Positions 1 to 64,000 of a stretch of 64,000 nt of DNA are shown piece by piece; positions within the stretch are counted from its first letter, which is position 1, and every line of letters begins with the position of its first letter. The notes under the pieces were generated by a model, which saw only the letters and a list, made by a program, of their open reading frames with translations, made no database searches and had not been told where the DNA came from. The DNA comes from Candidatus Shapirobacteria bacterium. GTDB taxonomy: Bacteria > Patescibacteriota > Microgenomatia > UBA12405. The position numbers and the translations under genes were made by a program. The stretch is taken from assembly GCA_041659325.1 (NCBI GenBank), contig JBAZYN010000001.1:67342-131341 (forward strand), written 5' to 3'.

Positions 1-93
1 TAACTTATAAAATTCCCGATAGTGGAGGGTCAATAAAGATCGAGGGCGAAGTCCACCTCACTGGGCCGGAATCAGGAGGCCGTTGGCAATAAT

Positions 94-816
94 ATGAAAA
101 ATAAAAAGATATTAATAATCGCTTCGATCGTGACATTAGGTGCCATCAGCATTGCTACCGGTTGGAGGTTGTATCAAACCAGAAAAGATTCTCAGGCCCC
201 TATTGAGCCAAAAGCCACTAGTCCGCAATGTACCCTGGAGTTTACTGTTTCTCCGCCCACTCCAACTCCCACCGTAACCTCTGGTCCCTCTCCAACTCCG
301 GGTCCGACCTCTACCAATACTCCCACGCCCACCAAAACTCCAATCCCTACCAAAACCCCAATCCCTACCAAGACTCCTACTCCCACCATAACTCCTACCG
401 GTACCCTCACCCCAACCATGACTCCTTCCGCAACGGCTATTCCCACCCCAACAGAAACATCTTCTCCAACCCCAACCATGACACTCACCAATACTCCCAC
501 TCCCACCAAAACCCCGGTTCCCACCGCCACACCGGTTCTTGTTTGCGGATCACCCTGTGGTGAAAATATAACCGGAATCTGCCCAGAGAACCATTCCTGT
601 TATAACGGCAAATGTGTTCTCCTTGCCTGTATGGAAGAATCCGCTGAATGCAATACCAGTAATTGTAAAATTATTCCTACCTTCGCCCCGACTGATACCA
701 AAAGCCCGACTCCAACCAGAATAACACTTCCCAATGCTGGCGTTGATTTCCCTGTCAAAGCTCTCGGACTTGTCGGTGTTATCATAACACTGTTAGGATT
801 TTTGATATTACTTTAA
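94..816 (+). CDS. Secreted or anchored protein. N-terminal signal/TM, long Pro/Thr-rich linker ([14 protein letters not shown]...), Cys-rich C-terminal module, C-terminal LPNAG motif plus hydrophobic tail.
   Basis: ORF track. AGGAGG at 74-79 upstream of the ATG. Composition read directly (about 40% P+T over residues 45-160, ten Cys in residues 150-195). Confidence 0.6.
331..384 (+). repeat. Three tandem copies of an 18-bp unit (accaaaactccaatccct / accaaaaccccaatccct / accaagactcctactccc) encoding [18 protein letters not shown], inside a longer PT-codon low-complexity tract of roughly 250-530.
   Basis: Read directly in the sequence. Confidence 0.7.
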
Positions 817-828
817 ATTAAATAAAAA

Positions 829-1746
829 ATGAAATTAGGCGTTTTTTCAATTATCGAGGCGATGCGCCCCAATCAGTGGATCAAAAATTTAAATCTTTTT
901 GCTGCCGCCATTTTCAATGGTCAGCTACTCGATCCGGTGATTATGACAAAAAGTATTCTGGCTTTTTTTTCTTTTTGTTTCCTTTCCTCCTCCTCCTATT
1001 TAATCAATGATTTGGTCGATGTGGAAAAAGACCGACTTCATCCGGTAAAAAAGATGCGACCTCTCGCCAGAGGTGTCGTTTCAAAATCTACAGCCATATT
1101 TACTTCGATTTTTCTTTTGGTCCTCGGTTTAACAATATCTGGTTCCATCAATTCCACTTTTTTTTGGTTGTCATTATTTTTCATCATAATGCAATATTTA
1201 TATTCATTTACTATAAAGAAAAAAGCGGTATTGGACATAATCGGAATTGCTCTTTTCTTTATCATCAGAGCTTATGCCGGGGAAGTAGCTACGGGTTATC
1301 ATCTGCCAGTCTGGGTAATGCTATCGGTAATTTTCTTGTCATTATTTATAGCCAGCGGTAAACGCCGCAGTGAATTATCCAATAGCGGATCAAAAACACG
1401 TCTATCCTTGGAAAGATACGGTAAAACATTATTAAACTTTTATACAACCATGTTTGCGGTTTGTACCTTGATTACCTACGCCATGTTTACCTTTTTTGAA
1501 GAGCCAATCAGCTTTGAAGGTCCGATCCACCAATTCTTGCTGGAAAACTTCCCCAAAGCTCTATCTAGAAAATGGTACATGATTACTCTGGCTCCGGTTA
1601 TTTTTGGAATAATGCGGTATGGTCAAATAATTTTTGAAATGCAGGAGGGAGAAAGGCCGGAGCGTGTTATCGCCACCGATATTCCGCTAATTCTATCCGT
1701 TCTTACTTGGGGTTTGATGATGATTGCTATCGTCTATGTCCTCTAA
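829..1746 (+). CDS. UbiA-superfamily polyprenyl-phosphate phosphoribosyltransferase, like decaprenyl-phosphate 5-phosphoribosyltransferase (DPPR synthase).
   Basis: Multi-TM. Motifs RPNQWIKN (N-terminus), NDLVDVEKDRLHPVKKMRPLARGVV (NDxxDxxxD...RPxxxG), IRAYAGEVATG, ASGKRR and IMRYG. Recalled from memory, these match the Rv3806c-type family motif for motif. Confidence 0.7.
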   Translation: MKLGVFSIIEAMRPNQWIKNLNLFAAAIFNGQLLDPVIMTKSILAFFSFCFLSSSSYLINDLVDVEKDRLHPVKKMRPLARGVVSKSTAIFTSIFLLVLGLTISGSINSTFFWLSLFFIIMQYLYSFTIKKKAVLDIIGIALFFIIRAYAGEVATGYHLPVWVMLSVIFLSLFIASGKRRSELSNSGSKTRLSLERYGKTLLNFYTTMFAVCTLITYAMFTFFEEPISFEGPIHQFLLENFPKALSRKWYMITLAPVIFGIMRYGQIIFEMQEGERPERVIATDIPLILSVLTWGLMMIAIVYVL

Positions 1747-3310
1747 ATTTTTGGTCGTTTTGATCTTTCTTCTTTTTTTCACCAGATTCATAAAGTTAGA
1801 TTGGGGAAACGGCTATTATTTTCATCCGGACGAAAATAACATGGCCTCAGCTATTTCCCGCCTGTCACCGGGTAGTCTCGATCCAAAATTTTATGCCTAT
1901 GGTCAATTTCCCCTCTTTCTGGCTTTTTACTCTTTTCGATTTTACTCACTCTTACTTTGGAATATTCTACCCGACCACTTAACCTTTAGCCAGTCGATAC
2001 TCACCCTTAGATTTTGGTCTGCAATATTTTCCACTCTCTCTGTTTTGGTCTTCTATCTTATCTCCAAAAAAATTACTCCCAAAAAATATTTTTCAGAGAT
2101 ATTTGCAATTCTTTTAATATTTTCTCCCGGACTAATCCAGTTTTCTCACTTTGGAACCACCGAGTCGATATTGATCTTTGTGCTCGCGATAAACACCCTG
2201 TTAGGTTTGTTGATTCTTGATTCAAAAGGTATTCGGTTGGTTAATTTAGTTATTGCCTCGTCGCTTATTAACGCCGCTGGTTTAGCTACAAAAATTACTT
2301 CTGTAATATTGATCGGGCCGGTATTGCTTGCCCTCCTCCTTTTGTTTATCAGGAGTAGAAATAAAGTCCCAATCATATTACTTACCCAATTATTCACAAT
2401 TATTACCATTGTTTTATATGCCGCTTTTTCTCCCTTCAATATTGTTTCGAGAAAGGAATTTCTATCGACTATGGGTTATGAAACCGCAGTCGCTACCGGA
2501 AAAATCCCTGTATTTTATACCAGTCAATTTATTGGTACTAGACCATATATCTATCAATTTATCCACATCTTCCCATATGTAAACGGCCTGCCCGTTTTTC
2601 TTATAGCGATTTTGGGCATAATTCTTTTTATAAAAAAATTCCCAAAACCAATCGATCAAAAATATAAATGGTTAATCGTGCTCGCCACGCCGCTGATTTA
2701 TTTCCTTTATGTTGGCCAACTCTATACCAAGTGGACCCGTTTCATGTCACCGATATTCTTTATTTTTCCGCTTCTTACTGCGTATTTCATTTCTTCTCTC
2801 AGGCCAAACGGGCTAAAAATAATTTTCACCCTAATTTGTGTTATCCCCGGCTTCGTTTTTCTTTACAGATATCTCCAAAAAGACATTAGGGTTACGGCTT
2901 CGGAATGGGTGGACAAAAACATCCCCGAGAAATCAATTGTTCTTTCAGAAGCCGGAAATGTTATTAATTTTCCCATGGGGACAACAAGGGGATATGATAT
3001 AAATAATTTTGATTTCTATAAACTTGACGAAGACCCTAATCTTCCACCCAAACTTACAGACCTAGTCTCTGATGCCGATTATATCTTTGTCCCCTCAAGG
3101 CGGATCTTCAAAAATCAATATGGCCCCCGCTTCCCTCATAGCGATAAATATTATCGCCGGCTTTTTTCAGGCGCACTGGGTTTCAGGTTAATAAAAACCT
3201 TTCCGGCAGACTTAGTGATTTTAAATCCTGAAAATGCCGAAGAAACCTGGACTGTCTTTGATCGGCCAGTAATTAGGATTTTTCAAAAAGTAAATGGCCA
3301 AGCTCCATAA
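1736..3310 (+). CDS. Polytopic membrane glycosyltransferase, GT-C fold (GT39/PMT/ArnT-like), paralog 1.
   Basis: About 12 predicted TM segments; FHPDE acidic motif in the first extracytoplasmic loop; large C-terminal soluble domain. The ORF track starts at TTG 1724; ATG 1736 is preferred. Overlaps the upstream gene, suggesting translational coupling. Confidence 0.55.
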   Translation: MSSKFLVVLIFLLFFTRFIKLDWGNGYYFHPDENNMASAISRLSPGSLDPKFYAYGQFPLFLAFYSFRFYSLLLWNILPDHLTFSQSILTLRFWSAIFSTLSVLVFYLISKKITPKKYFSEIFAILLIFSPGLIQFSHFGTTESILIFVLAINTLLGLLILDSKGIRLVNLVIASSLINAAGLATKITSVILIGPVLLALLLLFIRSRNKVPIILLTQLFTIITIVLYAAFSPFNIVSRKEFLSTMGYETAVATGKIPVFYTSQFIGTRPYIYQFIHIFPYVNGLPVFLIAILGIILFIKKFPKPIDQKYKWLIVLATPLIYFLYVGQLYTKWTRFMSPIFFIFPLLTAYFISSLRPNGLKIIFTLICVIPGFVFLYRYLQKDIRVTASEWVDKNIPEKSIVLSEAGNVINFPMGTTRGYDINNFDFYKLDEDPNLPPKLTDLVSDADYIFVPSRRIFKNQYGPRFPHSDKYYRRLFSGALGFRLIKTFPADLVILNPENAEETWTVFDRPVIRIFQKVNGQAP

Positions 3311-4985
3311 AAATTATCTCATTGTAATTATTTGCGTTGCTGGATTATTGAGGCTTGTTGGCCTAAATTGGGATCAGGGCAACCATCTTCACCCCGACGA
3401 ACGAATGATCACTATGGTTGTTGGCCGGATTAGCATGCCTCCGATAGATCCGGTACTAAAAATTGGGCAAAAACTAAATATATTATTTTCTCCGGACTCA
3501 ACCTTAAACCCCAAATTTTTTGCCTACGGATCCTTTCCCATATATCTTCTCAAATTTTCTGCCCACCTTCTTACCCCGATATTTCCCAAAATCTCTTCTT
3601 ATGATCAAATTAATTTACTCGGAAGAGCAATCTCTGCCGTCTTTGATACTCTTGTCATTATTTTCATTTATCGTCTTGGCCTTTTGATTTTCAAGAGTTC
3701 CTCAAAAAGTCTCTTCGCCTCGGTAATTTACGGCTTATCTATCTTTCCTATCCAGTTGTCCCATTTCTATGCAGTCGACACGATTTTATCTTTTTTTATC
3801 CTATTTACCATTTATCAACTAATTTGTTACTTCCGGCAACAACGATTTATAAATCTTTTGTTCGCCGGCGTTGGTTTCGGATTATCTTTAGCCACCAAAG
3901 TAAGTGCCATCGTCTTGGTAGTACCTTTTGCCACCTGCTTTACCCTATTGACCTGGCGTTTTATTAACTCCAAAAAAATACTAAAAACACTAAAATTACT
4001 TCTATTAGTCTCCGCCATTACGATTATTGTTTTTTTTATTTTCCAACCATTTGCCTTAACGGATTTTTCTACTTTTAAACGACAAATACTCGAGCAACAG
4101 GCCATGACCAAAGATGCCTTTGTCTTCCCTTATACACTTCAATATGTCAACACAATTCCTTATCTTTATCCGCTAAAAAATATCTTTCTTTGGGGTCTTG
4201 GCCCGGTAATTGGCCTTATGGCTACAATTGGTTTTTTTGCCCTAATAAAAAAATTATCTCGAGGGCTATTTTCTCCCGGCAGCCAAAATTCACCAGGAGC
4301 AACCATTATTTTATTTTCCTTTTTTATAACGTATTTCATAATAGTAGGTGGTTTTGCCGTAAAATGGATGCGTTATTGTCTGCCGCTGTATCCGATATTT
4401 GCCTTATTTGCTGCCAACACTATCGGAGATATAAAGTCAAAATACCTAAAGACTACTATTTTATTAATCCATTTGTGTCTTGTTTTTGCCTTTATGAGTA
4501 TTTATCAAGTTCCCAATACCCGGGTTACCGCCACCAAATGGATTAATAAAAACATTTCTCCAGGGTCAACTATTCTAGTGGAACACTGGGACGATCCACT
4601 GCCTTTAGGTTATCTCAATAAAAATATTACTCAACTTTCTTTACCGCTTTACGATTCCGATCTTGAACCCAACAAGTGGGTTAACATCAACAAAATGTTA
4701 GATACCGGTGACTACATTATTCTTTCGAGTAATCGTCTCTATACTCCCCTCCAAAAACTAACCAATTGTGATCAACTTCCTCCCGGTCGGTGTTATTCCA
4801 AAACAGCTACATATTATCAAGACCTTTTTTCCGGGAAACTTGGATATACCAAAGTAGCTGAGTTTACCAATTACCCCAAACTTTTTGGAATTAGCATCGA
4901 CGATCAGTCAGCCGACGAATCTTTTACTGTCTACGACCACCCAAAAGTAATGATTTATAAGAATACTCATGTTCAAAAAAATTAA
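3294..4985 (+). CDS. Polytopic membrane glycosyltransferase, GT-C fold (GT39/PMT/ArnT-like), paralog 2.
   Basis: Same architecture as 1736-3310 (LHPDE loop motif, multi-TM, C-terminal domain). Its start overlaps the upstream stop. Confidence 0.55.
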   Translation: MAKLHKNYLIVIICVAGLLRLVGLNWDQGNHLHPDERMITMVVGRISMPPIDPVLKIGQKLNILFSPDSTLNPKFFAYGSFPIYLLKFSAHLLTPIFPKISSYDQINLLGRAISAVFDTLVIIFIYRLGLLIFKSSSKSLFASVIYGLSIFPIQLSHFYAVDTILSFFILFTIYQLICYFRQQRFINLLFAGVGFGLSLATKVSAIVLVVPFATCFTLLTWRFINSKKILKTLKLLLLVSAITIIVFFIFQPFALTDFSTFKRQILEQQAMTKDAFVFPYTLQYVNTIPYLYPLKNIFLWGLGPVIGLMATIGFFALIKKLSRGLFSPGSQNSPGATIILFSFFITYFIIVGGFAVKWMRYCLPLYPIFALFAANTIGDIKSKYLKTTILLIHLCLVFAFMSIYQVPNTRVTATKWINKNISPGSTILVEHWDDPLPLGYLNKNITQLSLPLYDSDLEPNKWVNINKMLDTGDYIILSSNRLYTPLQKLTNCDQLPPGRCYSKTATYYQDLFSGKLGYTKVAEFTNYPKLFGISIDDQSADESFTVYDHPKVMIYKNTHVQKN

Positions 4986-6480
4986 TCCTCTTGTTGGAAT
5001 TTTGATATTTTTTTTGGTAGTTTGTTTCTATCGTCTGGACTCAATACCCGGAGAATGGTTTGGTGATGTTTCCATTGTCAATAGTTATGTTTCTCAAATT
5101 ATTACCGGGCAGTGGCCATTTACTTTTATCACTAGTCAAGGACCTCTCTACTACTATCTTATCGCTCCCATCATTTATATCTTCGGGGTTAGCTACCTGA
5201 ATTATAAAATATGCTCTGTACTTACCGGATTAATGGGCATAGTATTCGTTTATCTGTTTGTTAAAACTCTAAGCAATAGGTCAGCCGGATTAATTGCCGC
5301 CTTCATTACCGCCTCTTCTTTTTGGTACTTAGTTTGGTGCCGCCTAGGCTACAATATTATCGGCCCTGTTCTTACTGCCATCACTTTATTTTTGTTTTTT
5401 AATTATCAAAAAAATAAAAATACGAAATTTCTTTACTCGGTGCTATTTATTAGTTGCCTTGGTCTTATCAATTATGCCGGAACATTCTTCCTCCCACTGG
5501 CAATTATTACCATTTTCTTAGTAAATGCCATCTTTATATCAAAAACGAGCATTCGTTCAATTTTTACTACACTTATTATTTTTTTTATTGCTCTCGTTCC
5601 CATGGTTATCATACTTAGTCAGAACTTAGATAGTCTATCCCCTGGTTATATGGGTGAAAAATTATTTCAAACTAAACAATACTCAACCTCGGAAAATATT
5701 AATCGTCTGGCCACCAACTTACGACGCACCTTAGGTATGTTTCATTTTGAAGGTGACGTTGTTTTTCGTTGGAATGTCTCAAAAAGTCCTCATCTGGACA
5801 TTGTAAGCGGAATTTTTTTAATCATTGGCTTAATTTGTTCGTTAATTAAAAAAAAAGCTACAACTTTATTATTACTAATAAGCGCCTTTATTTTAATTTT
5901 ACCTTCAATATATCCAGGCCACCCTTCGGCGGAAGTGCCCAGTAGCCCCAGGACCCAGGCTATTATTCCCATAATAATATACTTAACTAGTTTCGGAGTT
6001 TATTACTTGACGGAATTTACAAAAAAGTTATATCCGTCAGCTACAAAAATATTACTTTTCCTCATTCTTTCTAGTATTTCATTTTTAAACTTAACCAAAT
6101 ACTTTATCGACTACCCGAAGGGTTTGCCTAACGACAATACTCCATTTGGAAAAATCATCGCCCAAGATATTGACAAGTTGCCTCCCGGAGTCGATGTATA
6201 TCTTGCCGATATCGGTTGGGGTGATTGGGAACAGCCGGAACCAGACGGAATTTTTTATGCCATAAACAACAATAAAGGAAGAGAAAATATTCTCTCGGGT
6301 ACAATAAGTGATTGTAGTCAAATTAATCAATTAAAAAATAGTTATATAATTTCAAATCCACTTAGTGAAACAAAATTAGAAATATTCCAACAATGTTTTT
6401 CTCAAATCGAAACAGAAACACACACCGTAAACAATCAACTTGTTTATAAAAGCCTGTTTATAAAATCAAATCCTGACTAA
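4969..6480 (+). CDS. Polytopic membrane protein, probably a third GT-C-type glycosyltransferase.
   Basis: Ten or more hydrophobic segments, YYYLIAP-type N-terminal segment, soluble C-terminal domain; 4-nt overlap with the upstream gene. Confidence 0.45.
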   Translation: MFKKINPLVGILIFFLVVCFYRLDSIPGEWFGDVSIVNSYVSQIITGQWPFTFITSQGPLYYYLIAPIIYIFGVSYLNYKICSVLTGLMGIVFVYLFVKTLSNRSAGLIAAFITASSFWYLVWCRLGYNIIGPVLTAITLFLFFNYQKNKNTKFLYSVLFISCLGLINYAGTFFLPLAIITIFLVNAIFISKTSIRSIFTTLIIFFIALVPMVIILSQNLDSLSPGYMGEKLFQTKQYSTSENINRLATNLRRTLGMFHFEGDVVFRWNVSKSPHLDIVSGIFLIIGLICSLIKKKATTLLLLISAFILILPSIYPGHPSAEVPSSPRTQAIIPIIIYLTSFGVYYLTEFTKKLYPSATKILLFLILSSISFLNLTKYFIDYPKGLPNDNTPFGKIIAQDIDKLPPGVDVYLADIGWGDWEQPEPDGIFYAINNNKGRENILSGTISDCSQINQLKNSYIISNPLSETKLEIFQQCFSQIETETHTVNNQLVYKSLFIKSNPD

Positions 6481-6509
6481 ATACATGTTATCATCTAAAT
6501 ACTTTTTTT

Positions 6510-7571
6510 ATGAATAAAACATTGAATCCGGCAGTAACCATTATTTCCACCTCCCCCGAAACAGTCCTAAAAGACTATCAAAAACTCTTTTCCAATTTTC
6601 CCAAACCCAAAAATGTTCCCACTATTATTAAACTAAATTTATCATGGACAAAATTTTACCCTGCCGTATCCACTCCCCCCTGGCATTTCGAAGCTGCCTT
6701 ACAGTGGCTAATTAATTCCGGCGTCTCTCCTAAAAATATTATCCCCGTCGAAAATCGAACCGTAGTAACCAAGGTTAAGGTTGGTGCCAAAAATCATGGA
6801 TGGACAAAAATTGCCAAAAAGTATGGAGTAAAAATCCATTATCTTACCGACGAAAAGTATGTTTCTTTTCATCCCAAATCAAAAATGTTGGTTTTGAACG
6901 AAATTTTCCCGGACGGAATTCTTTTACCAAAAATAATTATGGGTAAACCGTTGATTACTCTTTGCACCCTCAAATCCCATGTCTTTACCACCATTACCGG
7001 CTCAGTCAAAAATTATTTTGGTATGCTCAACACCAACCGCCACTTTTGTCATCGGCGTATTCACCAGGCCATTATCGATTTACTTCAGGTCCAAAAAGAA
7101 CTTCATCCGCAAATCTACGCTGTTATGGACGGGTCTGTTTTAGGTTTTGGGCCCGGGCCTCGCGCTATGGAGTGGGAAGCGTCTAATTTGATTTTAGGTA
7201 GTCTCGACGAAATTGCCCTGGATGCTACTGCCGCCAGAATTATTGGTTTCGACCCACACACCATCGAATTTCTTCAGCTTGGACAAAAATTAAAATTAGG
7301 GGAGATCGATCCAGTTTATAGCCAAAAATTACCAAATTTCCATCACAGCATCAAAAAAGACACCTTTGCTTCAAGAGGTCAAAAATTTATTTATCATCGT
7401 TTACCTGAGTGGATCGAAAGACTACTTCTCCGAAGTTTTATTGCCCCCTGGTCCTTCGCCGCCTCTAACTTATATCATGATGGTTATTGGTATAATTTTG
7501 TCGGTCGTTCTCGATTGAATCGCTATTTATCATCTGGTTGGGGGAAGCTATTTAAATCTTACCAAAAATAG
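6510..7571 (+). CDS. DUF362-like protein of unknown function.
   Basis: IIKLNLSW...(VKPNL-like)...LPKIIMGKPLITLCTLKSHVFTTITGSVKNYFGMLN resembles the DUF362 core (LPKLKTH..G.TGa.KN.fG). Assigned from memory only. Confidence 0.4.
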   Translation: MNKTLNPAVTIISTSPETVLKDYQKLFSNFPKPKNVPTIIKLNLSWTKFYPAVSTPPWHFEAALQWLINSGVSPKNIIPVENRTVVTKVKVGAKNHGWTKIAKKYGVKIHYLTDEKYVSFHPKSKMLVLNEIFPDGILLPKIIMGKPLITLCTLKSHVFTTITGSVKNYFGMLNTNRHFCHRRIHQAIIDLLQVQKELHPQIYAVMDGSVLGFGPGPRAMEWEASNLILGSLDEIALDATAARIIGFDPHTIEFLQLGQKLKLGEIDPVYSQKLPNFHHSIKKDTFASRGQKFIYHRLPEWIERLLLRSFIAPWSFAASNLYHDGYWYNFVGRSRLNRYLSSGWGKLFKSYQK

Positions 7572-7573
7572 TC

Positions 7574-8131
7574 ATGAATCTTCTTTTCTGGCAGACAAAA
7601 GCCAATTTTTATAAACTTTTTTCCTCATCGTCAGTCGGCAATCTCTTTTTAGTTTATTCAAATTACGCTACTTGGGTTTTTTTATTATTTCCCTCCTTTA
7701 TTCTGGTAAAGAGTAACCCCAATCTTTTTTGGCAGCTTTTTTTTGCTACCATTGCCAGCGAGATAATCGAAAAGGTACTAAAGAAAAAAAACTTTTGGAA
7801 AAGACCAGCCTTTACCAACAATGATAATATTCCCAAGGGGTTAATAAAATCTTGGTATCTTACCGGCTCATTTCCCTCCGGGCATACTATTAAAGCTACT
7901 TTTTTCTTGCTGCTTCTTATCCAGCACCAACTTTTTTTCCCGGTTTTTCTAATTATTATTATTCCTCTGATATTTTTTCGAATTCTTATTGGTTTTCATT
8001 ATCCCATCGACGTCTTGGGCGGCGTCATCATTGGAGCCATTATCTGGTTTTTTGTTCGACTGATTATTATGCCTCTTTTTTTAATTAATATCGTCCAGAC
8101 TATCTTTAGTTTTGTATTTTTTATAAAATAA
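7574..8131 (+). CDS. PAP2-family membrane phosphatase (phosphatidic acid / polyprenyl-phosphate phosphatase type).
   Basis: The three PAP2 motifs in order: KKNFWKRPAF (KxxxxxxRP), PSGHT (PSGH), FRILIGFHYPIDV (SRxxxxxHxxxD-like). Multi-TM. Confidence 0.65.
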   Translation: MNLLFWQTKANFYKLFSSSSVGNLFLVYSNYATWVFLLFPSFILVKSNPNLFWQLFFATIASEIIEKVLKKKNFWKRPAFTNNDNIPKGLIKSWYLTGSFPSGHTIKATFFLLLLIQHQLFFPVFLIIIIPLIFFRILIGFHYPIDVLGGVIIGAIIWFFVRLIIMPLFLINIVQTIFSFVFFIK

Positions 8132-8138
8132 TACACAT

Positions 8139-10238
8139 ATGATTGCAGACCTAAAATATATTATCTTGTGGTGGTTAACTATTTTTCTTCTGGGACTCGT
8201 TTCTTTACCCCTAATATTTTCAATTTTTAAAAACTTTTGGGACAAGGGGTATGCCTTTTGCAAAACATTATCGCTTATAGCTCTAACCTATCTGGTTTTG
8301 GTTTTAAGCATATTCAAGTTTCTTCCGTTTACCAACCAGTCCCTGCTAACCATTATTTCCATTGGTCTCCTGGCAGACTATTTGTATTTAAAAAATAGAA
8401 ACAACCGCGATACCTTTGTCGCCCTGGTTAAAAGCAATTACAAAACTTTTATCGCCGAGGAGCTAATTTTTTTGTTAATTTTAACCCTGTGGTCTTTTGT
8501 CAGAGGTTTTGCTCCCGATATCGAGGGCTTAGAAAAATTTATGGATTGGGGATTTGTCAATTCTGCCCTAAGAAGCACTTATTTACCACCCGCCGACATG
8601 TGGTTTTCCGGAGAATACATCAATTATTACTATTTTGGCCACCTGATGTCGGCAGTTCTCACCAAGCTGTCCTACATTCCCTCTACCATCACCTACAACC
8701 TGTCTATAGCCTCAATTTGTGCCCTGACATTCATCAGCAGTTTTAGTCTTTCTTCCAATTTGGTTTATAACTTTTTTAAAAAAAATCTTTCCTTTAGATC
8801 CGTCTTGGTTGCTGGCATGATTTCTGGTCTACTGTTAACTTTCGGCGGAAATTTCCATTCCGTCTACAAAATCTCCAAAATAAACAAAAGCCAAAATGAT
8901 GGAGTCTTAACCCTGACTCTAGAGGCGATCAAAAAAGCTGCCGATTCTTATTGGTATCCCGATGCCACCAGATTTATTGGCTACGATCCCGAAACCAAAG
9001 ACAAAACCATTCACGAATTTCCTATTTATAGCTATGTCGTGGCGGATCTTCACGGTCATATGAGCGATATCCCTACGGTTCTATTTTTCATGGCCTTCAT
9101 TTTTGCCATGTCCATGGAAATTATTGCTTTCCCGTATCTCAAACTAATCGTTCCCTGTGGTCTGATTTTGTCCATATGTTATATGACCAACGCCTGGGAT
9201 TTTGCCGTCTACGGCCTGCTTTTTGGTATTTTTTATCTTTTAAAAAATTGTAAGGAAACCGGTTTGTGGAGCGGGATAGTCAAAACTTTTAGTAGCGGTA
9301 TTGGTGTCATCCTCTTCTGGTATCTATTTACTCTGCCATTTTCTTTAAACTTTATTCCCATGGCCGAAGGGCTCAAGCTGTCCGATGCCAGGTCACCCTT
9401 ATTTCAACTCTTTATTCTTTACGGAGGTTTTTGGATAATAACTGCTCCGCTAATGGCTTTTTATCTTTTCCGCAAAAATGAAAAATCCAAAAAAATAGAC
9501 ATACCACCTGTCGACATTTTTATTATCGCCCTGGTGGTTACTGCAACTATTTTGGTAATTATTCCCGAAATTGGCTATATAAAAGATATCTATATTTATG
9601 AACATAGACGATCAAATACCATGTTCAAATTGGTATATCAGGCTTTTATGATGTACTCTTTGGCTTCCGGATTCGCCCTCATCAGAATCGGTCAAATTAA
9701 ATCCTCCTGGAAAGTTTTGTACAAAATTGCCTTCTTAATCGTATTTATAATTCACATGATATACCCGTTTTTTGCTGTCCGATCTTATTATGGTCTAAAG
9801 GAATACAAAGGTCTTTGGGGCCTGACATTTCTTAAAAATGCTAACCCCGATAATTTAGAGGCCGTTAATTGGATTAACAAAAATATCAAAGGTCAGCCGG
9901 TTATGGTTGAAGCAGTCGGTGATAGCTACACCATGTTCAACCAAATCTCCATGGCCACCGGTCTCCCTACTATCGAGGGGTGGATCGTCCATGAGTGGTT
10001 GTGGCGGGGTGGATACGAAAAACCGTCACTCCGGCAGACAGATGTCCAAAAACTATATGAAGGGGAAACTCTGGATGAAGTCAGATCAGTCTTACAAAAA
10101 TATAGTGTCGATTACATTTTTGTCGGCGACAAGGAATACGAAAAATACCCAAAAATTAATGAAAAGAACTTCACGGATATAGGGGCAACTATCGTCGCTC
10201 AGTTTGGTAAAACAAAAATATACAAAGTTCTCAAGTAA
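8139..10238 (+). CDS. Large (699 aa) polytopic membrane protein with an extracytoplasmic C-terminal domain; possibly a GT-C / DUF2298-like glycosyltransferase.
   Basis: About 14 hydrophobic segments; YINYYYFGH motif after an early loop; soluble C-terminal domain of roughly 200 aa. Confidence 0.45.
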   Translation: MIADLKYIILWWLTIFLLGLVSLPLIFSIFKNFWDKGYAFCKTLSLIALTYLVLVLSIFKFLPFTNQSLLTIISIGLLADYLYLKNRNNRDTFVALVKSNYKTFIAEELIFLLILTLWSFVRGFAPDIEGLEKFMDWGFVNSALRSTYLPPADMWFSGEYINYYYFGHLMSAVLTKLSYIPSTITYNLSIASICALTFISSFSLSSNLVYNFFKKNLSFRSVLVAGMISGLLLTFGGNFHSVYKISKINKSQNDGVLTLTLEAIKKAADSYWYPDATRFIGYDPETKDKTIHEFPIYSYVVADLHGHMSDIPTVLFFMAFIFAMSMEIIAFPYLKLIVPCGLILSICYMTNAWDFAVYGLLFGIFYLLKNCKETGLWSGIVKTFSSGIGVILFWYLFTLPFSLNFIPMAEGLKLSDARSPLFQLFILYGGFWIITAPLMAFYLFRKNEKSKKIDIPPVDIFIIALVVTATILVIIPEIGYIKDIYIYEHRRSNTMFKLVYQAFMMYSLASGFALIRIGQIKSSWKVLYKIAFLIVFIIHMIYPFFAVRSYYGLKEYKGLWGLTFLKNANPDNLEAVNWINKNIKGQPVMVEAVGDSYTMFNQISMATGLPTIEGWIVHEWLWRGGYEKPSLRQTDVQKLYEGETLDEVRSVLQKYSVDYIFVGDKEYEKYPKINEKNFTDIGATIVAQFGKTKIYKVLK

Positions 10239-10291
10239 TCTCAATTTGACTTGTTTATATTTATCGGTGTTTCTTCTATAGTTGTATATCC

Positions 10292-12172
10292 ATGAATGAC
10301 ATATTATGCGGACTAAATCCGGCCCAAAAAGAAGCGGTGACTTATTCGGGCAGTCCGCTTTTATTGCTGGCCGGGGCCGGTTCCGGCAAAACCAGGGTGT
10401 TAACCCATCGTGCCGCCTACCTTATCAAAACTTCGGCCGCCCAAACATCAGAGATACTCCTGCTAACTTTTACCAACAAAGCTGCAGACGAGATGAAGCA
10501 ACGGATGGGCCGTTTAATTGGTTCAAAAAACAATGGATTATTCGCCGGCACTTTTCATTCATTTTGTTGTCGGGTATTGAGAGCAGACGGCTTACCGGTT
10601 GGTGTACCGCCTAATTTCAATATCTACGATACAGGCGATCAGGAAGATACCATCAGAAAGATCCTGCATGAGATGAATTTAACCCCAAAGGAGTTTAAAC
10701 CGGGCAATGTTCTCTACTACATTGGAGCTGCAAAAAATGATTTTCTCTCTCCAAAAGACATGGAGCTACAATCCTCCGGTTTTTGGCAAACTTACGCCGC
10801 AAAAATCTACGCCAAATATCAAAAAATATTATTCGAATCACACGCCCTTGATTTCGACGACCTCCTTTTCAAAACCGTCGAGCTTTTTTCCGGGCAACCC
10901 TCAATTCTTGAAAAATACCAGGACAAATACAAGTTTATCCTGGTCGACGAATACCAGGATACAAATCAAATTCAATATCTTTTGGCAAAATTATTAGCCC
11001 AAAAGTATCAACAAATCACTGCCGTGGGTGATGCATCACAGGCCATCTACGGCTGGCGTGGTGCTAATTACAAAAATCTGGTCAATTTTACTGTTGATTT
11101 CAAAGATACGAAAGTTATTAACTTAGAACAAAATTACCGTTCCACAAAAATTATCTTAGAGGCCGCTAATTCAATTATTTCCAAAAATAATTCCCACCCG
11201 GTCTTAAAGCTTTTTACCGAAAAAAAGTCATCAGACAAAATAAAACTATTTACCGCAGACTCAGAGATCAGCGAAGCAGAATATGTTTCCTCAAAAATTA
11301 AATTCATTTACGATAACTACAAAATTCCCTACAAAAATATTGCTGTTCTTTATCGCATGAATGCCCAGTCTCGGGTGTTAGAGGAAACTTTTATCAAGTC
11401 CAACATCCCCTACGTTTTAGTGGGAGGTCTTCGCTTCTACGACAGAGCCGAGGTCAAAGATATTATCGCCATGCTCCGTTTTGCCAATGATCAGGCCGAT
11501 ATTATATCTCTTGATCGGGTTGAAAAAGCCCTGGGCAAAAGAAGGTTGGAAACCTTTAAGGCTCTTCTCCGGTCCATTGATCTTCAGTCGGCAAATTCAC
11601 TTCAGATTTTCGAATCCCTGGTTATCGGGTCTGATTACTTAAAACATTTTGATCCAAAAGATGAAGAAGATCAAAAAAGAATCGAAAATATTAAAGAACT
11701 AAAATCAGTCGCCGCCTCTTTTCCGAAACTTACTACCTTTCTGGAAAATGTTGCCCTGGTCCAAAACGAATATAGTCAGCAGGAAAAAAGCAAGAAATCC
11801 AAAGAGAATAGGGAAGGGGTGAGACTAATGACTCTTCATGGCTCAAAAGGTTTAGAGTTCGAAGTCGTCTTTCTGGTAGGTTTTGAAGAGGGGATTCTTC
11901 CTCATTCAAATTGCATGCTCGACGACTCACAGATAGAGGAGGAGCGCCGTCTTTGTTATGTGGGGATTACCCGGGCCAAGGATTATCTTCATATTTCCTA
12001 CGCCACCAGACGCTTATATTTCGGCAAGAGTAGCCTAAACGAACCAAGCCGATTTTTAGGTGAAATCCCCCAAAAACTAATAGAAATCGAAGAATCAGGC
12101 GAAATTACCCGTGACTATCGGCACCCAAAAAGCGATAGCGAAGAATTTATCTATGACCCTGATATATACTAA
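10292..12172 (+). CDS. UvrD/PcrA/Rep-family ATP-dependent DNA helicase (626 aa).
   Basis: LNPAQKEAV, Walker A GAGSGKTRVLTHR, DEYQDTNQ (motif II), YRST, TLHGSKGLEFEVVFL, VGITRAK. Confidence 0.85.
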   Translation: MNDILCGLNPAQKEAVTYSGSPLLLLAGAGSGKTRVLTHRAAYLIKTSAAQTSEILLLTFTNKAADEMKQRMGRLIGSKNNGLFAGTFHSFCCRVLRADGLPVGVPPNFNIYDTGDQEDTIRKILHEMNLTPKEFKPGNVLYYIGAAKNDFLSPKDMELQSSGFWQTYAAKIYAKYQKILFESHALDFDDLLFKTVELFSGQPSILEKYQDKYKFILVDEYQDTNQIQYLLAKLLAQKYQQITAVGDASQAIYGWRGANYKNLVNFTVDFKDTKVINLEQNYRSTKIILEAANSIISKNNSHPVLKLFTEKKSSDKIKLFTADSEISEAEYVSSKIKFIYDNYKIPYKNIAVLYRMNAQSRVLEETFIKSNIPYVLVGGLRFYDRAEVKDIIAMLRFANDQADIISLDRVEKALGKRRLETFKALLRSIDLQSANSLQIFESLVIGSDYLKHFDPKDEEDQKRIENIKELKSVAASFPKLTTFLENVALVQNEYSQQEKSKKSKENREGVRLMTLHGSKGLEFEVVFLVGFEEGILPHSNCMLDDSQIEEERRLCYVGITRAKDYLHISYATRRLYFGKSSLNEPSRFLGEIPQKLIEIEESGEITRDYRHPKSDSEEFIYDPDIY

Positions 12173-12181
12173 ACATAAGTT

Positions 12182-13219
12182 ATGATCACCAGAATTTTAT
12201 ACAATCAGGAAAAAGATCAATACAACAAACTGGTTAAACATCCGGTCCAAAGTTGGGAATGGGGAGACTTCCAAATTTCTCAAGGCCACAAGGTATATAG
12301 GTTGGGGGTTTTTGACAATCAAAAAATGATCTCTGCTTATAGTATCAGTTTTCACACTATTCCCAAAACTCTATTCTCAGTCGGAACAGTCCTGAAAGGA
12401 CCAAAAATAGACCAAGAAATGGTTAACAATCTTAAAAAAATCGCCACTGATGAAAATGCCATATTTGTAAAACTTGAACCGGATTTTATCCAAAAAAAAT
12501 TCACCAGCGAGGGCAGTGAAACAGTCGCCTCTATGGACACTCGCTTCCCAAATCTTGTTGTATCCCCAAAGGTAGCTTTCTATCCGTATAGCTTCATGGT
12601 TGATCTGACAAAAACTGAGGATGCGCTCTTATATCAAATGCACTCCAAAACCCGATACAATATAAAAATTGCCAATAGACATGGTGTAAAGATAGAAGAA
12701 AACAGTACTGATGCCGGATTTGAAACATATCTTGAGTTGCTTTTTGACACCACCGCCCGCCAAGGGTTTTATCTTCATAGCCAACAGTATCATCGGGATC
12801 TTTGGAAACTTCTCAAACCAACCGGAATCCCTCACATATTTTTGGCTTCATATCAGGGGGAGACATTAAGTGCTTTTATGCTTTTTATCTACAAGGATAA
12901 TTTGTTTTATCCCTACGGCGCTTCTCTTGATCAATACCGGGAGGTCATGGCCCCGACACTACTGATGTGGGAATCAATAAAGTTTGGAAAAAGTATGGGT
13001 CTAAAAAATTTTGACATGTGGGGAAGTCTTGGCCCGGACGCAAAAGAGGGAGATCAGGGGTTTGGTTTCCATCGGTTCAAACAGGGCTTTGGCGGTCAAC
13101 TCGTTCAATTTGCCGGAACTTATGATTTAGTTATCAATCAGCCTCTATATACTATTTATAATCTTGCCGACAAATATCGGTGGAAATTTCTCCGTTTAAA
13201 ATCAAAGTTTATAAGATAA
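12182..13219 (+). CDS. FemAB/FemX-family peptidoglycan interpeptide-bridge aminoacyltransferase.
   Basis: N-terminal HPVQSWEWGDF... and C-terminal HRFKQGFGGQLVQFAGTYDLVIN are typical of the FemABX family. Confidence 0.65.
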   Translation: MITRILYNQEKDQYNKLVKHPVQSWEWGDFQISQGHKVYRLGVFDNQKMISAYSISFHTIPKTLFSVGTVLKGPKIDQEMVNNLKKIATDENAIFVKLEPDFIQKKFTSEGSETVASMDTRFPNLVVSPKVAFYPYSFMVDLTKTEDALLYQMHSKTRYNIKIANRHGVKIEENSTDAGFETYLELLFDTTARQGFYLHSQQYHRDLWKLLKPTGIPHIFLASYQGETLSAFMLFIYKDNLFYPYGASLDQYREVMAPTLLMWESIKFGKSMGLKNFDMWGSLGPDAKEGDQGFGFHRFKQGFGGQLVQFAGTYDLVINQPLYTIYNLADKYRWKFLRLKSKFIR

Positions 13220-13227
13220 AATACACC

Positions 13228-13557
13228 ATGTCTTCCGTAAAGATCACTGTAGATACTCTCGACCATATCGCTCACTTGGCCCGTATTAGTTTGACCGACA
13301 CAGAGAGGGAACTGTTTTTGCCCCAGTTGTCTTCCATTCTTGAATATGTGGAAGTTCTTCAAAAAGTTGACACTTCAAATATCAATGCTTCCTCCCAAAT
13401 CACCAACCTAAAAAACATTACCCGACCAGATGAGGTTAAGCCTTCACTCTCTCAATCCGAGGTTTTGTCTCAATCACCCAAATCAAACGACGGCTATTTT
13501 CAGGTTCACAACACTATCCCCGCCAAAGGCGGGTCCGCCTCTGGAGGAAAAAAATGA
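13228..13557 (+). CDS. gatC: Glu/Asp-tRNA amidotransferase subunit C.
   Basis: VKITVDTLDHIAHLARISLTDTERELFLPQLSSILEYVEVLQKVDT. The ORF track starts upstream at 13180, but the ATG at 13228 fits the family N-terminus. Confidence 0.8.
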   Translation: MSSVKITVDTLDHIAHLARISLTDTERELFLPQLSSILEYVEVLQKVDTSNINASSQITNLKNITRPDEVKPSLSQSEVLSQSPKSNDGYFQVHNTIPAKGGSASGGKK

Positions 13558-15023
13558 CTCCTGATTTAACCGCACTCACTATTCCGGAAATTAAGAAACT
13601 TTTAACTGAAAAACAAGTCACGGCTGGTGAAATTGTATCTACCTATCTCCAAAGGATTAAGACCTTCAATCCCAAAATTAACGCTTTCATCACTGTCACT
13701 GAAAAAGAAGCCACGGATCAGGCAAAAATCATTGATGAAAAAATAAGTAAAAATCAGTCGGTTGGTAAGTTAGCCGGTGCTGTCATGGCAGTAAAAGATA
13801 TATATTTGACAAAGGGTGTAGAGACGACTGCCGGATCAAAAATCTTAAAGGGTTATATCCCCCAATACTCCTCCACGATTTATCAAAAATTGATAAATGA
13901 AGATGCCATATTAATTGGTAAAACAAACACCGATTGTTTTGCTTTTGGAGGATCAACCGAAAACTCGGGTTATTTCACCACAAAAAATCCCTGGAACTTA
14001 TCACTTGTCCCCGGTGGTTCCTCGGGCGGTTCATCCGCCGCCCAGGCCGCTTCCCTTTGTACTTTCGCTCTTGGTACCGATACCGGAGGTTCTATTCGAC
14101 AACCTGCATCCCTATGTGGTGTTACCGGTATTAAGCCTACATATGGTCGCAATTCTCGCTATGGAATTACCTCCATGGCCGCGTCATTTGATTGTCCTGG
14201 AGCATTTGGTAAAAATGTTGAAGACGTAGCCGCGGTTACCCGAATTACCGCCGGACTGGATTCTTATGATGCCACTACCAGCCCCGACCCGGTGCCCGAT
14301 TATGTTAATAAACTTTCAAATTTTTCCCTAAAAGGACTTCGGATTGGTCTACCACGAGAGTATTTCTCCGAAAGCCTTGATCCTGAGGTTAAGGAAAACG
14401 TTTTAGGTGCCGCCAAAACTTTTGAGTCAAACGGCGCCAAAATTATCGACATTTCTTTACCAAGTACTTCACTGGGTTTAGCTGTTTACTACGTCCTGAT
14501 CCCTTCAGAAATTTCTTCAAATATGGCCCGTTATGACGGTATCCGTTTCGGTCAATCCAAAAAAGACACCACTGACCTTTTATCGCACTACATGGAAACC
14601 CGGGGCGAGTTTATGGAGCCGGAATTAAAAAGAAGAATACTAATCGGCACCTACGCCTTATCAGCCGGATATTTCGATGCCTATTACACTAAAGCTTCCA
14701 AGGTTCGGACATTAATAAAAAACGAGTTTATTGATAATTTTTCAAAAGTTGATGTTATCCTGGCTCCGGTTTCTCCTACCACCGCCTGGCCAATCGGTCA
14801 AAAGGTCAACCACCCTCTTCAGATGTATTTAGCGGATGTCTACACCTGTTGCATCAACGTTGCCGGTGTTCCTGCATTGGCCCTTCCGTGCGGTTTTGAT
14901 TCCCAAAATCTGCCAATTGGTTTTCAGCTGATTGGCAACTATTTCGAAGAATCAAAATTATTTTCCATCGGCCATCAATATCAGCAATTAACCGATTATC
15001 ATTTAAAAACACCAAATTTATAA
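13554..15023 (+). CDS. gatA: Glu/Asp-tRNA amidotransferase subunit A (amidase signature).
   Basis: Amidase signature GGSSGGSSAAQAAS...GTDTGGSIRQPAS; ATGA overlap with gatC. Confidence 0.9.
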   Translation: MTPDLTALTIPEIKKLLTEKQVTAGEIVSTYLQRIKTFNPKINAFITVTEKEATDQAKIIDEKISKNQSVGKLAGAVMAVKDIYLTKGVETTAGSKILKGYIPQYSSTIYQKLINEDAILIGKTNTDCFAFGGSTENSGYFTTKNPWNLSLVPGGSSGGSSAAQAASLCTFALGTDTGGSIRQPASLCGVTGIKPTYGRNSRYGITSMAASFDCPGAFGKNVEDVAAVTRITAGLDSYDATTSPDPVPDYVNKLSNFSLKGLRIGLPREYFSESLDPEVKENVLGAAKTFESNGAKIIDISLPSTSLGLAVYYVLIPSEISSNMARYDGIRFGQSKKDTTDLLSHYMETRGEFMEPELKRRILIGTYALSAGYFDAYYTKASKVRTLIKNEFIDNFSKVDVILAPVSPTTAWPIGQKVNHPLQMYLADVYTCCINVAGVPALALPCGFDSQNLPIGFQLIGNYFEESKLFSIGHQYQQLTDYHLKTPNL

Positions 15024-15132
15024 AACGTCATTGCGAGGGGTCTATCCCCGCGGCAATCATAACAAGATCGCGGAGCCTGCCCCGAGAAACGAGAAATCGT
15101 TTGTCTCGCCGCATTGACAATTTACACCAAAA
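15024..15132 (+). other. Structured 109-nt gatA-gatB intergenic spacer with two imperfect hairpins (ttgcgagggg..ccccgcggcaa and gagaaacga..tcgtttgtctc).
   Basis: Inverted repeats read by eye; no T-tract after them. Confidence 0.3.
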
Positions 15133-16566
15133 ATGAAAACTACCCCCATAATCGGCCTTGAAGCCCACGTCGAACTAAAAACTAAATCAAAAATGTTTTG
15201 TGGCTGCGATGACAACCATTTTCATGTTGACCCCAATACTCACACTTGTCCGGTATGTCTTGGTCTCCCGGGGGCTCTCCCGGTTCCAAATGGAACCGCC
15301 ATCGATTGGTGTCTTAAGCTCGGCCTGGCTCTTGGCTGCACCGTCAACGAACATTCTTTTTTTGAGCGAAAAAATTACTTCTATCCGGATCTTTCAAAGG
15401 GTTATCAAATCTCCCAATACTTACAGCCTTTTACTGTAAAAGGTACCCTAAATTTAGACGGCCACGAAATCAGAATCAACCGGGCTCACCTGGAAGAAGA
15501 CACCGGCAAGTCAGTTCATGTAAACGGAACCACCTTGCTCGATTTCAATCGCTCAGGCGTTCCGTTGGTTGAGGTTGTCTCCGAGCCGGACATAACTTCC
15601 CCCCAAGAAGCCAAAAAATACTTAGTTAAATTGCAGCAAATTATTCGGTATTTAGGAATCTCCGATGCGGACATTGAAAAGGGGAGTATGCGCTGCGAGC
15701 CAACCGTCAATTTGAAAATCGAAGAAAATAGCGAGACTTACTATACCCCTCTTGTAGAAATTAAAAACGTCGCCTCCTTAACCGGCGTTCAGACTGCCAT
15801 TCAGTTTGAAATTGATCGTCAACAAAAACAATTTTTTGAAGATCATATTGTAAAGAATCCTTCTAACAAGACCACTAGAGGTTGGGACGCTGATAAAAAC
15901 CAAACTTTTTTGCAACGCGAAAAAGAGGGTTCTTCCGACTATCGTTATTTTCCTGAGCCCGATATTCCGCCCTTTGAGTTTACCGATGAAGAAATTGAAA
16001 AAATCAAATCCACCATTCCCGAACTTCCGGATCAAAAAGTTATCAAATACAAAAGCTACGGTCTTTCCGATTATGACGCCAATTTAATATCTCAGGATTC
16101 ACTTATGGCCTCGGCCTACGAAAAAGCAGTTGGACAAAACCCACTGTCGGAATTTGCCAAATTTGTTGCCAACCTATTTTCCGGATCCATTAAAACTCTT
16201 TTAAACGATAGTCAAACAGAAATCGATATTCAGCAAATTAACCCTGACCACTTTCAAAAATTATTTGACAAAAAATCTGAATTATCTTCAAACTCTATTA
16301 AGCAATTAATACTTGATAGTTATCAAACCGGTCAAGACCCGCTCTTTGCCGCCCAAAAACAAAATCTTTTTCAGGTTTCCGATACCGGAAAAATTGAAGA
16401 ATTAGCCAAAAAAGTTTTGGCCGACAACCCAAAAGCAGTTGAGGATTATAAAAAAAATCCCAACAGTATTGGTTTTCTCGTTGGCCAGTTAATGAAACTA
16501 TCTATGGGCTCCGCCAATCCCCAAATGGCAAAAGAAATTTTAGAAAAATTACTTAATAGTGACTGA
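15133..16566 (+). CDS. gatB: Glu/Asp-tRNA amidotransferase subunit B.
   Basis: Full-length GatB/GatE catalytic and tail domains (HVELKTKSKMFCGC..., C-terminal LVGQLMKLSMGSANPQ). Confidence 0.9.
   Translation: MKTTPIIGLEAHVELKTKSKMFCGCDDNHFHVDPNTHTCPVCLGLPGALPVPNGTAIDWCLKLGLALGCTVNEHSFFERKNYFYPDLSKGYQISQYLQPFTVKGTLNLDGHEIRINRAHLEEDTGKSVHVNGTTLLDFNRSGVPLVEVVSEPDITSPQEAKKYLVKLQQIIRYLGISDADIEKGSMRCEPTVNLKIEENSETYYTPLVEIKNVASLTGVQTAIQFEIDRQQKQFFEDHIVKNPSNKTTRGWDADKNQTFLQREKEGSSDYRYFPEPDIPPFEFTDEEIEKIKSTIPELPDQKVIKYKSYGLSDYDANLISQDSLMASAYEKAVGQNPLSEFAKFVANLFSGSIKTLLNDSQTEIDIQQINPDHFQKLFDKKSELSSNSIKQLILDSYQTGQDPLFAAQKQNLFQVSDTGKIEELAKKVLADNPKAVEDYKKNPNSIGFLVGQLMKLSMGSANPQMAKEILEKLLNSD
16534..16554 (+). 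repeat. Direct repeat copy 1 (gaaattttagaaaaattactt), inside the last codons of gatB.
   Basis: Exact 21/21 identity with 17824-17844; contains the palindrome aatttt-aga-aaaatt. Confidence 0.85.
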
Positions 16567-17815
16567 AGCTCTTGTCTATCGACCAAATGTTCCCGTCGGT
16601 GACCGCGGAAGCGGGAGACTACAGGGTCAATATCACGATCAGTTAAAAGCTTCACGTCAGTTAACGCCGGAAGAATGGTTAGGAGTTTTTCAAGATCGAA
16701 CCATTATTACCATCCCCGGAGAAAGCCACACCTTTGCTATTATTCTCCGTCCGGAGTTTGATGTTCCCCCGGGGTGCGATCATATGATCGTTGCTGAACC
16801 TCACTATCATCCCGGATCACCTGATTTTTATGAGCTGTCAGTACTCGCCCCTGCAGATGCACTAACAATGCTAAGAACCACCTTCGCTGTTCTTCATTCT
16901 TACAGGCAACAAGGATGTGATCATGTCAGAGCCGTTTTGAATTGTTCATCCTATGACAGTGGAGCAATTTTCAGGGGCACCGTTGTTGACAAACAAAGAT
17001 TGCCACAATCACTGATGGTCCCTCATTTCAAAACCGGTGGGTTAAAACTTAGAGAAATTCCACAATCTACTATCCTGGAAAGTGAAACCCCTTATCTTAA
17101 CCGGCCGTTACAATCAGAACTAAATCAAATTGTTAAGTATTTATCACAAAAACTGGATATATCGGTCAGCGACGGTAGTCTTCCTGCGATTGCCGTGTCA
17201 TGCGGGTCTGACCCCGGCAAACTTATTTCACTATATCAACAATTGCACCGCACAATGTTCGAAATATCTTCCTACTCGATTGGTTACGAGGGTATTCATC
17301 TGGAATCGCATGCCACCGGGACTAACCACCAAAGAACGCCAACTGTTACCGATAGTACAGGGAGGGTGTCAAACGATGATTCGGTTAAGTCTATAACTGA
17401 ATGGCTAGGCAGAGAATCGAGTCGACCTGGCACACTCGTCTCCCAAAGTGTTTTCAGAGACGATTTAACCCTTTCAGCGCTAATGGCACAATATCTCACT
17501 GCCCAGAGAGCCTATCTGGAAGCTCATCCCGCTCAAACTATGATTTTTGGTCCATCTTACAGCATGCTTATTCATGGTGTCACGAACGAGCCAGTGACAG
17601 CCCATTTTGTTCCGGCCGAGTTTGTTCCCAAAGGAGCAAACACCATCGTCAATGAATTTCCCCAGGAGACAAGACGCGCACTAACTCCAGCCGAAGTCGA
17701 AGCAATTAGAATAGGTAACGGTAAGCTTTATGATTATCTTCAAGGACATACTCCTTTTCATCCTATGTTTAATCTTGATTTCGACCTACAAAAATATGCT
17801 GACAGTTTCAACTGA
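16559..17815 (+). CDS. Hypothetical 418-aa protein of foreign composition. Contains an HYH (His-hydrophobic-His) motif, so possibly a HIT/GalT-like or HUH-type fold; function unknown.
   Basis: Long ORF with a GTG start overlapping the gatB stop. About 3% Lys against 8-10% in neighbouring proteins, and rich in H/Q/R/P/G. Confidence 0.5.
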   Translation: MTEALVYRPNVPVGDRGSGRLQGQYHDQLKASRQLTPEEWLGVFQDRTIITIPGESHTFAIILRPEFDVPPGCDHMIVAEPHYHPGSPDFYELSVLAPADALTMLRTTFAVLHSYRQQGCDHVRAVLNCSSYDSGAIFRGTVVDKQRLPQSLMVPHFKTGGLKLREIPQSTILESETPYLNRPLQSELNQIVKYLSQKLDISVSDGSLPAIAVSCGSDPGKLISLYQQLHRTMFEISSYSIGYEGIHLESHATGTNHQRTPTVTDSTGRVSNDDSVKSITEWLGRESSRPGTLVSQSVFRDDLTLSALMAQYLTAQRAYLEAHPAQTMIFGPSYSMLIHGVTNEPVTAHFVPAEFVPKGANTIVNEFPQETRRALTPAEVEAIRIGNGKLYDYLQGHTPFHPMFNLDFDLQKYADSFN

Positions 17816-17823
17816 TAAAAACG

Positions 17824-17844
17824 GAAATTTTAGAAAAATTACTT
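17824..17844 (+). repeat. Direct repeat copy 2 (gaaattttagaaaaattactt), non-coding, just after the stop of the 418-aa ORF.
   Basis: Exact 21/21 identity with 16534-16554. Confidence 0.85.
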
Positions 17845-18159
17845 TCCTGAACCTCTGACCCTCCAAGCCACCAAGTAGTCTCTTCCCTCAGGTGTTCTTA
17901 CCGATCCGGTACCACCAGTTTGTGTTCCTTTTATTGCATCATTTTGCAAAAGATTTGATCCGGGGACGGCAAAACGCACTTGTAGCTCTGTTCCAAATGG
18001 GCTGTTAAATAATGTTTGCTCTTTCGCTCCGATTTTTAATTCGACTGTACTACTTTGACCACCTTCGATTACCCCAGAAGCGCATCGTTCGACAACTAGG
18101 CCATCAGCCCCAACTTTAACTTCAAACGACGCATAAAATACATCTACTCTCCTATCCAT
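17839..18159 (-). CDS. Small (106 aa) Gly/Val-rich hypothetical protein, convergent with the 418-aa ORF.
   Basis: ORF track. On the minus strand TGcTATAAT (plus coordinates 18166-18174) lies 6 nt upstream of the ATG, which suggests a leaderless transcript. Confidence 0.3.
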   Translation of the reverse strand: MDRRVDVFYASFEVKVGADGLVVERCASGVIEGGQSSTVELKIGAKEQTLFNSPFGTELQVRFAVPGSNLLQNDAIKGTQTGGTGSVRTPEGRDYLVAWRVRGSGK

Positions 18160-18288
18160 GAGCGCATTATAGCATGATAATATAACTTTATTGTGTTACT
18201 TTCACCCTCCTCTCGCAGATACCCGTCTTTGCCAAAATGGCCTGTGGGTAAAACCCGGCAACCCTTCCTCATCGCCCCTCGCCTCTGA

Positions 18289-21200
18289 GTGTCGTTGAAC
18301 CGATGCTACAATTTATCAGTGGATAAAATTAAGACTAATTTTCAGACCGAATACGATCGTCTGAATCCCGAGCAGAAAACCGCCGTCGATACCATTGAAG
18401 GGCCGGTCATGGTTATTGCCGGCGCCGGCACCGGCAAAACTCAAACTATTGCCCTCCGCATCGGCAACATTCTCCAAAAAACCCAAACCCCGCCTTCTTC
18501 GATTTTATGTTTAACTTTCACCGAATCGGCCGCTATAAATATGCGGCAACGATTGATTGCCTTAATCGGCGCTTCGGCATACAGTATCCGCGTTTCCACC
18601 TTCCACTCCTTTTGCAATTCGGTCATCAGGGAACATCCGGAACGCTTTTTATTTTCCAAAAAAGAATCCACCTCTCTTGATGATGTCAAGCGGATTCAAA
18701 TTATCCGTACCCTTATAGATCAGCTCCCCGCCGGAAGCGCTCTCACTAGTTTCAATGCTCCATATTACTGGCAGCGCGATATTATTTCCTCCCTTCAGGA
18801 TCTCAAAAAAGAAAACGTTACCCCGGAAAATTTTTCAGAATTGATCAAATACGCCGCAGATTTTGTTTCAAATTCAAATGGTGCCTACGATCAACTTTCA
18901 AAAATCAGAGCCACCGAAAAAGCCTCCGGCGAGTTGGCGGGTATAGTCGAGAAACTGGCAGAAAATGTCCACATTCATCCTCTCTACCAAAGCCGGGTTA
19001 ATTTATATCTGACCCTCTTTAAGCAAGGGGACACCTCTCTCTCCGATCTCAAAAAGAATATTCGTGATTTGATAGAAAAAACCAAAAATAACTTACCCAG
19101 ACTCAACGATCTTTTAACTATTTACCGCGGTTATCAACAGGCCCTCCTCGACCAGAATCTTTTCGACTACGACGACATGATTCTCTGGGTTTTAGCCGCT
19201 TTCAGAAACAATCAGGAATTATTGGCCGAATATCAGGAAAAATATCAATACCTTTTAGTCGATGAATTTCAGGACACAAATTCATCTCAATTTGAGATTT
19301 TAAATCTGTTAAGCAGCCACCAATCAGAACCAAATTTATTTGTCGTCGGTGACGACGATCAGTCCATCTACCGTTTCCAGGGTGCTTCGGTTGAAAACAT
19401 CTATAATTTTTATCAAAGATATCAGGCCGGTATTAGAGTCATTGTATTAAAAAACAATTACCGTAGTCACAAACTGATACTGGAATCATCCGATTGTGTT
19501 ATAAAAAACAATTTAGTTCGCATCACTCAATATATAAAAAACTTAGACAAGTCCCTCGTCTCCACAAAAACATTCGATCCCGACCCGATCAATTTGGGAA
19601 TTTATACCAGCCCCGAAGACGAAGTTATAAATGTAGTCCAAAAGATCAAATCACTTATCGGTGATGGGGTAAGTCCAAAAGAAATTGCCGTACTTTTTCG
19701 TAACAACGCCGATATTCAGGATTTTTTGCCGGCTTTTGACCAACAAGGTGTAAAGTACCTTCTTTCAGATAACATAGATATTTTAAAAAGTAGGGAAATT
19801 CAGCAGTTGATTGATCTCATGAAGTTTATTGTCAATCCCCACGACGATCACACTCTTGGTCAAATTTTATCCTTTAACTTTTTGAAAATCGACCCCTTTG
19901 ATCTTTACCGCTTATACCACTACACTGGCAGACACGATCTGTCCGTCTCCGAATTTATACTCGACAAAAACAATCTCTTGTCGCTTAAGATAAAGCCTTA
20001 TACCATCCGTCAACTCAGAAATTTCGTTATTCGGGTTGCCAAAACCAGGCAGAAATCCGGCAATCTGCCTCTCGACCACCTATTTAACGAAATTATCCGT
20101 CGTTTCCGTCTTTTAAAATACATTCTCGATCAACGTCGTGTTGACTTGCTTAAGCAGTTAAACGTCCTTTTTAGTTTAATAAAATCCCGTCTTCAAAATG
20201 AGTCCACTTATACTCTTGAACAATTCGTTGAAGAGCTTGATCTGCTGAGAGAAAACCAGATAAATCTTAATTCCCAGCCGCTTCTGGTCGACATCGATAA
20301 AAGTGTCCGTTTAATGACTGTTCACAAAGCCAAGGGGCTGGAGTTTGAACATGTATTTCTTGTGAAAGTAGTAAGTGGTAAATGGGACAGTTCTTCCTCC
20401 CGAAATTTAATTAAATTACCCCTTGGAATAGTCAAGACTGATATTACCCAAGTTACCGGTGACCAAGATCTCGAAGAAGACCGTCGTCTTTTTTATGTTG
20501 CTCTCACCCGGGCTAAAAAACAAATTTACATCAGCCTTTCCCGGCGCACCGAAACCGGTCGTGAGCAGCTGCCATCAGTGTTTGTCAGCGAAATCAACCC
20601 CTCTCTTTTAGAAAAATTTGAAAGCACCGCCGAGAGTGAAGCTCATAGTCTTCGCTCTCAATATTCAGTATCTTTTCCCAAGCTTAAGTCAATTAATCTC
20701 TCTGATTATCTAAGAAATTATCTTTCCACCTCATATCGTTTTAATATCACTCACCTAAACTCTTATCTAAATTGCCCTCTCTGTTTCTTTTTCAAAACAA
20801 TACTTCGCCTACCTTCTCCCAAAACCAGGAGTCTCTCGATGGGTACTTCCGTCCATGGCAGCCTTGCCTATTTGTTTCAAGTCTACAAAGAAGATAACAG
20901 GCTAATCTCCTTGGATAAATTTAAAGAAATTTATAAAAATAATTTGCAAAGAGAACATCTACCGAAAAAGGACCATCGGCAAGTTCTTGCCGCCGGCCTG
21001 CAGATTTTAACCGATTATTATAATCATTATCAGACCGAGTTTAACGGCAACTGTTTTACCGAACACGATTTCCGTTTTCATGGTATAAGATTAAACGGTA
21101 TTCCGATTACCGGAAAAATCGACAAAATTGACATTATCGATAAAAATCACGTTAACGTGGTTGACTTCAAAACCGGTAAACCTGATAATAAATATGGAGA

Positions 21201-21492
21201 ATTGAGCCGTGATGGTGACTATTTCCGCCAACTGGTTTTCTACAAGATCCTCTGCGAAAATTCAGCCACATTTCCATACAAAGTTACCCAAGGCACGATC
21301 GACTTTATCGAAAAAACTAAGTCGGGTGAATTTAAACGGGTAACTTTTGAGATAACTTCAGACGATGTTAACAATCTTACTCAGCTTATTGCAGAAACCT
21401 ATGCCAAAATCGCTGATTTAGAATTTATTCCCTCACGGACGTGTAGGGATCCGGATCATGTCCACTACCTGTTTGACCAGTATTTTTTATAA
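18289..21492 (+). CDS. UvrD-family helicase fused to a C-terminal PD-(D/E)xK (RecB/AddB-like) nuclease domain (1067 aa).
   Basis: LNPEQKTAV, GAGTGKTQTI, DEFQDT, TVHKAKGLEFEHVFL, YVALTRAK. The C-terminal region has ITGKIDKIDIID...VVDFKTGKP...YFRQLVFYKI (D..D/EXK plus a YKTG-like motif). Start codon is not ATG (GTG 18289 or 18319). Confidence 0.8.
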   Translation: MSLNRCYNLSVDKIKTNFQTEYDRLNPEQKTAVDTIEGPVMVIAGAGTGKTQTIALRIGNILQKTQTPPSSILCLTFTESAAINMRQRLIALIGASAYSIRVSTFHSFCNSVIREHPERFLFSKKESTSLDDVKRIQIIRTLIDQLPAGSALTSFNAPYYWQRDIISSLQDLKKENVTPENFSELIKYAADFVSNSNGAYDQLSKIRATEKASGELAGIVEKLAENVHIHPLYQSRVNLYLTLFKQGDTSLSDLKKNIRDLIEKTKNNLPRLNDLLTIYRGYQQALLDQNLFDYDDMILWVLAAFRNNQELLAEYQEKYQYLLVDEFQDTNSSQFEILNLLSSHQSEPNLFVVGDDDQSIYRFQGASVENIYNFYQRYQAGIRVIVLKNNYRSHKLILESSDCVIKNNLVRITQYIKNLDKSLVSTKTFDPDPINLGIYTSPEDEVINVVQKIKSLIGDGVSPKEIAVLFRNNADIQDFLPAFDQQGVKYLLSDNIDILKSREIQQLIDLMKFIVNPHDDHTLGQILSFNFLKIDPFDLYRLYHYTGRHDLSVSEFILDKNNLLSLKIKPYTIRQLRNFVIRVAKTRQKSGNLPLDHLFNEIIRRFRLLKYILDQRRVDLLKQLNVLFSLIKSRLQNESTYTLEQFVEELDLLRENQINLNSQPLLVDIDKSVRLMTVHKAKGLEFEHVFLVKVVSGKWDSSSSRNLIKLPLGIVKTDITQVTGDQDLEEDRRLFYVALTRAKKQIYISLSRRTETGREQLPSVFVSEINPSLLEKFESTAESEAHSLRSQYSVSFPKLKSINLSDYLRNYLSTSYRFNITHLNSYLNCPLCFFFKTILRLPSPKTRSLSMGTSVHGSLAYLFQVYKEDNRLISLDKFKEIYKNNLQREHLPKKDHRQVLAAGLQILTDYYNHYQTEFNGNCFTEHDFRFHGIRLNGIPITGKIDKIDIIDKNHVNVVDFKTGKPDNKYGELSRDGDYFRQLVFYKILCENSATFPYKVTQGTIDFIEKTKSGEFKRVTFEITSDDVNNLTQLIAETYAKIADLEFIPSRTCRDPDHVHYLFDQYFL

Positions 21493-21528
21493 AGCTCCTC
21501 TATTTTTCAAATCAGTTAAAATATAATC

Positions 21529-22626
21529 ATGACCCTTGTCTATGTCCTCTTGAGTTTCGTTATCATCCTGCTTCTATTTTTCATATTTCGGCAAAGAAAA
21601 GGTGTTGATTCTGAAAAGATATCAGACGATTTCTTCAACAAATTTAACGAAAAATTCCCAGAAATATTAAACCAGGCCAATAGCAGTCTCATTACACTAG
21701 CCGATCAGAAAATCGGCACTGATTTACAAAACAAAAAAACAGCCATAGAAGACTTGGTTAAACGGGTTCTCGAAGAGCTAGTCAGGAGTGGCCAGGAACT
21801 AAAAATTGCCGAACAAAATCGTATCGGTACTTTCTCAACCTTATCGCAAAAGCTCGAGGAGCAAAAGGCCTTAACTCAGCAGCTTTCTGCTACCACCGAA
21901 GGGTTGAAAAAAGTATTAAGCAATAATCAGCTTCGTGGTGCTTTTGGGGAAAGAATTGCCGAAGACTTGCTCAAAATGACAGGTTTTGTTCGCGGCATTG
22001 ACTACGAATTCAACAAGGAACAATCGACTACCGGTAGCCGCCCTGATTTTTGTGTATTCTTGCCTGATAGCGCCAAAATCAACGTCGACGCCAAATTCCC
22101 GTATAGCAATCTCCAGAAGCTGATCGAAACTGACAATCCGGATCAAAAAGCCGAGTATCTAAAGGCATTTGAAAAAGATGTCCGCGACAAAATCAGACAG
22201 GTGACCACCAGAGATTACATAGATCCGGAAAACAAAACGGTTGATTTCGTTATACTTTTTATCCCCAACGAAATGATATTTTCTTTTATATACGACAAAA
22301 TGCCTAATGTCTGGGAAGAGGCTATGGCCGGAAAAGTAGTTTTTGCCGGCCCTTTTAGTTTTACTGCCATTCTTCGGATGGTGCGGCAAGCTTATGATAA
22401 TTTTCGCTATCAAAAAAACGTTCAGGTCATCATTACTCAAATAAAACAATTCGAAAAAGAATTTAATAATTTCAATCAGGAATTTGAAAAAATCGGCGAA
22501 AGGATAGAATCATTATCAAAACAATACACCACTGTCAGCACCACCCGGACCCATCAGCTGACAAGGATAATCGACAAGATAAGATTAGAAAGTCCCGATC
22601 AGGACATCCCCGGTTTACCCTCTTGA
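21529..22626 (+). CDS. rmuC: DNA recombination protein RmuC family.
   Basis: N-terminal TM, coiled-coil region, C-terminal RmuC nuclease-like domain (DFVILFIPNEMIFSFI). Confidence 0.75.
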   Translation: MTLVYVLLSFVIILLLFFIFRQRKGVDSEKISDDFFNKFNEKFPEILNQANSSLITLADQKIGTDLQNKKTAIEDLVKRVLEELVRSGQELKIAEQNRIGTFSTLSQKLEEQKALTQQLSATTEGLKKVLSNNQLRGAFGERIAEDLLKMTGFVRGIDYEFNKEQSTTGSRPDFCVFLPDSAKINVDAKFPYSNLQKLIETDNPDQKAEYLKAFEKDVRDKIRQVTTRDYIDPENKTVDFVILFIPNEMIFSFIYDKMPNVWEEAMAGKVVFAGPFSFTAILRMVRQAYDNFRYQKNVQVIITQIKQFEKEFNNFNQEFEKIGERIESLSKQYTTVSTTRTHQLTRIIDKIRLESPDQDIPGLPS

Positions 22627-22632
22627 CACTGA

Positions 22633-22659
22633 TTAGCAGTCGACATATCATGTTGCTAA
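22633..22659 (+). promoter_or_regulatory. CIRCE-like HrcA operator TTAGCAgTC-N9-tGtTGCTAA, ending 4 nt before the hrcA start.
   Basis: Compare CIRCE consensus TTAGCACTC-N9-GAGTGCTAA; 8/9 and 7/9 half-site matches; inverted-repeat core TTAGCA/TGCTAA. Confidence 0.6.
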
Positions 22660-22662
22660 CAT

Positions 22663-23403
22663 ATGACCGATTTAACTCAACGTCAAATTAAGATTTTAAA
22701 ATGTATCGCCGAAGAATTTATCGAGACCGCAACTCCGGTTGGCTCCGAAACACTGGAAAAAAAATATTCGCTTGGAATTTCTTCTGCTACCATCAGAAAT
22801 GAAATGTCGGCTTTAACCCAACTCGGGTTTCTCAAAAAAAGCCACCTCTCTGCCGGCCGTCACCCCACCTCCATGGGGCTTAAATATTATGTCCGTAACC
22901 TCATGACCCCCAAAGGCCTATCCATTAGTGAAGAAGTTGGCGCCAAAGAAAAAGTTTGGGATTATCGAAATGAATTTGAAAGGCTGATCAAGGAAACCAC
23001 CAAAGAGCTAGCTATCCGTACCAGAGCCATGGCCGTAGCTACTACCGACCAGGGCAGTGTTTACAGTTACGGAGCTTCTAATTTACTGGAAGAACCCGAG
23101 TTTTACAATATAGATGTAACTAAAACGGTATTATCTTTGATGGATAATTCGACCTATTGGTTTGACATCGTCAACAAGGGCAGTGGAATATCCGGTTTGG
23201 GCTCCGAAGAGGTGATTCATCTTTTAATTGGTGAAGACTTGGGCATGGAATTCCTGGAACCATGCGGTTTTATCTATCAAACATATGAGGCAGGCCCACA
23301 TCGTGGTATCCTGGGTATTATCGGTCCGGCCAGATTCAAATATCCGACTATCGTTCCGATTGTTGATTTTTTTGCCAATCTGATTTCAACCGTTAGTCGT
23401 TAA
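22663..23403 (+). CDS. hrcA: Heat-inducible transcription repressor HrcA (short form).
   Basis: N-terminal winged-HTH TQRQIKILKCIAEEFIETATPVGSETL; sits upstream of grpE-dnaK-dnaJ. Confidence 0.8.
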   Translation: MTDLTQRQIKILKCIAEEFIETATPVGSETLEKKYSLGISSATIRNEMSALTQLGFLKKSHLSAGRHPTSMGLKYYVRNLMTPKGLSISEEVGAKEKVWDYRNEFERLIKETTKELAIRTRAMAVATTDQGSVYSYGASNLLEEPEFYNIDVTKTVLSLMDNSTYWFDIVNKGSGISGLGSEEVIHLLIGEDLGMEFLEPCGFIYQTYEAGPHRGILGIIGPARFKYPTIVPIVDFFANLISTVSR

Positions 23404-23419
23404 TATTGTAATAACAAAT

Positions 23420-23890
23420 ATGACCAAAAAAGGCCTCAAACAAACTAATTCGATGCCGGATGAATCGCAGGATTTAAAGGCAAAAATCACCGAAATAAAC
23501 GATAAATTAGCCAGATCTTTGGCCGATTATGCCAATCTGGAGAAACGGATCGAATCTCAGCGTCAGCTCTTTTTTACCATGGCCGTCTCCTCGATAATCA
23601 TCAAAATGGTTGACGTTCTGGACGATCTTTACTTAGCCCAGGATCATCTCAAAGACAGGGGGCTCGAAATTGCCATCAACAAATTTGTTTCAGTCTTAAA
23701 ATCCGAAGGTTTAGAAGAAGTAAACGCTTGCGGGAAAACATTTAATCCCGAAACTATGGACTGTGTTGATGTGGGTGAAGGAAAGAAAGATTTGGTTCTA
23801 GATGTCAGAAAACGCGGTTATACTTTGAATTGTCAAAATATCAGACCGGCGCAGGTTGTTGTCGGCCGTGAACCTGAAATAAAAAATTAA
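23420..23890 (+). CDS. grpE: Nucleotide exchange factor GrpE (short).
   Basis: Position in the operon; coiled-coil N-terminus plus a C-terminal beta domain. Confidence 0.65.
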   Translation: MTKKGLKQTNSMPDESQDLKAKITEINDKLARSLADYANLEKRIESQRQLFFTMAVSSIIIKMVDVLDDLYLAQDHLKDRGLEIAINKFVSVLKSEGLEEVNACGKTFNPETMDCVDVGEGKKDLVLDVRKRGYTLNCQNIRPAQVVVGREPEIKN

Positions 23891-23962
23891 AGAAATTATT
23901 GAATTTATTTATTAAATTGCTAAATTATTAAATTATTAAGTTTTTAAATTTTAAAAAAAATT

Positions 23963-25885
23963 ATGTCAAACAAAATCATCGGAATAGATCTCGGTACTAC
24001 CAACTCCTGCGTTGCTGTTATGGAGGCAGGTACTCCCAAAGTTATCTTAACTTCTGAAGGCAGAAACGTTATTCCCTCAGTTGTTGAGCCAATCAAGAAG
24101 TTGGTGGGGGATTTAGCAAAACGTCAGATGGTTCTAAATTCACAAAATACAATTTTTTCTATTAAACGATTAATGGGTCGCCGAATTGATGATCCTGAAG
24201 TTGTGAAAACTCAGAAAGTCGCTCCGTTCAAAATTGTTGCCGGTAAAGACAAAATGGCTGCCGTTGAAATCAGTGGGAAAATTTACACTCCCCAGGAAAT
24301 TTCAGCCATGATTTTACAAAAGGCCAAAGTCGATGCCGAGAAATATTTAGGGGAAAAAGTAACTTCTGCTGTTATCACTGTTCCGGCCTATTTTGATGAT
24401 TCTCAGCGACAGGCGACAAAACAAGCCGGGGAAATTGCCGGTCTCAAGGTAGAAAGAATTGTCAACGAGCCTACCGCTGCCGCCCTTGCCTATGGCTTTG
24501 ATAAAAAGAAATCAGGTCTGGTGGCGGTATATGACCTCGGAGGAGGTACTTTCGACATTTCAATTTTGGATATCGGTGAAGGTGTGATCGAAGTAATGGC
24601 TACAAACGGAGACACATTCCTTGGTGGTGATGATTTTGATCAAAAAATCATCACTTGGATTATTGATGATTTTCAGAAACAAAATGGTGTCAATTTAAGT
24701 AAAGACCCACAAGCTCTTCAAAGAGTTCGGGAAGCCGCCGAAAAAGCCAAAATCGAACTAAGTAATACAGTTGAAACCGATATCAATCTACCATTTATCA
24801 CCCAAAAAGACGGCAATCCGCTACATTTGACCAAAAAATTAACCAGAGCCGAATTGGAAAAATTAGTCGATGAATTAATCCAGAAAACCATCGGGCCGGT
24901 CGAAAAATGTCTCAGTGATGCAAACAAAAAAGCCCAGGAAAAAGGAGGCAAGGTGACCAAGTCCGACATTTCAGAAATCATAATGGTTGGTGGTATGACC
25001 CGTATGCCAAAAGTCCTTGAAGTGGTAAAAACATTTTTTGGTAAAGATTTAAATACAACCGTAAATCCGGACGAAGTCGTAGCCATCGGCGCTGCTGTTC
25101 AGGGAGCCGTTCTCACCGGGGAAGTAAAAGATATTGTTCTTCTGGATGTTACCCCTCTTACATTTGGGATTGAAACTGCCGGTGGTGTCAAAACCCCGTT
25201 AATCGAAAGAAACACTACCGTTCCGACCAAAAAATCACAAATATTTACCACCTATTCCGACAACCAACCTCAGGTAGAAATCAATGTCTTGCAGGGTGAA
25301 CGGCCGATGGCCGACGACAACAAGTCACTTGGTCGCTTTATTCTCGACGGTATCGCCCCGGCTCCACGCGGCATGCCTCAAATCGAGGTTACCTTTGACA
25401 TCGACAGCAATGGTATTTTAAGCGTTAGCGCCAAAGATAAGGGGACAGGAAAAGAACAAAAAATTACCATCCAAAATGCTACCAATCTTTCAAAAGAAGA
25501 AGTCGAAAAAATGAAAACCGACGCCGAAGCTCACGCTCGTGAAGATGAGGATAAGAGGCTTTTAGCTGAATCCAGGAATCGTCTTGACGGCACAATTTTC
25601 TCGGCGGAAAAATCGCTAAAAGATTTTGGAGACAAAGTAAAAGCCGAAGACAGGTCAAAAATCGAAGAAAAGATCAAATCCTCCAAAGAGATTTTATCAA
25701 AAGCCGACGCCAAGAAAGATGACTTCGACAAAGCTTCAGAAGAGTTAAGCCAGATTTTACAAACTATCGGCGCTGCAGCATATCAGCAACAACCGGAGCA
25801 ACCAAGTTCGGAGTCAAAAAAACCGGATGAAGCAGAAAAAACCGAACCACCCAGAGACGCCGAAGAAGGGGAAATTGTAAAATAA
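23963..25885 (+). CDS. dnaK: Molecular chaperone DnaK (Hsp70).
   Basis: [30 protein letters not shown] and other Hsp70 signatures. Confidence 0.95.
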
Positions 25886-25891
25886 AAAGCA

Positions 25892-26746
25892 ATGAAACGT
25901 GATTTTTATGAAGTGTTGGGTGTTTCTAAAACCGCCAGTAAAGATGAGATCAAAAGTGCCTATCGCAAGATGGCCTTAAAGTTTCACCCGGATCGAAACA
26001 AAGAGCCCGATGCTGAAGAAAAGTTTAAAGAAATCAACGAAGCTTACGAGGTTCTTAGTAATGACCAAAAAAAATCAGGTTACGACCAGTATGGTCATTC
26101 GGCTTTTGATCCGGGATCGGCTGGTCCTTTTGGCGGTCATACCTACACCTCCCAAAACGGTCCTTTTAATTTCACCTGGACAGGTTCCGGAAATCAGACT
26201 AGTGGCGCGGATTTTGATTTTGGTGGATTTAGCAATCCCTTTGATATTTTTGAACAATTTTTTGGTAGTGCTTATTCACAAAATCGTGGTCCAAGGCTTG
26301 AAACATACAAAATTCAACTCTCTTTTTTAGAGGCCGCCAACGGTTGCCAGAAAGAAATAAATATCGGGGGCCTTAGAAAATCAATAAAAATCCCGGCCGG
26401 AGTTGACGATGGCCAGAAAATAAGGTTTAGCGATTTTATTCTCTATATCGACGTTCTCCCGGATAAAGTATTTAGACGAGAGGGAAACAACGTTTTTGTG
26501 AGCATAAATATCACCTTCACTCAGGCAACTTTGGGCGACGAAATTATGGTTCCCACTCTAAATGATCCGGTCAAAATCAGGGTAAAACCCGGCACTCAGC
26601 CAAATACCCTGGTTAGAATCCGAGGTAAGGGAATAAAAGATGTAAATGGTTATGGCCAAGGGGATTTATACTTACAGCTAGTCGTCGAGGTTCCCACCAA
26701 GTTGTCCCCGGGACAGAAACAACAAATTCGCGACTTAGGATTATAG
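25892..26746 (+). CDS. dnaJ: DnaJ-family co-chaperone (J domain plus C-terminal domains, no Cys-rich zinc finger; CbpA-like).
   Basis: DFYEVLGV...HPDRN J domain; Gly/Phe region; no CxxCxGxG repeats. Confidence 0.75.
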
Positions 26747-26756
26747 CGGCTTCATC

Positions 26757-26765
26757 TGGTATAAT
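26757..26765 (+). promoter_or_regulatory. Extended -10 element TGgTATAAT, 10 nt upstream of the nusA ATG (very short leader).
   Basis: Sequence match only. Confidence 0.3.
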
Positions 26766-26775
26766 ACCCCCATAT

Positions 26776-27780
26776 ATGGACCTAAAAAGACTACCAAAAA
26801 CTGAATTTGCTGCCGCCGTCGCCCAAATAGCCGGTGAAAGAAATATTGATGTTCAGTCAATTCTGGACTCCATCGAACTGGGATTAGTATTTGCCTATAA
26901 AAGAGACCAAAAAGAACATGGCATTATTATCCCCGAAGAAGATGTTTTTGAGGTAGAACTTTCTCCCGAAAACGGGTCCTTTTCTATTCTGAAAATTGAT
27001 GGCAAGAAAAAAATCAACGTTACCCCTCCCGGCTTTGGTCGTATAGCTGCCCAAACGGCCAAACAAGTTATTGATCAAAAAATTCACGAAGCAGAAAAAG
27101 ATACCCTGATTCTCGAATATGAAAAAAGAATCGGCAATCTTATCCCGGGCACCATTCTAAAAATAGACCCTTACAAGATAGCGGTTGGTATTGGTAAAAC
27201 CGAAGGTGTTTGTCCCAAAGACGAGCAGGTAAGAAACGAAGAAATGATCCTGGGATCCAAAAAGCTTTTCTTTCTTAAAACCATTATCCGAGATGAATCA
27301 GGGCGAAGCGACATTATTTTGTCCCGTCGTGACCCAGGTTTCATTAAACAGCTTTTCGCCCGGGAAGTTCCGGAAGTGGGCAACAAGACTGTCATAATCG
27401 AAAGAATCGCCAGAACTGCCGGTGAGAGAACCAAAATCGCCGTCTCTTCAACCCAACCCGGCATTGATCCCGTTGGTTCATGCATCGGTCAAAACGGATC
27501 ACGGATTCAATCGGTTTTAGGCGAACTTTCATCCAAAGAAAAAGTCGATGTAATTCCGTTCTCTAAAAATCTTAATCAATTCATCATTCAGGCGTTATCG
27601 CCAGCTCAAAATGTCAAAGTATTATCCGTTAAAGACAAAATTGCCGTTGTATCAGTTCCCGAAAACCAACTTGCTCTCGCCATAGGCTCCGGAGGTGAAA
27701 ACGTTCACCTAGCCGGCCAGTTAGTCGAGTTGGAAATTAAAGTAACTCAAAGCGACAATCAGTCTACGGAAAAGGAGTAA
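26776..27780 (+). CDS. nusA: Transcription termination/antitermination factor NusA.
   Basis: N-terminal domain, S1 and two KH domains (GSCIGQNGSRIQ, IGSGGENV). Confidence 0.85.
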   Translation: MDLKRLPKTEFAAAVAQIAGERNIDVQSILDSIELGLVFAYKRDQKEHGIIIPEEDVFEVELSPENGSFSILKIDGKKKINVTPPGFGRIAAQTAKQVIDQKIHEAEKDTLILEYEKRIGNLIPGTILKIDPYKIAVGIGKTEGVCPKDEQVRNEEMILGSKKLFFLKTIIRDESGRSDIILSRRDPGFIKQLFAREVPEVGNKTVIIERIARTAGERTKIAVSSTQPGIDPVGSCIGQNGSRIQSVLGELSSKEKVDVIPFSKNLNQFIIQALSPAQNVKVLSVKDKIAVVSVPENQLALAIGSGGENVHLAGQLVELEIKVTQSDNQSTEKE

Positions 27781-27786
27781 TTTCCC

Positions 27787-29235
27787 ATGGACAAAAACCA
27801 CAGCCCTTTCCGACCGCCGATTGTGGTGGTTATGGGTCATATCGACCATGGCAAAACCAGTCTATTAGATAAAATTAGGTCCACCAAAGTTTTCGAAAAA
27901 GAGGTTGGTGGAATTACCCAACATATTGGCGCCTATCAGGTATCTATTGGCCAAAAAGGAAATCAGCCTAATCAAATTACCTTTATTGATACGCCCGGAC
28001 ATGCGGCATTTATCAATATGCGTGCCCGTGGTGCCCAAATTACCGACTTAGTCGTTTTAGTAATCGCTGCCACAGAAGGGGTAAAGATTCAAACCAAAGA
28101 ATGTCTTTCTCTCATTCAAAAAGCCAACCTCCCGTTTATTGTCGCCATGAACAAAATGGACCTCCCGGGAGCCAACCCGGACATGCTCAAGGGTCAACTT
28201 GTCGAATTGGGTTTTACCCCCGAAGAGTACGGTGGCGATATCATGTGCATTCCGGTTTCTGCCAAATCCGGACAGGGGATTGATAAATTGTTGGAAATGA
28301 TTTTACTCCAGGCAGAATTAATGGAGTTAAAAAATGAACCTGATTCACAGCTCGAAGCAGTGATAATCGAATCCAGACTTGACAAAAGTCGTGGTCCTGT
28401 TGCCTCCACCATCGTTCGAAAAGGCACCCTAACTGTGGGAGATGTCATCTATGCCCAGGAAACACCCTGCAAAGTCAAAGCCATGATAAATTACCTCGGT
28501 GAAAATATAAAAACCGCCTATCCCAGCACGCCGATTGAAATCCTGGGTTTTGAAAAAACACCCCAGGTTGGGTCTATCATCACCGCCAATCCGGTCACCT
28601 CTACAAAAATTAATTTTCGCAAACCGGACGTACAAACATCCTCCGACCTTACCTCCCAAAAGGTGCTGCGGCTGCCCATTATTGTAAAAGCCGATGTTGA
28701 AGGGAGTCTGGAGGCCCTTCTTGATAGCTTTTCCGACGATGTGGAAGTGTTATTTTCTGGTGTTGGAGCCATATCAGACAACGATATTTTTTTGGCGCAA
28801 GCTTCAGGTGCTCAGGTGTTTGCATTTAACGTTTCTACCCCAAAGTTCATAAAAAACCTAGCCGAAAACCAAAAGGTAAAAATCCACGAATCAAAAATAA
28901 TTTACGAAATTATTGAAGAAATCCAATCTCAGGTGTTAAAGCTTCTCGAACCGACCATAGACGAGACAATAACTGGTGAAGGTCTAATAAGAGCCGAGTT
29001 TAAAATTGAAAAAGTCAGGATAGCCGGAATGCAGTGTACCAAAGGAGAAATTAAAAAAGGTGACTTAATCCATCTAAAACGAGATGGTGAAATTATCAAA
29101 GATACCAAAGTCGAGGGATTACACCAGGGTAAGTTAGTAGTTGAAAAAGTGAAAGCCGGAAGCGATTGTGGCATCACCTTTAAGCCTTATGTTGATTTTA
29201 AATTAAATGATGTTATAATATCCTATAACAAGTAA
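27787..29235 (+). CDS. infB: Translation initiation factor IF-2 (reduced form lacking the long N-terminal region).
   Basis: [22 protein letters not shown]-domain motifs; C-terminal beta-barrel domains. Confidence 0.9.
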
Positions 29236-29276
29236 ACAGCAGGTTAAATGCTGATCTATTTGAAAGCAGGTCAAAT

Positions 29277-30077
29277 ATGAAAAACTATAATGTCTCATAT
29301 ATTAAAGATCTTCTAAACTCGGCCAAGACAGCTTTGATTGTTGTCCCTCAAATCAGTGTTGACAGCGTCGGTTCGGCACTGGCTTTAGCCATAGCCTTAA
29401 AACAGAAAAATATCACCACAAAGGTTTATTCACCTCAAAAGACCGACAATAACTATTCTAAATTAAGTGGTCTGGAACTTTTAACCGACACATTTAGCTC
29501 AAGTGATCTGGTCGTTTCTCTTGATTATCCTTTAGACCAGATAGAACAGGTCTCTTACAACGACGATGGTGGTAGACTTAATTTAGTCGTCAAGACCAAA
29601 GCGAATTCCCCAAAAGTCGAAAACGACAAAATTATTGTCAACAATCAATCGACCGCGGCCGATATCTGCTTTATGCTCGGAGACGAAACTCTGCTTGGAC
29701 CAAACACTAGCATTACCAACAAAGGTAATTGGGTTTTTATATCTCCATCAAACATTGCCAAAAGTTGGGCCAAAGCTAGTTTGATAGACCCTGATGCCCC
29801 ATTTTCAGAAATTTTCACTTTCTTATTGCCGATGTTAGACCTTGCCCTGGATCAGGATTCGGGCAAAAACCTATTAATAGGTCTACGAGTTGCCACTCAG
29901 TCATTTTCTGTCAACGTTTCCCCCGAAACTTTTGAAGCCGGTGCAATTTGTTTAAGAGCTACTCAGCCGGTTAGCAACGGCCCTAATCCTATCGTTAATC
30001 CTACTCCGATTGAATCAGTCGAATCAAAACCTAATCAGTTTCAATCAAACCAACCCTCCACAGTTCCTACGGTATAA
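29277..30077 (+). CDS. Hypothetical protein in the rbfA/truB/nrnA slot; a DHH-like N-terminus lacking catalytic residues is possible.
   Basis: LIVVPQISVDSVGSALALAIAL resembles the NrnA/DHH motif I region but without the Asp/His residues; PT-rich C-terminus. Confidence 0.35.
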   Translation: MKNYNVSYIKDLLNSAKTALIVVPQISVDSVGSALALAIALKQKNITTKVYSPQKTDNNYSKLSGLELLTDTFSSSDLVVSLDYPLDQIEQVSYNDDGGRLNLVVKTKANSPKVENDKIIVNNQSTAADICFMLGDETLLGPNTSITNKGNWVFISPSNIAKSWAKASLIDPDAPFSEIFTFLLPMLDLALDQDSGKNLLIGLRVATQSFSVNVSPETFEAGAICLRATQPVSNGPNPIVNPTPIESVESKPNQFQSNQPSTVPTV

Positions 30078-30082
30078 ACTTG

Positions 30083-30091
30083 TGTTATAAT
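30083..30091 (+). promoter_or_regulatory. Extended -10 TGtTATAAT upstream of rpsO.
   Basis: Sequence match only. Confidence 0.3.
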
Positions 30092-30168
30092 AACCCCGTA
30101 ACTATAAGATCGGTTCTTGGGTAGCCATTCCCGGGATATATTTATTTACCGAATATAGCGAAATTTTT

Positions 30169-30438
30169 ATGGCATTAAGTGCAGAAGAAAAAAAAGATAT
30201 TATAACTAAATTTTCTCAGGGAAAAGGAGATACCGGCTCACCGGAAATCCAAATTGCCATTCTAACTAAAGAGGTAGAAAAACTCCAATCCCATCTCACC
30301 GATAATAAACATGACTCTCCTGCCAAGCGCGGAATTTTGAGTAAAATCGCCAAACGTAGAAGGATGCTCCGATATCTATCTGAACATAACCCCGACAGAT
30401 ATACCAAAATTACAAAAGAGTTGGGTCTAAAAAAATAA
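30169..30438 (+). CDS. rpsO: 30S ribosomal protein S15.
   Basis: 89 aa; MALSAEEKKDIITKF..GDTGSPEIQIAILT... Confidence 0.9.
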   Translation: MALSAEEKKDIITKFSQGKGDTGSPEIQIAILTKEVEKLQSHLTDNKHDSPAKRGILSKIAKRRRMLRYLSEHNPDRYTKITKELGLKK

Positions 30439-30498
30439 TCCGTCTTTCCTGTATTCCGGGCATTCGGTTTTAATCTATAATAAATATATATAATTTTA

Positions 30499-32700
30499 TT
30501 GAACATGCAAAAAAATATCCAAGAAATCACCATTGGTGACAAAGTTATTACTTTAGAAACAGGCGTATTAGCCCCTCAAACCAATGCTTCAGTTTTAGCC
30601 ACCTTTGACAAAACCGTTGTCTTAGCTACGGTTGTAATGGGCAAGGAAGATCTGTCAAAAGATTATTTCCCTCTATCGGTAGAATTTTCCGACAAACTAT
30701 ATGCCGGTGGTTTGATTAAAGGAGGAAAGTGGATAAAAAGAGAGATGGGTCCATCGGATTCAGCTATACTTTTTGGTCGTATTATCGATCGCTCGGTCAG
30801 ACCACTATTTCCTGTAGGTTTCCAAAATGAAGTTCAAATTATTGTTACCATTTTAAGCAACGACAAGGAAAATGACGTCGTCATCACTGCCTTTACCGCT
30901 GTTTCTGCTGCTTTGGCCATTTCCGATATTCCCTTCAAATCAGCAGTTTCAGCCGTCAGAATCGGACTAATCGACGGAAAGTTGTCGGTAATGCCCCCGA
31001 TTAGTGAAATGATCAAATCAAAAATGGACCTCCTGGTCTGTACTGGTCCATCGGGCATTAATATGATAGAAAATGCCACTGATATCGTCGACAACGAAAT
31101 TGTCTTATCAGGGATAGAATTAGCCCAAAAAACCTCAGAAAATATTAACCGGGCGATCAATGAATTTGCTTCCAAATGTGGCAAGAAAAAAATTGAATTT
31201 GTTTCTGCTTTACCATCAGATGTATTACTGTCCGAGGTAGAAAGATTGATCCAAAAAGATATTGCCGAATTTCTTGCAAGCGGTGCCGATGGAAAACATA
31301 CTCACGACGAGGAAATAATTATCGAAAAGGTCAAACTCGCTTATGCCGAAAGAATCAAGTCTGAGGAAGTTACGGAAACAATGGTTATTTCTGCGTCCAA
31401 TATTCTTATCCGAAAATACTTTAGGCAAGCCACTTTGGCCGGCCAAAGGTATGACAAAAGAAAAATGGATGAAGTTCGCCCGTTAGAAATTCAAGCGGGT
31501 GTTTTGCCCTGTACCCACGGGTCTGCTCTTTTCCAAAGGGGATTAACCCAGGCGCTGACTATCACTACCCTTGGTCCCCTGACCGACCGACAATACCTTC
31601 AGGACTCATCGGGTGAAACCACCAAAAGATACATTCATTACTATTCGGCCGGCCCTTACTCCACTGGCCAAACCGGTAGACTCGGTCGTCCCGGCAGAAG
31701 AGAAATCGGTCATGGAGCCTTAGCCGAAAAAGCCTTAATGCCTGTTATCCCGTCCGAAGAAGAATTTCCATATACAATTGCCCTGACTTCCGAGGTCCTA
31801 TCCCAAAATGGTTCTTCTTCTATGGCTTCTACCTGTGGCTCTACTATGAGCTTAATGGACGCCGGAGTTCCCATAAAAGATCTGGTTGCCGGAATTTCGG
31901 TCGGAATGGTTTCAGACGATAGTGGGAAATATGTCCTCCTTACCGATATTGCCGGGGTAGAAGACCACAATGGCGACATGGATTTCAAAATCACCGGAAC
32001 CAAAACCGGAATTACCGCTATTCAGCTCGATATCAAAAGTGAAGGTTTGACCATGGAAATGATCAAGGAAACTTTTGTTGCCAGTACCAAGGCCAGGCTC
32101 CAAATTTTAGCCAAAATGGAATCGGTCCTGTCAGCCCCCCGAAAATCGCTCTCTGTTTTTGCTCCCAAAATCAAACTGATTAAACTTCCCGAAGATAAAA
32201 TCGGTGAAGTTATCGGTAGCGGTGGGAAAACTATCAAGAGCCTAATGGCAAAATACGGAGTTCAGATCGACATTGATGATTTCGGCGGTGCCTCAATTTC
32301 TTCTGCCGATTCCAAAAAGGTCGACGAGGCTGTATACGAAATCGAGTCAATGGTTAGGGATGTTCAAATGGGGGAAGAATTTGACGGTGTTGTTACCAGA
32401 GTTGAAAATTACGGTGCCTTTGTGGAGTTTTTACCGGGTCGAGAAGCCCTGCTTCATGTTTCCGAAATGACTGGCGGGTTTTTATCCGACCCATCATCGA
32501 TTATAAAAATTGGCGACAAATTACACGTTAGAGTGTCAGGATACAACGACAACCATCAGCTGAAACTTTCTGCCCCAGAATTTAAACAAGCCCATATGGG
32601 CGACGGCTCATCCGAAAGACCTCAGAGACCGGCCTTTGATCAAAATCGCGGATTTGGCAAGTTTAATCAGGGTTTTCGGCCCACCGACCGTCGTCGCTGA
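30499..32700 (+). CDS. pnp: Polyribonucleotide nucleotidyltransferase (PNPase).
   Basis: Two RNase PH domains, KH (IGEVIGSGGKTIK), S1, and an RGG-like basic tail. Confidence 0.9.
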   Translation: MNMQKNIQEITIGDKVITLETGVLAPQTNASVLATFDKTVVLATVVMGKEDLSKDYFPLSVEFSDKLYAGGLIKGGKWIKREMGPSDSAILFGRIIDRSVRPLFPVGFQNEVQIIVTILSNDKENDVVITAFTAVSAALAISDIPFKSAVSAVRIGLIDGKLSVMPPISEMIKSKMDLLVCTGPSGINMIENATDIVDNEIVLSGIELAQKTSENINRAINEFASKCGKKKIEFVSALPSDVLLSEVERLIQKDIAEFLASGADGKHTHDEEIIIEKVKLAYAERIKSEEVTETMVISASNILIRKYFRQATLAGQRYDKRKMDEVRPLEIQAGVLPCTHGSALFQRGLTQALTITTLGPLTDRQYLQDSSGETTKRYIHYYSAGPYSTGQTGRLGRPGRREIGHGALAEKALMPVIPSEEEFPYTIALTSEVLSQNGSSSMASTCGSTMSLMDAGVPIKDLVAGISVGMVSDDSGKYVLLTDIAGVEDHNGDMDFKITGTKTGITAIQLDIKSEGLTMEMIKETFVASTKARLQILAKMESVLSAPRKSLSVFAPKIKLIKLPEDKIGEVIGSGGKTIKSLMAKYGVQIDIDDFGGASISSADSKKVDEAVYEIESMVRDVQMGEEFDGVVTRVENYGAFVEFLPGREALLHVSEMTGGFLSDPSSIIKIGDKLHVRVSGYNDNHQLKLSAPEFKQAHMGDGSSERPQRPAFDQNRGFGKFNQGFRPTDRRR

Positions 32701-32713
32701 TGTATACTGATAT

Positions 32714-33778
32714 TTGATGGATCAAGAAAATCTCTCTTCGCAGGAAGCCATAACTAAACTGATTGAAAAAACTCAATCAGTCAGTCTTCCCGATGGGTTA
32801 AAAGAAAATTTATCTGATCTTTTTAATCAGCTAAAAATCAATTCACGATCAGAAGAAACTTTTTGGCAGTTTTATCAAAACGCCTCCAAGTATGTTGATT
32901 GGATCATCAGGCTGCCCTGGGAAACATCAAGCCAGGATATCTTGGATCTTGACTATGCCAAGGAAAAGCTCGATGCCGGTCACTTCGGCCTTGATTCGGT
33001 CAAAGAAAGAATTATCGAATATGTTTCCGTTCTGGCACTTCAAAAACACCGTACTCCCAACGAAAAACTCCGGGCTCCGATTTTGCTTTTCCAAGGCTTA
33101 GTCGGTACCGGAAAAACCACTATGGCCACCTCCATTTCCGAAGTCCTGGGTCGACATCTGATCCGTATTCCTTTTGGTGGACTTGGGGATCCCCTGTATT
33201 TACGCGGACAATCCCGAGTTTATTCCGAAGCCGAGCCGGGAGCAATTATTCGCGGATTAGCTGAAGCAAAAACCAACAATCCGGTGATTTTGTTGGATGA
33301 AATTGACCGGGCTTCAGACGATGCCCTCAATACCATAATGGGTGTTTTGGTAGAGTTACTGGATCCCGAACAAAACTCCCGCTTTACTGACCACTATATT
33401 GATTACCCCTTCGATCTGTCTCAGGCATTTTTTGTCGCTACCTGCAACAATACCTCCCGGATCGCCACCGCTGTATTGGACCGTCTTGAAGTGATTCAGA
33501 TGCCCTCTTACACCGATGAAGAGAAAATTGCCATTGGTAGAGATTATTTATTCCCCAAAGCTTTAAAGGAATCCGGATTAACCGGTAATGAGTTAACTAT
33601 TTCGCAGGATGTTTGGCTTCAGATTGTTCGACCCCTTGGCTTTGACGCCGGTGTCAGAACTCTAAAGAGGAACATAGAAGGTTTATGCCGCAAATCGGCA
33701 AAATTAATTTTTGAGGGTCGGACCAGACAGGTTGTGGTTGATGTTTCAAACATCAAACAATTTGTCCCTCAGTGGTAA
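32714..33778 (+). CDS. Lon-family AAA+ ATPase module without the LAN N-domain and without the S16 protease domain.
   Basis: Aligns by eye to the Lon ATPase core: YVDWIIRLPW, HFGLDSVKERIIEYV, GLVGTGKTT (Walker A), ILLDEIDRAS (Walker B), DPEQNSRFTDHYIDYPFDLS, VATCNN, LDRLEVIQMPSYTDEEK, AGVRTLKR. Stop codon follows, then a non-protease small ORF and udg. Confidence 0.75.
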   Translation: MMDQENLSSQEAITKLIEKTQSVSLPDGLKENLSDLFNQLKINSRSEETFWQFYQNASKYVDWIIRLPWETSSQDILDLDYAKEKLDAGHFGLDSVKERIIEYVSVLALQKHRTPNEKLRAPILLFQGLVGTGKTTMATSISEVLGRHLIRIPFGGLGDPLYLRGQSRVYSEAEPGAIIRGLAEAKTNNPVILLDEIDRASDDALNTIMGVLVELLDPEQNSRFTDHYIDYPFDLSQAFFVATCNNTSRIATAVLDRLEVIQMPSYTDEEKIAIGRDYLFPKALKESGLTGNELTISQDVWLQIVRPLGFDAGVRTLKRNIEGLCRKSAKLIFEGRTRQVVVDVSNIKQFVPQW

Positions 33779-33784
33779 AGAAAA

Positions 33785-33925
33785 ATGACAGAAACTAATC
33801 ACCTAAAAATTGATAGTCTCAGCTATATAAAACCATCGTTTGTTTTATCATTGATAATCTTGTCACTTGCCTTTGTAATATTACTAATCACCCTTAGCAA
33901 TTCAATCCCCAGGATAAATCCATAG
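33785..33925 (+). CDS. Possible 46-aa hydrophobic small protein (MTETNHLKIDSLSYIKPSFVLSLIILSLAFVILLITLSNSIPRINP).
   Basis: ORF translated by hand between the Lon-like gene and udg; single TM; below the ORF-track size cutoff. Confidence 0.2.
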   Translation: MTETNHLKIDSLSYIKPSFVLSLIILSLAFVILLITLSNSIPRINP

Positions 33926-33928
33926 CTT

Positions 33929-34507
33929 ATGCCGGCTTCTAATCTTCAAAAGCTTCAATACCTCAACAAGCTTATTTCCGAATGTACCAAATGTCCCCTG
34001 ATTAAAACTGCAACCAATCACGTTCCCGGCTCCGGAAATCCTGAAGCAGAAATTATGATTATCGGCGAAGCCCCGGGTTTTTTTGAAGATCAAAAAGGAT
34101 TGCCTTTTGTTGGTAATTCAGGAAAACTGTTGGACAAATTATTATTATCAATCAAACTCCTCAGGTCGGAAGTATTTATTGCCAATATTCTAAAACACCG
34201 CCCTCCGGAAAACAGGCCGCCGCTGCCCGAAGAAATAAAAGTGTGCACGCCTTATCTAAAGGCACAAATACAAATTATCAAACCAAAAATTATTATTACT
34301 CTGGGTCGATTTGCCATGAATTATTTTTTTCCTCTAGAATCTATTTCCAGAGTCCGTGGCCAAGTCAAAAAAATCAAATGGCAGGGGCTTGATCTCACCA
34401 TCATTCCTGTCTATCATCCTTCCGCTGGCCTTCGCAATGGTGCCATGCTCGAGGCGCTGCAAACTGATTTTAAATCTATAGGTAAATTTTTAGGTAAAAC
34501 AAATTAA
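33929..34507 (+). CDS. Uracil-DNA glycosylase, family 4 (4Fe-4S UdgA-type).
   Basis: CTKCPL...GEAPG...HPS motifs. Confidence 0.8.
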   Translation: MPASNLQKLQYLNKLISECTKCPLIKTATNHVPGSGNPEAEIMIIGEAPGFFEDQKGLPFVGNSGKLLDKLLLSIKLLRSEVFIANILKHRPPENRPPLPEEIKVCTPYLKAQIQIIKPKIIITLGRFAMNYFFPLESISRVRGQVKKIKWQGLDLTIIPVYHPSAGLRNGAMLEALQTDFKSIGKFLGKTN

Positions 34508-34514
34508 AAAATAT

Positions 34515-36275
34515 ATGGAAAAAAATAAAGTTTATACACAACGTCCCCAGTCTACTTTTAGCAAAGCTCAAAGTCAGGTTAGGGAATTTAAAAAAAATTA
34601 TGATTCGGTCAGAATCTGTTCACTTGGAGGTTTCGGAGATGTTACTTCCAACATGTTCGTTTACGAATTTATTCCAAATGGCGACTTTTCAAAAAGCCAA
34701 ATTATTATCGTTGATTGTGGAGTTGGTTTTCCGGAAGAAGACACCTTTGGAGTAGATCTACAGATCCCCGATACTCACTATCTCCAGGACAAAAAAGATC
34801 GTATATTGGGAATTTTTATCACCCATGGCCACGAAGATCATATCGGAGCTATCAGGTTTATTCTAAATATTCTAGGGCAGCAAATTCCGATTTTTGCTCC
34901 GAAGTTAGCCGCCTCGTTTATTGAGGCCAAGCTATCAGAGGTTAGTATTCGGGCAAATATTCAAATCTATGACAATATCCACCCGATTACCCGCGGTCCG
35001 TTTACCGTCGATCCGATTAGGGTAACTCATTCCATCCCCGACACTTTCCACCTTGCAATACAAACTCCAATCGGGATTTTCTATCACGGTTCTGATTTCA
35101 AGTTTGATCTATTCCCTTTAGACAACAAACCCTCCGATTTAAGGCATATCGCCCGAGTTGGGGAAAAAGGTGTACTGTGTTTATTATCAGACTGTTTGGG
35201 CTCCGACCACGAAGGATTTTCTCCCTCAGAATCATCTATTGCCGAAAATTTCAAAAGAGAAATAACAAACGCCAAAGGCCGGGTCTTTGTCACCTCGATT
35301 TCCAGTAACATTATTCGTTGGAGCCAGGCGATTGAATACGCCAAAGGCGTTGGCAGAAAAATATGTATCGTCGGAATGTCAGTCGACAAAGCCATAAATA
35401 TTGCCAAGGATTTAGGTTATATAAAACTACTCGATTCGGATATTATCCAAGTTGACCGGGTAAAAAACTTTGCCGACAACAAACTAATCTATCTGGTTGC
35501 CGGTTTTGCCGGCCAACCTGAATCGGCGTTAAGCAAAATGATTATGGGTAAGCATCGGGTAAAAATCAAATCCGGCGATAAAGTAATTTTTTCGTCTCCT
35601 GATTATATCCCCGGTACGACTTCAAACATAAACAATATGATTGATACTCTCTCAAAACTAGGGGCCGAGGTCACCTATGGCGAAAAAGAGGAGCTGCACG
35701 TTTCCGGTCATGCCTATCAAAAAGAACATGCCCTGCTGATTGACCTTGTTAATCCGAAATATCTCCTGCCTATTGGCGGTAATTACCGGCATATAAAAAG
35801 TTACCACACGATGGCTAAAAAACTTGGATATACCGATGACCAACTTGTGAACCCCGATTTTGATTCAGCAGTAACTTTTAACGGCAACCGTGGCTTTGAT
35901 ACAAATTACCATCTGGCCCTGAGAAAAGTTTTAATAGATGGGTTTGGTATTGGTGATGTGGGAGTAACGGTCTTACGGGACAGAAAACTTCTGGCCGAAG
36001 ACGGTATGTTTACCGTTGTGATGCTTGTCAATCTGGTTTCGGGCGAGATGTTAAAAGAACCGGTTATTCTAAGTCGAGGCTTTGTCTTTATGAAAGAAAA
36101 TACCGATCTTATAAACTATTTAAAACAGGAAGTGATCAACCACTTTAAACAAGTTACCAGTAAACCGGCCAATTTCGAGTATATCCGCGAACAAATCCAG
36201 GGCCATATCGAGCAGGTAATCTATGACAAAACCGGCCGTCAACCTATGGTTCTACCGCTAGTGATTGAAGTATAA
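34515..36275 (+). CDS. rnj: Ribonuclease J (metallo-beta-lactamase / beta-CASP).
   Basis: ITHGHEDHIGA motif, beta-CASP region, C-terminal domain. Confidence 0.85.
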   Translation: MEKNKVYTQRPQSTFSKAQSQVREFKKNYDSVRICSLGGFGDVTSNMFVYEFIPNGDFSKSQIIIVDCGVGFPEEDTFGVDLQIPDTHYLQDKKDRILGIFITHGHEDHIGAIRFILNILGQQIPIFAPKLAASFIEAKLSEVSIRANIQIYDNIHPITRGPFTVDPIRVTHSIPDTFHLAIQTPIGIFYHGSDFKFDLFPLDNKPSDLRHIARVGEKGVLCLLSDCLGSDHEGFSPSESSIAENFKREITNAKGRVFVTSISSNIIRWSQAIEYAKGVGRKICIVGMSVDKAINIAKDLGYIKLLDSDIIQVDRVKNFADNKLIYLVAGFAGQPESALSKMIMGKHRVKIKSGDKVIFSSPDYIPGTTSNINNMIDTLSKLGAEVTYGEKEELHVSGHAYQKEHALLIDLVNPKYLLPIGGNYRHIKSYHTMAKKLGYTDDQLVNPDFDSAVTFNGNRGFDTNYHLALRKVLIDGFGIGDVGVTVLRDRKLLAEDGMFTVVMLVNLVSGEMLKEPVILSRGFVFMKENTDLINYLKQEVINHFKQVTSKPANFEYIREQIQGHIEQVIYDKTGRQPMVLPLVIEV

Positions 36276-37701
36276 TACCTTCATGAAAAAACTTCTTAAA
36301 GACCGTAATATTGATCTCTCCGAGTGGTACAACGATGTTGTACTAAAGGCTGAATTGGCAGATTACGCTCCGGTCAAAGGCTGTATGATCATCCGGCCTT
36401 ATGGCTATGCTCTTTGGGAAGCGATCCAAAATTTTATGGATCCGATTATTAAAGAAAGGGGGGTCAAAAACGCTTACTTTCCTCTTTTTATTCCCATGCA
36501 TTTTTTACAAAAGGAAAAAGAGCATGTTGCCGGTTTCGCCCCTGAATTGGCCGTAGTTACTATTGGTGGCGGCGAGAAATTAAATGAAGAACTAGCCGTT
36601 CGCCCCACTTCCGAAACTATCATGTACGAGATGTATCGCAAGTGGACCACCTCTTGGCGCGACTTACCCATTTTAATCAACCAGTGGTGCAATGTTGTTC
36701 GCTGGGAAAAAAGAACTTATCTTTTCTTGCGCACCTCTGAATTCTTATGGCAAGAAGGCCACTGCGCTCACCTTACTCACGAAGAAAGTAACGAAACCGT
36801 ATTTTGGGCTCTTGATATGTACGAAAAAACCTACAATCAACTTTTAGCTATGTATGGTATCAAAGGTGTAAAAAGTGACTCAGAGAAATTTGCCGGTGCC
36901 GGTAAGACGTATTCTTTTGAATGTCTCATGCCCAACGGTAAAGCTCTTCAAGCTTGCACTTCTCACGATTTGGGACAAAATTTCTCCAAATCTTTTGAAT
37001 GGACTATTCAAGACCAAAATAAAAATAAAGTTTACCCTTGGCAAAATTCTTGGGGATTTTCCACCCGCTCTATCGGTGGTCTTATCATGGCTCATGGTGA
37101 TGACAATGGTTTAATTTTGCCTCCAAACGTTGCACCGACCCAGGTTGTTATCATTCCTATTCCCGGTCACGAAAAAGCACTGGTTTTAGCGCAGGATTTA
37201 TATTCTAAACTAAAAAATATTTATCGTTGCCATTTGGACCTGGTTGACGACGAATCTGCTGGTTTTAAATTCAATAAATGGGAACTAAAAGGTGTTCCGT
37301 TACGTATTGAAGTCGGCGATCGTGATGTTGCCAGTAATTCCGTAATTATTCATCAACGTGACACCGGTGAAAAATTGACGGTTTCGGTTGAAGATTTAAG
37401 TAAAACAATTTGTGATTTATCAACAATAATTCAGAACAATCTTTTTGAAAAACATCGTAAATTCACCGATGATAATACTTTTGTTGTTGATACATATGAT
37501 GAACTAAAAAAGGTTATGTCAACCACTCGTGGTTTTATAAAAGCTCACTGGTGCGAAAACCCCGAATGTGAGGCAAAAATAAAAGCTGACACTAAAGCTA
37601 CAACCCGTTGTCTTCCTCTTGATGCACAGACAGAAGCGGGCAAATGTATCTTTTGCGGTAAACCTTCGACACATCGCTGGTTATTTGCCCAGTCGTACTG
37701 A
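36265..37701 (+). CDS. proS: Prolyl-tRNA synthetase, archaeal/eukaryotic type.
   Basis: Class II motifs, C-terminal zinc-binding region CENPECEAK...CIFCGK. Confidence 0.85.
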   Translation: MKYNTFMKKLLKDRNIDLSEWYNDVVLKAELADYAPVKGCMIIRPYGYALWEAIQNFMDPIIKERGVKNAYFPLFIPMHFLQKEKEHVAGFAPELAVVTIGGGEKLNEELAVRPTSETIMYEMYRKWTTSWRDLPILINQWCNVVRWEKRTYLFLRTSEFLWQEGHCAHLTHEESNETVFWALDMYEKTYNQLLAMYGIKGVKSDSEKFAGAGKTYSFECLMPNGKALQACTSHDLGQNFSKSFEWTIQDQNKNKVYPWQNSWGFSTRSIGGLIMAHGDDNGLILPPNVAPTQVVIIPIPGHEKALVLAQDLYSKLKNIYRCHLDLVDDESAGFKFNKWELKGVPLRIEVGDRDVASNSVIIHQRDTGEKLTVSVEDLSKTICDLSTIIQNNLFEKHRKFTDDNTFVVDTYDELKKVMSTTRGFIKAHWCENPECEAKIKADTKATTRCLPLDAQTEAGKCIFCGKPSTHRWLFAQSY

Positions 37702-37745
37702 GTTAATACTTAATACTTCACGCCAAATACTATATACTGGTTTAT

Positions 37746-39872
37746 ATGCCCAAACGCGGTCGCCGGCGAAAAGGGGGAATTGTTCCCTCTCTCCACCTAA
37801 AACCATCAACCATCCAGTCGATTTTTTTCATATTCTTTTCCGTCCTGTGTATTCTGTCGGTTTTCTCGTTTTTGCGAACAGGAACAATCCTGACCAAATA
37901 TAACGAAAATTTATCTCAATATTTTGGTTTTGGCTCAGTTGCTGTTCCTTTTCTGTTACTTTTGATTTCTTTCCTGTTTGCCAAAATAAAAACCCCCCTT
38001 AAAGAACTAAATGTTTTTCTTGGTTTTGTAATCATGTATATTTCGGTTATCAGTCTTTTTGGGCAGGGGCTGATCGGTAAGTTTTTTCTTCTCCAAATCC
38101 AAACCCTTTTTGGTTTTGTTCCCGCATATCTAATTTTTTCCTTTTTACTCATTGCCGGCTTTGTCGTTCTCTTCGATACCAGTGTTGTCCAGATAATTAA
38201 GTTTGTAATCATGATATTAGCCGGATTGAAAAAATACACTTTTGGAAATGTCTCCAAGTCAAAAGAAAAAAGAAGCAAGGAGTCAAAAGAAACCTTGTAT
38301 ATCCAATCGGATTCTCATCCGGCCAAGGAAGCCAAAGATAATACCGACAACAATGTGGTAAATGTTCCCCCGATTTTTAAAACCGCTCCCGTAATGCCGG
38401 TTCTGACATCCCCCAAAACTGCCACTTCATCCGGAAACCCCATATGGGAAAAACCCCCTATATCAATTTTTGACGGTACCCCCGGCGCAAAAGCCGATAG
38501 GGGAGACGTCAGAAAGAACGCCGATACCATCGAAAAAACTCTGGACTCTTTTGGTATTTCAGCCCGAGTTGCCGAGGTCAACGACAGCCCCTCGGTTACT
38601 CAGTACGCCCTCGAGGTCGCAATGGGCACTAAACTAGCAAAAATTGTTAATCTCTCAAACGACTTAGCTATGGCTCTGGCCGCTCCGGGTGGGCAAATCC
38701 GCGTTGAAGCTCCGATTCCCGGCCGATCTCTGGTTGGTATCGAAGTTCCCAATCGGTCTTTGGAGGTGGTTCCCATCCGTCGGATTTTGGAATCCGACAT
38801 TATGAAACAGTCAAAAAGCAAAATTACTGTTCCGCTTGGTTTGGACGTTGCCGGTAGGCCAAAAATTGCCGACATTTCAAAAATGCCCCATGTTCTGATA
38901 GCCGGGCAAACCGGATCGGGAAAATCAGTCTGTGTCAACTCCTGGATATGCTCGCTGCTTTTTAGGGCCTCTCCCGATGAAGTACGGTTGATTATGGTTG
39001 ATCCAAAAAGGGTCGAGCTTACCCCCTACAATGGTATCCCTCACTTGATATCACCGGTTATTGTCGAGCCGGAAAAGGTAATATCGGCCCTAAAATGGGC
39101 CGTCTCCGAAATGGAGCGAAGGTATAAGCTTTTTACCGAAGTAGGAGCCAAAAACATTGAAGGCTACAACAATCTCTCCGGACTTCAGCTGATTCCCTAT
39201 ATCATTATCCTTATTGATGAATTGGCTGAAATTATGATGTTTTCTCCCACAGAAGTCGAAGAAAATGTTTGTCGCTTGGCGCAAATGGCCAGGGCCGTCG
39301 GCATTCATCTGGTTTTGGCCACCCAAAGACCTTCAGTTAATGTTATTACCGGGCTTATAAAGGCAAACATTCCGACCAGAATGGCCTTTGCGGTTTCCTC
39401 TATGATGGATTCAAGGGTAATTCTCGACACTCCGGGGGCAGAAAAATTACTGGGTAGGGGGGATATGCTTTATATTCCGCCCGAGCTGGCAAAGCCGGTT
39501 AGAATTCAGGGGTGTTTTGTTTCCGACAAAGAAATAAATGGCCTGATTAATTTTTGGAAATCTCAAAAAACAGCCGACTACAACAGCGATGTCACTAGTC
39601 AACCGGTAAACAATCCGAATTCTTCAAGTAAAAATCTTGTTTCTGTCGGAGGGGAGGAGCGGGACACCGTCTTTGATGAGGCTATCAAAGTAATCACGGA
39701 GTCCGGAATCGCTTCATCCTCATTTCTCCAAAGGCGCCTGAAACTCGGATACGCCCGAGCCGCTCGTGTCTTAGACCAACTGCAGATAGCCGGAATTGTG
39801 GGGCCGGGAAAAGGTGCCAAACCCAGAGATATCTTAATTCCCCACGCAACACCGGTTGATGGAAATGAATAA
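37746..39872 (+). CDS. ftsK: DNA translocase FtsK/SpoIIIE.
   Basis: N-terminal TM region, AGQTGSGKS Walker A, winged-helix gamma domain at the C-terminus. Confidence 0.85.
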   Translation: MPKRGRRRKGGIVPSLHLKPSTIQSIFFIFFSVLCILSVFSFLRTGTILTKYNENLSQYFGFGSVAVPFLLLLISFLFAKIKTPLKELNVFLGFVIMYISVISLFGQGLIGKFFLLQIQTLFGFVPAYLIFSFLLIAGFVVLFDTSVVQIIKFVIMILAGLKKYTFGNVSKSKEKRSKESKETLYIQSDSHPAKEAKDNTDNNVVNVPPIFKTAPVMPVLTSPKTATSSGNPIWEKPPISIFDGTPGAKADRGDVRKNADTIEKTLDSFGISARVAEVNDSPSVTQYALEVAMGTKLAKIVNLSNDLAMALAAPGGQIRVEAPIPGRSLVGIEVPNRSLEVVPIRRILESDIMKQSKSKITVPLGLDVAGRPKIADISKMPHVLIAGQTGSGKSVCVNSWICSLLFRASPDEVRLIMVDPKRVELTPYNGIPHLISPVIVEPEKVISALKWAVSEMERRYKLFTEVGAKNIEGYNNLSGLQLIPYIIILIDELAEIMMFSPTEVEENVCRLAQMARAVGIHLVLATQRPSVNVITGLIKANIPTRMAFAVSSMMDSRVILDTPGAEKLLGRGDMLYIPPELAKPVRIQGCFVSDKEINGLINFWKSQKTADYNSDVTSQPVNNPNSSSKNLVSVGGEERDTVFDEAIKVITESGIASSSFLQRRLKLGYARAARVLDQLQIAGIVGPGKGAKPRDILIPHATPVDGNE

Positions 39873-39883
39873 CCGACACTATT

Positions 39884-40495
39884 ATGTATCGTGCCTCAAT
39901 CATCTTAAAAAACGCCAGATCAGATAAAGGTCTTAGCTTAGATGAAGTTTCAAAAAAATTAAAAATTCCCCAAAGATATCTTGAGTCAATCGAAAACGAG
40001 AATATACTTTGTTTTCCTCAGGAACCATATTGCTCGCTGATTATTAAAGATTATGCTGATTATTTAGGTCTAAACGGCCAACAAATTGTAGGTTTATTCC
40101 GCCGCGATTTCGCTCAAAAAAGAAAAACAAAAACTACTAACAAAAGTTTCATCAGTTTTACCCCCCAATTTACTTTTACCGTAATTATCTCCTTTCTTGT
40201 TATGTTGTTTTCTTTCTATCTTGTTTATGAGTATATAAAGTTCAACCGTCCCCCCAAATTAATAGTTGACTGGCCGGCCAAAAATATGGTTACCAAAGAT
40301 GTCGTCGAGATTAGGGGTTCCACCGATCCCGAATCCACCGTCAGGGTCAATCAGGACCTGGTCATTGTTGACCCGGAGGGGAATTTTACAAAAAAAATCA
40401 ATCTCCAGTCTGAAGAGACCAAAATTACCGTAGAATCAAAATCACCCAGCGGCAAAACTACTCAGGACGAAAGGACGGTCCGGGTAGTTAAGTGA
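39884..40495 (+). CDS. RodZ-like protein: XRE-type HTH, one TM segment and an extracytoplasmic domain.
   Basis: KGLSLDEVSKKLKIPQRYLESIEN HTH; TM segment FTVIISFLVMLFSFYLVY. Confidence 0.5.
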   Translation: MYRASIILKNARSDKGLSLDEVSKKLKIPQRYLESIENENILCFPQEPYCSLIIKDYADYLGLNGQQIVGLFRRDFAQKRKTKTTNKSFISFTPQFTFTVIISFLVMLFSFYLVYEYIKFNRPPKLIVDWPAKNMVTKDVVEIRGSTDPESTVRVNQDLVIVDPEGNFTKKINLQSEETKITVESKSPSGKTTQDERTVRVVK

Positions 40496-40526
40496 AATCT
40501 TTCGCAAATTAGTTTATACTGAAACC

Positions 40527-40802
40527 ATGGATGTAACACAAATCATTATCATTGTCAGCATTATTTCTGTCTCTGTCGTCATTATTGTTTGTGGAGTCTG
40601 GGTCGCCCTGATCCTCAAAGAGCTAAAAAGTACCGTAATAAAAACCAATAGCATTCTGGACGACACAAAACTTATAACCTCATCGGTGGCGCAGCCGGTC
40701 AGTACGATCTCCGAATTTCTCTCCGGTTTCAAAAGCGGCATAAATTTACTAAATTCTTTTTTCAAAAAGAAGGAGAAAGCACTAAAAAATGACCAGGCAT
40801 GA
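40527..40802 (+). CDS. Small single-pass membrane protein (DUF948/YtxG-like?).
   Basis: N-terminal TM, amphipathic C-terminus; overlaps the next small gene by 14 nt. Confidence 0.35.
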   Translation: MDVTQIIIIVSIISVSVVIIVCGVWVALILKELKSTVIKTNSILDDTKLITSSVAQPVSTISEFLSGFKSGINLLNSFFKKKEKALKNDQA

Positions 40803-41061
40803 ACCTTGTCAGTGTTGCCAAGGAGATGAGTGTGGCTCAAGCGGATTCCTATTTGGTCTGATAGTCGGATTGATAATCGGCGCTGTTATTGCCATCCTCA
40901 TTTACCGCCACAACAAAAGCGAGGTGGTGGAAGTATTAAAAAGAAAAATTAATAAGTTTATCTCTCGTATAGAAAGTAACAAGGATACCGAAACTTATTC
41001 ACAAAAAAAAGTTCACCCGAAAACTACAAAATCTCACCCAAAAACCTTTCTGGTTAAATAA
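40789..41061 (+). CDS. Small membrane protein: N-terminal Cys cluster (CQCCQGDEC) plus a YtxH-like TM/amphipathic region.
   Basis: GFLFGLIVGLIIGAVIAILIY followed by a charged helix. Confidence 0.35.
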   Translation: MTRHEPCQCCQGDECGSSGFLFGLIVGLIIGAVIAILIYRHNKSEVVEVLKRKINKFISRIESNKDTETYSQKKVHPKTTKSHPKTFLVK

Positions 41062-41084
41062 TCCAGTTTTGTTATAATTCCCTC

Positions 41085-42902
41085 ATGAACGCGCAGGATC
41101 TAAAGAATAAATTTGTCGCTTTTTTTGTCGACAAAAATCACAAAGAGATCCCGTCTTCCAGGCTAGTGCCCGAAAACGACCCCACCACCCTGTTTGTTTC
41201 TGCCGGTATTCAGCCTCTTGTCCCCTATTTTTTAGGGAAAGAGCATCCCAGTGGCAGTCGCTTGGTTAATGTCCAAAAATGTGTCCGCACTGGTGACATT
41301 GAAGAAGTTGGTGATCCTATTCATCACACTTTTTTTGAAATGTTAGGCAATTGGTCTTTAGGAGACTATTTTAAAGATGAAATGATTCCTTGGAGCTTTG
41401 TATTTCTTACGAAAGATTTGAATATTTCTATTAACAATCTGGCTGTTAGTTGCTTTCTTGGTGACAGTGATGCCCCTAAAGATGAAGAAACGGCCAAACT
41501 TTGGACAGAACAGGGGGTTCCCCCATCAAGAATTGCTTTTCTCCCAAAATCCAACAACTGGTGGGGCCCTCCGGGTGTCACTGGTCCTTGTGGCACTGAT
41601 ACGGAGATGTTTTATTGGACAGGTAGCGACCCTGCTCCTGATATTTTTAACCCAGAAGACAGTCGATGGGTCGAAATTTGGAATGATGTTTTAATCCAAT
41701 ATTTTAAAAATGATCAGGGCAAATACGAAAAATTAATTCAAAATAATATTGACACCGGCATGGGGGTCGAAAGAACCATAGCGATATTAAATGGATTTGC
41801 CGATAACTATCAAACAGATATCTGGCAGCCGATAATCAAAAAAATAGAAGAACTAACAAAGCTCCAATACGGTGATAAAACTGATGACTTTTATATGAAA
41901 GATAACAAACAGTGTTGGGTTGATGTTCGAAAGTCAATGCGGATTATCGCCGATCATATCCGCTCGGCTGTATTCATCATGGCTGATGGGGTAGAACCAT
42001 CCAACAAGGAAAGTGGGTATGTTCTTCGACGTCTAATCCGCCGGGCTATTCGTCAAGGTAAGCTCCTGGGTATAGAAAATAACTTTATCGTTGAAATTGC
42101 CAAGTCCGTTTTCGACAATCAAAATAACTTTGCCGGCATTTATCCGGAACTTGATTTAAACAAGGATAAAATTTTGCAGGATCTTGAAATCGAAGAGACA
42201 AAATTTAGGAAAACGCTCAATAATGGCCTGAGAGAATTAAACAAAATTATCGACCAGAAAAAGCAAATTAGTAGTCAGCAAGCTTTCACCCTATACGAAA
42301 GTTTTGGCTTCCCTGTTGAAATGATAAACGAAGAATTATCAAAATATAACCAACAAATAAATATCAACGACTTTCAGAAGCTAAAACAAGCCCACCAGGA
42401 CAAATCACGCACCCTGTCTGCCGGAAAATTTAAAAGCGGTTTGGCCGACAATTCTAACGTCATTACTCAGTATCACACTGCCACCCACATGCTCCATGCG
42501 GCCCTGAGGCTTGTTTTGGGTGACCATGTCCAACAATCTGGTTCCAACATTACCTCAGAGCGTCTGCGCTTTGATTTTACTCATCCGGAAAAATTAAACG
42601 AACAACAACTCCTGCATATCTCTGATATTGTTAATCAAAAGATAAACGAATCCCTCCCTGTAACCTGTCAGATAATGCTGTTTTCCGAAGCTCAAAAAAT
42701 AGGATCATTAGCATTTTTTGGCACCAAGTATCCGGAAAAAGTCTCCGTCTATACCGTTGGCGACTATACCAACTATTTTTCAAGAGAAGTCTGTACCGGC
42801 CCCCACGTCAAAAATACTTCCGAACTCGGGATATTTGAGATTATCAAGGAAGAGTCATCGGGATCAGGCAAGAGAAGGATATATGCTGTCCTAAAAATAT
42901 AG
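41085..42902 (+). CDS. alaS: Alanyl-tRNA synthetase, truncated form (catalytic, tRNA-binding and editing domains; no C-Ala domain).
   Basis: Class II core FVSAGIQPL..., editing HxxxH (HTATHMLHAAL) and CTGPHV; ends at 605 aa. Confidence 0.85.
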   Translation: MNAQDLKNKFVAFFVDKNHKEIPSSRLVPENDPTTLFVSAGIQPLVPYFLGKEHPSGSRLVNVQKCVRTGDIEEVGDPIHHTFFEMLGNWSLGDYFKDEMIPWSFVFLTKDLNISINNLAVSCFLGDSDAPKDEETAKLWTEQGVPPSRIAFLPKSNNWWGPPGVTGPCGTDTEMFYWTGSDPAPDIFNPEDSRWVEIWNDVLIQYFKNDQGKYEKLIQNNIDTGMGVERTIAILNGFADNYQTDIWQPIIKKIEELTKLQYGDKTDDFYMKDNKQCWVDVRKSMRIIADHIRSAVFIMADGVEPSNKESGYVLRRLIRRAIRQGKLLGIENNFIVEIAKSVFDNQNNFAGIYPELDLNKDKILQDLEIEETKFRKTLNNGLRELNKIIDQKKQISSQQAFTLYESFGFPVEMINEELSKYNQQININDFQKLKQAHQDKSRTLSAGKFKSGLADNSNVITQYHTATHMLHAALRLVLGDHVQQSGSNITSERLRFDFTHPEKLNEQQLLHISDIVNQKINESLPVTCQIMLFSEAQKIGSLAFFGTKYPEKVSVYTVGDYTNYFSREVCTGPHVKNTSELGIFEIIKEESSGSGKRRIYAVLKI

Positions 42903-42914
42903 TATCCTTAACCA

Positions 42915-45014
42915 ATGGAAAATCGTTTTTGGCTTATTCTTATCGGTAATTCAACCGCCTGTGCGTCCTTAATTTCCGATGAAAACGGTAAATTCGATGT
43001 AGTTTCAATTGGACCAAAGATGAAGTGGAGTCTCGAGGATGATACCTCCATAATTCCCGCCGTCGATCAGTCGCTTTCAATAGCTAGCCAGTCAATAAAC
43101 TTGCCGGAAGATTCAGAGCCTGGGAACGTCTCTTTTATTATCCCCTCAGATTGGGTGGGTCCCGACGACAAAATATTTCCGGATTACAAGAAGTTATTGT
43201 CAGATCTCATCAAAAATCTCAAGTTAAAACCGATGGGGTATATCGCTCACAGCGAAGCCATTATTGAATATCCGACATATAAAGACAATAGTTTTATTCT
43301 TCTCCACCTATACGAAGGAGGTTTTTACTGTTCTCTAGTTTATTTTGGAAAAATTAAAAATAGGATTGAAAAAACATACTCTGAAGATTTTCGGCCTGAA
43401 TTTCTCGAAGCTGTCTTGACAGAAGCAAAAATAGACTCAACTCTGCCACCTCAAATCGTAGTTTTTGGAGAGGTAAACGATCTAATAGAAGAGGCATTAA
43501 AAAACTACCCATGGCTCGGTAAAAAAAATATTGAAACATTTCTCCACTCACCGTCAATTCAGGTGCTAAAAGAAAATGAAACGATAAATATTTTCGCCAG
43601 ATTCATCGTCAGCCAACTCCACTCAAAACTTCCTGATACTGAAAATGAGATAAGTGAACAGAACATTACCGAAACTATCGAAGTCCCTCCAAAGGAAACA
43701 GAAGAAGTTGGACCCGAAGATTTGGGCTTTAGCGGCTCTTCAAAAATTATTTCAACACCTGTGGTCGAAAAATTACTTTCCCAGATAGAAGAAACTATTC
43801 CATCCCCGTCTTTCCCGGTCATTCGTCCGAAACCAAAATTAAAAATATCATTCCCTCAAATCCATTTCAAATTTAACCGCCTCCTATATATTCTTGCTTT
43901 GTCCCCCCTGCTCATTCTTATTCCGGTTATCTTCTCGCGTACCGATGTTGACCTCTTCGTAACTCCATATGTTTTTTCCTTAAAAACTGATGCCGTTCTT
44001 GATTCGTCAGTAGACCAGGTAAATCCACAAAAACATATTATTCCCGTAACCAAAAAAACAATCCCCGTCACTACATCTTTGAGCACCAAAACAACCGGTC
44101 AAAAAACAATTGGGGAAAAAGCCAAGGGGGAAATTACTGTTTACAATAAATCTGACAAAATCCAAAACATTCCCAAAGGGACCGTGCTGATCGACAAATC
44201 CGGTTTGAAATTTGACATTACAAATGCAGTCAGTATCAGCCCCGGCGTTTCTGATCTCGAAAAAGGAGTAATAAATCTTGGGAAGACCAATATTATTGCC
44301 ACCGCCCAAGATATCGGTCCAGAATATAATATTTCCAAAGGGGCAACCCTTTCGTTCAAGGACACCCCGGAAAGTATTTTAGTCTCAAAGGTAAACGAAT
44401 CGTTTGCCGGCGGTAGCAAACGTACCATCAACGCCGTCAGTTCAGAAGACAAAAAAACCATCGAAAAAAAAGTTCAGGAAAAAATTGCCCTCTCGGTTGA
44501 AGAAAAAATAAACACTGATCTCAGCGGAAATAACAACATCATCAAGGATTCCATTCAAAGTAAAACTAGCCGAATCGAATACAATCGTGAGGTCGGAGAA
44601 GAGGCAGAGGAGTTAAAAGCCGATATTAGTGCCACGGTTTCCTTTTTTGTCTTATCAGAAACCGTAAAAAACGAAACAACCTCCTCATTCCTTTCCTCAG
44701 ACGAAAACTTTTCCAAAGCAGTCTTCGACCCGAAATTATTTAAACTAAACTTCAAAGTTGCAAAAAATGAAACAGACCGATCCACGGGAGTTGCTGAAAT
44801 CGACGGCAAAGCTCTGCCGATAATCGACCAGGCCGATTTGCGCAATAGTATCAGGGGGAAAAGCAAAGCGGAAGCCGAAAAGATAATAATAGAAAAAATT
44901 CCCCGGGCATATAAAATTCATATTAATCACCGCCCGCCGTATATAACATTTTTTAATCTCTTGCCTTTCCGCCAGGAAAATATTAATGTCAAAGTAAACA
45001 CCGAGTCGTTATGA
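42915..45014 (+). CDS. 699-aa bitopic protein: cytoplasmic N-domain (possibly actin-like ATPase of FtsA/PilM type), one TM segment, large extracytoplasmic C-domain with internal repeats.
   Basis: WLILIGNSTACASLISDENG resembles the phosphate-1 motif of actin-like ATPases (weak); TM LLYILALSPLLILIPVIFS; Lys/Thr-rich beta-type repeats in the C-domain. Confidence 0.45.
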   Translation: MENRFWLILIGNSTACASLISDENGKFDVVSIGPKMKWSLEDDTSIIPAVDQSLSIASQSINLPEDSEPGNVSFIIPSDWVGPDDKIFPDYKKLLSDLIKNLKLKPMGYIAHSEAIIEYPTYKDNSFILLHLYEGGFYCSLVYFGKIKNRIEKTYSEDFRPEFLEAVLTEAKIDSTLPPQIVVFGEVNDLIEEALKNYPWLGKKNIETFLHSPSIQVLKENETINIFARFIVSQLHSKLPDTENEISEQNITETIEVPPKETEEVGPEDLGFSGSSKIISTPVVEKLLSQIEETIPSPSFPVIRPKPKLKISFPQIHFKFNRLLYILALSPLLILIPVIFSRTDVDLFVTPYVFSLKTDAVLDSSVDQVNPQKHIIPVTKKTIPVTTSLSTKTTGQKTIGEKAKGEITVYNKSDKIQNIPKGTVLIDKSGLKFDITNAVSISPGVSDLEKGVINLGKTNIIATAQDIGPEYNISKGATLSFKDTPESILVSKVNESFAGGSKRTINAVSSEDKKTIEKKVQEKIALSVEEKINTDLSGNNNIIKDSIQSKTSRIEYNREVGEEAEELKADISATVSFFVLSETVKNETTSSFLSSDENFSKAVFDPKLFKLNFKVAKNETDRSTGVAEIDGKALPIIDQADLRNSIRGKSKAEAEKIIIEKIPRAYKIHINHRPPYITFFNLLPFRQENINVKVNTESL

Positions 45015-45745
45015 CATATTTGTATATTAAAAAACTTCCATCCCAAAAAAGAACGAAAAAACTGTCAAGACCAAAAAGGAAGTTTTTTGCCATCACTCTT
45101 TTTATTTTTGGGATATTTCTTTTTGCTTCTGCCATCCTGCCTATTATCCAATTCCAACTCGAGTATTCCACCAAGTTTAACCAAATTCTAAATCCTCTTT
45201 CAACCAAATATTACAACCAATCGGGTAATATTCTTGGCAGCGCGACCGATTTCACCCAATTAGATAACTGGTTTGCCCCAGACTATCAGGGAATCCAAAC
45301 GACAGTTACCTCGCCGGTTTCACCGGGTAATAGTGTGACCTATTCTATTTCAATCCCAAAATTGAAAATCGACAGAGCCTCAGTTGCTCTTGGTAGTATG
45401 GACCTCAAAAAAACCCTTGTCCAATACCCCCAGACTGCTCTCCCTGGACAGCTTGGGAATTCGGTTATTTTCGGCCATTCTGTCCTCCCGCAATTTTTTA
45501 ATCCAAAGTCTTATATTACAATCTTCTCCACCTTGTTTCGGTTAAAACAGGGAGATGAAATCTATGTTAACTACGACGATATCCAATATAAATATCTGGT
45601 TGAGGAAATGTTTGAGGTCCAACCCACAGATCTATCGGTGCTCGAGCAGCGGTTTGACGGAAAGTACCTAACTCTGATTACCTGTAGTCCTCCTGGCACT
45701 TATCTTCGGAGGTTAATTATAAAATCCAGGATTGTAGATATTTAA
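45011..45745 (+). CDS. Sortase-family transpeptidase.
   Basis: N-terminal TM anchor, catalytic His (VIFGHSVLP), TLITC motif (YLTLITCSPPGT), conserved Arg (LRRLIIKSR). Confidence 0.7.
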   Translation: MTYLYIKKLPSQKRTKKLSRPKRKFFAITLFIFGIFLFASAILPIIQFQLEYSTKFNQILNPLSTKYYNQSGNILGSATDFTQLDNWFAPDYQGIQTTVTSPVSPGNSVTYSISIPKLKIDRASVALGSMDLKKTLVQYPQTALPGQLGNSVIFGHSVLPQFFNPKSYITIFSTLFRLKQGDEIYVNYDDIQYKYLVEEMFEVQPTDLSVLEQRFDGKYLTLITCSPPGTYLRRLIIKSRIVDI

Positions 45746-45758
45746 TATTTTTTGAAAC

Positions 45759-46130
45759 ATGAACATACTAGGAATTGATTACGGTCTAAAAAGAATTGGT
45801 TTAGCCATTTCGATTAGCGGTATTATTTCCCCGCTTGCAGTAATTCAAAACGACACAAAGACGCTAATCCAAATTAAAAAAATTATCAACCAAAATCGGG
45901 TTGAAAAAATATATATTGGTATCTCTGAGGGTAATTTCGCTGTCAAAACTCACCAGTTTGTTAAATACCTCAAGACCATGATAAACTTACCAATAGAGAC
46001 GGTTGAAGAAGCAGTTTCGACAATCGAAGCAGACGCAATCTATTTAGCAAATAAGAACAAAAAAAGCGACTACAAAAAAAGCATTGATTCCGTCGCTGCG
46101 GCCGTTATCTTAAGAAGAGTTATTGATTAA
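45759..46130 (+). CDS. ruvX: Holliday-junction resolvase-like YqgF/RuvX.
   Basis: MNILGIDYGLKRIGLAIS N-terminus. Confidence 0.8.
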   Translation: MNILGIDYGLKRIGLAISISGIISPLAVIQNDTKTLIQIKKIINQNRVEKIYIGISEGNFAVKTHQFVKYLKTMINLPIETVEEAVSTIEADAIYLANKNKKSDYKKSIDSVAAAVILRRVID

Positions 46131-46136
46131 AGTTAT

Positions 46137-46334
46137 ATGATAAAAAATTTAATATCCCCAATCCAGGCATGGTTAATCTCTCAAGGTCGTTGTGTCGGAT
46201 GTGGTACTCCCTTAAAAAACGGCAAAAGAAAGGATGTTCGGGGCAAGACTACTGTCACCTGCAAGTGTGGTCGAATCTTTATCCACGATACTCCAAGCAA
46301 TAAATATCGGAGAGCTCTTTTTGAAGAGGTATAG
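46137..46334 (+). CDS. Small zinc-ribbon protein (CxxC...CxC).
   Basis: CVGCG...CKCG. Confidence 0.35.
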   Translation: MIKNLISPIQAWLISQGRCVGCGTPLKNGKRKDVRGKTTVTCKCGRIFIHDTPSNKYRRALFEEV

Positions 46335-46345
46335 GCCATTACTTA

Positions 46346-47311
46346 ATGAAGAAACTCGTTTTCGTCATAACCGCAATAGTCCTCGCAACCACAGCTACCG
46401 CCTCGGGATGGTTTTTTGCAAGCATTAAGCCATATTCACCGTCAGATAGCAAACAAATTAGTTTCGTCATCAACAGAGGAGACGGGTTGGTATCAATCGG
46501 TCGTCGGCTTAAGACTCTAAAGATTATCAAAGACAATTACTCCTTTACTCTTTTGGCCTATATTCTGGGGCTTGATAAAAAATTACAAGCCGGAGATTTT
46601 CTTGTCTCACCCTCCTTATCCGTCGGAGAGATTATTAAAAAACTCTCGACGGCAGGCACCCACGACTACTGGCTTCAAATAATCGGCGGTATGAGAAACG
46701 AGGAAATAGCCGAAAAATTACCCGATAATTTACCTTTTCGCCCAGATGAGTTTTTAAGCTACTCGGCTGATAAACAAGGACATCTTTTCCCCGACAGTTA
46801 TCTTATTCCTGAAGCCTACTCCCCCGAACAGATCGTCAAACTTATTAGAAAAAATTTTGACACTAATATGATAAAAGCCAAACAGGATGCTACGAGCACC
46901 GATATCTCCGAAGAAGATGCCATTATTCTTGCTTCCCTTATTGAAAGAGAAGGCCGATCTCTGGAATCAAAAACATTCATCGCCGGGATTTTATTAAACC
47001 GATTGGAAGCCAATATCCCGCTTCAAGTTGATGCCTCAGTTCAATACGCCAGAGATACCAAAAAAATCCCTCAAAAATACTGGGAACCGCTCGCAAAAAG
47101 GGACCTCCAAATTATTTCTCCATTCAATACCTACCTAAACAGTGGTCTCCCTCCATCCCCCATATGTAATCCGGGATTTGACTCAATTTTTGCAGTTTTT
47201 CATCCCACCCCATCTGATTATCTTTTTTATATCACCGGCAACGACAATAAAATGCATTACGCCAAAACTCTCGACGAACACAACCAAAATATCCGAAACT
47301 ATCTAAATTAA
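46346..47311 (+). CDS. mltG: Endolytic murein transglycosylase MltG (YceG family).
   Basis: N-terminal TM then YceG domain (SGLPPSPICNPG near the C-terminus). Confidence 0.8.
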   Translation: MKKLVFVITAIVLATTATASGWFFASIKPYSPSDSKQISFVINRGDGLVSIGRRLKTLKIIKDNYSFTLLAYILGLDKKLQAGDFLVSPSLSVGEIIKKLSTAGTHDYWLQIIGGMRNEEIAEKLPDNLPFRPDEFLSYSADKQGHLFPDSYLIPEAYSPEQIVKLIRKNFDTNMIKAKQDATSTDISEEDAIILASLIEREGRSLESKTFIAGILLNRLEANIPLQVDASVQYARDTKKIPQKYWEPLAKRDLQIISPFNTYLNSGLPPSPICNPGFDSIFAVFHPTPSDYLFYITGNDNKMHYAKTLDEHNQNIRNYLN

Positions 47312-47317
47312 CCAATC

Positions 47318-48427
47318 CTAGCCTTTAGTATTTATTAGCTTATTCAATACGTCCCACCTTCTTTTTTTCTCCGCTTGCGGAATATCATTAGGGTAAAGAT
47401 CCGCCGACACCGTCCCTTTCCGGGGGGAATACTTATTAATATACGCTATCTCAAAACCTACCTTCTCACATACACTTTTAGTATTTTCAAAAGCCCTCTC
47501 GCTTTCTCCCGGGAAACCCACGATTATATCCGTACTAAACCGAACATCCGCCACCTTCTCCCTTATCTTTGAAACCAATTTCAAATACTCATCGGCCGTA
47601 TAACCCCGGTTCATTTTTGTCAAAATTTCGTCATCTCCCGACTGCAAAGGTAAGTGAAGCAACCTGTCAATATTTTTATTCTTTGCTATTACCTCAATCA
47701 GCTTGTCATCAAAATCCCATGGGTTACTACTAATAAATGAAATCTTGTCGAGCGGTTTCTGTGCAATTTCCGACAATAATTTTGGAAACAAAGTCTTTAA
47801 TCTGTTTTTCCCCATCGAAACAAATTTATCTGAATCAATCAGGTCTGTTCCGTATGAATTTACATTTTGACCTATCAGCACAATTTCCCTAAAACCGTTT
47901 GTGATTGATTTATCAACTTCTTCTAAAATTTCCTGAAAATCTCTGGAAATTTCTTTTCCCCGGGAAGTCGGGACAATACAATACGAACAATAATTATTAC
48001 ATCCTGAACTTATGGGGATCAAAGCTGCCCGATTCTTATCTCTCAGCGGCTCTATTTTGTAGCTGATCTTATCAATTGGTAGAAAACCGGAAACCGCCGG
48101 GAAGCGTTTTTGTAAACTCAAAAGGCCCCTACCGTTTTTCTGCCGAACGGACTTCCCGACCAGACAACCGGTCACACATATTTGAATTTTTTTGTCGTAC
48201 TTTTTGTTCCACTTATTTACCAGATTAATCAGCCCATAGGCCCTATTTTCCGCTGATTCTCGGATAATACATGTGTTTATAAGAACTAAATCGGCCTCTT
48301 TCCAATCACTTGCAAGTCTATATCCCTTTTCCCAATAAAAAGCCAAAATCCTCTCCGAGTCCGCACTATTTTGGATACACCCGAAAGTTTTGATAAAAAG
48401 GCGTGGATTTATCGGTCGTTTCACCAA
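47318..48427 (-). CDS. MiaB/RimO-family radical-SAM methylthiotransferase (short form, no TRAM domain).
   Basis: MTTase N-domain FIKTFGCIQN; radical SAM CNNYCSYC. Confidence 0.8.
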   Translation of the reverse strand: MVKRPINPRLFIKTFGCIQNSADSERILAFYWEKGYRLASDWKEADLVLINTCIIRESAENRAYGLINLVNKWNKKYDKKIQICVTGCLVGKSVRQKNGRGLLSLQKRFPAVSGFLPIDKISYKIEPLRDKNRAALIPISSGCNNYCSYCIVPTSRGKEISRDFQEILEEVDKSITNGFREIVLIGQNVNSYGTDLIDSDKFVSMGKNRLKTLFPKLLSEIAQKPLDKISFISSNPWDFDDKLIEVIAKNKNIDRLLHLPLQSGDDEILTKMNRGYTADEYLKLVSKIREKVADVRFSTDIIVGFPGESERAFENTKSVCEKVGFEIAYINKYSPRKGTVSADLYPNDIPQAEKKRRWDVLNKLINTKG

Positions 48428-48436
48428 AAGATTGTA

Positions 48437-48922
48437 TCACATCCTACGGTACAATTTAGCCCCTCCAATCGTGGCTGCCATCGCCAGTCCGATACCCAAA
48501 ACCGTAGGAAATGTGGTCCCCGAGGCCGGTAAAGTAGCCGCCCCCCCACTTTCGACTGAATTCCAGTCTACCCCATCGGTTCCCATGGACAGGCTAAAAC
48601 TAATTGTTGACCCTCCGCTAGCGATTGTCACCTCATGACCTCCGACGGTTAATGGTTCTGTCGGTGTAAATGACCAATTACCGGAGGAGTCAGCATTAAT
48701 CTGCATAGCATTGCCGTCAATCGTCACCACCACTTCAGCTCCGGGAGTAGCCTCACCCTTGAAAGCCGGTTGTGAACCCGTGTACCACCATTTCGTAATT
48801 TGCCTACCCCCCGTTTCCGAATTTCCAATCGATTTAAGATTAAAACCTGATGCAAATGCGTCACTTCTTCCCACAAACACAAAAACCAACAAAATAACAA
48901 TATACCCAAACACCTGTTTCAT
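48437..48922 (-). CDS. Secreted Ig-like (Big-type) surface protein with a C-terminal sorting-signal-like motif: LPASG, hydrophobic stretch, RRM tail.
   Basis: Signal peptide; beta-rich Gly/Thr domain; tripartite C-terminus. Confidence 0.55.
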   Translation of the reverse strand: MKQVFGYIVILLVFVFVGRSDAFASGFNLKSIGNSETGGRQITKWWYTGSQPAFKGEATPGAEVVVTIDGNAMQINADSSGNWSFTPTEPLTVGGHEVTIASGGSTISFSLSMGTDGVDWNSVESGGAATLPASGTTFPTVLGIGLAMAATIGGAKLYRRM

Positions 48923-49038
48923 AACCTAATACTAGTAGGACACTTTATAAACTTCAAGCATTAATCTGTAAAGACGTGGCGCGCTTTGTCTCTACGCGAA
49001 ATTTGACAACATACCGCAAAGAATGAGATATTATTTGC

Positions 49039-49683
49039 ATGGATTCAAATAATTCCAATCCCAGTCCACAAAACTCCGACGACACAAGCACCAAATATCA
49101 GAATATCCTGGACCAGTATTCCAAACAAATCACCCAAGTACCCGACCTGGATCCAGATTCCGATGATCAAGCAGTTGTAAATCCGGACAGCCTCCTCGGA
49201 GCTTCTCCGATAGAGTCTGTTTCGACACCACCTGCAGCTCTACCCACCGTACCTCATGTTTTGGCAACTCCAGTCCCCCCTCCGCCTTTAGACAAACAAG
49301 CTTCCCCACTGTCTTCAGATCCTGCTTCCGATAGTCCGCCAACCGCCCCCAACTCGCCGGAAAACATCCCTCCGATTACTCCCGCAAAAGAATCAAATTT
49401 TTTTAAAATCCTTTTTTTTGTTTCCCTATTAATATTTTTAGCCGTTACTTCGGCCTTGGCAATTAGTTTTATCAATAGCCCCAAAACCGCTACCGATTCT
49501 ACAAACCCTAGCGTCCCCGCAGACGTCGGACCTACTAGCACTCCCGGGGTTGAATCCTTCTGCTATCTCAACGACAACAAGTACAAATTAAACGAATCTT
49601 TCCCTTCTGCCGATGGCTGCAACACTTGCTCTTGCGGTTTAGACGGGACAATTTCCTGTACCGAAAAAGCCTGTAATGAATAA
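49039..49683 (+). CDS. Pro-rich membrane protein with a central TM segment and a Cys-rich C-terminal module.
   Basis: PPxP-rich N-half, TM ILFFVSLLIFLAVTSALAISFI, C-terminal CYLND...CNTCSCGLDGTISCTEKAC. Confidence 0.5.
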   Translation: MDSNNSNPSPQNSDDTSTKYQNILDQYSKQITQVPDLDPDSDDQAVVNPDSLLGASPIESVSTPPAALPTVPHVLATPVPPPPLDKQASPLSSDPASDSPPTAPNSPENIPPITPAKESNFFKILFFVSLLIFLAVTSALAISFINSPKTATDSTNPSVPADVGPTSTPGVESFCYLNDNKYKLNESFPSADGCNTCSCGLDGTISCTEKACNE

Positions 49684-49697
49684 CTTCAAACTACTCA

Positions 49698-49726
49698 TTG
49701 ACCGCATATCTGTTTGAAGCTATAAT
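49698..49726 (+). promoter_or_regulatory. Sigma70-type promoter: TTGACC, 17-nt spacer, TATAAT, upstream of rpoB.
   Basis: Matches the consensus hexamers at canonical 17-nt spacing. Confidence 0.55.
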
Positions 49727-49735
49727 ACAAAACAT

Positions 49736-49768
49736 TTGGCGAACAGGGTGAAGTATCGCCGATTTTTT
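49736..49768 (+). terminator. Hairpin (ttggcga..tcgccga, 13-nt loop) followed by a 6-T run, within the rpoB leader or as terminator of the upstream gene; possible attenuator.
   Basis: Inverted repeat and T-tract read directly. Confidence 0.35.
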
Positions 49769-49788
49769 ATAATATTTTAAAAAACGCG

Positions 49789-52700
49789 ATGGGTTCCGCA
49801 AAAAGAATAAATTGGGGTAAAAATTATCCTAACCTTCCGAAGCTTGATTTAATACAAATTCAAAAAGAATCATGGGGCAACTTTCTTGAAAAAGAGCTCA
49901 AAGAAACCATCAAATCCATTTCACCAATCACCGACTACACGGGAAACAACTGGAAGCTTGATTTGGGTGATCTGACATTTGATCCTATTACTGTTTCTCC
50001 TGAAGTTACCAAGAAAAAAGGTCTCAACTATACCGTCCCCGTTAGGATCAAAGCCACTTTAACCAATAAGAGAACCGGCGACATACGAGAAGAAGACGTT
50101 TTCTTTTTAAATCTCCCCACCATGACCCAGGAGGGGACATTTATTATTAACGGTATAGAGCGGGGTGTTATCAACCAATTAGTTCGCTCACCCGGGATCT
50201 ATTTTACCGGAGAAAACGACGCAGCCACCGGAAAAATACTTTACAATGCAGAAATTCGCCCGGTTCGGGGTTCATGGTTGGAATTTTTTATCGGCAAAAA
50301 AGATGTAATTTTTGCCAGGATTGATAGAAAAAAGAAATTTCCCGCCACAATAATTTTAAGAGCCGCCTGCAGCATGTCAGATAAGCAGCTTGTAAGTGAA
50401 TTTTCCGACTATATCAACCACACAATTCAGGCTGATCCCTCAAAGAATTCCGAAGAAGCAATTCTTGAATTCTATCGTAAATTACGTCCGGGAGAGCCGG
50501 TGGTTCTGGAAAACGCCGAGAAATTTTTTCAGGAAAGATTTTTTGACATAAAGACCTATGAACTTGGAAATGTCGGCCGCTATAAAATTAATAAGAAATT
50601 CAGGTTTAACTTTGATGACTTAAACAAAGATAACTGGGTTTTACGGAAAGAAGACCTTATCGCCACCATTAAGTATCTTATTCAGCTCCAAAAGGGTGAA
50701 GTTACCAGGCTAGACGATATTGACAGTTTAGCAAATCGTCGCCTAAGAAGATGCGGTGAAATAATTTCCCAAGTAGCTATTCGCCCGGCTCTGGCCAGAT
50801 TTGAAAGAATGGTTAAGGAAAGAATGAGTTTAATTCCCACCAAAGATAAGCCGGTTCCTTCTCAGATGATCAATCCTCAACCCCTTATTTCGTCACTTAA
50901 TACATTTTTTAGATCAAATCAATTATCGGCAATTCTTGATCAGACTAACCCTCTGGCGGAATTGGATCTCCTAAGAAGGGTAACTGTTGTGGGCGTCGGC
51001 GGATTAACCAGAGAGCGTGCTGCCTTCTCTATCCGTGATGTTCACAGTTCTCAATACGGTCGGATCTGTGCCGTTCGTTCCCCGGAAGGCCCGAATATCG
51101 GATTAGTTTCCTATTTGGCTTTATATGCCAAAGTCAACAAGTACGGCTTTATTGAAGCTCCGTTCCGAAAAGTAGAAAAAGACAAAAAGGGCTACAAAAT
51201 TTCTGATTTACCCACCTATCTTGATGCTGATGATGAATACAATACTCATATAACCCATCTTGGAGTCAAAATTACCGATCAAGGTTATATTGGGCAGGAT
51301 TGGGCCCCGATTAGATATCAGGGTGAATTTATCGAGGGCCCCGCAGATTCGATCGAATACATTGATCTCGTCCCCAATGAAATTGTCGGATCTTCCGCCT
51401 CATTAATCCCTTTCGTCGATCACGACGATGCCACCAGGGCACTAATGGGTTCGCACATGCAGACCCAGGCAGTTCCTCTAATCTCAACCGACTCCCCCTA
51501 TGTCGGTACCGGGATGGAATCAATCATCGCCACCTCAATGGGAAGAACAGTATTAGCCAACCATTCGGGTATAGTTACTTTTGTTGATGGTTCAAAAGTT
51601 ATCGTTTCGCTTGACAAAAAAGCCGACCAGAATGAAAATAATGATCATAGCGAAATTAGTCGTGATGGAAAGACTGAAACGTACCATGTAGGTAAGTTTG
51701 AAAGAACTTCACCGTATGGTACTTGTTACAATCAGCACGTTGTCGTGGACATCGGAGACAAGATTAAAAAAGGTGATTTAGTTATCGACGGTCCCTCAAC
51801 CAAAAACGGAGAATTATCTATCGGCAAGAACTTATTAGTTGCTTATGCCTCAATCGATGGTCTTGGCTACGAGGATTCTTTACTCATATCAGACCGGCTA
51901 GTGAAAGAAGATATCCTCACCAATGTTCAAATATATGAGTACAAAGCAGATGTTGTCGAAACAAAACTCGGATCAGAGGAGCTCACAAAAGATATCCCAA
52001 ATGTTTCTGAAGTTGAGCTCTCAAAACTGACTGACGATGGAATTGTAATGATTGGCGCCACAGTTGGTCCAAACGATATTCTGGTCGGAAAAGTTGAGCC
52101 GAGAGGAGAAAAAGAACTTTCAGCCGAAGAGAGATTATTACGCGCGATTTTCGGTGAAAAGGCCCGAGAAGTGAAAGACACCTCCCTTCGTGTCCCAAAC
52201 GGTGAAGGCGGAGTGGTCATAAAGGTAGATATCTTGGACAAAATAAACGGTGATGAACTGGACCCGGGCGTAAATAAGGTGGTAAAGGTATATGTCGCTC
52301 AAATAAGAAGAATTCAGGAGGGAGACAAAATTGCCGGAAGACATGGAAACAAAGGAGTAATTTCTCGTATTCTTCCCGAATATGATATGCCCAGGCTCGC
52401 CGACGGTACTCCCATTGATTTGGTTATGTCACCTCTGTCCGTTATCGCCCGTATGAACTTGGGACAGATTCTCGAAACCACTTTAGCTCATGCCGGATTT
52501 AAACTCAACCGTAAATACGATGTTCCGGTTTTCGAAAAATACTCTGAAGATCAAATCGGTAAAGAATTAAGTCAAGCTGGATTAGCCTCAAATGGCAAAA
52601 TCCAACTTTATGATGGCCGTACCGGCTTAGAATACGATCAACAAAGTGTCGTGGGGATAGGATACATTCTCAAGTTGGTTCACATGGTAGACGACAAAGT

Positions 52701-53115
52701 TCATTCCCGATCAACCGGTCCTTACTCTCTTGTCACCCAACAACCTCTCGGCGGTAAAGCCAGAATGGGTGGTCAACGACTTGGGGAGATGGAAGTTTGG
52801 GCTTTGGAAGCCCACCAAGCTGCCCATACCCTCCAGGAAATGCTTACCATTAAGTCCGACGACATAGAAGGGCGTACCCACGCCTTCCAGTCCATCATCA
52901 AAGGAATGCCGATTCCCGAACCGGCCATTCCGGAATCTTTTAAGGTATTAACAAAAGAACTTTCCGGTCTCGGTCTGGACATTTCTCCAGTAGGGCTAAA
53001 AGAGCCAGCAATCATCGAAGAGGAAATACCCGCTATTTCACCGAAGCAATCCAAACTACTCGAGGCAAAAGAAGCAAAAAATGAACTGTTAGAAGACGAA
53101 AAGGAGGAAAACTAA
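49789..53115 (+). CDS. rpoB: DNA-directed RNA polymerase beta subunit.
   Basis: Full set of RpoB conserved regions (GEMEVWALEAH etc.). Confidence 0.95.
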   Translation: MGSAKRINWGKNYPNLPKLDLIQIQKESWGNFLEKELKETIKSISPITDYTGNNWKLDLGDLTFDPITVSPEVTKKKGLNYTVPVRIKATLTNKRTGDIREEDVFFLNLPTMTQEGTFIINGIERGVINQLVRSPGIYFTGENDAATGKILYNAEIRPVRGSWLEFFIGKKDVIFARIDRKKKFPATIILRAACSMSDKQLVSEFSDYINHTIQADPSKNSEEAILEFYRKLRPGEPVVLENAEKFFQERFFDIKTYELGNVGRYKINKKFRFNFDDLNKDNWVLRKEDLIATIKYLIQLQKGEVTRLDDIDSLANRRLRRCGEIISQVAIRPALARFERMVKERMSLIPTKDKPVPSQMINPQPLISSLNTFFRSNQLSAILDQTNPLAELDLLRRVTVVGVGGLTRERAAFSIRDVHSSQYGRICAVRSPEGPNIGLVSYLALYAKVNKYGFIEAPFRKVEKDKKGYKISDLPTYLDADDEYNTHITHLGVKITDQGYIGQDWAPIRYQGEFIEGPADSIEYIDLVPNEIVGSSASLIPFVDHDDATRALMGSHMQTQAVPLISTDSPYVGTGMESIIATSMGRTVLANHSGIVTFVDGSKVIVSLDKKADQNENNDHSEISRDGKTETYHVGKFERTSPYGTCYNQHVVVDIGDKIKKGDLVIDGPSTKNGELSIGKNLLVAYASIDGLGYEDSLLISDRLVKEDILTNVQIYEYKADVVETKLGSEELTKDIPNVSEVELSKLTDDGIVMIGATVGPNDILVGKVEPRGEKELSAEERLLRAIFGEKAREVKDTSLRVPNGEGGVVIKVDILDKINGDELDPGVNKVVKVYVAQIRRIQEGDKIAGRHGNKGVISRILPEYDMPRLADGTPIDLVMSPLSVIARMNLGQILETTLAHAGFKLNRKYDVPVFEKYSEDQIGKELSQAGLASNGKIQLYDGRTGLEYDQQSVVGIGYILKLVHMVDDKVHSRSTGPYSLVTQQPLGGKARMGGQRLGEMEVWALEAHQAAHTLQEMLTIKSDDIEGRTHAFQSIIKGMPIPEPAIPESFKVLTKELSGLGLDISPVGLKEPAIIEEEIPAISPKQSKLLEAKEAKNELLEDEKEEN

Positions 53116-53116
53116 A

Positions 53117-56100
53117 ATGTTTAAATTCAGAAGTATGATTGACTTTACCGGTTTACAAATTAAGTTAGCCTCACCTGCCGACATTCTGTCCTGGTCAAAC
53201 GGTGAAGTAACCAAGCCGGAAACCATTAATTATCGAAGTTGGCGTCCCGAAAAAGACGGCCTATTTTGCGAAAAAATATTTGGCCCGAGCCACGATTTCG
53301 AATGCTATTGTGGAAAATACAAAAAAATCAGGTTCAAAGGGGTAATTTGCGACAAGTGTGGCGTCGAAGTCACCACCTCAAAAGTCAGGCGTGAACGGAT
53401 GGGTCATATCTCTCTGGCGGCTCCGGTTGCTCATTTGTGGTATCTTCGAAACACCCCCTCTCCAATCGGCGTAATTCTCGATATTCCCCAAAAAGATCTT
53501 GAATCAGTGGTATATTTTACAAAATTTTTAATCACATCAATTAATCCGGATAAAAGAAAAGAAGCCGTCGAGAATCTTGAAGAAAACTCTAAAAAAAGGA
53601 AAGAACAAATCAATATTGACTCAAAAAAAGCCACCGAGCTAAAGACCGAACAAAATATCAAAGAAAAGCAGGAACTGGCAAAAAAAATCAAAAACAAAGA
53701 TCAGCTCTTAATCGCCCAGGAAGAACGAGACGTCAGGCTTAAACAAGATCTTCAAAAAATCGAAAATAAAGCCCAAACAGAAAAAAACAGAATTGATGGT
53801 CTGATGAAATTTCTGGAAGACAAAATCCATTCTCTCCAGGTTCTTTCGACTCTGTCGGATGAAGAAAGCTTTTACCTCTCTCAGTTTAAATCAGACATTT
53901 TTTACGAGGCCAAAATGGGGGCAGAAGCTGTTCTGGAAGTCTTAAGCCAGATCGATTTGAAAGCAACGGTAAAAAATTTAAAGAAAGAATTAGGTAAAAC
54001 TACCAGTAAAGTCAAAAAGAAAAAGATCATGCACAAAATCAGGATAATCAACGGTATGATCGACAATAATATCTCTCCATCTTGGATGATAATGACTCAG
54101 GTTCCCGTTATTCCGCCGGACCTAAGACCGATGGTTCAGTTAACCGGTGGTAGATTTGCTACCTCAGATTTAAATGATTTATACCGTCGTCTGATAAACA
54201 GAAATAACCGGCTCAAAAAATTACTCAAACTTGGTGCGCCGGAAATAATCTTGCGCAATGAAAAGAGAATGCTTCAGGAATCGGTCGATACCCTCATCGA
54301 CGCCCAAAAAAGCAGTAAAAACAAAAGAAAAAGCACAAAGAGGACTCCACGTTCGCTATCCGACTTATTGCGTGGCAAAAAAGGCCGTTTCCGAAGGAAT
54401 TTGCTGGGGAAAAGAGTCGATTATTCCGGGCGTTCAGTTATTGTTGTCGGCCCGGAGCTAAAATTAAACGAAGTTGGTCTGCCAAAGGAAATCGCCCTGG
54501 AAATGTATCGCCCTTTTGTTCTTCGGGAACTAATGATGACCGGTTTAGCCCCAAATATTAAAAGTGCTAAAAATCTGATAGACCACCGTATCAATGAGGT
54601 GTATGATATCCTCGAAAAAGTTACCAAGGGAAGCTATGTTTTGTTAAATCGGGCTCCCACTCTCCATAAACTTTCGATTCAGTCGTTTAGGCCGGTACTT
54701 GTCGATGGATTAGCCATAAGGCTACACCCGTGTGTCTGTAAGGCCTTTAATGCCGATTTTGACGGAGATCAAATGGGTGTTCATCTCCCGCTATCTGCTG
54801 CTTCCCAGAAAGAGGCGCGGGTATTAATGTTGCCTTCAAGAAACCTGTTAAAACCATCAGACGGTAGTCCCGTATCAGTCCCAACCCAGGAGATGGCGGT
54901 TGGTTGTTATTATATAACTTCAGTCCGATCCGAAGATCTGGCAAAACTAGATCGGCAAGATTATGATGGTTTGTCAATTTTGGCAGACGAAAAAGAAGTT
55001 TCCTTAGCTTATGAGTCCGGAAAAATCGGTCTCAGAGAATTAATTGCCGTAAGAATCAAGGGTAAATTAATCAGAACTACCTATGGAAGAATCTGGTTCA
55101 ACAAGATCCTTCCAAAAGAGTTTAGTTTTGTAAATGAAGCAATGGCCGGAAGCAAAGCCGTGAATGACTTAATCGTCAAATCATTGGAAATTGCCGGAAG
55201 AATGAGAACTGTAAAGCTAATTGATAGCCTGAAAGATATCGGTTTCAAAGGCTTCACCCTCTCGGGGATCTCCCTCTCCATGGCCGATTGCGGCTACTTA
55301 CCTGAAAAGGGGGATATTATTTCATCTGCCAACAAACAGGTTTCAGAGATCGAAGATAACTATAAAATGGGTCTTATCAGTAACGAAGAGAAAAAACGGC
55401 TCAGTCAAAATGTCTGGATGGAAATTACCGAAGAAATTGCCGAAAAAACATGGGCAACCCTAGATGTTGATTCACCAATCAGAATTGTTTCCGCTGCCGG
55501 TATAAAACGTGCTTCCAAGGATCAAATCAAACAGCTGTCGGGTATGAGAGGCTTAATGGTCGATCCTACCGGACGTATCGTTCAATTACCAACCAAATCA
55601 AACTTTCGTGAGGGGCTTTCTGTATTTGAGTATGTCACCGGTGCCAGGGGTACTCGTAAAGGTTTGGCTGATACGGCATTAAAAACCGCCGATGCCGGTT
55701 ACCTAACCAGGAGACTTGTTGATGCTGCCCACGTTGCCATTATCCGTACCGACGATTGCGGTACGGCTAAATTTATTACCATCGAGAGAAACGACAAGGG
55801 TAGAGAAAGGTATTTTGGTCGTCGTATTTTGGGTAGAGTTTTAGCCAATGATGTCCTTGATCCAAATGCCAACAAAGTTATCGCCTCGAAAGGGGAGATT
55901 GTCAACAACGAGTTGGTTGCCGCAATCGATAAATGTGAAGTTAAATCGATTGACATTCGATCTGCGCTCGAATGCTCAGCCAAAAACGGACTCTGTCAGC
56001 AATGTTACGGTTGGGATCTTTCCACCAGGAAACTTGTCGAAGTTGGAGTTCCCGTTGGAGTTATCGCTGCCCAGTCGATTGGTGAGCCTGGTACTCAGCT

Positions 56101-56872
56101 CACTCTTCGTACCAAACACACCGGAGGAGTTGTCGGAGTCGACGTTACCCAAGGATTGCCCCGTATCCAGGAACTTTTTGAAGTTAGGACACCAAAATTA
56201 CCCTCACCCTTGGCCGAAATTAGTGGCAAAATAAAAATAAAAGAAAACCTGGATGGATATGAAATGAAATTAACCGGAAAAGACAAAAACAATGTTACCA
56301 AGACAATCAACTACGTATTGCCCATAAATGTTACTCTTTTGGTTTCAGACGGTGATCTGGTTGCCCAGGGAGCTCAACTATCATCCGGATCCCTAGATGT
56401 TCGGGAAATTATGGATATCAAGGGCATAGAGGCCGCTCAAAGATATCTGATAAACAGCATTCAATCGGTTTACGAATCTCAAGGAATCACAATCCATGAT
56501 AAGCACATGGAGGTAATCGTCAGAGAGATGAGTGACAAGCTAAAAATAGAAGATCCGGGAGATACCAATTTCATGTATGGTCAGGTTGTAACCAGACCTG
56601 CTTATACTATTGCCAACGATAAAGCAAAAAGTGCCAACGGAAAATCGTCAAAGGGTAAAAAGGTCCTGTTGGGGCTAATTCAGTCTGCCCTGTCAACCGG
56701 TTCTTGGTTATCGGCTTCTTCTTTTCAGCAAACAACCAACGTTCTTACCGAAGCTTCCCTTCTTGCTGAGGTTGATTGCTTGATTGGTCTAAAGGAAAAT
56801 GTTATTATCGGACGTCTGATACCAGTCAGTAAACATCAATTAACAAATACATGCCCACCTCAAACCAATTAA
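53117..56872 (+). CDS. rpoC: DNA-directed RNA polymerase beta' subunit.
   Basis: NADFDGDQM active site, zinc finger CxxC..CxxC, trigger loop. Confidence 0.95.
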
Positions 56873-57273
56873 TCAGGAAAGGAAGGAAAACTCCGACCAA
56901 GAAAGTTAAAGCCGGTGCTCTTCGTAATAACTTTAACAGCATAAAGAATAGAAGCGTAAATACATTTAACCCCTTCAAGAAGGGGGTGGTGACAGTCGTC
57001 AAAACAATGACACCAAAAAAACCACATTCTGCATTGAGAAAGGTAGCCAGAGTTAAGCTCAGCAACCACAGTAGCGTTACCGCCTATATTCCCGGCATTG
57101 GACACAACCTTGCCGAACACGGTATAGTTAGCATCCGAGGCGGCAGAGTCAGGGATTTACCTGGTATCCGATATCATATCGTTCGCGGAAAATTTGATGC
57201 TGGTTCTGTCGTTGGCAGACTTCAATCCCGCAGTAAATATGGCGCAAAACGTCCATCGAAAGCTTCCGCCTAA
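56851..57273 (+). CDS. rpsL: 30S ribosomal protein S12.
   Basis: [13 protein letters not shown]...; overlaps the rpoC end by 22 nt. Confidence 0.95.
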
Positions 57274-57322
57274 TTTATAACTTTAAAAAATTTATAAACT
57301 TTCAAACTTTATAACATAAATT

Positions 57323-57805
57323 ATGTCCAGAAAAGGTCAAAGTAAAATAAGAGACATCGTCCCCGACACAAAATATGCCAGTGTTATTGTGGGTAAGCTT
57401 ATTAATGCTGCCATGAAAGACGGCAAAAAATCAGTCGCCGAAAAACAGGTTTTTAATGCATTGGCGCTTGTCCAAAAAGAAACCGCCACGGCCGATGTTA
57501 CCACCACCTTTGAACAGGCTCTCGACAATATCAAGCCAAAAGTTGAAGTTCGTCCTCGACGCATCGGTGGCGCTGTGTATCAGGTTCCTACTCCGGTCCG
57601 CGGTAACCGCCAGTATTCTCTTGCCCTACGCTGGTTGATAACTGCCTCTCGCGCAAAAGCCAATAAGCAGTATCACACTTTTGCCGAAAAACTTTCGTCA
57701 GAAATCCTGCTTGCCCTGAAGAACGAGGGGGTAGCTGTTTCCAAAAGAGTTGAGATAGAAAGAATGGCCGAGGCCAACAAAGCCTTTGCCCACTTACGCT
57801 GGTAA
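57323..57805 (+). CDS. rpsG: 30S ribosomal protein S7.
   Basis: S7 family throughout. Confidence 0.95.
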   Translation: MSRKGQSKIRDIVPDTKYASVIVGKLINAAMKDGKKSVAEKQVFNALALVQKETATADVTTTFEQALDNIKPKVEVRPRRIGGAVYQVPTPVRGNRQYSLALRWLITASRAKANKQYHTFAEKLSSEILLALKNEGVAVSKRVEIERMAEANKAFAHLRW

Positions 57806-57831
57806 CCGAAATCGTCTATACTGAAACTAGG

Positions 57832-59253
57832 ATGTCTATTTTTTCTAAAGGTAAAGTTGTTGTCTGGCCAAAATCTCAGAGTCTAGAAATTTACCACGAT
57901 AAAAAAGAAAACAACACTCTCAGTTTTGATATAAATCTTTGGACCCCCCAAAACGATACCGACCTTCAGCCATTTTCCCTATACGTTCAGCAAAATGGCA
58001 TTGAATCATGTGTCGTCTTAGTCCCCGACGACGTCGTCTATACCAGGTCATTCATATACGACACCCAAATTTCGCAAATCGATAAAAAAGAAGTCATCGG
58101 CTTGGCGGAGGGTTTTATTAAGTTCAAAATAGACCCGTCTTCACTGGAATACAAGCTAGTTCCGGATACCAACAAGACTGTCATTCAAACTACTATATAT
58201 GATAAATCAAAAGTTGATATTCTCATCTCAAATCTTGAAAAAACAGGCATAAAATCATGTTCTGTCAAAACCATATCGTCCTCAATTTCAAACGCCATCT
58301 CGACTTTTTTTGACAAAGAATATTTTATTTTATATCCGCTAAACAACTCAGAATACACCCTGATTTTATCAAAGGCCGGTTCAGTTTATTTAACTTCTAA
58401 TTTAAAAGGCTCATCTCTTGACATCCAAAAAATTATTAATTATTCGAATCTATATTTTTCTGGTCCGACCACCAAGATATATCTGCCTCAAAACAAAGAA
58501 ATTGAAATATCCAGTACTACAGAACTCGAGAAAACCCAGTACAACGAAAGTCAGATATCTCAAAATCTTGGAAAGCCTTCAAATTTCCCACTTCCCGTAT
58601 TGGGAGTAATGATTTCCCAAAGCGAAACAAAGCCTGCTATAATTACCCAGGTAAAAGATATTAGTTCAGGAAAAAACAAAATGGAAAACAAAAAAAACGT
58701 CCTCCCAATCATAGCCGTTTTCGTTGTTACTGCCGCCGCCGCCGCAATAATAATTTATTTTATACTTAATCGAAACATCTCGCCTCAGGAAACCGTCGTA
58801 GCCGAAGTTACTCCGACTCTCACCCAAAGTGAAATGATTCCGACCGAGACACCCATCCCCACTGTGGCAGAAATTAGTAAAAAATTAAAACTGCAGGTCC
58901 TCAACGCCACTTCTATTAGTGGTCAGGCAGCCACCGTCAAGGAGATGTTAACCAAACTAGGTTTTACTGACGTAACTGTTGGCAATAGCAAAGAAACTCT
59001 TTCCGGGAACGAAGTCAGAATAAAAACCTCTTTGGAAGGCGTAAAAGAATATTTTGGCCAGAATCTTTCCGGTAAATTCGATGCCGAATATTCATCGGAG
59101 CTCAAAGACAGCTCAAATTATGACGTAATTTTTGTTATCGGTGTAGATCTCAGCACCAGCACTGCCTCTGGAGAAACAAGCCCAACACCCACCGAAAAAG
59201 TCAGTGTTACGCCCACCACAAAAGCGTCCGTAACTATCACTCCAACTCCTTAA
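57832..59253 (+). CDS. Type II membrane protein: cytoplasmic N-domain, one TM segment, PT-rich linker, LytR_C (LCP C-terminal) domain, PT-rich tail.
   Basis: LQVLNATSISGQAATVKEMLTKLGFTDVTVGN matches the LytR_C-type motif; TM VLPIIAVFVVTAAAAAIIIYFIL. Confidence 0.5.
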   Translation: MSIFSKGKVVVWPKSQSLEIYHDKKENNTLSFDINLWTPQNDTDLQPFSLYVQQNGIESCVVLVPDDVVYTRSFIYDTQISQIDKKEVIGLAEGFIKFKIDPSSLEYKLVPDTNKTVIQTTIYDKSKVDILISNLEKTGIKSCSVKTISSSISNAISTFFDKEYFILYPLNNSEYTLILSKAGSVYLTSNLKGSSLDIQKIINYSNLYFSGPTTKIYLPQNKEIEISSTTELEKTQYNESQISQNLGKPSNFPLPVLGVMISQSETKPAIITQVKDISSGKNKMENKKNVLPIIAVFVVTAAAAAIIIYFILNRNISPQETVVAEVTPTLTQSEMIPTETPIPTVAEISKKLKLQVLNATSISGQAATVKEMLTKLGFTDVTVGNSKETLSGNEVRIKTSLEGVKEYFGQNLSGKFDAEYSSELKDSSNYDVIFVIGVDLSTSTASGETSPTPTEKVSVTPTTKASVTITPTP

Positions 59254-59256
59254 ACG

Positions 59257-60264
59257 ATGAAAATACTTGTCACAGGTGGTTTAGGTTTTATCGGTACAAA
59301 TTTTATTAAATTTTGGCGTAGGAACCATCCTGATGATTTCATAGTCAATCTGGACAAAATCACTTATGCCGCTAACCCCGCAAATCTAGTCGAATTTGAA
59401 GATGATCCTCAATATAAATTTGTCAAGGGCGATATCCTTGACACCGAGATTGTTGACAAATTGGTTTTTGACACCGACTTAATAGTTCATTTTGCCGCCG
59501 AATCACACGTCGACCGATCAATCGACGACCCCTCTCAGTTTGTTAAAACAAATGTATTGGGGACTTACAACTTACTAAGTTACGCCCAAAAACACGGCCA
59601 AAAAAGATTTCACCACATTTCCACCGACGAAGTTTTTGGTTCGATAGGAATAGATTCGCAGGATCAGTTTACCGAAAATACTCCCTATGACCCTAGCAGC
59701 CCTTATTCTGCCTCTAAGGCATCTTCGGATCATTTTGTCCGCGCTTTTGCCAAAACTTTTAAGCTCCCGATAACTATTACAAATTGCTCCAACAATTACG
59801 GTCCTTTTCAGCACCCGGAAAAATTTATCCCCCGAATGATTACTAACTTGCTTGACGGTAAAAATGTTCCGGTCTACGGCCAAGGTCTAAATTTACGTGA
59901 TTGGTTGTATGTGCAAGATCATTGTTCAGCCATCGAGACAGTAATTCTTAAGGGAAAAATCGGTGAAACATATTGTGTTGGTGGACTAAAAGGTGGTACC
60001 AGGAATATCGACATTGTCAAAACCGTCTTGGAAAAAATGCAATTAGACGAATCAAAAATCGAGTATGTCCCGGACCGACCCGCTCACGATAATTATTCGG
60101 TAAACTGGTCAAAAATCAACATTGAATTGGGCTGGTCACCAAAATTTACCCTGGAATCCGGGTTGGCGGCTACCGTCAACTGGTATCAGGAAAATGGAAA
60201 ATGGTGGCGTACTTCCAAGGCCGAAGCCGAGGAATTTTATAAAAAACTAAATTCCGCCAAATAA
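59257..60264 (+). CDS. rfbB: dTDP-glucose 4,6-dehydratase.
   Basis: TGGLGFIG Rossmann; YSASK catalytic motif. Confidence 0.85.
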   Translation: MKILVTGGLGFIGTNFIKFWRRNHPDDFIVNLDKITYAANPANLVEFEDDPQYKFVKGDILDTEIVDKLVFDTDLIVHFAAESHVDRSIDDPSQFVKTNVLGTYNLLSYAQKHGQKRFHHISTDEVFGSIGIDSQDQFTENTPYDPSSPYSASKASSDHFVRAFAKTFKLPITITNCSNNYGPFQHPEKFIPRMITNLLDGKNVPVYGQGLNLRDWLYVQDHCSAIETVILKGKIGETYCVGGLKGGTRNIDIVKTVLEKMQLDESKIEYVPDRPAHDNYSVNWSKINIELGWSPKFTLESGLAATVNWYQENGKWWRTSKAEAEEFYKKLNSAK

Positions 60265-60794
60265 TGGTTTTTATAGAAACCAAAATATCCGGTCTCTTAA
60301 TGATTGAGCCAAAAGTGTTTGCCGACTCGCGCGGTTTCTTTTTGGAGTCGTATAGCCAGAAAGTTTTCGCCGATAACGGCATAAATACCATATTTGTTCA
60401 GGACAACCACTCCCGATCCTCAAAAAATGTTCTTCGTGGCCTTCATTTTCAAAAACGCCCTTTTGCTCAGGACAAATTAATTAGGGTAACATCGGGCGAA
60501 GTGTTCGATGTGGCGGTTGATATCCGCCCCGGCTCTCCGACCTACGGAAAATACGAATCAGCTATCCTCTCAGCCGAAAACCACAAAATGTTTTTAATCC
60601 CGGCGGGTTTTGCTCACGGCTTTTGTGTTTTAAGCGAAACTGTAGATTTCTTGTATAAGTGTAGTAACTACTATTCTAAAGAATCTGAGGGGGGAATTGT
60701 TTACAACGATCCCGATCTAAATATTCCCTGGCCGGTTGAAAACCCAATCTTGTCAGATAAAGATAAATTATGGCCTTCATTAAAAAACATATGA
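60264..60794 (+). CDS. rfbC: dTDP-4-dehydrorhamnose 3,5-epimerase.
   Basis: RmlC cupin motifs (RGLHFQ...). Confidence 0.85.
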   Translation: MVFIETKISGLLMIEPKVFADSRGFFLESYSQKVFADNGINTIFVQDNHSRSSKNVLRGLHFQKRPFAQDKLIRVTSGEVFDVAVDIRPGSPTYGKYESAILSAENHKMFLIPAGFAHGFCVLSETVDFLYKCSNYYSKESEGGIVYNDPDLNIPWPVENPILSDKDKLWPSLKNI

Positions 60795-61681
60795 CATTAA
60801 AACCAAAAATAATTGGTACCGGCCTTTCTGGCCTAGTTGGATCCCGGGTTGTGGAGTTACTCCAAGATCGTCTCGAATTTGTAGATTTCTCTCTGGAAAC
60901 CGGTATTAATTTACTGGATCAACAAAATTTATCAACTGCTTTTTCCTCCCACCAAGACGCCACCGCCATTCTTCATTTGGCCGCATTTACAGACACCGGC
61001 GCTGCCTGGCTTCAAAGAGGGGATAAGTCTGCTCCTTGTTATCAGGTCAATGTAATTGGTGTCCAAAATCTTTTAGAACTAGCCAAAAAGTATCACAAAT
61101 ATTTTATAAACATATCTACTGATTTTGTCTTTGATGGCACCACCGATGGTAAATATACCGAAGAATCAACTCCCAATCCCATCGAGTGGTATGGCCAAAC
61201 CAAATATGAAGCCGAAAAGCTAGTTTCCGCTTCAGGGGTCAGCTTCTCCACGGTTCGTTTAGCCTTCCCTTATCGGGCAAAGTTCGAGCCCAAAAAAGAT
61301 CTTATCCGTAAACTAATCGACAATTTCAAATCGGGGAATTTATACCCCATGTTTACCGACCAAATCACCACTCCGACTTTTATTGACGATATTGCCCTTG
61401 CTCTAGGTTACATTTTAGATAATCAGCCAAACGGCATTTTTCATGTAGTTGGCTCTTCTTCCCAAAGCCCCTACCAAATGGCCCAAATGATCGCCGATAC
61501 TTTTGATTTTGATAAATTATTAGTTAAAGAGGGGAGTCTTGTCGACTTTGTTGCCTCCCAGCCCCCCGATTCCCGCCCCTGGCAAAAAAATCTTTCACTC
61601 TCAAATAAAAAAATATCCGATCTAGGTATCAAGATGAAGACTCTTTCCGAAGGTCTTCAAACGTTAAAAACACAACTTTAA
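60791..61681 (+). CDS. rfbD: dTDP-4-dehydrorhamnose reductase.
   Basis: RmlD family; ATGA start/stop overlap with rfbC supports the start at 60791 rather than 60770. Confidence 0.75.
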   Translation: MTLKPKIIGTGLSGLVGSRVVELLQDRLEFVDFSLETGINLLDQQNLSTAFSSHQDATAILHLAAFTDTGAAWLQRGDKSAPCYQVNVIGVQNLLELAKKYHKYFINISTDFVFDGTTDGKYTEESTPNPIEWYGQTKYEAEKLVSASGVSFSTVRLAFPYRAKFEPKKDLIRKLIDNFKSGNLYPMFTDQITTPTFIDDIALALGYILDNQPNGIFHVVGSSSQSPYQMAQMIADTFDFDKLLVKEGSLVDFVASQPPDSRPWQKNLSLSNKKISDLGIKMKTLSEGLQTLKTQL

Positions 61682-61705
61682 TTTGGAGATAATCAATAAT
61701 TAGCT

Positions 61706-63040
61706 ATGACAAACAATACGATTATTTCAACCAATGAAGAAATTATTCAAAAAGTAAATCAGGCTCAAAAAGCCAAAAAATTATGGAAAGAATTGAGTGT
61801 TGAGAACAGAAACAAATACTTTAAAAAAATTATTGAATTAATTGTCGAAAATAAGAAAGATTTAGCCACTCTTCAATCAAAAGAAATAGGGATGCCGATT
61901 TCTCAGTCTATCGCCGATGTAGAAGATGCTGTTCGTTACTCGCAATGGTATGTTGATTATGTTTTGGAGTATTTATCTCCTCAAAAAACTTACGAAGACG
62001 ACAAAATTTATCATCAGGTTTTTCACGAACCTTATGGAGTCACCGCTGTTATCACTCCTTGGAACTTTCCAATATCAAACTTTGTTTGGGGAGTCATGCA
62101 AAATCTTGTTGTTGGCAATGTAGCTGTTTTTAAGCACTCGGAAGAATGTTCGTTATTTGGCAAGAAGTTAGAAGAAATAGTCTCTCAAGCCAACCTTCCC
62201 GAAGGCGTTTTTTCAGAAATTTATGGAAACGGTCAGGTTGGTGATTTTTTAGTTCATCAAAACATCGATTTAATTTGGTTTACCGGCAGTACAAAAGTTG
62301 GTCAATCTCTTTACAAAATCGCTGCCGAAAAATTTATCAAAGCGGTTTTTGAGTTGGGGGGTTCCTCCCCTGGAATTATTTTTGCTGATGCAGATGTCGA
62401 CAATACCCTTGAAACAATTTTTTCAAATCGTTTTTACAATTGTGGTCAAGTTTGTGACGGACTCAAAAGATTGATTGTTCACCAAAGCCGTTATGATGAA
62501 ATTATCGAAAAACTCAAAAAATTAATTCAAAGTAAAAAAGTTGGCAATGCTCTCGATCCCACCACCGACATTGGGCCTCTGGTTGCCAAGCGCCAACTTG
62601 ACCTCCTTAAAGAACAATTTCAAGATGCCATCAACAAAGGCGCCAATGTTGAATGTGGCGGAAAAGAAATAGTTAATCTTGACGGATTTTTCTTTGAGCC
62701 GACAATATTGACAAATATTTCTCCAAATATGAAAATCTGGCATGAAGAAGTTTTTGGACCAATTCTTCCGGTCGTACCTTTTCAAACCGAAGAAGAAGCT
62801 GTTAAGTTGGCCAACGACACCAAATATGGCCTAGGTTCATATATTTTTACCGAAGATAAAGAGTTAGCAAAAAAAATTGCCTCTCAAATTGAAGCCGGTA
62901 TGGTTGGCATAAATAATGCTTATTATGGCCAACCTGGAAGCCCTTTTGGTGGTCAAAAACTTTCTGGTATGGGTCGTAGCCACGGCACCTTTGGTTTTCA
63001 CGACTTAACCCAAATCAAAGTTGTCGCCTTTGAAAAATAG
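61706..63040 (+). CDS. NAD(P)-dependent aldehyde dehydrogenase family protein.
   Basis: ALDH motifs: FTGS, ELGG, catalytic Cys region GQVCDG. Confidence 0.8.
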   Translation: MTNNTIISTNEEIIQKVNQAQKAKKLWKELSVENRNKYFKKIIELIVENKKDLATLQSKEIGMPISQSIADVEDAVRYSQWYVDYVLEYLSPQKTYEDDKIYHQVFHEPYGVTAVITPWNFPISNFVWGVMQNLVVGNVAVFKHSEECSLFGKKLEEIVSQANLPEGVFSEIYGNGQVGDFLVHQNIDLIWFTGSTKVGQSLYKIAAEKFIKAVFELGGSSPGIIFADADVDNTLETIFSNRFYNCGQVCDGLKRLIVHQSRYDEIIEKLKKLIQSKKVGNALDPTTDIGPLVAKRQLDLLKEQFQDAINKGANVECGGKEIVNLDGFFFEPTILTNISPNMKIWHEEVFGPILPVVPFQTEEEAVKLANDTKYGLGSYIFTEDKELAKKIASQIEAGMVGINNAYYGQPGSPFGGQKLSGMGRSHGTFGFHDLTQIKVVAFEK

Positions 63041-63065
63041 TTTTTTTGGTTGTTATAATTCACAA

Positions 63066-63629
63066 ATGACAAAACTAGTCTATATCACTCACCCATCGGT
63101 AGAATTGGATAAAAGTAAGCCTCCACACGAGTGGGGACTGTCGGAAAAAGGCTTTGACCAAGCTAAAATACTAATCGAAAAACCGCTCTGGAAAGAAGTT
63201 GATGTTATTTATTCAAGCACCGAGCCAAAAGCCGTTCAGGTGGCCCAACTTGCTTCTGAAAAATATCACTCCCCTTGGTTTCAGGATAAAGATCTTGGGG
63301 AAGCCGACCGCACCGTCACGCCGTTTTTACCCCAGGAAGAATATATGTCTGCCGTCCAGGAAGCGTATCTGAATCCGGATGACAACATTAGGGGTTGGGA
63401 GAGTCATCACCATATGATGAAAAGAAATGTTTCAGTTTTGGAAAAAATAAAAAAAGACTACAAGGGCAAAACAATCGTAATTATCGGCCATGGTGGTGCC
63501 GGAACCACTATCAAATGTTATATAAAAGGCATTGAGCCTCAGTTTTCGGAAGATCCAAAACAGACGGGTTGTATCTTTATCGCCGACCTTGATTCAAATG
63601 TCATCATTCAGGATTGGCAAAAATACTAA
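63066..63629 (+). CDS. Histidine phosphatase (phosphoglycerate-mutase-like / SixA-like) family protein.
   Basis: YITHP... and IIGHGGAG motifs. The start at 63066 is preferred because TGtTATAAT at 63051-63059 lies just upstream. Confidence 0.55.
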   Translation: MTKLVYITHPSVELDKSKPPHEWGLSEKGFDQAKILIEKPLWKEVDVIYSSTEPKAVQVAQLASEKYHSPWFQDKDLGEADRTVTPFLPQEEYMSAVQEAYLNPDDNIRGWESHHHMMKRNVSVLEKIKKDYKGKTIVIIGHGGAGTTIKCYIKGIEPQFSEDPKQTGCIFIADLDSNVIIQDWQKY

Positions 63630-63651
63630 TTTTACATGCTAGCATAGGCAC

Positions 63652-63999
63652 ATGGACACAGAAGAATGTCAAAAAGTTTCCGTAGCGGGGTTACTTATTC
63701 TCAACGGCAAAGCCCTTGTTGTTAGACGGTCGGGCAAAGAAACTTTTCTCCCCGGAGTCTATGAAATACCGGGTGGCAAAGTTGAATTTGGTGAAAAACC
63801 GAACCAGAGTATCATAAGAGAATTCCAGGAAGAAGTTAATTTAAAAATTAAACCCTTAATTCCGTTTAGGGTATTTGATTACATATCAAAAGAAGGGAAA
63901 AGACAGACAATAGAAATCGTCTATTTAGTTGAATTAGACAATGATACCGCTAATAATTTAAAACTTAGCGACGCACACGATAAATATGAATGGGTAGGC
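63652..63999 (+). CDS. NUDIX hydrolase (5' part; the gene continues beyond the window).
   Basis: GGKVEFGEKPNQSIIREFQEEVNL Nudix box. Confidence 0.6.
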   Translation, partial: MDTEECQKVSVAGLLILNGKALVVRRSGKETFLPGVYEIPGGKVEFGEKPNQSIIREFQEEVNLKIKPLIPFRVFDYISKEGKRQTIEIVYLVELDNDTANNLKLSDAHDKYEWVG

Positions 64000-64000
64000 A

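Follow-up and report, generated by a model that had tools for sequence, protein, structure and literature searches.

The closest described systems are found in mycobacteria, Pseudomonas and Citrobacter. The mycobacterial decaprenyl-phospho-arabinose pathway comprises the DPPR synthase Rv3806c, the PAP2 protein Rv3807c, DprE1/DprE2 and the Emb/Aft arabinosyltransferases of the GT-C type. In the group IV pilin O-arabinofuranosylation of Pseudomonas aeruginosa (PsPA7_6245-6251 and TfpW), a GT-C enzyme O-glycosylates Ser/Thr of a surface protein from polyprenyl-P-pentose, and its gene tfpW adjoins pilA, the gene of its own acceptor. The Citrobacter youngae O1/O2 three-component pentofuranose side-chain system (Kelly et al. 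2024, PMC11127046) consists of ORF15 (PPPRS-HAD phosphatase), ORF14 (MATE flippase) and ORF12 (GT136), the SDR epimerase ORF13 being optional. Two further groups are relevant here: the LarA superfamily (Pfam DUF2088) of nickel-pincer-nucleotide (NPN)-dependent 2-hydroxy-acid racemases/epimerases, and the archaeal and Chloroflexi pair TIGR03662 (YYY)/TIGR03663 (Agl23). Agl23 is reported as a flippase-associated protein for dolichol-linked sugars (PMC11182771), and TIGR03662 has no published function.

The window, i.e. the whole 64,000-nt stretch of DNA analysed, comes from Candidatus Shapirobacteria, which agrees with the CPR-like origin suggested in an earlier note on its sequence. All eight ORFs of the region 94..10238 are present (Table 1). 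Assigned to families by Pfam and NCBIfam, they contain the operon-like cluster UbiA–GT-C–DUF362–PAP2–GT-C-like protein which that note had described, with overlaps of 23, 17 and 17 nt followed by gaps of 29, 2 and 7 nt across 829..10238. The same gene order is found again in about 20 independent genomes, and the arrangement is therefore not a product of chance. On balance, homology and gene linkage, the basis of the whole reading, suggest an operon that glycosylates the cell envelope with pentofuranose on the extracytoplasmic side, via a lipid-linked donor; its probable task is to make a lipid-linked sugar of the ribose type and to place it on the cell surface.

Table 1. Features of the operon and of the gene preceding it.
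Feature	Coordinates	Strand	Remarks
Pro/Thr-rich surface protein, 240 aa	94..816	+	Candidate acceptor
Polyprenyl-phosphate 5-phosphoribosyltransferase (PPPRS/DPPRS-type UbiA)	829..1746	+	NCBIfam, structure match, conserved residues
GT-C glycosyltransferase paralog 1 (PMT/ArnT-like)	1724..3310	+	FHPDE in first extracytoplasmic loop
GT-C glycosyltransferase paralog 2 (PMT_2)	3294..4985	+	LHPDE in loop 1
GT-C protein 3 (PMT_2)	4969..6480	+	WFGDV: loop-1 Asp present, Glu gone
DUF362 protein, LarA (lactate racemase) fold	6510..7571	+	Soluble, no signal peptide
PAP2-family phosphatase	7574..8131	+	Pfam PAP2 4.6e-15
DUF2298/'YYY' membrane protein, predicted fourth glycosyltransferase	8139..10238	+	GT-C fold, AglB-like C-terminal globular domain

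Like the mycobacterial pathway, the locus has a UbiA-type PRPP:polyprenyl-phosphate phosphoribosyltransferase with identical active-site residues, a PAP2 phosphatase in the cluster and several GT-C proteins for a lipid-linked pentose outside the membrane. In contrast to it, the GT-C proteins are nearest to PMT/ArnT rather than Emb/Aft by sequence, one of them being a DUF2298 protein, a LarA-fold DUF362 protein is encoded, and the host, a CPR bacterium, lacks wall genes of the mycolata type. DprE1/DprE2, reported missing in the earlier note, are indeed lacking: no DprE1-type (FAD_binding_4) or DprE2-type protein was found among all window ORFs of at least 120 aa. With Pseudomonas the locus shares PAP2 and DPPRS homologs and a GT-C gene directly beside that of a (here candidate) acceptor, whereas Pseudomonas differs by its DprE1/DprE2, its GtrA-like flippase and its acceptor, a pilin rather than a sortase-type PT-rich protein. 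As in Citrobacter, an optional extra enzyme at a variable position could alter the pentose, a HAD-type phosphatase is possible in relatives, and an ArnT/PMT-like protein is the nearest relative of the GT-C proteins with a solved structure. Unlike in Citrobacter, the phosphatase is a PAP2 protein not fused to the synthase, MATE, SMR and GtrA flippase genes are all missing from the operon, four GT-C proteins replace one, the candidate tailoring enzyme is DUF362 instead of an SDR, and the setting is a monoderm CPR cell instead of an O antigen. The earlier note called the system apparently uncharacterised, which overstates its novelty because a GT-C enzyme of C. youngae has been shown to use undecaprenyl-phospho-ribofuranose directly, epimerases being optional (PMC11127046). 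The kind of pathway is thus already known, and the present locus adds two uncharacterised partner proteins.

The UbiA protein matches NCBIfam NF008978 with an E-value of 1.4e-59 (201.6 bits, slightly below the equivalog cut-off of 207), and the non-DPPRS families of NCBIfam give 1e-14 or worse. Among solved structures, Rv3806c (8J8J) is matched at E=8.8e-38; the next UbiA reaches 7e-12. All ten key PRPP/Mg residues are kept: R22, K28, Y70, N73, D77, K87, R90, Q135, Y138 and K143 of Rv3806c correspond to R13, K19, Y57, N60, D64, K74, R77, Q122, Y125 and K130. Two of them, K28 and Y70, are ligands of the 5-phosphate and, according to the Rv3806c structure paper, absent from other UbiA enzymes. 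The protein is 70-90% identical over more than 100 CPR clusters. Each family motif quoted in the earlier note is present in the translation, and its placement in the DPPR-synthase subfamily agrees with the HMM comparison, in which no grouping with heme O or menaquinone enzymes was seen. Judged from these residues and matches, this candidate PPPRS would move 5-phosphoribose from PRPP onto polyprenyl phosphate at the cytoplasmic face, forming polyprenyl-P-ribose-5-P. That it prenylates aromatic compounds like an ordinary enzyme of heme O, menaquinone or ubiquinone synthesis, or is a lipid synthase of the archaeal type, in a cluster unrelated to pentoses, is extremely improbable: the generic Pfam UbiA family is matched and homologs are often named '4-hydroxybenzoate polyprenyltransferase' in public annotation, but heme O synthase, UbiA, MqnP and GGGP-type models reach just 1e-8 to 1e-14, the phosphoribose 5-phosphate-binding residues are kept, and the gene is linked with GT-C genes in all lineages examined.

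The motifs of the PAP2 protein are intact, namely K-x6-RP (70-78), PSGH (101-104) and R-x5-H-x3-D (136-146). The slot before DUF2298 holds PAP2 in 14 of 20 genome loci, a HAD-like protein in place of PAP2 in five (L018, L020, L085-L087) and both in one, and PAP2 and HAD are the two phosphatase types known for polyprenyl-P-ribose-5-P dephosphorylation (PMC11127046). To the actinobacterial UbiA-adjacent protein at the Rv3807c position the similarity is of the generic PAP2 kind. We regard the protein as a candidate polyprenyl-P-ribose-5-P 5-phosphatase in the role of Rv3807c; its action, or that of the HAD-like phosphatase in relatives, would give polyprenyl-P-ribofuranose. Another interpretation, which we consider quite unlikely, is that PAP2 and DUF2298 form a separate module, with DUF2298 as an oligosaccharyltransferase- or ligase-like enzyme that takes a glycan en bloc from its polyprenyl-diphosphate carrier, PAP2 recycling the polyprenyl-PP set free, and the UbiA product feeding the PMT-like GT-C proteins only. 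The two genes are fused in L016; L085-L087 carry DUF362, phosphatase and DUF2298 genes without UbiA within 8 kb, and in L086 this set adjoins UppS and polyprenyl synthase genes. The best NCBIfam matches of PAP2 are PgpB and undecaprenyl-diphosphatases, but all lie far under cut-off. Moreover, the HAD-like substitute is soluble, without a TM segment, and thus could not dephosphorylate polyprenyl-PP at the outer face. Pmt4, ALG12 and ArnT, which use monophosphate donors, also outscore OSTs against the DUF2298 protein, itself a clear TIGR03662 member (456.9 bits, cut-off 300).

The LarA fold of the DUF362 protein is new here; DUF362 and LarA fall into one Pfam clan (PMC11770544), and the structural relatives of the protein are racemases/epimerases only. 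Unlike LarA, it belongs to a separate Pfam family, is shorter, carries its own conserved basic/aromatic C-terminal extension and is not detectably similar in sequence to any solved LarA protein, and its presumed substrate is a lipid-linked sugar rather than a hydroxy acid. LarA cofactor-binding residues could not be placed on it, and NPN-cofactor genes (LarB/C/E) are missing from the window. It possesses a conserved His-rich site (H157, H178, H181, H185 and H199, plus Asp, Glu, Arg and Lys). In 22 of 43 distant metagenomic loci the subfamily directly adjoins PPPRS-type UbiA, for which reason it is considered a previously unrecognised partner of the lipid-linked pentose pathway. These pairs are typically followed by a GT-C gene and an SMR-type transporter gene; almost no other phosphatase is encoded there, PAP2 and HAD occurring once each, and GFO/IDH/MocA and xylose-isomerase-like TIM barrel proteins are also encoded. 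In Shapirobacteria the slot is variable, being filled by a GalE-like SDR epimerase in L004 and L005 and empty in L002 and L012, as expected if the enzyme is optional and diversifies the donor.

We propose the DUF362 protein as a candidate for tailoring the lipid-linked phosphoribosyl head group. Where present, it would work on the phosphoribosyl or ribosyl head group and most likely epimerise part of the pool to a different pentofuranose, as DprE1/DprE2 do in mycobacteria and ORF13 does in Citrobacter. The unmodified ribose donor suggested in the earlier note may be used directly, as in Citrobacter, but the suggestion overlooks this protein with its racemase/epimerase-type fold and genetic tie to the UbiA subfamily. 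It is rather unlikely that the protein is no epimerase but a further non-homologous 5-phosphatase or an obligatory phosphoribosyltransferase helper, leaving plain ribofuranose as the donor. The near-lack of other phosphatases beside the invariant distant pairs agrees equally well with a phosphatase and an epimerase function, and known PPPRS enzymes are always partnered by phosphatases of structurally diverse families (PMC11127046). The His-rich site is compatible with a metal hydrolase, the missing NPN-cofactor genes point the same way, and the GFO/IDH/MocA and TIM barrel proteins are other candidate sugar modifiers. However, DUF362 is always accompanied by PAP2 or HAD in CPR loci, L002 and L012 as close relatives keep UbiA and PAP2 without it, and both its structural relatives and its alternation with the GalE-like SDR in one slot argue for an epimerase.

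The donor would then be flipped, for which the MurJ/MOP protein 5 kb upstream or a GT-C-fold protein is a candidate; the operon holds no dedicated small flippase gene. Finally, the two PMT-like paralogs, the third PMT_2 protein and DUF2298 would pass the pentose to envelope acceptors. Paralog 1 matches Pfam PMT below threshold (5e-4; 20.1 bits, cut-off 22.7) but aligns with paralog 2 over 516 columns in hhalign (probability 100%, E=9e-109), and its loop motif is kept as HPDE or NPDE across loci. Paralog 2 matches PMT_2 (5.2e-11) and PMT (1.7e-5), and its D35 and E36 are invariant; the profile of its family matches yeast Pmt1 (1.2e-7), Pmt4 (1e-5), Pmt2 (2.7e-4) and ArnT (0.022) and no Emb/Aft protein. 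GT-C protein 3 matches PMT_2 (2.6e-11), and its N-terminal ~210 aa are homologous to both paralogs (probability 98.6-99%). It is found in some related loci only, forms a variable cassette with DUF362 and resembles the GT-C proteins after the distant UbiA-DUF362 pairs. The GT-C assignment made earlier is upheld, and of the three HPDE motifs claimed with it the first two are real and the third is not. The DUF2298 gene near PMT_2-like proteins recalls the TIGR03662/TIGR03663 pair, whereas protein 3, with a weak TIGR03663 match (0.0026; 16.9 bits, cut-off 126), is not a member. UbiA is the only polyprenyl-linked sugar synthase in the operon by Pfam/NCBIfam; alternatively, a hexose donor from a GT2 enzyme elsewhere in the genome could serve the GT-C proteins.

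As the acceptor we favour, by a small margin, the Pro/Thr-rich stalk of the upstream sortase-type surface proteins. The protein preceding UbiA, without a Pfam match, carries a signal/anchor helix at its N-terminus, a PT linker and a Cys-rich module; at its C-terminus, LPNAG and a hydrophobic tail form a putative sortase-type sorting signal, and the window also encodes a sortase. In 13 of 19 related loci, the ORF directly upstream of UbiA has a conserved C-terminus of the form PTR-I-x-LP-x-(A/S)-G-x-(D/E/N)-FP plus hydrophobic tail, mostly with gaps of 1-23 nt and in one case 72 nt; since the Shapirobacteria loci are closely related, these are not 13 independent observations.

Protein O-glycosylation, as put forward in the earlier note, thus has circumstantial support from the adjacent PT-rich LPxxG gene, and it faces an equally good rival: the same donor pathway could well serve a wall- or lipid-linked glycopolymer (arabinogalactan-, lipoglycan- or teichoic-acid-like), a real possibility though short of an even chance, with the PT-rich genes nearby merely through regional synteny of envelope genes. 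In Levybacteria and relatives (~35 loci), the order TatD - membrane GT2 - GT-C - 117-aa protein - WecA/MraY-like (Glycos_transf_4) - UbiA has the composition of a pathway for a polymer primed on polyprenyl-PP. GT4, methyltransferase and SDR genes fill the variable slot in many Shapirobacteria, an LCP ligase gene adjoins DUF2298 in seven loci (L085, L087, L097, L108, L113, L116 and L120), and some DUF2298 homologs bear LysM domains; by these links a wall glycopolymer is indicated equally. The locus is flanked by MurJ and FemAB, with RmlBCD also in the window, and the donor goes to polysaccharides in all mycobacterial and most other known cases. On the other hand, neither a priming transferase nor a GT2 or GT4 is encoded in the operon of the window itself, protein O-mannosyltransferases are the nearest relatives of paralogs 1 and 2, the PT-rich LPxxG gene is separated from UbiA by just 13 nt, and Pseudomonas demonstrates that proteins can be acceptors.

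The repeat linker which the earlier note saw in the 94..816 protein is real, being encoded by an 18-nt tandem array at 311-395. The two other proteins it listed as PT-rich are of different kinds: in 49039-49683 a Pro/Ser-rich N-terminal stretch precedes the only TM helix, and the protein has a pacifastin-like Cys domain, whereas 57832-59253 is a LytR_C-domain protein with short PT stretches only.

All eight plus-strand open reading frames (ORFs) described in the earlier note were recovered on translation of the window, and the CPR-like host guessed there agrees with the source, Candidatus Shapirobacteria. The spacing of the ORFs is operon-like, with start/stop overlaps or gaps of at most 29 nt. 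A promoter and terminator scan of positions 1-12500 returned sites no more numerous than in shuffled sequence, and is thus uninformative on the limits of the operon. The genome itself was inspected over the 64-kb window plus 8 kb. Upstream of the window, as read from L001 (a second contig with the same genes), lie TatD, S20, MurJ, PilN-like and PilO-like genes and two more surface proteins with PT-rich segments.

Coordinates of the operon genes and of other features in the window and in the comparison loci (L numbers)
Feature	Locus	Coordinates	Strand	Length	Match
PT-rich protein	window	94-816	+	240 aa	
UbiA	window	829-1746	+	305 aa	Pfam/NCBIfam UbiA
GT-C paralog 1	window	1724-3310	+	528 aa	Pfam PMT, sub-threshold
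GT-C paralog 2	window	3294-4985	+	563 aa	PMT_2
GT-C protein 3	window	4969-6480	+	503 aa	PMT_2
DUF362	window	6510-7571	+	353 aa	
PAP2	window	7574-8131	+	185 aa	
DUF2298/TIGR03662	window	8139-10238	+	699 aa	
Protein 5' of sortase	window	42915-45014		699 aa	
Sortase	window	45011-45745			
Pro/Ser-rich membrane protein	window	49039-49683			
LytR_C-domain membrane protein	window	57832-59253			
RmlB, RmlC, RmlD	window	59257-61681			
Surf425	L001	5121-6398		~430 aa	
PAP2-DUF2298 single ORF	L016	15370-18186			
Levybacteria-type gene set	L026	5621-10945			
HAD-like gene	L020	9968-10504	-		
HAD-like gene	L085	9057-9626			
HAD-like gene	L086	6604-7158			
HAD-like gene	L087	9055-9648	-		
HAD-like gene	L010	16025-16606	-		
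FAD amine-oxidase/NAD_binding_8 gene	L018	8688-9965			
FAD amine-oxidase/NAD_binding_8 gene	L020	3442-4668			
FAD amine-oxidase/NAD_binding_8 gene	L085	2841-4136			
FAD amine-oxidase/NAD_binding_8 gene	L086	4278-5540			
FAD amine-oxidase/NAD_binding_8 gene, further loci	L022, L023, L029, L035, L105-L108, L113-L115				

The UbiA protein matches Pfam UbiA at 3e-23 and carries the Asp-rich NDxxDxxxD loop, in which N60, D61, D64 and D68 are invariant among 19 homologs. Its best NCBIfam models are three decaprenyl-phosphate phosphoribosyltransferase (DPPRS) equivalogs (1.4e-59, 2.3e-53 and 9.3e-50), against just 1e-14 to 1e-3 for the heme O synthase, 4-hydroxybenzoate, MqnP, chlorophyll and GGGP-type models. 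The DPPRS match is 45 orders of magnitude better than that to any other UbiA subfamily, and on these scores a role in prenylating heme O, quinones or lipids was rejected. With 201.6 bits the protein lies just below the cut-off of 207 for NF008978, and further below those of the remaining two DPPRS models, so that it receives no automatic NCBI name; some public records of its homologs already carry the name 'decaprenyl-phosphate phosphoribosyltransferase'. Among solved structures the best match is Rv3806c of M. tuberculosis (8J8J, E=8.8e-38), followed by the next UbiA at 7e-12.

The ligands of Rv3806c for Mg2+ and for the pyrophosphate, ribose and 5-phosphate of PRPP have been identified (PMC10994848), and were mapped onto the window protein through a HMMER alignment. 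R22, K28, Y70, N73, D77, K87, R90, Q135, Y138 and K143 of Rv3806c correspond to R13, K19, Y57, N60, D64, K74, R77, Q122, Y125 and K130 of the window UbiA and are all kept, the differences being Y157 (replaced by Phe, as also in some mycobacteria; PMC10994848) and K208 (replaced by Leu). Since K28 and Y70 touch the 5-phosphate of PRPP, and the phosphoribose-binding sites are absent from other UbiA enzymes (PMC10994848), their retention argues, more strongly than any other sequence feature, for an enzyme that uses PRPP. NCBIfam, the structure match and the PRPP residues therefore agree in placing the protein where the earlier note had placed it, in the DPPR-synthase subfamily and not among the heme/quinone prenyltransferases; it probably converts PRPP and polyprenyl-P to polyprenyl-P-ribose-5-P. 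Conservation at 70-90% identity in more than 100 90%-identity clusters from Shapiro- and Woesebacteria would fit a housekeeping role.

The PAP2 protein has intact motifs, K-x6-RP (70-78), PSGH (101-104) and (S)R-x5-H-x3-D (136-146), and matches Pfam PAP2 at 4.6e-15. Its NCBIfam matches (PgpB, undecaprenyl-diphosphatases) are far under cut-off, its similarity to the PAP2 adjoining UbiA in an actinobacterium (L084) is generic, and its substrate is not fixed by sequence alone. The position just 5' of DUF2298 in 20 genome loci is occupied by PAP2 in 14, by a soluble HAD-like protein of ~180-200 aa in five (L018, L020, L085-L087), and by both in one (L010), which weakens a strict mutual exclusion of the two. 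The HAD-like protein has an N-terminal DxDx(V/I), an (S/T)-containing motif II and a DDD motif; it gave no significant Pfam match and weak matches to HAD-type LNS2 and 5'-nucleotidase. The known polyprenyl-P-ribose-5-P 5-phosphatases are either PAP2 (Rv3807c, PsPA7_6245) or HAD proteins (the PRP domain of Citrobacter ORF15) (PMC11127046; bioRxiv 10.1101/2020.04.19.049825). Since a soluble cytoplasmic HAD could not do the work of a polyprenyl-diphosphate phosphatase that faces outward, the pattern favours the 5-phosphatase role; the PAP2 protein, in one operon with UbiA, and its HAD-like substitutes in relatives are predicted to be polyprenyl-P-ribose-5-P 5-phosphatases. An argument from the membrane face of the PAP2 active site was given up, because hydropathy-window analysis of PAP2 gave no reliable TM count. 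Where PAP2 is missing, the HAD-like protein sits between DUF362 and DUF2298. In L016, one of the 14 PAP2 loci, PAP2 (residues 45-208) and DUF2298 (222-937) form a single ORF; unless this is an assembly or frameshift artefact, the fusion suggests that the pair works as a unit.

A scan with the UbiA alignment, taking one genome per species, returned 80 loci, whose ORFs were called by a simple procedure of our own and classified by jackhmmer seeded with the window proteins. Shapiro- and Woesebacteria share the order MurJ - PilN-like - PilO-like - ~430-aa surface protein - PT-rich protein - UbiA - GT-C 1 - GT-C 2 - variable slot - PAP2 - DUF2298 - UvrD - FemAB - GatCAB. The slot holds GT-C 3 and/or DUF362 in the window, L003, L016, L020, L064, L088-L091 and L101; GT4, at times accompanied by a methyltransferase and a GalE-like SDR epimerase, in L004, L005, L008-L011, L013, L015 and L046; and nothing in L002 and L012. 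About 35 loci from Levybacteria and relatives instead have TatD - membrane GT2 - GT-C - 117-aa protein - WecA/MraY-like transferase - UbiA, an arrangement suggestive of a pathway in which a polymer is primed on polyprenyl-PP and decorated with pentose. This type was seen in L019, L021 and L024-L063; its parts are a GT2 of 498 aa, a PMT_2 GT-C, the conserved 117-aa protein without a Pfam match and a Glycos_transf_4 transferase. Gottesmanbacteria have an FAD amine-oxidase-family gene 5' of UbiA and four or five GT-C genes after it. There and in other CPR, this FAD amine-oxidase/NAD_binding_8 gene (~410-435 aa) often directly precedes UbiA or the GT-C genes, and in L085 and L086 it stands in place of UbiA; its product could take part, as a redox partner, in modifying sugars or lipids. 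In L087 a radical SAM/SPASM gene precedes DUF362.

GT-C paralogs 1 and 2 are homologous over their full length (hhalign probability 100%, E=9e-109), and GT-C protein 3 shares its N-terminal ~210 residues with them (probability 98.6-99%). The HPDE loop, which the earlier note had ascribed to all three, is present in paralogs 1 and 2, ~10 residues past the first TM helix and with D35 and E36 invariant in a 21-sequence alignment; protein 3 reads WFGDV there and keeps the Asp alone. The profile of this alignment matches yeast Pmt1 (1.2e-7), Pmt4 (1e-5) and Pmt2 (2.7e-4) and ArnT (0.022); none of its matches is an Emb/Aft protein. Paralog 2 passes the Pfam PMT threshold (25.0 vs 22.7) and paralog 1 fails it (20.1); Pfam gave no MIR domain in paralog 1, paralog 2 or protein 3. 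From sequence, the paralogs are best described as PMT_2/GT-C-A-like, and not as GT39 members. For protein 3, an Agl23-type flippase (TIGR03663) is a possibility suggested by one weak match (E 0.0026).

The DUF2298 protein superposes on solved GT-C enzymes in its multi-TM core and has an acidic residue behind TM1. Its likeness to AftA, AftD and AftB is one of fold alone and weaker than that to Pmt4 or ArnT, the most conserved loops are modelled with low confidence, and the DUF2298 profile found nothing useful among all PDB sequences. With DUF2298 included, the locus encodes four GT-C-fold proteins. A literature search found no published functional description of DUF2298/TIGR03662. Some homologs (P0301, P0303, P0305, P0334) have C-terminal LysM (PF01476) domains, which hint at contact with peptidoglycan.

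Two kinds of acceptor were weighed, surface proteins and a glycopolymer. For a protein acceptor speak the PT-rich gene 5' of UbiA, the sortase in the window, and the nearness of paralogs 1 and 2 to protein O-mannosyltransferases. The ORF directly 5' of UbiA encodes a secreted PT-rich protein in 13 of 19 informative loci, with a strongly conserved C-terminus, ...P(S/T)PTRIxLPx(A/S)Gx(D/E/N)FP followed by hydrophobic residues. In the window it ends with LPNAG and a 20-residue hydrophobic segment without a charged tail, and LPx(A/S)G is kept in the 13 loci. Similarly, the P. aeruginosa GT-C TfpW, which uses lipid-linked arabinofuranose, is encoded right beside its acceptor pilin. The Shapirobacteria loci are closely related, so their shared synteny does not count as independent evidence. 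A glycopolymer acceptor, rated about equal, is favoured by the priming transferase and GT2 of the Levybacteria arrangement, by the GT4 and methyltransferase genes that fill the slot in many loci, by the LCP ligase genes adjoining DUF2298 in several CPR loci, by the LysM domains fused to some DUF2298 homologs, and by RmlBCD in the window. For this operon we slightly prefer the PT-rich proteins, and with four GT-C enzymes both acceptors could be true.

Public gene calls for L001 omit the PT-rich gene (7965-8687 in that contig) and give antisense ORFs on the minus strand instead (8063-8401 and 8471-8656); the PT repeat opens long ORFs in several frames (window 192-530, minus; 228-563, plus). The conserved signal anchor and the C-terminal LPxxG end mark the plus-strand ORF as the real gene. 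Surf425, the conserved surface protein always found after the PilN-like and PilO-like genes, has weak fn3/Big-like matches, a PT stalk and an xP(K/V/T)TG plus hydrophobic end; it may belong to a surface appendage specific to CPR, and offers a second candidate target for glycosylation. The 699-aa protein encoded 5' of the sortase has a marginal Baseplate_J-like Pfam match (2e-4, right at cut-off) and no sorting signal. The claim of two more PT-rich envelope proteins in the window was set aside. One, a small membrane protein, is Pro/Ser-rich in its N-terminal half and ends in a pacifastin-like Cys-rich domain (PF05375, 1.6e-6) of a family known chiefly from protease inhibitors of insects; the other is a LytR_C-domain membrane protein, directly followed by the consecutive dTDP-rhamnose genes RmlB, RmlC and RmlD, which suggest rhamnose-containing envelope glycans in the same organism.

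The DUF362 protein has, by fold comparison, the LarA fold, and DUF362 and DUF2088 (LarA) both belong to Pfam clan CL0471, DUF362 having served as outgroup (PMC11770544). Searches against all PDB sequences, with the single sequence or a 33-sequence profile, gave no useful match and none to LarA at E<=10, so that R75, H108, H174, K184 and H200, the NPN-binding and catalytic residues of LarA, have no aligned counterparts in DUF362. The H157-x9-K167 spacing equals H174-x9-K184 of LarA, several His following, which is a numerical resemblance of unaligned residues. No larB, larC or larE was found within the 64-kb window, and the protein has no signal peptide. Polar residues conserved among 81 sequences include K41, N43, E81, N82, K155, H157, K167, R177, H178, H181, H185, E197, H199, D207, R218 and D238, and a basic, aromatic-rich C-terminal extension is conserved too; these features point to an active site that would bind a metal or cofactor, and possibly to attachment to the membrane surface.

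The 33 close relatives (52-83% identity, CPR-type loci) lie after the GT-C genes and before the HAD/PAP2 gene and DUF2298. Among 43 distant relatives (38-43% identity), UbiA directly adjoins in 22, and many others are on short contigs; an Aminicenantes genome (L076) has the pair as well. The UbiA proteins of these pairs keep the phosphoribosyltransferase residue set, except for the Q135-equivalent, which varies in many, and K143, which is Arg in one (L152). L165 is typical: BacA - cyclase - UbiA - DUF362 - GT-C (weak PMT_2) - SMR-type transporter, continued by a GFO/IDH/MocA oxidoreductase and a xylose-isomerase-like TIM barrel, and its gene content is that of a putative complete synthase/flippase/GT-C system plus DUF362.

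What does DUF362 do beside UbiA? That the distant pairs are almost never accompanied by another phosphatase would suit a phosphatase partner of UbiA; however, close relatives with UbiA and PAP2 do without DUF362. Because DUF362 at this locus occupies the variable slot and is dispensable in relatives keeping UbiA and PAP2, we prefer a tailoring, epimerase-type enzyme over an obligatory phosphatase. In the Citrobacter system, whether the side chain is xylofuranose or ribofuranose depends on the presence or absence of the GalE-like SDR ORF13. LarA inverts a C-OH centre via transient hydride transfer to the nickel-pincer nucleotide, and the DprE1/DprE2 pair follows the same chemical logic. A more far-reaching reading, which we consider improbable as a whole, is that this DUF362 subfamily would be an unrecognised core partner of polyprenyl-phosphate phosphoribosyltransferases in many phyla. 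Its LarA-fold, probably metal-dependent members would accept the lipid-linked 5-phosphoribosyl head group in a pocket that ancestrally held a 5-phosphoribosyl cofactor, and would epimerise it, so that one protein would replace the DprE1/DprE2 pair and lipid-linked arabino- or xylofuranose would be reached by a new route. In CPR, DUF2298, as a new GT-C family, would then O-pentosylate the Pro/Thr stalks of sortase-anchored proteins together with the PMT-like enzymes.

The functions of all the pathway enzymes are those that we infer from sequence, fold and gene linkage. The idea of polyprenyl-phosphoribose glycosylation is sound but not new in kind, as the mycobacterial decaprenyl-phospho-arabinose pathway, Pseudomonas pilin arabinosylation and the three-component pentofuranose systems follow the same logic, and undecaprenyl-phospho-ribofuranose is proven to be usable directly in the last of these (Kelly et al. 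2024; PMC11127046). The present locus differs in its CPR lineage, in its LarA-fold DUF362 partner and in its GT-C set, which comprises PMT_2-like paralogs and DUF2298 instead of Emb/Aft or, apparently, GT136. As the earlier note had observed, DprE1 (FAD oxidase) and DprE2 (SDR reductase) are absent from the 64-kb window, as judged from ORFs of 120 aa or longer; nor were they found in the Shapirobacteria comparison loci. Three-component systems have a flippase, whereas no MATE, SMR or GtrA gene lies between 94 and 10238; a MurJ/MatE-family gene ~5 kb upstream (L001) may encode the lipid II flippase, and genes of SMR type occur in the loci of Clostridium and of the distant UbiA-DUF362 pairs.

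Much of bacterial diversity belongs to the CPR/Patescibacteria, whose envelope chemistry is to our knowledge almost wholly unexplored; a literature search found no paper linking CPR bacteria to a lipid-linked pentofuranose pathway. The occurrence of a 70-90% identical synthase amid MurJ, pilus-like, sortase-substrate and FemAB genes suggests that pentofuranose glycans are a basic feature of the Shapiro- and Woesebacteria surface, and possibly of host attachment. Two DUF families gain testable roles, DUF2298 as a GT-C glycosyltransferase and DUF362 as a phosphoribosyltransferase partner, the latter pairing extending well outside CPR. Should DUF362 turn out to be the epimerase, the step done by DprE1, a validated tuberculosis drug target, would have been solved by a new kind of enzyme.

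Many Microgenomates-type loci (L005, L006, L009, L010, L015, L024, L028 and others) come from MAG records titled 'uncultured Gammaproteobacteria bacterium'. UbiA is 66-75% identical in the Shapirobacteria-type loci of these records (L005-L015), and the titles look wrong. In Clostridium spp. (L066, L067, L070, L082), a UbiA with PPPRS-type residues is followed by a 428-aa protein without a Pfam match, a 118-aa SMR/EamA-type transporter and a class I/II aminotransferase, a possible three-component pentofuranose system in cultured, genetically tractable species.

Follow-up and report, generated by a model that had tools for sequence, protein, structure and literature searches.

The gatB-helicase locus

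The window that we analysed, a 64-kb stretch of DNA from a Candidatus Shapirobacteria bacterium, carries a gatC-gatA-gatB block that is closed by gatB and followed by an inserted gene, a second copy of 21 bp of the gatB end, two small open reading frames and a UvrD-type helicase (Table 1). The gatB product matched at 100% a protein named GatB of Candidatus Shapirobacteria, and related GatB proteins are numerous, with more than 5,000 found at E < 1e-100. The helicase, which forms the conserved right flank of a variable slot after gatB, likely begins at the GTG at 18319 rather than at 18289, judging from its alignment with the start of the homologue at the related locus L082. Before the helicase lies the truncated relic of a conserved small ORF, whose intact version, located in front of the helicase at L082 and L096, encodes 50-51 aa with a hydrophobic N-terminus. 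The other small ORF, ORF106, gave no match to Pfam, NCBIfam or PHROG and had no homologue among the related loci.

Table 1. Features of the gatB-helicase region, with positions in the 64-kb window.
Feature	Position	Strand	Basis or remark
gatB	15133..16566	+	GatB_N E 2e-102, GatB_Yqey E 2e-28; ends ...EILEKLLNSD*
Left 21-bp repeat copy	16534..16554	+	exact match; codes GatB E-I-L-E-K-L-L
Inserted segment, 1,269 bp	16555..17823	+	99% coding; missing in L082, L084, L094, L096, L098, L126
418-aa ORF, predicted divergent HIT-superfamily enzyme	16559..17815	+	GTG start overlapping gatB stop
Right 21-bp repeat copy	17824..17844	+	exact match; non-coding on + strand
Fossil of original gatB terminus (EILEKLLS, then TGA)	17824..17850	+	translation; clade GatB ends
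Hypothetical 106-aa ORF (ORF106)	17839..18159	-	TAA stop inside right repeat; may not be a genuine gene
Truncated relic of small conserved ORF (...CQNGLWVKPGNPSS...ECR*)	18173..18298	+	tblastx match, translations
UvrD-type helicase with PD-(D/E)XK nuclease domain	18319..21492	+	Pfam; synteny

Repeat pair and anatomy of the insert

The 21-mer GAAATTTTAGAAAAATTACTT occurs exactly twice in the window, with no third copy in the 64 kb when up to 3 mismatches were allowed. It is the longest exact dispersed repeat of the window, two or more matches to it were found in 0 of 100 shuffles, and the pair is the sole gene-bracketing approximate repeat in the window that exceeds shuffle expectation. Between the copies a single ORF takes up 1,257 of 1,269 bp, and the ends of the insert are economical, with 4 nt before the ORF start and 8 nt after its stop. 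The leader at the left end of the cassette is AATAGTGACTGAAGCT, to which AAAAATGACTGAAGCT at the related locus L001 is homologous; downstream of the ORF stop there is just TAAAAACG and then the 21-mer, the right junction having ...TGATAAAAACG on its left and GAAATT... on its right. The insert has no terminal inverted repeats (its termini match at 3/20 positions), and a scan for promoters and terminators found nothing at either repeat.

The new DNA starts directly past the final Leu codon of GatB and adds a three-residue tail, NSD*, to the protein, which with the insert ends in ...KLLNSD*. The right repeat copy together with the next six nucleotides, TCCTGA, translates as EILEKLLS*. As this is the usual GatB end in the clade, where the stop lies exactly one residue past KLL in 89/121 relatives, the right copy with its TCCTGA is a fossil of the terminus that gatB had before; the insertion at the gatB 3' end is therefore real, and it regenerated a functional gene end. 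The initial annotation of this DNA had described a 21-mer present twice, not by chance, around a single ORF, with GatB ending in frame whether or not the insert is present, and these observations hold.

Both repeat copies read as the recipient's own gatB allele. The equivalent of the 21-mer in other lineages carries 2-5 synonymous differences in each of six, and when the 3' part of gatB was examined for mosaicism, by protein blocks and by codons, no foreign tract emerged. The 21/21 identity of the copies sets a 95% bound of about 0.14 substitutions per site on their divergence.

Signatures of mobile elements

The 21-mer contains the palindrome AATTTT-AGA-AAAATT, with 6-nt arms and a 3-nt spacer, which the initial annotation took for a recombinase core site. 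The palindrome is present as described, but it is unconserved, being disrupted by synonymous changes in 6/6 other lineages examined, and it is best read as the codon choice of the window lineage for E-I-L-E-K-L, so that a role as a core site is unsupported. The suggested likeness to dif likewise failed: the arms and spacer do not have Xer geometry, and the window matches to the dif-core ATAATNTATATTATGT at up to 3 mismatches include neither repeat copy. Thus the proposal of an integration that restores the gatB end survives as to the insertion and the fossil of a clade-typical ...KLLX* terminus, but not in its dif- or IMEX-like form, the site being a gene end with no similarity to the dif core. 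Cumulative GC skew is monotonic through the region.

We considered whether the 21-mer might be a shared att site or a generic repeat, the latter a possibility raised in the initial annotation, and rejected both. In 596 Gb of genomes there were 27 single, unpaired matches, all of them 'EILEKLL' codons of unrelated proteins, and 4 matches in viral contigs were due to chance.

The reported lack of an integrase or transposase was also upheld. No recombinase is encoded in the insert, whose only ORF has a predicted HIT-like fold and no match in Pfam, NCBIfam or PHROG; none was found among the 24 large annotated ORFs between 1 and 34.5 kb of the window; and no integrase adjoins either repeat copy, ORF106 being without a family match. 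An Rfam scan of 14.5-18.7 kb detected no RNA family, and therefore no intron or ribozyme, and the window contains no tRNA genes. A RAYT/REP-mediated origin was unsupported, as the REP palindrome of the relatives' RAYT-like gene is missing from the window. No gatB-targeting element was found in the phage, plasmid and viral collections.

The inserted gene and its product

The gatB stop and the GTG start of the cassette ORF overlap in GTGACTGA (16559-16566), so translation of the ORF is probably coupled to that of gatB, and through this coupling the gat operon probably provides for the cassette's expression. The 418-aa protein had no match in Pfam, NCBIfam, PHROGs or PDB sequences. An AF2 model resting on a 9-sequence alignment predicts a HIT-like alpha+beta fold (a 2-sequence alignment gave pLDDT 34), and the sole invariant His of the family, H156, stands in an H-x-K context, the surrounding motif being P-H-F-K in the window and variable among relatives. 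Compared with the HIT superfamily (HINT/Fhit, GalT, Apa2, CWF19, DcpS; Legionella Lpg0439), the cassette protein shares the predicted fold but lacks the canonical histidine triad HxHxHxx and, at 418 aa, has large extra helical parts. The product is probably a nucleotide hydrolase or transferase.

The family is extremely rare, with only 8 clusters among 1.84 billion representatives. Profile scans found no relatives in 185,579 species genomes and none in viral contigs, and tblastn found none in phages or plasmids. The cargo defines a branch of the HIT superfamily that is new, extremely rare and without a characterised member.

The composition of the ORF had been described as unlike that of every neighbouring gene, which overstates the contrast. 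Its GC3 is 0.370, against 0.403 +/- 0.032 for 45 window genes, and its total GC is 0.453, against 0.413 +/- 0.031 for the same 45 genes (z about +1.3). The difference lies in amino-acid composition, with native GC3 and no signature of foreign DNA.

The same locus in relatives

Relatives have the order FemAB-gatC-gatA-gatB ... helicase-RmuC with the ORF absent (L082, L084, L094, L096, L098 and L126). The gap between gatB and the helicase varies among them from 0 bp, as in L126, where gatB directly adjoins the helicase, up to four genes. Loci without the insert, on which the initial annotation had proposed to test its reading, include those of the window's nearest relatives, with GatB identities of 84% and 82%. 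The sole close homologue of the ORF, at 59% identity, is in L001 (contig Ga0438313_0042337, sample 3300045116), where it occupies the same position after KLL of gatB; GatB identity between L001 and the window is 63%. The nearest relative of L001, L098 (GatB identity 87%), has an empty locus. No right-hand repeat was seen within the 182 nt between the L001 ORF and the contig end, where a 6-nt match to it, CTACTC, was judged to be chance, and the L001 DNA downstream of the ORF has no homology to the empty locus L098. The initial annotation had named the ORF standing without flanking repeats as a refuting case, and L001 matches it formally, though over no more than those 182 nt.

On the GatB tree a single gain would require at least 14 losses, against two gains, and two gains are far more parsimonious because the nearest relatives of both lineages are without the ORF. 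This bears on whether the ORF could be an old, vertically inherited partner in the gatB operon that was lost nearly everywhere, beside a 21-bp repeat of unrelated origin. The similar divergence of the ORF (59%) and GatB (63%) between the two carriers, the native GC3, and the translational-coupling architecture conserved in the window and L001 are all in keeping with vertical descent. We nevertheless find it very improbable: the 14 or more losses would have to be independent and precise and to bring back a canonical KLLX* end every time, neither carrier has the ORF in its nearest relatives, chance would have to account for the in-frame EILEKLLS* directly behind the ORF (a probability of about 0.06, from base composition, for its stop alone), and a perfect 21/21 repeat cannot be ancient given the bound of about 0.14 substitutions per site.

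L001 also bears on the integrity of the assembly. In a metagenome-assembled contig one might suspect that a shared 21-mer had given rise to a chimeric join or to the collapse of a strain mixture, 21 being the k-mer size of some assemblers, but such an artefact is extremely improbable. The left junction is independently confirmed in L001, which comes from another sample and assembly; the right junction can assemble only from reads that contain it; and the contig is 573,898 bp long, with flanking synteny that matches relatives.

L094 carries a different cargo, consisting of a tRNA-Trp and a 140-aa ORF, between the two copies of a 25/28 gatB-end duplication. This duplication is 28 nt long and spans the gatB stop, the window repeat is 21 nt long and ends before the stop, and the two overlap in AAAAATTACT. 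The 140-aa ORF and ORF106 are unrelated to each other and to all sequences retrieved. Of the 9 Shapirobacteria loci examined, 2 (the window and L094) have a joint in the final 30 nt of gatB, and gatB-end duplications were found in 0/71 distant gatB loci, these being controls among the listed metagenome matches with GatB identity of 46% or less. A slot of 0 bp to four genes, the L094 insertion, and a gene joined at the same nucleotide in L001 suggest that the conserved gene end is a docking site, and the comparative data point to a gene-exchange hotspot at the end of gatB.

Origin of the insertion

Nothing in the locus shows a dedicated site-specific integration system. The explanation that we favour, and to which we give about an even chance, is a lineage-specific gain of a promoterless single-gene cassette in the gatB-helicase slot. 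More tentatively, we suggest that the gatB terminus itself was the recombination substrate and that host functions acted on it, as opposed to a recombinase of the Xer or integron type or one encoded by the element. A trans-acting recombinase may instead have carried out a site-specific integration, but none is required, because recombination anchored in the gatB end explains the same anatomy.

Under the favoured explanation the cassette would enter the variable slot at the last gatB codons, with the conserved terminus as substrate, by one of two routes: a single crossover of Campbell type, in which a small circular intermediate with the same stretch recombines with the gatB end, or homology-facilitated illegitimate recombination (HFIR) with DNA from a relative already bearing a gatB-ORF fusion. 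The event duplicated 21 bp at the end of the recipient's own gatB, the right copy, with the TCCTGA after it, being the old terminus (KLLS*), and translational coupling probably lets the gat operon express the cassette. Through the perfect repeats the insert should be able to drop out precisely and give back the normal gatB end, with GGCAAAAGAAATTTTAGAAAAATTACTTTCCTGAACC as the predicted empty site and TGATAAAAACGGAAATTTTAGAAAAATTACTTAATAGTGACTGA as the circle or tandem junction.

Several observations speak for host recombination on the gatB end. The cassette is not autonomous (HIT fold, no terminal inverted repeats, no RNA family, no tRNA), the same junction recurs in L001, L094 shows that a joint at the gatB end is recurrent, and native GC3 is as expected of exchange among relatives. 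On the other side, neither a donor nor an empty-site allele nor a circular form was seen, the closest public relative having 84% GatB identity; ends as economical as these are a priori unlikely for a random fragment, whether circular or linear; a foreign donor tail in HFIR should leave mismatches between the copies, yet these are 21/21 identical; the 2/9 loci with a gatB-end joint hint at more specificity than homology alone gives; and L001 has no right-hand repeat in its available 182 nt.

We consider it unlikely, if well worth weighing, that the insert is a minimal non-autonomous site-specific cassette, similar to a CIME, an IMEX or an integron cassette. A recombinase from elsewhere in the genome or from a helper element would then use the gatB terminus as attB, and small circles of one gene plus an att sequence would integrate and excise. 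Perfect direct repeats around a 99%-coding unit, the regenerated gatB end, and the lack of gatB-end duplications in the 71 distant loci fit such a cassette, as does the second cargo of L094 between overlapping gatB-end repeats. The identical insertion point and homologous left end in two distant lineages, the nearest relative of each being empty, would fit as well, but this shared left junction is equally explained by one gatB-ORF fusion spread through homologous recombination. There is, moreover, no candidate recombinase in or near the locus, and the repeats of the window and L094 differ in length and register (21 nt before the stop versus 28 nt across it). The palindrome is unconserved, neither repeat copy resembles dif, the 21-mer was found nowhere else as an att site, cassette relatives were absent from the phages, plasmids, viral contigs and 185,579 species genomes searched, and the right repeat is not visible in the 182 nt of L001.

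It is less probable again that the duplication was made in situ, either by a transposition- or casposon-like integration whose staggered cuts were offset by 21 nt (a target-site duplication) or by an MMBIR-type replication template switch in which foreign DNA was copied and synthesis re-primed 21 nt upstream. Such origins would account for two identical copies of the recipient's own allele, for a left gatB tract without mosaicism, and for sharp insert boundaries. Known fixed target-site duplications measure 2-14 nt for IS and Tn elements and about 14-15 nt for casposons, however, and 21 nt exceeds them; terminal inverted repeats, a transposase and a casposase are all missing; the L094 duplication has a different length; and a template switch leaves the same-nucleotide ORF family in L001 unexplained unless the donor carried a gatB tail.

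Comparison with known systems

The insert resembles IMEXs, such as those of the CTXphi type, in having short flanking repeats and no recombinase of its own. IMEXs integrate at the chromosomal dif, at the replication terminus, and carry a dif-like site in which XerC and XerD arms of about 11 nt each surround a spacer of 6-8 bp, whereas the site here is the last gatB codons in a conserved operon, with shorter arms and spacer. As in integron gene cassettes, a promoterless single-ORF unit of about 1 kb would be expressed from an upstream promoter. Integron cassettes are expected to pass through a circular intermediate bearing a single recombination site, and their attC sites are imperfect inverted repeats, typically of 57-141 nt, at the ORF 3' end. 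Unlike these, the insert has no attC-type imperfect palindrome, only 8 nt and the 21-mer following the stop, and there is no intI, attI or cassette array, the neighbours being gatCAB and the helicase. The insert differs from IS elements and transposons in lacking a transposase and terminal inverted repeats, and from integrase-borne islands at gene 3' ends in that no tyrosine or serine integrase gene stands beside the att-like repeat.

We know of no ICE, IME or integrase that targets gatB. CIMEs are cis-mobilizable, decayed remnants of ICEs or IMEs that keep attL and attR and have lost the genes for integration and transfer (PMC5704250). Like them, the insert lacks a recombinase and occupies the 3' end of a protein-coding gene that is conserved and stays functional, and their flanking sites have a counterpart in the perfect 21-bp repeats, the right copy of which gives the original gatB end with 6 further nt. 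Unlike CIMEs, the insert shows no decayed ICE or IME genes, being 99% a single intact ORF, its host is a CPR bacterium, and its gene is joined to the operon by a start/stop overlap.

A precedent for a recombinase-less, direct-repeat-flanked island moved by host functions is H47 of E. coli, a 13-kb genomic island with long imperfect repeats, whose excision and integration by unknown RecA-independent host functions were demonstrated experimentally (PMC3191183, PMC5426353). The window insert also has flanking direct repeats, which are short, and no recombinase, and any mobility would need host functions, a 'parasitic' strategy; it differs in its size of 1.3 kb and in its perfect 21-bp repeat.

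In HFIR, which PMC6382021 summarises for natural transformation with reference to de Vries & Wackernagel (2002) and Prudhomme (2002), a conserved anchor admits adjacent foreign DNA and the far end joins illegitimately, with no dedicated element-encoded enzyme. Conserved gatB could serve as such a single anchor. The products of classical HFIR usually delete recipient DNA, whereas the window shows a duplication with mismatch-free repeats. To our knowledge, HFIR has not been demonstrated in CPR bacteria.

Implications for gene acquisition

A bolder reading, which we regard as quite unlikely, is that Shapirobacteria possess a transfer system for single promoterless genes not described before, in which one ORF and about 20-30 bp of gatB terminus would circularise and re-integrate precisely at the last gatB codons through a trans-acting recombinase of the host or a helper, the window, L001 and L094 being three products of it. 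Far less likely still is a variant in which the cassette's own HIT-fold enzyme would act through a covalent His-nucleotide or His-DNA intermediate. If such a transfer system were real, each integration would connect a gene, through translational coupling, to the essential gat operon.

Little is understood of gene acquisition in the tiny, reduced genomes of CPR/Patescibacteria, where the characterised mobile elements are few. The trace that one acquisition left here is unusually clean: a gene is spliced to the last codons of an essential gene and wired in by an overlapping stop and start, and the former gatB stop codon can still be read 1.3 kb downstream. Should a dedicated mechanism be responsible, the locus would represent a new minimal cassette system; if none is, it would be a textbook-quality natural case of homology-anchored gene capture.

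Anatomy of the insertion

The 21-mer GAAATTTTAGAAAAATTACTT occurs as two exact copies in the window, with no third copy there even at three mismatches, and exact-match search reproduced the coordinates that the initial annotation had assigned to both copies and to the enclosed ORF (see table). Two matches were found in none of 100 dinucleotide shuffles, and the pair is the longest exact dispersed repeat of the 64-kb window and its sole approximate repeat at gene-bracketing distance to exceed shuffle expectation. A single cargo ORF fills 99% of the 1,269 bp that separate the copies. In GatB, the left copy supplies the residues E-I-L-E-K-L-L, and with the insert the protein ends KLLNSD*; the right copy plus TCCTGA translates as EILEKLLS*, both as annotated. 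This fossil recreates in frame the canonical GatB end of the clade, where the stop falls exactly one residue past KLL in 89 of 121 related GatBs; from base composition, the chance of a stop at that one codon is about 0.06. The insertion into the gatB end is real, and an assembly artefact is barely credible on this 573,898-bp contig of a metagenome-assembled genome.

The repeat does contain AATTTT-AGA-AAAATT, but its reading as a recombinase core is weakened, since the palindrome is no more than this lineage's codon usage for EILEKL; synonymous changes break it in all six other lineages compared, and the same comparison identifies both copies as the recipient's own allele. Their 21/21 identity (95% upper limit, about 0.14 substitutions per site) makes them young relative to neutral divergence. 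The deviant composition ascribed to the ORF holds only for its amino acids, since GC3 is native (0.370 vs 0.403 +/- 0.032 in 45 window genes) and total GC exceeds the average of those genes by only 1.3 sd.

Coordinates of features in the window and, where a locus is named, in related genomes
Feature	Position	Strand	Remarks
ORF 94-816	94-816		GC2 0.61
18-nt tandem array	313-525		ACCAAAACTCCAATCCCTACC-like
First UvrD-family helicase	10292-12172
gatA-gatB spacer	15024-15132		109 nt
gatB	15133-16566	+	GatB_N, GatB_Yqey
Left 21-mer copy	16534-16554
Cargo ORF	16559-17815	+	418 aa
Right 21-mer copy	17824-17844
Fossil gatB end	17824-17850		right copy + TCCTGA
106-aa ORF	17839-18159	-	stop codon inside right 21-mer copy
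Homologue-free tract	17851-18172		about 320 bp, includes 106-aa ORF
Small-ORF relic (CQNGLWVKPGNPSS...ECR*)	18173-18298		just upstream of helicase; truncated, C-terminal half only
Extended -10-like TGCTACAAT	18304-18312
Second UvrD-family helicase	18319-21492		fused to PD-(D/E)XK nuclease
REP-like hairpin (GTAAAGACG ... TGTCTCTAC)	48968-48995		intergenic
L094 repeat-flanked insertion	L094:6415-7324		left copy 6415-6442
L094 tRNA-Trp	L094:6582-6669	-
L094 140-aa ORF	L094:6696-7118	-
RAYT/IS200-like genes (~190 aa)	L082:5730-6390; L094:7352-7921; L096:7057-7623		directly 3' of gatB
P0124 gene and amidase	L092:5001-7823

A variable slot in a conserved block

Relatives share the order UvrD-like helicase, FemAB, gatC, gatA, gatB, a variable slot, UvrD/PD-(D/E)XK helicase, RmuC and HrcA. 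The two helicase genes that bracket the FemAB-gatCAB block look like a split AddAB/AdnAB-like pair, an arrangement conserved in the relatives fetched. Slot content differed in every lineage compared: a RAYT/IS200-like gene with REP palindromes and two small ORFs in L082; an HD-domain gene, the same RAYT-like gene and small ORFs in L096; an oppositely oriented tRNA-Trp and 140-aa ORF, along with the RAYT-like gene, in L094; and a minus-strand small ORF, TspO and two small ORFs in L098. A methyltransferase gene follows gatB in L084 and a GNAT gene overlaps its stop in L085, on contigs that stop short of any downstream helicase. The gatA-gatB junction is likewise variable, holding a NUDIX, serine hydrolase or 136-aa ORF, or nothing, which places the insertion in a hotspot of gene exchange within a block that is conserved elsewhere. 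Genes at this second junction (NUDIX, serine-hydrolase or uncharacterised) overlap stops with starts. The window's GC-rich gatA-gatB spacer is predicted to be strongly structured (-35.6 kcal/mol; z -3.5), with no Rfam match and no conservation relative to the L082 spacer.

Empty gatB-helicase junctions were sought as the initial annotation had proposed: the cargo ORF was absent from every relative's gatB locus examined except the second carrier, L001, and in L126 gatB directly adjoins the helicase with nothing between. GatB assigns the source genome to Candidatus Shapirobacteria (Microgenomates, CPR). The nearest public GatBs are only 82-84% identical to that of the window, so the searchable data hold no strain-level empty site.

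Some 380 bp 3' of the fossil lack homologues in related loci and bear a questionable 106-aa minus-strand ORF; the tabulated tract also gave no family match. The small ORF that follows is intact, with its hydrophobic N-terminus, in L082 and L096 (50-51 aa), and its truncated relic in the window shows an earlier deletion or replacement. Together with the homologue-free tract, the relic indicates that the slot was remodelled more than once. The helicase ORF was called mechanically from GTG 18289, and comparison with L082 suggests a true start at GTG 18319; a -10-like motif precedes this codon, with the equivalent TGCTAAAAT conserved ahead of the helicase in L082 and L096. The L082 RAYT-like gene is preceded by the perfect palindrome GTAGAGACGTAGCGCGCTACGTCTCTAC, which also occurs within the coding sequence in L082 and L096; neither palindrome nor RAYT-like gene was found in the window, which has an isolated hairpin resembling half-sites of the relatives' REP palindrome. 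Elsewhere in the window, a tandem array encodes a Thr/Pro-rich repeat region of an ORF with unusually high GC2.

The cargo protein

The 418-aa protein matched nothing in Pfam, NCBIfam, PHROG or PDB sequences. Its single homologue among 5.8 billion clustered proteins was P0002 (59% identity), encoded on L001, and its profile, run against 1.84 billion representatives, matched eight clusters in total. Foldseek matches, weak yet concordant, predict a HIT fold; the canonical HxHxHxx triad is not present in the family and H156 is its sole invariant histidine, so the protein is most likely a nucleotide hydrolase or transferase, not a recombinase or nuclease of known mobile-element type. As this is the insert's only ORF, family searches and fold bear out the annotated lack of an integrase or transposase. 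Genes for distant family members are not adjacent to gatB: P0123 neighbours GNAT, MFS and BlaI/BlaR-like genes, P0127 histidine phosphatases, and P0124 an ATP-grasp (RimK-like) gene and a convergent 491-aa amidase (GatA-like, PF01425), a context that may reflect a functional link to amidotransferase genes or coincidence.

Recurrence at the same site

On L001, a 2.9-kb contig, the P0002 gene directly follows gatB. Both carriers have an eight-base stop/start overlap (ATGACTGA in L001, GTGACTGA in the window), through which translation is probably coupled, and homologous leaders (AAAAATGACTGAAGCT and AATAGTGACTGAAGCT, respectively). Their GatBs are 63% identical, with over 120 ORF-less relatives closer to the window. 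The nearest relative of L001, L098 (87% aa, 80% nt), ends GatB in KLLK* without the ORF, and nucleotide homology between the two stops exactly at the gatB/ORF junction. Vertical inheritance of the ORF is highly improbable: a neighbour-joining tree with 202 GatBs requires at least 14 precise losses under a single ancestral gain, vs two gains. In L001 no gatB-end copy is seen in the mere 182 nt of contig left after the ORF, a stretch sharing no homology with the empty L098 locus.

A second repeat-flanked insertion was found in L094, where the gatB end AAAAATTACTAAAATAACTTGCTTTTTT, stop codon included, reappears 882 bp further downstream as AAAAATTGCTAAAATAAATTGTTTTTTT (25/28 identical), so that tRNA-Trp and the 140-aa ORF lie between the copies. 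The right copy is homologous to gatB-end/RAYT-upstream sequence of L082. Counting the window, two of nine Shapirobacteria loci have inserts bounded by gatB-end duplications, which differ in length and register, and no others were found among 78 gatB loci (71 distant), low-complexity and coding coincidences aside.

Origin of the insertion

The observation is confirmed and its interpretation partly supported. No dif/Xer geometry or similarity was found at the 21-mer, leaving the proposed dif-like site unsupported, and searches for the 21-mer elsewhere gave no support for a widely shared att sequence. There were no terminal inverted repeats, Rfam-type RNA matches indicating an intron or ribozyme, or foreign tracts towards the 3' end of gatB. 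Integron attC sites and integrases were absent from the locus, and neither tRNA targeting nor, from viral, phage and plasmid searches, a phage or plasmid origin was supported.

The young repeats and a cargo 41% diverged from its only relative indicate that the gene arrived recently from elsewhere, most simply, we infer, from a related CPR lineage whose codon usage is similar. We favor recombination in which the conserved gatB end would be the substrate and host enzymes the catalysts, either when a small circle enters by Campbell-type single crossover or by homology-facilitated illegitimate recombination, routes with experimental precedents (PMC3191183, PMC5426353, PMC6382021); the left junction shared with L001 would descend from one gatB-ORF fusion, and the insert may be excisable. 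Host recombination would account for the left junction, hotspot, variable repeat lengths and native composition without an unseen enzyme. It sits uneasily with the very economical ends of the insert and with the two joints in the final 30 nt of gatB, which keep alive a trans-acting site-specific system as an unlikely alternative and, with still lower probability, duplication in situ.

Closest in anatomy are CIMEs or H47-type islands, with att-like direct repeats, no recombinase and a retained target gene end, although derivation from an ICE/IME cannot be shown. Integron cassettes are similar in content (a promoterless single ORF), but the insert lacks their defining features, as it does those of IMEX, IS/Tn elements and integrase-borne islands. 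The evidence comprises three loci, and ordinary homology-driven capture covers most of it; the footprint is unusually clean and recurrence at one nucleotide intriguing. The locus, in a CPR genome, has a minimal single-gene insertion with flanking direct repeats at an essential gene's end, and the cargo is a new, very rare member of the HIT superfamily.

Follow-up and report, generated by a model that had tools for sequence, protein, structure and literature searches.

A rare-family reading frame inserted at the 3' end of gatB in a Shapirobacteria genome, and its probable HIT-like domain

What is encoded by a 418-aa reading frame that overlaps the end of gatB, and how did it come to lie there? 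A first-pass annotation of the window (the whole stretch of 64,000 nucleotides analysed here, from a Candidatus Shapirobacteria bacterium) had taken this ORF for foreign cargo and had offered two readings of its HYH tripeptide, as a HIT/GalT-like motif or as the HUH motif of a mobility enzyme. Taken jointly, the data are best explained by an accessory enzyme of a rare family, with a diverged HIT-like N-terminal domain, that was inserted at the end of gatB as cargo and not as the agent of insertion; we give this combination a slightly better than even chance.

The reading frame and its junction with gatB

The features of the locus, in window coordinates, are as follows.

13180..16566, + strand: gatC-gatA-gatB operon (Pfam GatC, Amidase, GatB_N, GatB_Yqey), with the ORF in its 3' end
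16534..16554, + strand: direct repeat copy 1 (GAAATTTTAGAAAAATTACTT), in the gatB 3' end, encoding EILEKLL
16559..16566, + strand: 8-nt overlap, read from the sequence, of the ORF start (GTGACTGA) and the gatB stop (TGA, 16564-16566)
16559..17815, + strand: 418-aa ORF from the ORF list, GTG start, TGA stop, member of a near-orphan protein family
17824..17850, + strand: direct repeat copy 2 (17824-17844) plus TCC TGA, the displaced gatB 3' end, encoding EILEKLLS and a stop
17839..18159, - strand: convergent 106-aa ORF of uncertain status, its stop being the complement of the TTA Leu codon of the displaced gatB tail

The ORF is present as previously described, with a GTG start that overlaps the gatB stop. 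A homologue from locus L001, a 415-aa protein (59% identical), has an ATG at the same start position and the same 8-nt overlap with gatB, as ATGACTGA. Identity between the two ORFs was highest at the second codon position (0.75), followed by the first (0.64) and the third (0.41), which indicates that the ORF is under purifying selection. The gatB stop overlaps the ORF start, so the two genes probably share a transcript, and their translation is probably coupled. Promoter and terminator scans remained at or below shuffle expectation, and no Rfam family or tRNA was found in or near the slot. The convergent 106-aa ORF had no family match and no homologue among 90 loci, and its codon usage gave a z of -2.75.

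The conserved gatB 3' sequence is GGCTCCGCCAATCCCCAAATGGCAAAAGAAATTTTAGAAAAATTACT. The 21-nt repeat is perfect (a pattern search found two exact matches, and 0 of 100 shuffles had two), and its second copy lies in the gatB frame, at a spacing of 1290 nt (430 codons). The current gatB tail consists of three new residues, NSD, followed by the stop that overlaps the ORF start, and the original tail, encoding EILEKLLS and a stop, is retained 8 nt 3' of the ORF. The junctions expected as alternatives to this filled site are ...GGCAAAAGAAATTTTAGAAAAATTACTTTCCTGAACC for an empty site and ...CAACTGATAAAAACGGAAATTTTAGAAAAATTACTTAATAGTGACTGAAGC for a circle. The insertion hit the final codons of gatB, an essential gene, and the slot that the ORF occupies, with gatCAB on one side and a gene for an AddA-like helicase-nuclease on the other, is variable. 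The locus records a gene gain by a streamlined CPR genome, in which the tail of an essential gene was replaced and the old tail was left as a direct repeat.

The protein had also been described as poor in Lys, Ile and Asn and rich in His, Gln, Arg, Pro and Gly, and in both respects it is the most extreme of the 45 window ORFs of at least 150 aa: K+I+N amounts to 10.8% (the minimum; background about 21%) and H+Q+R+P+G to 28.7% (the maximum). The GC content is indeed raised (45.3%, vs 41.0% in the window and about 40.5% in the flanking genes), but this excess is unremarkable, several native genes lying at 0.45-0.49 and gatB reaching 0.495 in 200-nt windows. GC3 (0.37) is ordinary and synonymous codon usage (z = -1.8) is within the native spread, so that the 'foreign' usage claimed earlier is confined to the amino acids. 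The amino-acid composition suggests a GC-richer origin of the ORF.

The family and the HYH tripeptide

The family comprises nine members, including the window protein, among about 15 billion proteins. A search of 5.8 billion clusters recovered only the ORF itself and one relative, an exhaustive HMMER search over 1.84 billion representatives gave eight relatives, and a second homologue search (word index, family profile) added only P0009. No significant match was obtained in Pfam, NCBIfam, PHROG, PADLOC or PDB sequences, either with the 418-aa protein or with the nine-member profile; this includes the profile comparisons proposed beforehand (Pfam HIT, GalP_UDP_transf, Rep/HUH). Phages, plasmids and viral contigs yielded no relatives. 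The ORF product thus belongs to a very rare, unnamed protein family, found in CPR and other uncultured bacteria. The other members are single-copy genes in unrelated, metabolic and non-mobile contexts, with no convincing flanking repeats; the sole match, 14/17 in L003, is compatible with chance. Near the L005 member there is an MNT/HepT toxin-antitoxin pair, and an NTP_transferase gene adjoins this member.

The protein features discussed below are the following.

16691..17053, + strand: predicted N-terminal HIT-like domain (aa about 45-165), from the AF2 model, hhalign and Foldseek
16802..16810, + strand: HYH triad, in a variable loop after strand 3 (pLDDT about 74 in this block)
17006..17041, + strand: signature Q150-S151-x4-H156-x-K158-x-x-G161, from the nine-member alignment
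17024-17026, + strand: His156, the predicted nucleophile, paired with the invariant N128 (16940-16942)
17531..17758, + strand: C-terminal conserved domain (aa about 325-400), from the alignment (pLDDT 84-97)

The tripeptide lies at residues 82-84, within EPHYHPGSPDFYELS (aa 80-94), and is the only HxH of a protein that contains 17 His. If it were an HUH motif, the ORF product would be an endonuclease of the Rep, relaxase or Y1 transposase type that moves the insert, the HYH binding metal and a downstream Tyr cutting DNA, and hence the 'missing mobility enzyme' proposed previously. The triad does exist, and the 21-nt direct repeats enclose no gene but the ORF. However, shuffles of the same composition contained H-aromatic-H in 5.6% of cases and H-hydrophobic-H in 22.5%, so that such a triad is expected by chance in 6-22% of them, and it was found at that position in none of the eight relatives, which have NKS (in the 59%-identical one), QDN, HDP, KNK, KNP, TD-, a gap and KNE. 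In the nine-member alignment, Tyr is nowhere fully conserved, the best columns (7-8/9) being in the middle and C-terminal helices. Pfam Rep, relaxase and Y1_Tnp gave no match even at E < 10, and the sole HUH structure among the Foldseek matches was TrwC (2cdm), with a probability of 0.05 and a TM-score of 0.10. Furthermore, the family occurs outside any mobile-element context, and its likeness to HUH endonucleases (Rep, TrwC-type relaxases, Y1 transposases) comes down to one unconserved tripeptide; a conserved HUH, a catalytic Tyr and fold similarity are all missing. For these reasons, and as far as sequence analysis reaches, we reject the HUH reading, which is almost certainly wrong. Judging from the alignment, HYH is not a functional motif.

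The HIT-like domain and its proposed chemistry

An AF2 model based on the nine sequences was confident (pLDDT 84.4, pTM 0.88), while a two-sequence alignment gave an unusable one (pLDDT 34). In this model, the order of elements in the N-terminal domain is strand-strand-strand, long helix, strand, inserted hairpin, strand. HINT1 has the same secondary-structure order, the hairpin aside. The top Foldseek matches in the PDB were enriched in HIT proteins (seven of them DcpS, one HINT1, and one 8ro1_L1, presumably CWF19L1), but they were weak (E 0.03-1), none reaching E <= 0.001, with TM-scores of 0.2-0.5. Comparison with a viral library gave only noise. Lpg0439 (5l0l) has no described function.

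Further indications came from profile-profile comparison. When a homologue search was started from HINT1 and a HIT protein of CPR bacteria, it listed nothing but HINT1 orthologues of vertebrates, which gave no diverse profile; the HIT profile used here was built from PDB-verified sequences and PDB alignments. The family aligned with it by hhalign over 106 columns across the domain with a score of 27.7 (P 0.0033), and the N-terminal domain alone with P 0.00088. Null scores were clearly lower: 12.2 and 12.7 for reversed profiles, at most 16.3 for 60 column shuffles, and 10-20 for 14 unrelated families. The hhalign probability was 10-23%, with a register of strands 1-3 that was unstable between runs, and comparison with the single HINT1 sequence placed the motif in the correct register without being significant. 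On the same scale, HIT and GalT match each other with P 1e-7, and the family matches HIT with P 0.003.

The alignment paired H156 with His112 of HINT1, K158 with His114, and Q150-S151 with Q106-S107. All nine members share H156, Q150 and N128; at position 158, seven have K, one has H and one has Q (P0009, i.e. H-x-Q). The first position of the triad reads V, I, F, A, H, Q, L, K or I across the members, and the full HIT triad (H-x-H-x-H-x-x or H-x-H-x-Q) is absent from the family, only its middle His (H156) being invariant. The sequence alignments indicate that His156, and not HYH, occupies the position of the catalytic histidine of HIT proteins.

The family shares with the HIT superfamily (Hint, Fhit, DcpS, aprataxin, CwfJ and GalT branches) a predicted core of three strands, a helix and two further strands, an Asn on strand 4, a Q-S/T followed by a conserved His on the last strand and then a Gly, a His or Gln at His+2 in two members, as in HxHxH and HxHxQ, and a profile match that covers the length of the domain. 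It differs in keeping one of the three His, with Lys at the usual third position, in a hairpin of about 15 residues that is inserted after strand 4 and before the motif, in its size of 418 aa, which includes an extensive helical middle part and a conserved but unrelated domain at the C-terminus, and in a similarity that is much lower than that between recognised branches. It is also invisible to every Pfam HIT-clan model, 0/9 members matching HIT, DcpS_C, GalP_UDP_transf, CwfJ_C_1 or others at E < 1. From the model and the alignments, the N-terminal domain is probably a very divergent, HIT-superfamily-like one. The resemblance could be superficial, the protein having a new fold or being a non-catalytic binding protein, for instance an accessory defence or stress factor in a variable hotspot; the insignificance of the structural matches, the lack of a profile match and of the full triad, the variable slot between conserved genes and the toxin-antitoxin pair near the L005 member would fit this. 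We consider it unlikely, since three independent weak lines agree on HIT and on the same histidine, the nulls lie clearly below, PADLOC had no match, and the invariant polar residues (N, Q, S/T, H, K, R, E) resemble an active site. The suggestion of a HIT or GalT relationship therefore survives in part, for a divergent HIT-like domain that is centred on His156 and not on HYH; similarly, structure prediction and Foldseek provided a confident model and HIT-enriched matches, but no single significant one.

The C-terminal domain has G331, P332, K358, G359, R373 and E379 as invariant residues. The idea that the C-terminal half repeats the HIT domain or arose by internal duplication is rejected, since neither significant HIT similarity nor an internal repeat was found; no fold could be assigned to this half. 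Two HIT-like halves would be expected if the ORF product were a true GalT-type (branch III) hexose-1-phosphate nucleotidyltransferase or a nucleotide-sugar phosphorylase. Several points favour this: the active-site-like His closes the first half, as it does in GalT; the motif of P0009 reads H-x-Q; the part of GalT that hhalign matches best locally is the 'LT..E + helix' element of its second half; and the NTP_transferase gene lies next to the L005 member. Against it, hhalign with E. coli and human GalT gave P 0.15 over 28 columns, which is no improvement on reversed controls (0.6-0.7), Pfam GalP_UDP_transf and GalP_UDP_tr_C did not match, no GalT structure was present among the Foldseek matches, the HPHGQ motif and the Cys/His pattern of the Zn site are lacking, and the C-terminal half carries no HIT signal. 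Membership of the GalT family, which we regard as very improbable, was rejected on account of the hhalign P value, the Pfam result and the missing second half.

With a divergent HIT-like domain as the preferred reading, the alignment would place His156 where HIT proteins have their nucleophilic histidine, and Asn128 and Gln150-Ser151 where they have the residues holding the nucleotide ribose and alpha-phosphate; position 158, mostly Lys, would stand in for the final His of HIT proteins or the final Gln of the GalT branch. If the analogy extends to the chemistry, His156 would attack the alpha-phosphate of a nucleotide-linked substrate (NMP-X), forming a covalent NMP-enzyme intermediate from which the NMP would be transferred to water, phosphate or another acceptor. 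The basic, conserved C-terminal domain (K358, R373, E379) probably binds the leaving group or the acceptor. By the same analogy, the ORF product is probably a stand-alone accessory enzyme, predicted to handle nucleotides, inserted at gatB. If the HIT assignment holds, the family would be a new, very sparsely sampled branch of the superfamily with a one-histidine H-x-K motif, undetectable by any curated model, and would provide the seed for a new protein family as well as a concrete target for structure determination and enzymology. Neither such a branch nor the gain at the end of gatB overturns current understanding.

Insertion history and mobility

Three related loci (L009, L010 and L089) have no ORF, and their GatB ends with ...EKLLK, i.e. 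they are empty sites; L089 has the same downstream AddA-like gene as the window and was the only locus found by a metagenome scan for the gatB-tail pattern. The earlier cargo claim is supported by the 21-nt repeat, the displaced gatB tail, these empty-site relatives and the patchy distribution, and neither a housekeeping family nor synteny across the lineage was found.

The ORF could also be an ordinary lineage-specific gene of vertical descent: a single ancient entry into the common ancestor of the window and L001 lineages would have been followed by loss in the L009/L010/L089 clade, and the repeat would be an old, constrained relic rather than a mark of recent mobility. The common junction and overlap of the window and L001, the host-like GC3 and codon usage and the unusual DNA conservation of the gatB 3' end (47 nt identical between the window and L009) agree with this, as does a diverged tail duplication in L010, in which the non-coding displaced tail is nearer to the clade consensus than the coding tail. 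Furthermore, third-position identity between the window and L001 is 0.41 for the ORF and 0.46 for gatB, and this similar divergence fits long co-inheritance. Yet under long co-inheritance a neutral relic is an awkward explanation for the 21-nt copy, which is non-coding and should not have stayed perfect while synonymous sites saturated. Moreover, L001 has not kept the displaced tail, and the amino-acid composition suggests a GC-richer source. GatB quartets indicated that the ORF-bearing lineages are paraphyletic (477/500), in a topology of one gene that long-branch attraction may affect; with outgroups, they put the window nearer to the ORF-less clade, so that every scenario requires two events or more. 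We regard a single old entry as doubtful, though of appreciable weight.

As to how the insert arrived, we infer that the ORF is cargo and not the agent of its insertion. In agreement with the earlier remark that no recombinase signature was seen, no recombinase or integrase was found in the 1290-bp unit, in the scanned compositional outliers or among the near neighbours, and the ORF itself has no such signature. Features of integrative elements are nevertheless present: flanking direct repeats, a restored gatB 3' end and empty sites in relatives. The insertion is best accounted for by one of two routes: a circle may have integrated in the Campbell manner, by recombination via the conserved gatB 3' sequence, or illegitimate recombination may have been facilitated by homology. 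Either route would rely on host or trans-acting functions. Our literature search revealed neither a gatB attachment site nor a link between HIT proteins and GatCAB.

Integrase-less islands with direct repeats that are mobilised in trans have been described, e.g. the E. coli microcin H47 genomic island (PMC3191183). Like these and the islands that restore the 3' end of their target, the window unit has short direct repeats at both ends, supplies the target-gene 3' end while the native end is displaced downstream, contains no internal recombinase and has relatives with empty sites. It differs in being just 1290 bp long, with one gene and only 4 nt + 8 nt of non-coding DNA, in having the protein-coding gatB as target rather than a tRNA gene, and in being known from sequence, by one clean example and a diverged scar in L010. 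The unit might be a minimal integrase-less cassette of Shapirobacteria-like CPR bacteria, with the unusually conserved terminal 20-47 nt of gatB serving as its attachment site and its circle carrying its own tail copy. We consider this a long shot; if true, it would explain the perfect repeat, the left junction of L001 and the scar in L010. In an extreme version, the HIT-like protein itself may carry out the DNA transaction via a covalent His-phosphate and represent a new recombinase class.

A strict scan for duplicated tails, covering 76 gatB loci, returned the window only. The diverged duplication in L010 is a second, independent one, which makes the gatB 3' end a candidate hotspot of recombination.

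Insertion of the 418-aa gene at the end of gatB

The 418-aa ORF lies where the first-pass annotation had placed it (16559-17815, + strand), and its GTG start overlaps the gatB stop (TGA 16564-16566) by 8 nt. NCBI lists the protein (MFA5827820.1) as 'hypothetical protein WC841_00455 [Candidatus Shapirobacteria bacterium]'. The outlying amino-acid composition ascribed to it was real. Among the 45 window ORFs of at least 150 aa, it had the lowest K+I+N content (10.8%, against a background of about 21%) and the highest H+Q+R+P+G content (28.7%). The GC excess also claimed for the ORF was numerically right (45.3% versus 41.0%) but unremarkable compared with native genes, several of which have a GC of 0.45-0.49, gatB reaching 0.495 in 200-nt windows. 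Because GC3 was ordinary (0.37) and synonymous codon usage was within the native spread (z = -1.8), the oddity lies in the protein and not in mutational bias.

The ORF is bracketed by a perfect 21-nt direct repeat, GAAATTTTAGAAAAATTACTT. Copy 1 (16534-16554) is in gatB and encodes EILEKLL, while copy 2 (17824-17844) starts 8 nt past the stop of the ORF; none of 100 shuffles contained two matches. The copies are spaced by 1290 nt, i.e. 430 codons, so copy 2 keeps to the frame of gatB and would be read as EILEKLL-S-stop. In three relatives without the ORF, GatB ends in ...EKLLK*, one residue past EKLL. These are L009 (Ca. Shapirobacteria, 73% GatB identity), L010 (68% GatB identity) and L089, where the empty slot is bordered by gatCAB and by the AddA-like helicase-nuclease gene that is also present in the window. 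In the two ORF-bearing lineages, the window and L001, GatB ends in EKLLNSD* or EKLLKND* and its stop is overlapped by the ORF start. The two therefore share a homologous left junction but not a homologous right one, and a displaced gatB tail is absent from L001. The ORF was thus inserted into the last gatB codons, supplying gatB with a new tail and pushing the native one downstream. The repeat, the displaced tail and the three ORF-less relatives support the earlier view of the gene as cargo in an insert.

In GatB quartets with an outgroup, the window was closer to the three relatives lacking the ORF than it was to L001 in 477/500 cases, implying at least two events (two acquisitions, or a gain and a loss). 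Between the window and L001, the ORF (59% amino-acid identity, third-position identity 0.41) and gatB (66%, 0.46) have diverged similarly, which fits long co-inheritance. Over such a period, a neutral 21-nt copy should not have stayed perfect. We considered an old insertion with the repeat kept perfect by some constraint, a Campbell-type integration of a circle bearing the ORF and a gatB tail, and homology-facilitated illegitimate recombination anchored in gatB. For a unit that is flanked by direct repeats but encodes no recombinase, the E. coli H47 island is a precedent (PMC3191183).

The final 47 nt of gatB were identical in the window (16508-16554, 41% GC) and L009 (5369-5415, 31.5% GC), including GC-ending codons (GGC TCC GCC CCC). 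Over the last 20 codons, 14/16 codons for identical residues were the same, against a background of about 50%; this excess is of marginal significance, because the first 20 codons showed a similar one (14/17). L010, which has no ORF, carries its own gatB tail duplication (5497-5541 and 5575-5619; 45 nt, 73% identical, 78 nt apart, in frame), and its non-coding downstream tail, …LAKEILEKLLNS*, is nearer the clade consensus than its coding copy. This duplication and the conservation of the gatB tail hint at DNA-level constraint or recombination at the 3' site. The L010 non-coding tail overlaps the stop of a convergent HAD-like gene; likewise, the displaced tail of the window overlaps the stop of a convergent candidate ORF:

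17839-18159, - strand, candidate 106-aa ORF rich in G, V and R and poor in K, I and N

Under strict criteria, the window was the only one of 76 gatB loci with a duplicated tail.

A divergent protein family and the HIT superfamily

Profile HMM searches matched the 418-aa protein to no Pfam family, and it had no match in NCBIfam, PHROGs, PADLOC or PDB sequences. A search of 5.8 billion protein clusters returned only the protein itself and P0002, its 59%-identical relative in L001. With a profile of this pair, HMMER was run exhaustively on 1.84 billion representatives and yielded 8 proteins in all, which are 403-604 aa long and share 20-33% identity with the query. Fourteen residues were invariant in all nine members of the resulting family (P12, D74, P88, G119, N128, Q150, H156, R182, G331, P332, K358, G359, R373 and E379), H156 being the sole invariant histidine. 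Codon-position identities with the L001 copy (0.75 at position 2, 0.64 at position 1 and 0.41 at position 3) indicated that the ORF is under purifying selection.

The first-pass annotation had drawn attention to a His-Tyr-His triad (aa 82-84), tentatively read as a HIT/GalT-like motif or as the HUH motif of a mobility enzyme missing from the insert. The peptide containing it, EPHYHPGSPDFYELS, was indeed found at aa 80-94, and HYH is the sole HxH in a protein with 17 histidines. Its relatives have NKS, QDN, HDP, KNK, KNP, TD-, a gap or KNE at this position, and shuffling the protein produced an H-aromatic-H triad in 5.6% and an H-hydrophobic-H triad in 22.5% of cases; the triad is therefore not a meaningful motif. 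The nine-sequence alignment contained no invariant Tyr such as the HUH model requires, and the only HUH structure in the Foldseek list, TrwC, matched with a probability of 0.05 and a TM of 0.10. The protein is not an HUH or mobility enzyme.

AlphaFold gave a pLDDT of 34 with two input sequences and a confident model with nine (pLDDT 84.4, pTM 0.88). The modelled N-terminal domain comprises strands 48-53, 57-63 and 74-81, a short helix, a long helix (98-117), strand 122-129, an inserted hairpin and strand 156-162, which we take, from the element order of HINT1, to be the order of the HIT fold. Foldseek found no PDB match at E <= 0.001, but the best weak matches clustered in HIT-superfamily proteins. 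They included seven chains of DcpS (E 0.3-1.8, 174-182 aligned columns, 17-19% identity), human HINT1 (target-normalised TM 0.49) and chain L1 of 8ro1, inferred to be CWF19L1, which carries a HIT-clan CwfJ domain. The 8ro1 structure includes CWF19L1 (PMC11958768).

For profile comparison, we built a HIT profile from HINT1 and FHIT (100% identical to PDB 3tw2_A and 1fhi_A), six further HIT segments from PDB alignments and a HIT ORF from locus L060. Using hhalign, family residues 48-169 aligned with HIT columns 13-131 (score 27.7, P 0.0033, 106 columns), with a probability of 10-23% and with strands 1-3 shifting register between runs; the N-domain alone gave P 0.00088. Lower scores were obtained with reversed profiles (12.2 and 12.7), 60 column shuffles (mean 10.5, maximum 16.3) and 14 real unrelated families (10-20, short alignments). 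The alignment paired H156 with HINT1 His112, the nucleophile in HIT enzymes, K158 with His114, Q150-S151 with Q106-S107, and N128 with the strand-4 Asn. At position 158, seven members have Lys, P0008 has His (H-I-H) and P0009 has Gln (H-A-Q), the latter two being the residues of the HxHxH and HxHxQ HIT branches. The C-terminal half showed neither a HIT signal nor an internal repeat.

Membership of GalT was ruled out (P 0.15). HIT and GalT matched each other with P 1e-7 on the same scale, and the 418-aa family is therefore far more remote than the recognised branches. Of the HIT/GalT-like reading, what stands is that the protein probably belongs to the HIT superfamily as a very divergent member, through His156 and not through HYH.

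Genomic settings of other family members

Only the window protein (P0001) and P0002 are encoded directly after gatB.

Settings of five other family members
P0003 (L003): flanked by GNAT and MFS transporter genes
P0004 (L004, region 9007-12823): after a RimK-type ATP-grasp gene, abutting a convergent GatA-type amidase gene
P0005 (L005, region 5268-6742): adjoining a convergent NTP_transferase gene and a class-I GATase gene
P0007 (L007, region 7416-9218): 4 nt after a His_Phos_1 phosphatase gene, one of two at the locus
P0008: beside a Wzy_C gene

We found no integrase, transposase or convincing flanking repeats near these five, and no relatives of the family in phage, plasmid and viral-contig collections. 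The P0003 gene lies between the copies of an imperfect 17-nt direct repeat (14/17), one at the end of the GNAT gene (4082-4098) and one at the start of the MFS gene (5389-5405). Since chance alone should give about two pairs of this kind in 2 kb, the repeat is probably noise. The neighbouring genes point to metabolism of small molecules or nucleotides, but no partner gene is conserved across contexts. The distant members in L004, L005 and L007 adjoin genes of glutamate/glutamine amide or nucleotide chemistry, which, with gatB, may be a weak recurring theme or a coincidence. In amino-acid composition, P0001 and P0002 are similar to P0004, which is encoded on a contig of 50% GC, but the GC3 of each is that of its own host. 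This pattern is consistent with a gene that arose long ago in a GC-richer donor and whose synonymous sites have since ameliorated.

Other features of the window and of L010

The candidate 106-aa ORF has atypical codon usage (z = -2.75), matches no family and lacks a homologue in the 90 loci compared. It occupies the slot held by a small ORF and a HAD-like hydrolase gene in L009, L010 and L089. The mechanical start of the adjacent AddA-like ORF (GTG 18289) is probably too far upstream, judging from the L089 orthologue, whose start (MTNFQDEYQKL) aligns at about 18328. With the later start, about 160 nt of unusually GC-rich intergenic DNA (18160-18320), which had no match in Rfam, would precede the AddA-like gene.

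L010, a 31.5% GC genome, contains two copies of a GC-rich perfect palindrome, ACCTGCCTGCCGGCAGGCAGGT, within 1 kb. One (4612-4633) is in frame within gatB, adding LPAGRQV, and the other (5558-5581) separates the two gatB tails. The palindrome resembles a small palindromic insertion element.

Two minus-strand genes at 47318-48922, encoding a radical-SAM MiaB/RimO-like protein (369 aa) and an Ig-like Big_13 protein (161 aa), showed a strongly atypical choice of synonymous codons (z = -7.1 and -5.9). Minus-strand genes are very few in the window and this region has a strong negative GC skew; the oddity probably reflects strand asymmetry and not foreign origin. Two further ORFs were compositional outliers:

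94-816, + strand, 240-aa ORF, GC 0.483, KL 0.335, no Pfam match
49039-49683, + strand, 214-aa ORF, KL 0.22

The only match of the 214-aa ORF was a weak C-terminal one to Pacifastin_I, which is unusual for a bacterium.

Follow-up and report, generated by a model that had tools for sequence, protein, structure and literature searches.

The textbook Lon is a single chain that combines an ATPase with a protease, and the Lon classification of 2022 states that every Lon has both domains (PMC9569914). In LonA, the entry pore is formed at the collar region (M284), and Y398 and I399 of Y. pestis Lon grip the substrate (PMC7239648, from which we also take the roles of the LonA pore-scaffold residues discussed below). 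A fragment of E. coli Lon (EcLon 235–584), obtained by limited proteolysis, is stable, binds ADP, and packs as an open helical hexamer when crystallized (PMC6722904). Our literature searches turned up neither a protease-less Lon nor any account of Lon in Patescibacteria, Microgenomates or CPR, and NCBIfam contains no model specific for a protease-less Lon family.

Here, we describe a Lon-type AAA+ ATPase gene in a 64-kb stretch of DNA (hereafter, the window) from Shapirobacteria, which belong to the Microgenomates group of Patescibacteria, and compare it with its relatives. This protease-less Lon family is a clean, lineage-wide, and strongly constrained departure from the textbook machine, in that a whole lineage keeps the motor alone.

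Gene and domain architecture

The gene and its immediate neighbors are located in the window as follows (position, strand, feature).

30499..32700, +, pnp, polynucleotide phosphorylase (Pfam RNase_PH twice, KH, and S1)
32714, +, alternative TTG start of the Lon-type gene, giving 354 aa
32717..33778, +, Lon-type AAA+ ATPase gene, ATG start, 353 aa (stop TAA at 33776-33778)
32738..33052, +, N-terminal helical bundle, residues about 8-112, matching LonA residues about 241-350
33053..33502, +, AAA+ large (alpha/beta) subdomain (Pfam AAA)
33095-33121, +, Walker A GLVGTGKTT, residues 127-135
33203..33241, +, pore-loop 1 RGQSRVYSEAEPG, residues 163-175
33290-33307, +, Walker B LLDEID, residues 192-197
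33446-33448, +, sensor-1 N244
33482-33484, +, Arg finger R256
33503..33775, +, small alpha-helical lid subdomain (Pfam Lon_lid)
33656-33658, +, sensor-2 R314
33785..33925, +, micro-ORF, 46-aa single-pass membrane peptide MTETNHLKIDSLSYIKPSFVLSLIILSLAFVILLITLSNSIPRINP
33929-34507, +, udg, UDG-family gene
34515..36275, +, rnj, RNase J (Pfam), with the micro-ORF and udg between it and the Lon-type gene

The end of pnp (32700) lies 13 nt before the TTG and 16 nt before the ATG, and the 46-aa ORF and then udg follow downstream; a preliminary description of the window had placed the gene and these neighbors correctly. The 353-aa form was 100% identical to the database protein P0001 (Candidatus Shapirobacteria bacterium; 573,898-bp contig), labeled "AAA family ATPase" by NCBI and "ATP-dependent Lon protease" by IMG.

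Pfam matches in the protein were restricted to AAA (6.8e-16) and Lon_lid (1.6e-11). The match to TIGR00763 ("lon") covered model positions 251–569 of 795 (E = 2.8e-93), the protein thus beginning at about LonA model position 251, and its score of 313.8 bits fell under the equivalog cut-off of 608 bits because the two ends of the model are missing from the protein. The closest solved structures were those of LonA (B. subtilis 3m6a at 5e-76), and 6n2i, an engineered E. coli Lon fragment, spanned query residues 21–348. By alignment, the LonA counterpart of the N-terminal helical bundle is the C-terminal portion of the HI(CC) domain (NTD-3H bundle), and the helices of the bundle in the AlphaFold model are H8-20, H26-42, H46-65, H78-86, and H93-112. 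This model (pLDDT 81.6) matched LonA AAA+ modules with a TM score of about 0.75 over about 340 columns, the N-terminal bundle included. Given the matches to Pfam, TIGR00763, and solved structures together with the AlphaFold model, the protein therefore consists of the NTD-3H/HI(CC) bundle, the AAA+ large domain, and the lid, and nothing more. The same evidence bears out the earlier alignment of the protein to the Lon ATPase core. Its C-terminus (...FVPQW) falls a few residues short of the S16 start in B. subtilis Lon (3m6a alignment), at the boundary where the preliminary description had it stop.

The protein has the complete motif set of an active AAA+ ATPase (classical/HCLR clade), namely Walker A (GxxGxGK[ST]) and Walker B (hhhhDE), the N of sensor-1, the Arg finger, and the R of sensor-2. 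We compared 87 homologous loci from the Microgenomates group, 80 of which were added by searching GTDB with each species represented by a single genome. K133 and T134 (Walker A), D194 and E195 (Walker B), N244, and R256 were invariant in all 87 loci, and sensor-2 R314 was present in 86. Because the arginine finger acts in trans, its invariance is sensible only in an oligomeric ring, and ring assembly is most likely on these grounds. The intact motifs likewise make ATP hydrolysis by the Lon-type protein most likely.

Absence of the protease and N-terminal domains

We built HMMs of S16 and of the Lon N-domain from the last and first 230 residues, respectively, of 59 full-length Lons. In six frames of the window, the best match to either had E = 1.9, and S16 alone gave E > 2. 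The flanks of the 87 loci, within about 10 kb of the Lon-type gene and amounting to 1.38 Mb, contained no match at E ≤ 0.01 in any frame. In addition, a Pfam scan of the protein found neither S16 (PF05362) nor the LON substrate-binding domain (PF02190). The earlier claim that no protease-like remnant exists downstream was thus confirmed by the six-frame S16 search of the window and the 87 loci, and at none of these loci was the Lon of a relative full-length or accompanied by traces of a protease domain. The protein itself is incapable of degradation. Regarding peptidases of other kinds, no ClpP, ClpX, HslV, or FtsH genes were found in the rest of the window, and no peptidase was a consistent neighbor within about 10 kb across the 87 loci.

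Conservation and origin of the family

The gene, of about 350 aa, was present in all 87 loci, with the same architecture and, in 85 of them, with the same C-terminal residue as the query (extension 0), which upholds the earlier view that it is not a recent pseudogene. The best 120 clusters (90%-identity clustering), at 69–100% identity, were all 348–374 aa long. Among the matches listed, the 80 GTDB species loci were 52–75% identical to the window copy, and at least 185 matched stretches in the GTDB species scan encode a relative. Titles of the loci included Shapiro-, Woese-, Levy-, Ames-, Curtiss-, and Gottesmanbacteria and "Microgenomates", some bins being obviously mislabeled. More distant short members exist at 38–51% identity, including one from Dojkabacteria. 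The longer members of the family do not retain the Lon N-domain, their N-extensions being Q/P-rich low-complexity sequence, and the C-extensions of the longer members P0161 and P0162 had no Pfam match.

The median identity of the Lon-type gene to the window copy was 57.7%. In the same loci, FtsK and NusA reached 52%, PNPase had 47%, and RNase J, like IF2, had 45%. The Lon-type gene is better conserved than these neighbors and is therefore under strong purifying selection.

In a neighbor-joining tree of the AAA core, 36 of 40 bootstrap replicates grouped the close and distant short proteins in one clade that excluded the 50 LonA representatives, and the mean distance of the short proteins to LonA was 1.09, versus 0.71 among LonA. 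On this tree, the family is a single clade of one origin. The nearest named full-length Lons came from Wohlfahrtiimonas, Elusimicrobia, Veillonellaceae, Trichoplax, and Anaerolineales, that is, from unrelated phyla; we therefore rejected descent from a close full-length CPR Lon. On the reading that we prefer, the gene is inherited vertically as a Microgenomates housekeeping gene, with deep members in Dojkabacteria.

Pore loops and collar

Pore-loop 1 of LonA reads RGHRRTY[I/V]GAMPG, with Y in 65 and V, I, or L as the next residue in 66 of 67 representatives. The corresponding loop of the family reads RGQSRx[H/Y]P[E/D]AEPG, a signature also found in the distant short members. At the position of the LonA Tyr, the 87 loci had mainly H (37) or Y (26), with N (6), R (6), F (4), and Q (3) in smaller numbers; the next residue was Pro in 62 loci, leading into E/D-A-E-P-G. 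The window copy has Y-S at this pair and keeps the Tyr. In pore-loop 2, the RGDP motif is lost in the family.

Much of the surrounding scaffold is retained. Y59 and W62, the counterparts of LonA Y294 and W297, are conserved in the family; the PS1-beta-hairpin (DHY.D.P.DLS) is kept, with D229 standing for LonA E458; and R167, one of two tandem arginines of LonA, is also kept. In the collar helix, position 49 was aromatic (F/Y) in 79 of the 87 loci, and position 53 was Y or F in 71. By analogy with the collar pore of LonA, one may speculate that these two aromatics could provide an alternative substrate contact.

A classical processive unfoldase seems unlikely from these residues, because the aromatic–hydrophobic pair of pore-loop 1 is not conserved and the pore is acidic. 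The preliminary description had suggested a protease-less Lon-like unfoldase or chaperone: the protease-less ATPase stands, whereas the unfoldase has become doubtful for lack of a conserved pore-loop pair.

Genomic neighborhood

The window has the order hrcA-grpE-dnaK-dnaJ-nusA-infB-(266-aa ORF)-rpsO-pnp-[Lon-AAA]-(micro-ORF)-udg-rnj-proS-ftsK-(RodZ-like), with these genes sharing a strand. Across the family, the gene occupies a fixed place in the order rpsO-pnp-[Lon-type gene]-(udg)-rnj-ftsK. The gene at −1 was PNPase in 62 of the 87 loci, with S15 at −2 in 51; on the other side, RNase J was the next gene (+1) in 31 loci and the second (+2) in 22, and UDG was at +1 in 24. Median gaps were 41 nt between pnp and the Lon-type gene and 29 nt between the Lon-type gene and rnj when adjacent, and pnp is probably co-transcribed with the Lon-type gene. 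Even a homolog of 38% identity was still located between rpsO-pnp and ftsK. Some deep members adjoin pilM, not pnp, and two are beside or near groES-groEL. No conserved uncharacterized neighbor besides pnp, rnj, and udg was found across the 87 loci.

In the window, hrcA-grpE-dnaK-dnaJ is located 6 kb upstream of the Lon-type gene. The association with chaperone genes is loose, consisting of this 6-kb spacing in the window and of two deep loci only.

Promoter and terminator scans around the Lon-type gene gave the same counts as shuffled sequence, and Rfam and tRNA scans of the window gave no matches. Heat-shock regulation through a CIRCE operator was rejected, as no site with three or fewer mismatches occurred anywhere in the window. 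A defense AAA+ protein (BrxL etc.) was also rejected: PADLOC returned only generic AAA matches (the best, a partial one to DolB, at 1.2e-8), and the context is housekeeping.

A membrane micro-ORF downstream of the Lon-type gene

The micro-ORF in the window starts with ATG 6 nt past the Lon-type stop codon, in the same frame. An HMM built from eight peptides detected homologs in 13 of the 87 loci (E from 5e-18 to 7e-6), all of them close relatives and five of them not used as seeds; in six frames of all loci, the next match had only E = 0.7. The core motif AFVILLxTL is conserved, and in 11 of the 13 loci the homolog sits right at the stop codon of the Lon-type gene. For most copies, the start codon is a GTG overlapping the Lon-type CAG-TGG-TAA, a classic arrangement for translational coupling. 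Because this GTG lies in another frame overlapping the stop, stop-codon read-through that fuses Lon to the micro-ORF is not the rule, and we rejected it as such. Coupled transmembrane micro-ORFs followed 15 of the 87 Lon-type genes; of 431 other genes at these loci, only 5 had one.

The relative L007, at 91% identity, has a homologous ORF in the same gap. Between the two, the aligned stretch contained 10 synonymous and 9 non-synonymous codon changes, and its transmembrane core (LSxIILSxAFVILLITLxNSIP) contained 10 and 3, respectively. In three loci, the motif forms the N-terminal anchor of a Cys-rich protein of about 93–115 aa with no Pfam match. The micro-ORF is a real micro-gene.

The 92%-identical relative (L005/L006) lacks the micro-ORF, its rnj being only 29 nt from the Lon-type gene, and so do all loci below about 65% identity in the 87-locus set. 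It is therefore an accessory of a Shapirobacteria-level subgroup, not an obligate partner. Whether the small transmembrane ORF is conserved next to the gene had been raised in the preliminary description; it is in those 13 loci, and it is not in the closest relative or in the distant loci. The micro-protein possibly acts as a membrane tether or modulator of the Lon-type ATPase.

Possible functions

The reading that we prefer, with confidence that is about evenly balanced, is that the family consists of Lon-derived, ATP-hydrolyzing rings that would serve as non-degradative protein remodelers with a housekeeping function in Microgenomates; the non-degradative remodeler is suggested by the replacement of the canonical substrate grip. 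In this mechanism, a LonA-derived stand-alone ATPase, composed of the helical collar (NTD-3H) and the AAA+ module, would assemble as a ring and hydrolyze ATP. The Tyr–hydrophobic grip would have given way to a variable residue, Pro, and acidic residues, and the ring would remodel or hold proteins in a chaperone-like manner without degrading them, instead of acting as an unfoldase that feeds a protease. In Shapirobacteria-level relatives, a coupled membrane micro-protein of 26–46 aa might tether or modulate the ring. The presence of groES/groEL near deep members and of dnaK/J near the window copy fits a role in protein quality control. The sequences show how the protein is built and how well it is conserved, its one origin, its intact ATPase motifs and changed pore loop, and the conservation of gene order and micro-ORF. 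That it forms a ring, hydrolyzes ATP, acts on proteins, and does so without degradation is what we infer; since the loss of the pore-loop aromatic speaks against classic threading, this applies even to "remodeler".

Other readings must be weighed against this one. The protein could be the ATPase half of a two-component protease of the ClpX-ClpP or HslU-HslV type, whose peptidase, S16-only or other, is encoded elsewhere. HCLR-clade ATPases commonly pair with separate peptidases, the protein ends exactly at the boundary between the AAA and protease domains with its ATPase residues intact, and all of 21 close relatives share its C-terminal ...PQW, a possible docking tail. However, PQW is lost in distant members, which end in LPR, LPT, or otherwise, and the family does not conserve the aromatic of the pore loop, which feeding a peptidase would require. 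Known two-component AAA+/peptidase pairs are usually operon partners, but neither S16 within about 10 kb nor a conserved uncharacterized neighbor was present at the 87 loci. We consider such a protease improbable, though it is the strongest of the alternatives. Far less credible is a decaying pseudogene fragment of a full-length lon, to which the domain truncation by itself and the IMG label might point. A same-length open frame in more than 200 clusters or species, invariant catalytic residues, conservation above that of neighboring essential genes, and the lack of remnants in any frame all contradict decay, and these conservation data lead us to reject it with virtually no reservation.

The neighborhood suggests a different alternative, namely an ATP-driven accessory of RNA decay that works with PNPase and RNase J and remodels RNPs or the nucleases themselves in a degradosome-like manner, as RNA helicases do elsewhere. 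PNPase directly upstream in 62 of the 87 loci, RNase J at +1 or +2 in 53, the short gaps, the persistence of the order pnp...gene...ftsK at 38% identity, and the lack of a terminator-like signal standing out nearby are all consistent with it. E. coli carries deaD, an RNA helicase gene, downstream of rpsO-pnp, and binding to nucleic acids is a property of Lon proteins. Yet the same gene run in these small genomes also conserves the unrelated udg, proS, ftsK, nusA, and infB, and deep members adjoin groES/groEL or pilM instead of pnp. The acidic pore can be read in either direction: it would suit basic RNA-binding proteins, but acidic pore loops would repel RNA, and Pfam detected no nucleic-acid-binding domain. 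An RNA-decay role is somewhat less probable than a two-component protease. A more specific version, slightly less probable again, sees in the family a new kind of machine, the ATP motor of a CPR-specific degradosome. The protease-free ring, its pore acidic and lacking the aromatic, would be co-transcribed with PNPase and RNase J, and in Shapirobacteria the micro-protein would anchor it at the membrane. If this were true, the ring could, for example, strip basic RNA-binding or ribosomal proteins off RNA.

With the non-degradative remodeler as the preferred reading, the family offers a natural experiment, a Lon ATPase ring free of proteolysis, that bears on the long-debated chaperone-like activity of Lon. 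In this motor-only family, constraint exceeds that on neighboring essential genes, and the substrate-gripping loop has been rewritten. It is also relevant to the quality control of proteins, and possibly of RNA, in ultra-small CPR cells with a minimal toolkit. The IMG label "ATP-dependent Lon protease" misleads metabolic reconstructions.

Comparison with known systems

The protein descends from, and works most like, the AAA+ module of LonA (endopeptidase La, MEROPS S16.001; B. subtilis 3M6A, M. taiwanensis 7FD4, and Y. pestis 6ON2), with which its bundle, AAA+ large domain, and lid are collinear at 35–47% identity. Both have the two Walker motifs, the two sensors, the Arg finger, and the framework of the PS1-beta-hairpin. 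In contrast to LonA, the family has neither the beta-rich N domain nor the S16 Ser-Lys protease domain, its pore-loop 1 has diverged, RGDP is gone, the TIGR00763 score is half the cut-off, and it forms its own clade. Because the N domain, the S16 domain, the aromatic pore loop, and the curated score all fail, the family should not be filed as Lon protease.

The E. coli Lon fragment 235–584 (6N2I) has near-identical boundaries, query residues 21–348 aligning to chain residues 20–337. It was made in the laboratory from a full-length protease, whereas here we have the product of a natural, conserved gene with a diverged pore. ClpX and HslU also have a single AAA+ module of the same HCLR clade and no fused peptidase. 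They have an aromatic pore loop and docking elements (IGF loop, C-terminal tail), and their genes usually adjoin clpP or hslV; none of these features was seen in this family. AAA+ rings with an inactive protease that still perform useful non-degradative work are known from the active-site mutant of yeast Pim1 and from chloroplast FtsHi. Those relatives keep the dead protease domain together with N-terminal or transmembrane domains, whereas this family has deleted both.

Assignment to LonB/LonBA was rejected, since the spacing between Walker A and B is as in LonA and there is no transmembrane insertion and no S16; LonC was rejected because the ATPase motifs of the family are intact. LonC of Meiothermus taiwanensis is likewise a Lon relative that has given up one of the two activities, and the two cases are reciprocal: LonC kept the protease, and its AAA-like domain is ATPase-dead (PMC9569914), whereas in this family the ATPase is intact and the protease is gone.

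Some members of the family of protease-less, stand-alone LonA-derived AAA+ ATPases (the Lon-type family) carry N-terminal extensions of 100-350 aa that are rich in Q and P (P0272/P0143, P0132 and P0139, all database proteins similar to the ATPase). These extensions are low-complexity sequence and do not represent a Lon N-domain. The gene for P0272 has the same synteny, pnp-gene-rnj-ftsK. In deep-branching members, groES adjoins the Lon-type gene in divergent orientation, or groES-groEL lies a few kb away; one such member comes from Dojkabacteria.

Extended and deep-branching members (locus coordinates)
L090 2471-4582, N-extended family member
L088 1344-2949, deep-branching member near groES or groES-groEL
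L089 435-8382, deep-branching member near groES or groES-groEL

The transmembrane motif of the 46-aa micro-ORF that follows the Lon-type gene in the window recurs in three relatives as the N-terminal anchor of a protein of ~93-115 aa, for which no Pfam family was found. The tail of these proteins is Cys-rich and presumably extracytoplasmic.

Larger proteins with the micro-ORF motif (locus coordinates)
L009 10990-11319
L013 2589-2927
L040 12133-12477

Among the GTDB/NCBI records with the Microgenomates Lon-type gene cluster, many bear the title 'uncultured Gammaproteobacteria', 'Candidatus Methanoperedens' or 'Clostridia' (loci L009, L011, L017, L027, L072 and others); such records look like metagenomic bins that were mislabelled.

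Nearly all long ORFs of the window (1-64000) lie on the + strand, and scans of the whole 64 kb returned neither tRNA genes nor Rfam families at threshold.

Other features of the window
22663-26746, hrcA-grpE-dnaK-dnaJ cluster
29277-30077, +, 266-aa ORF between infB and rpsO
42915-45745, +, 699-aa ORF directly 5' of a sortase gene and overlapping it

Despite the hrcA-grpE-dnaK-dnaJ cluster, the CIRCE operator TTAGCACTC-N9-GAGTGCTAA was absent throughout the 64-kb window when up to 3 mismatches were allowed. Neither of the two ORFs had a Pfam match. The 266-aa ORF is kept between infB and rpsO in 55 related loci, with a median identity of only ~30%, and the 699-aa ORF may encode a sortase substrate or surface protein.

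When relatives of the Lon-type ATPase were sought among the representatives of a 1.84-billion-protein library, the top-scoring representatives were P0121-P0136, all from outside the window. These proteins span 900-1700 aa and contain two or three Lon-type AAA+ modules in tandem (2-3 Walker A motifs), although errors of assembly or gene calling could account for some of them. We know of no description of tandem-AAA Lons; several of these proteins bear a C-terminal Lon protease (S16) domain, and one comes from Candidatus Dependentiae.
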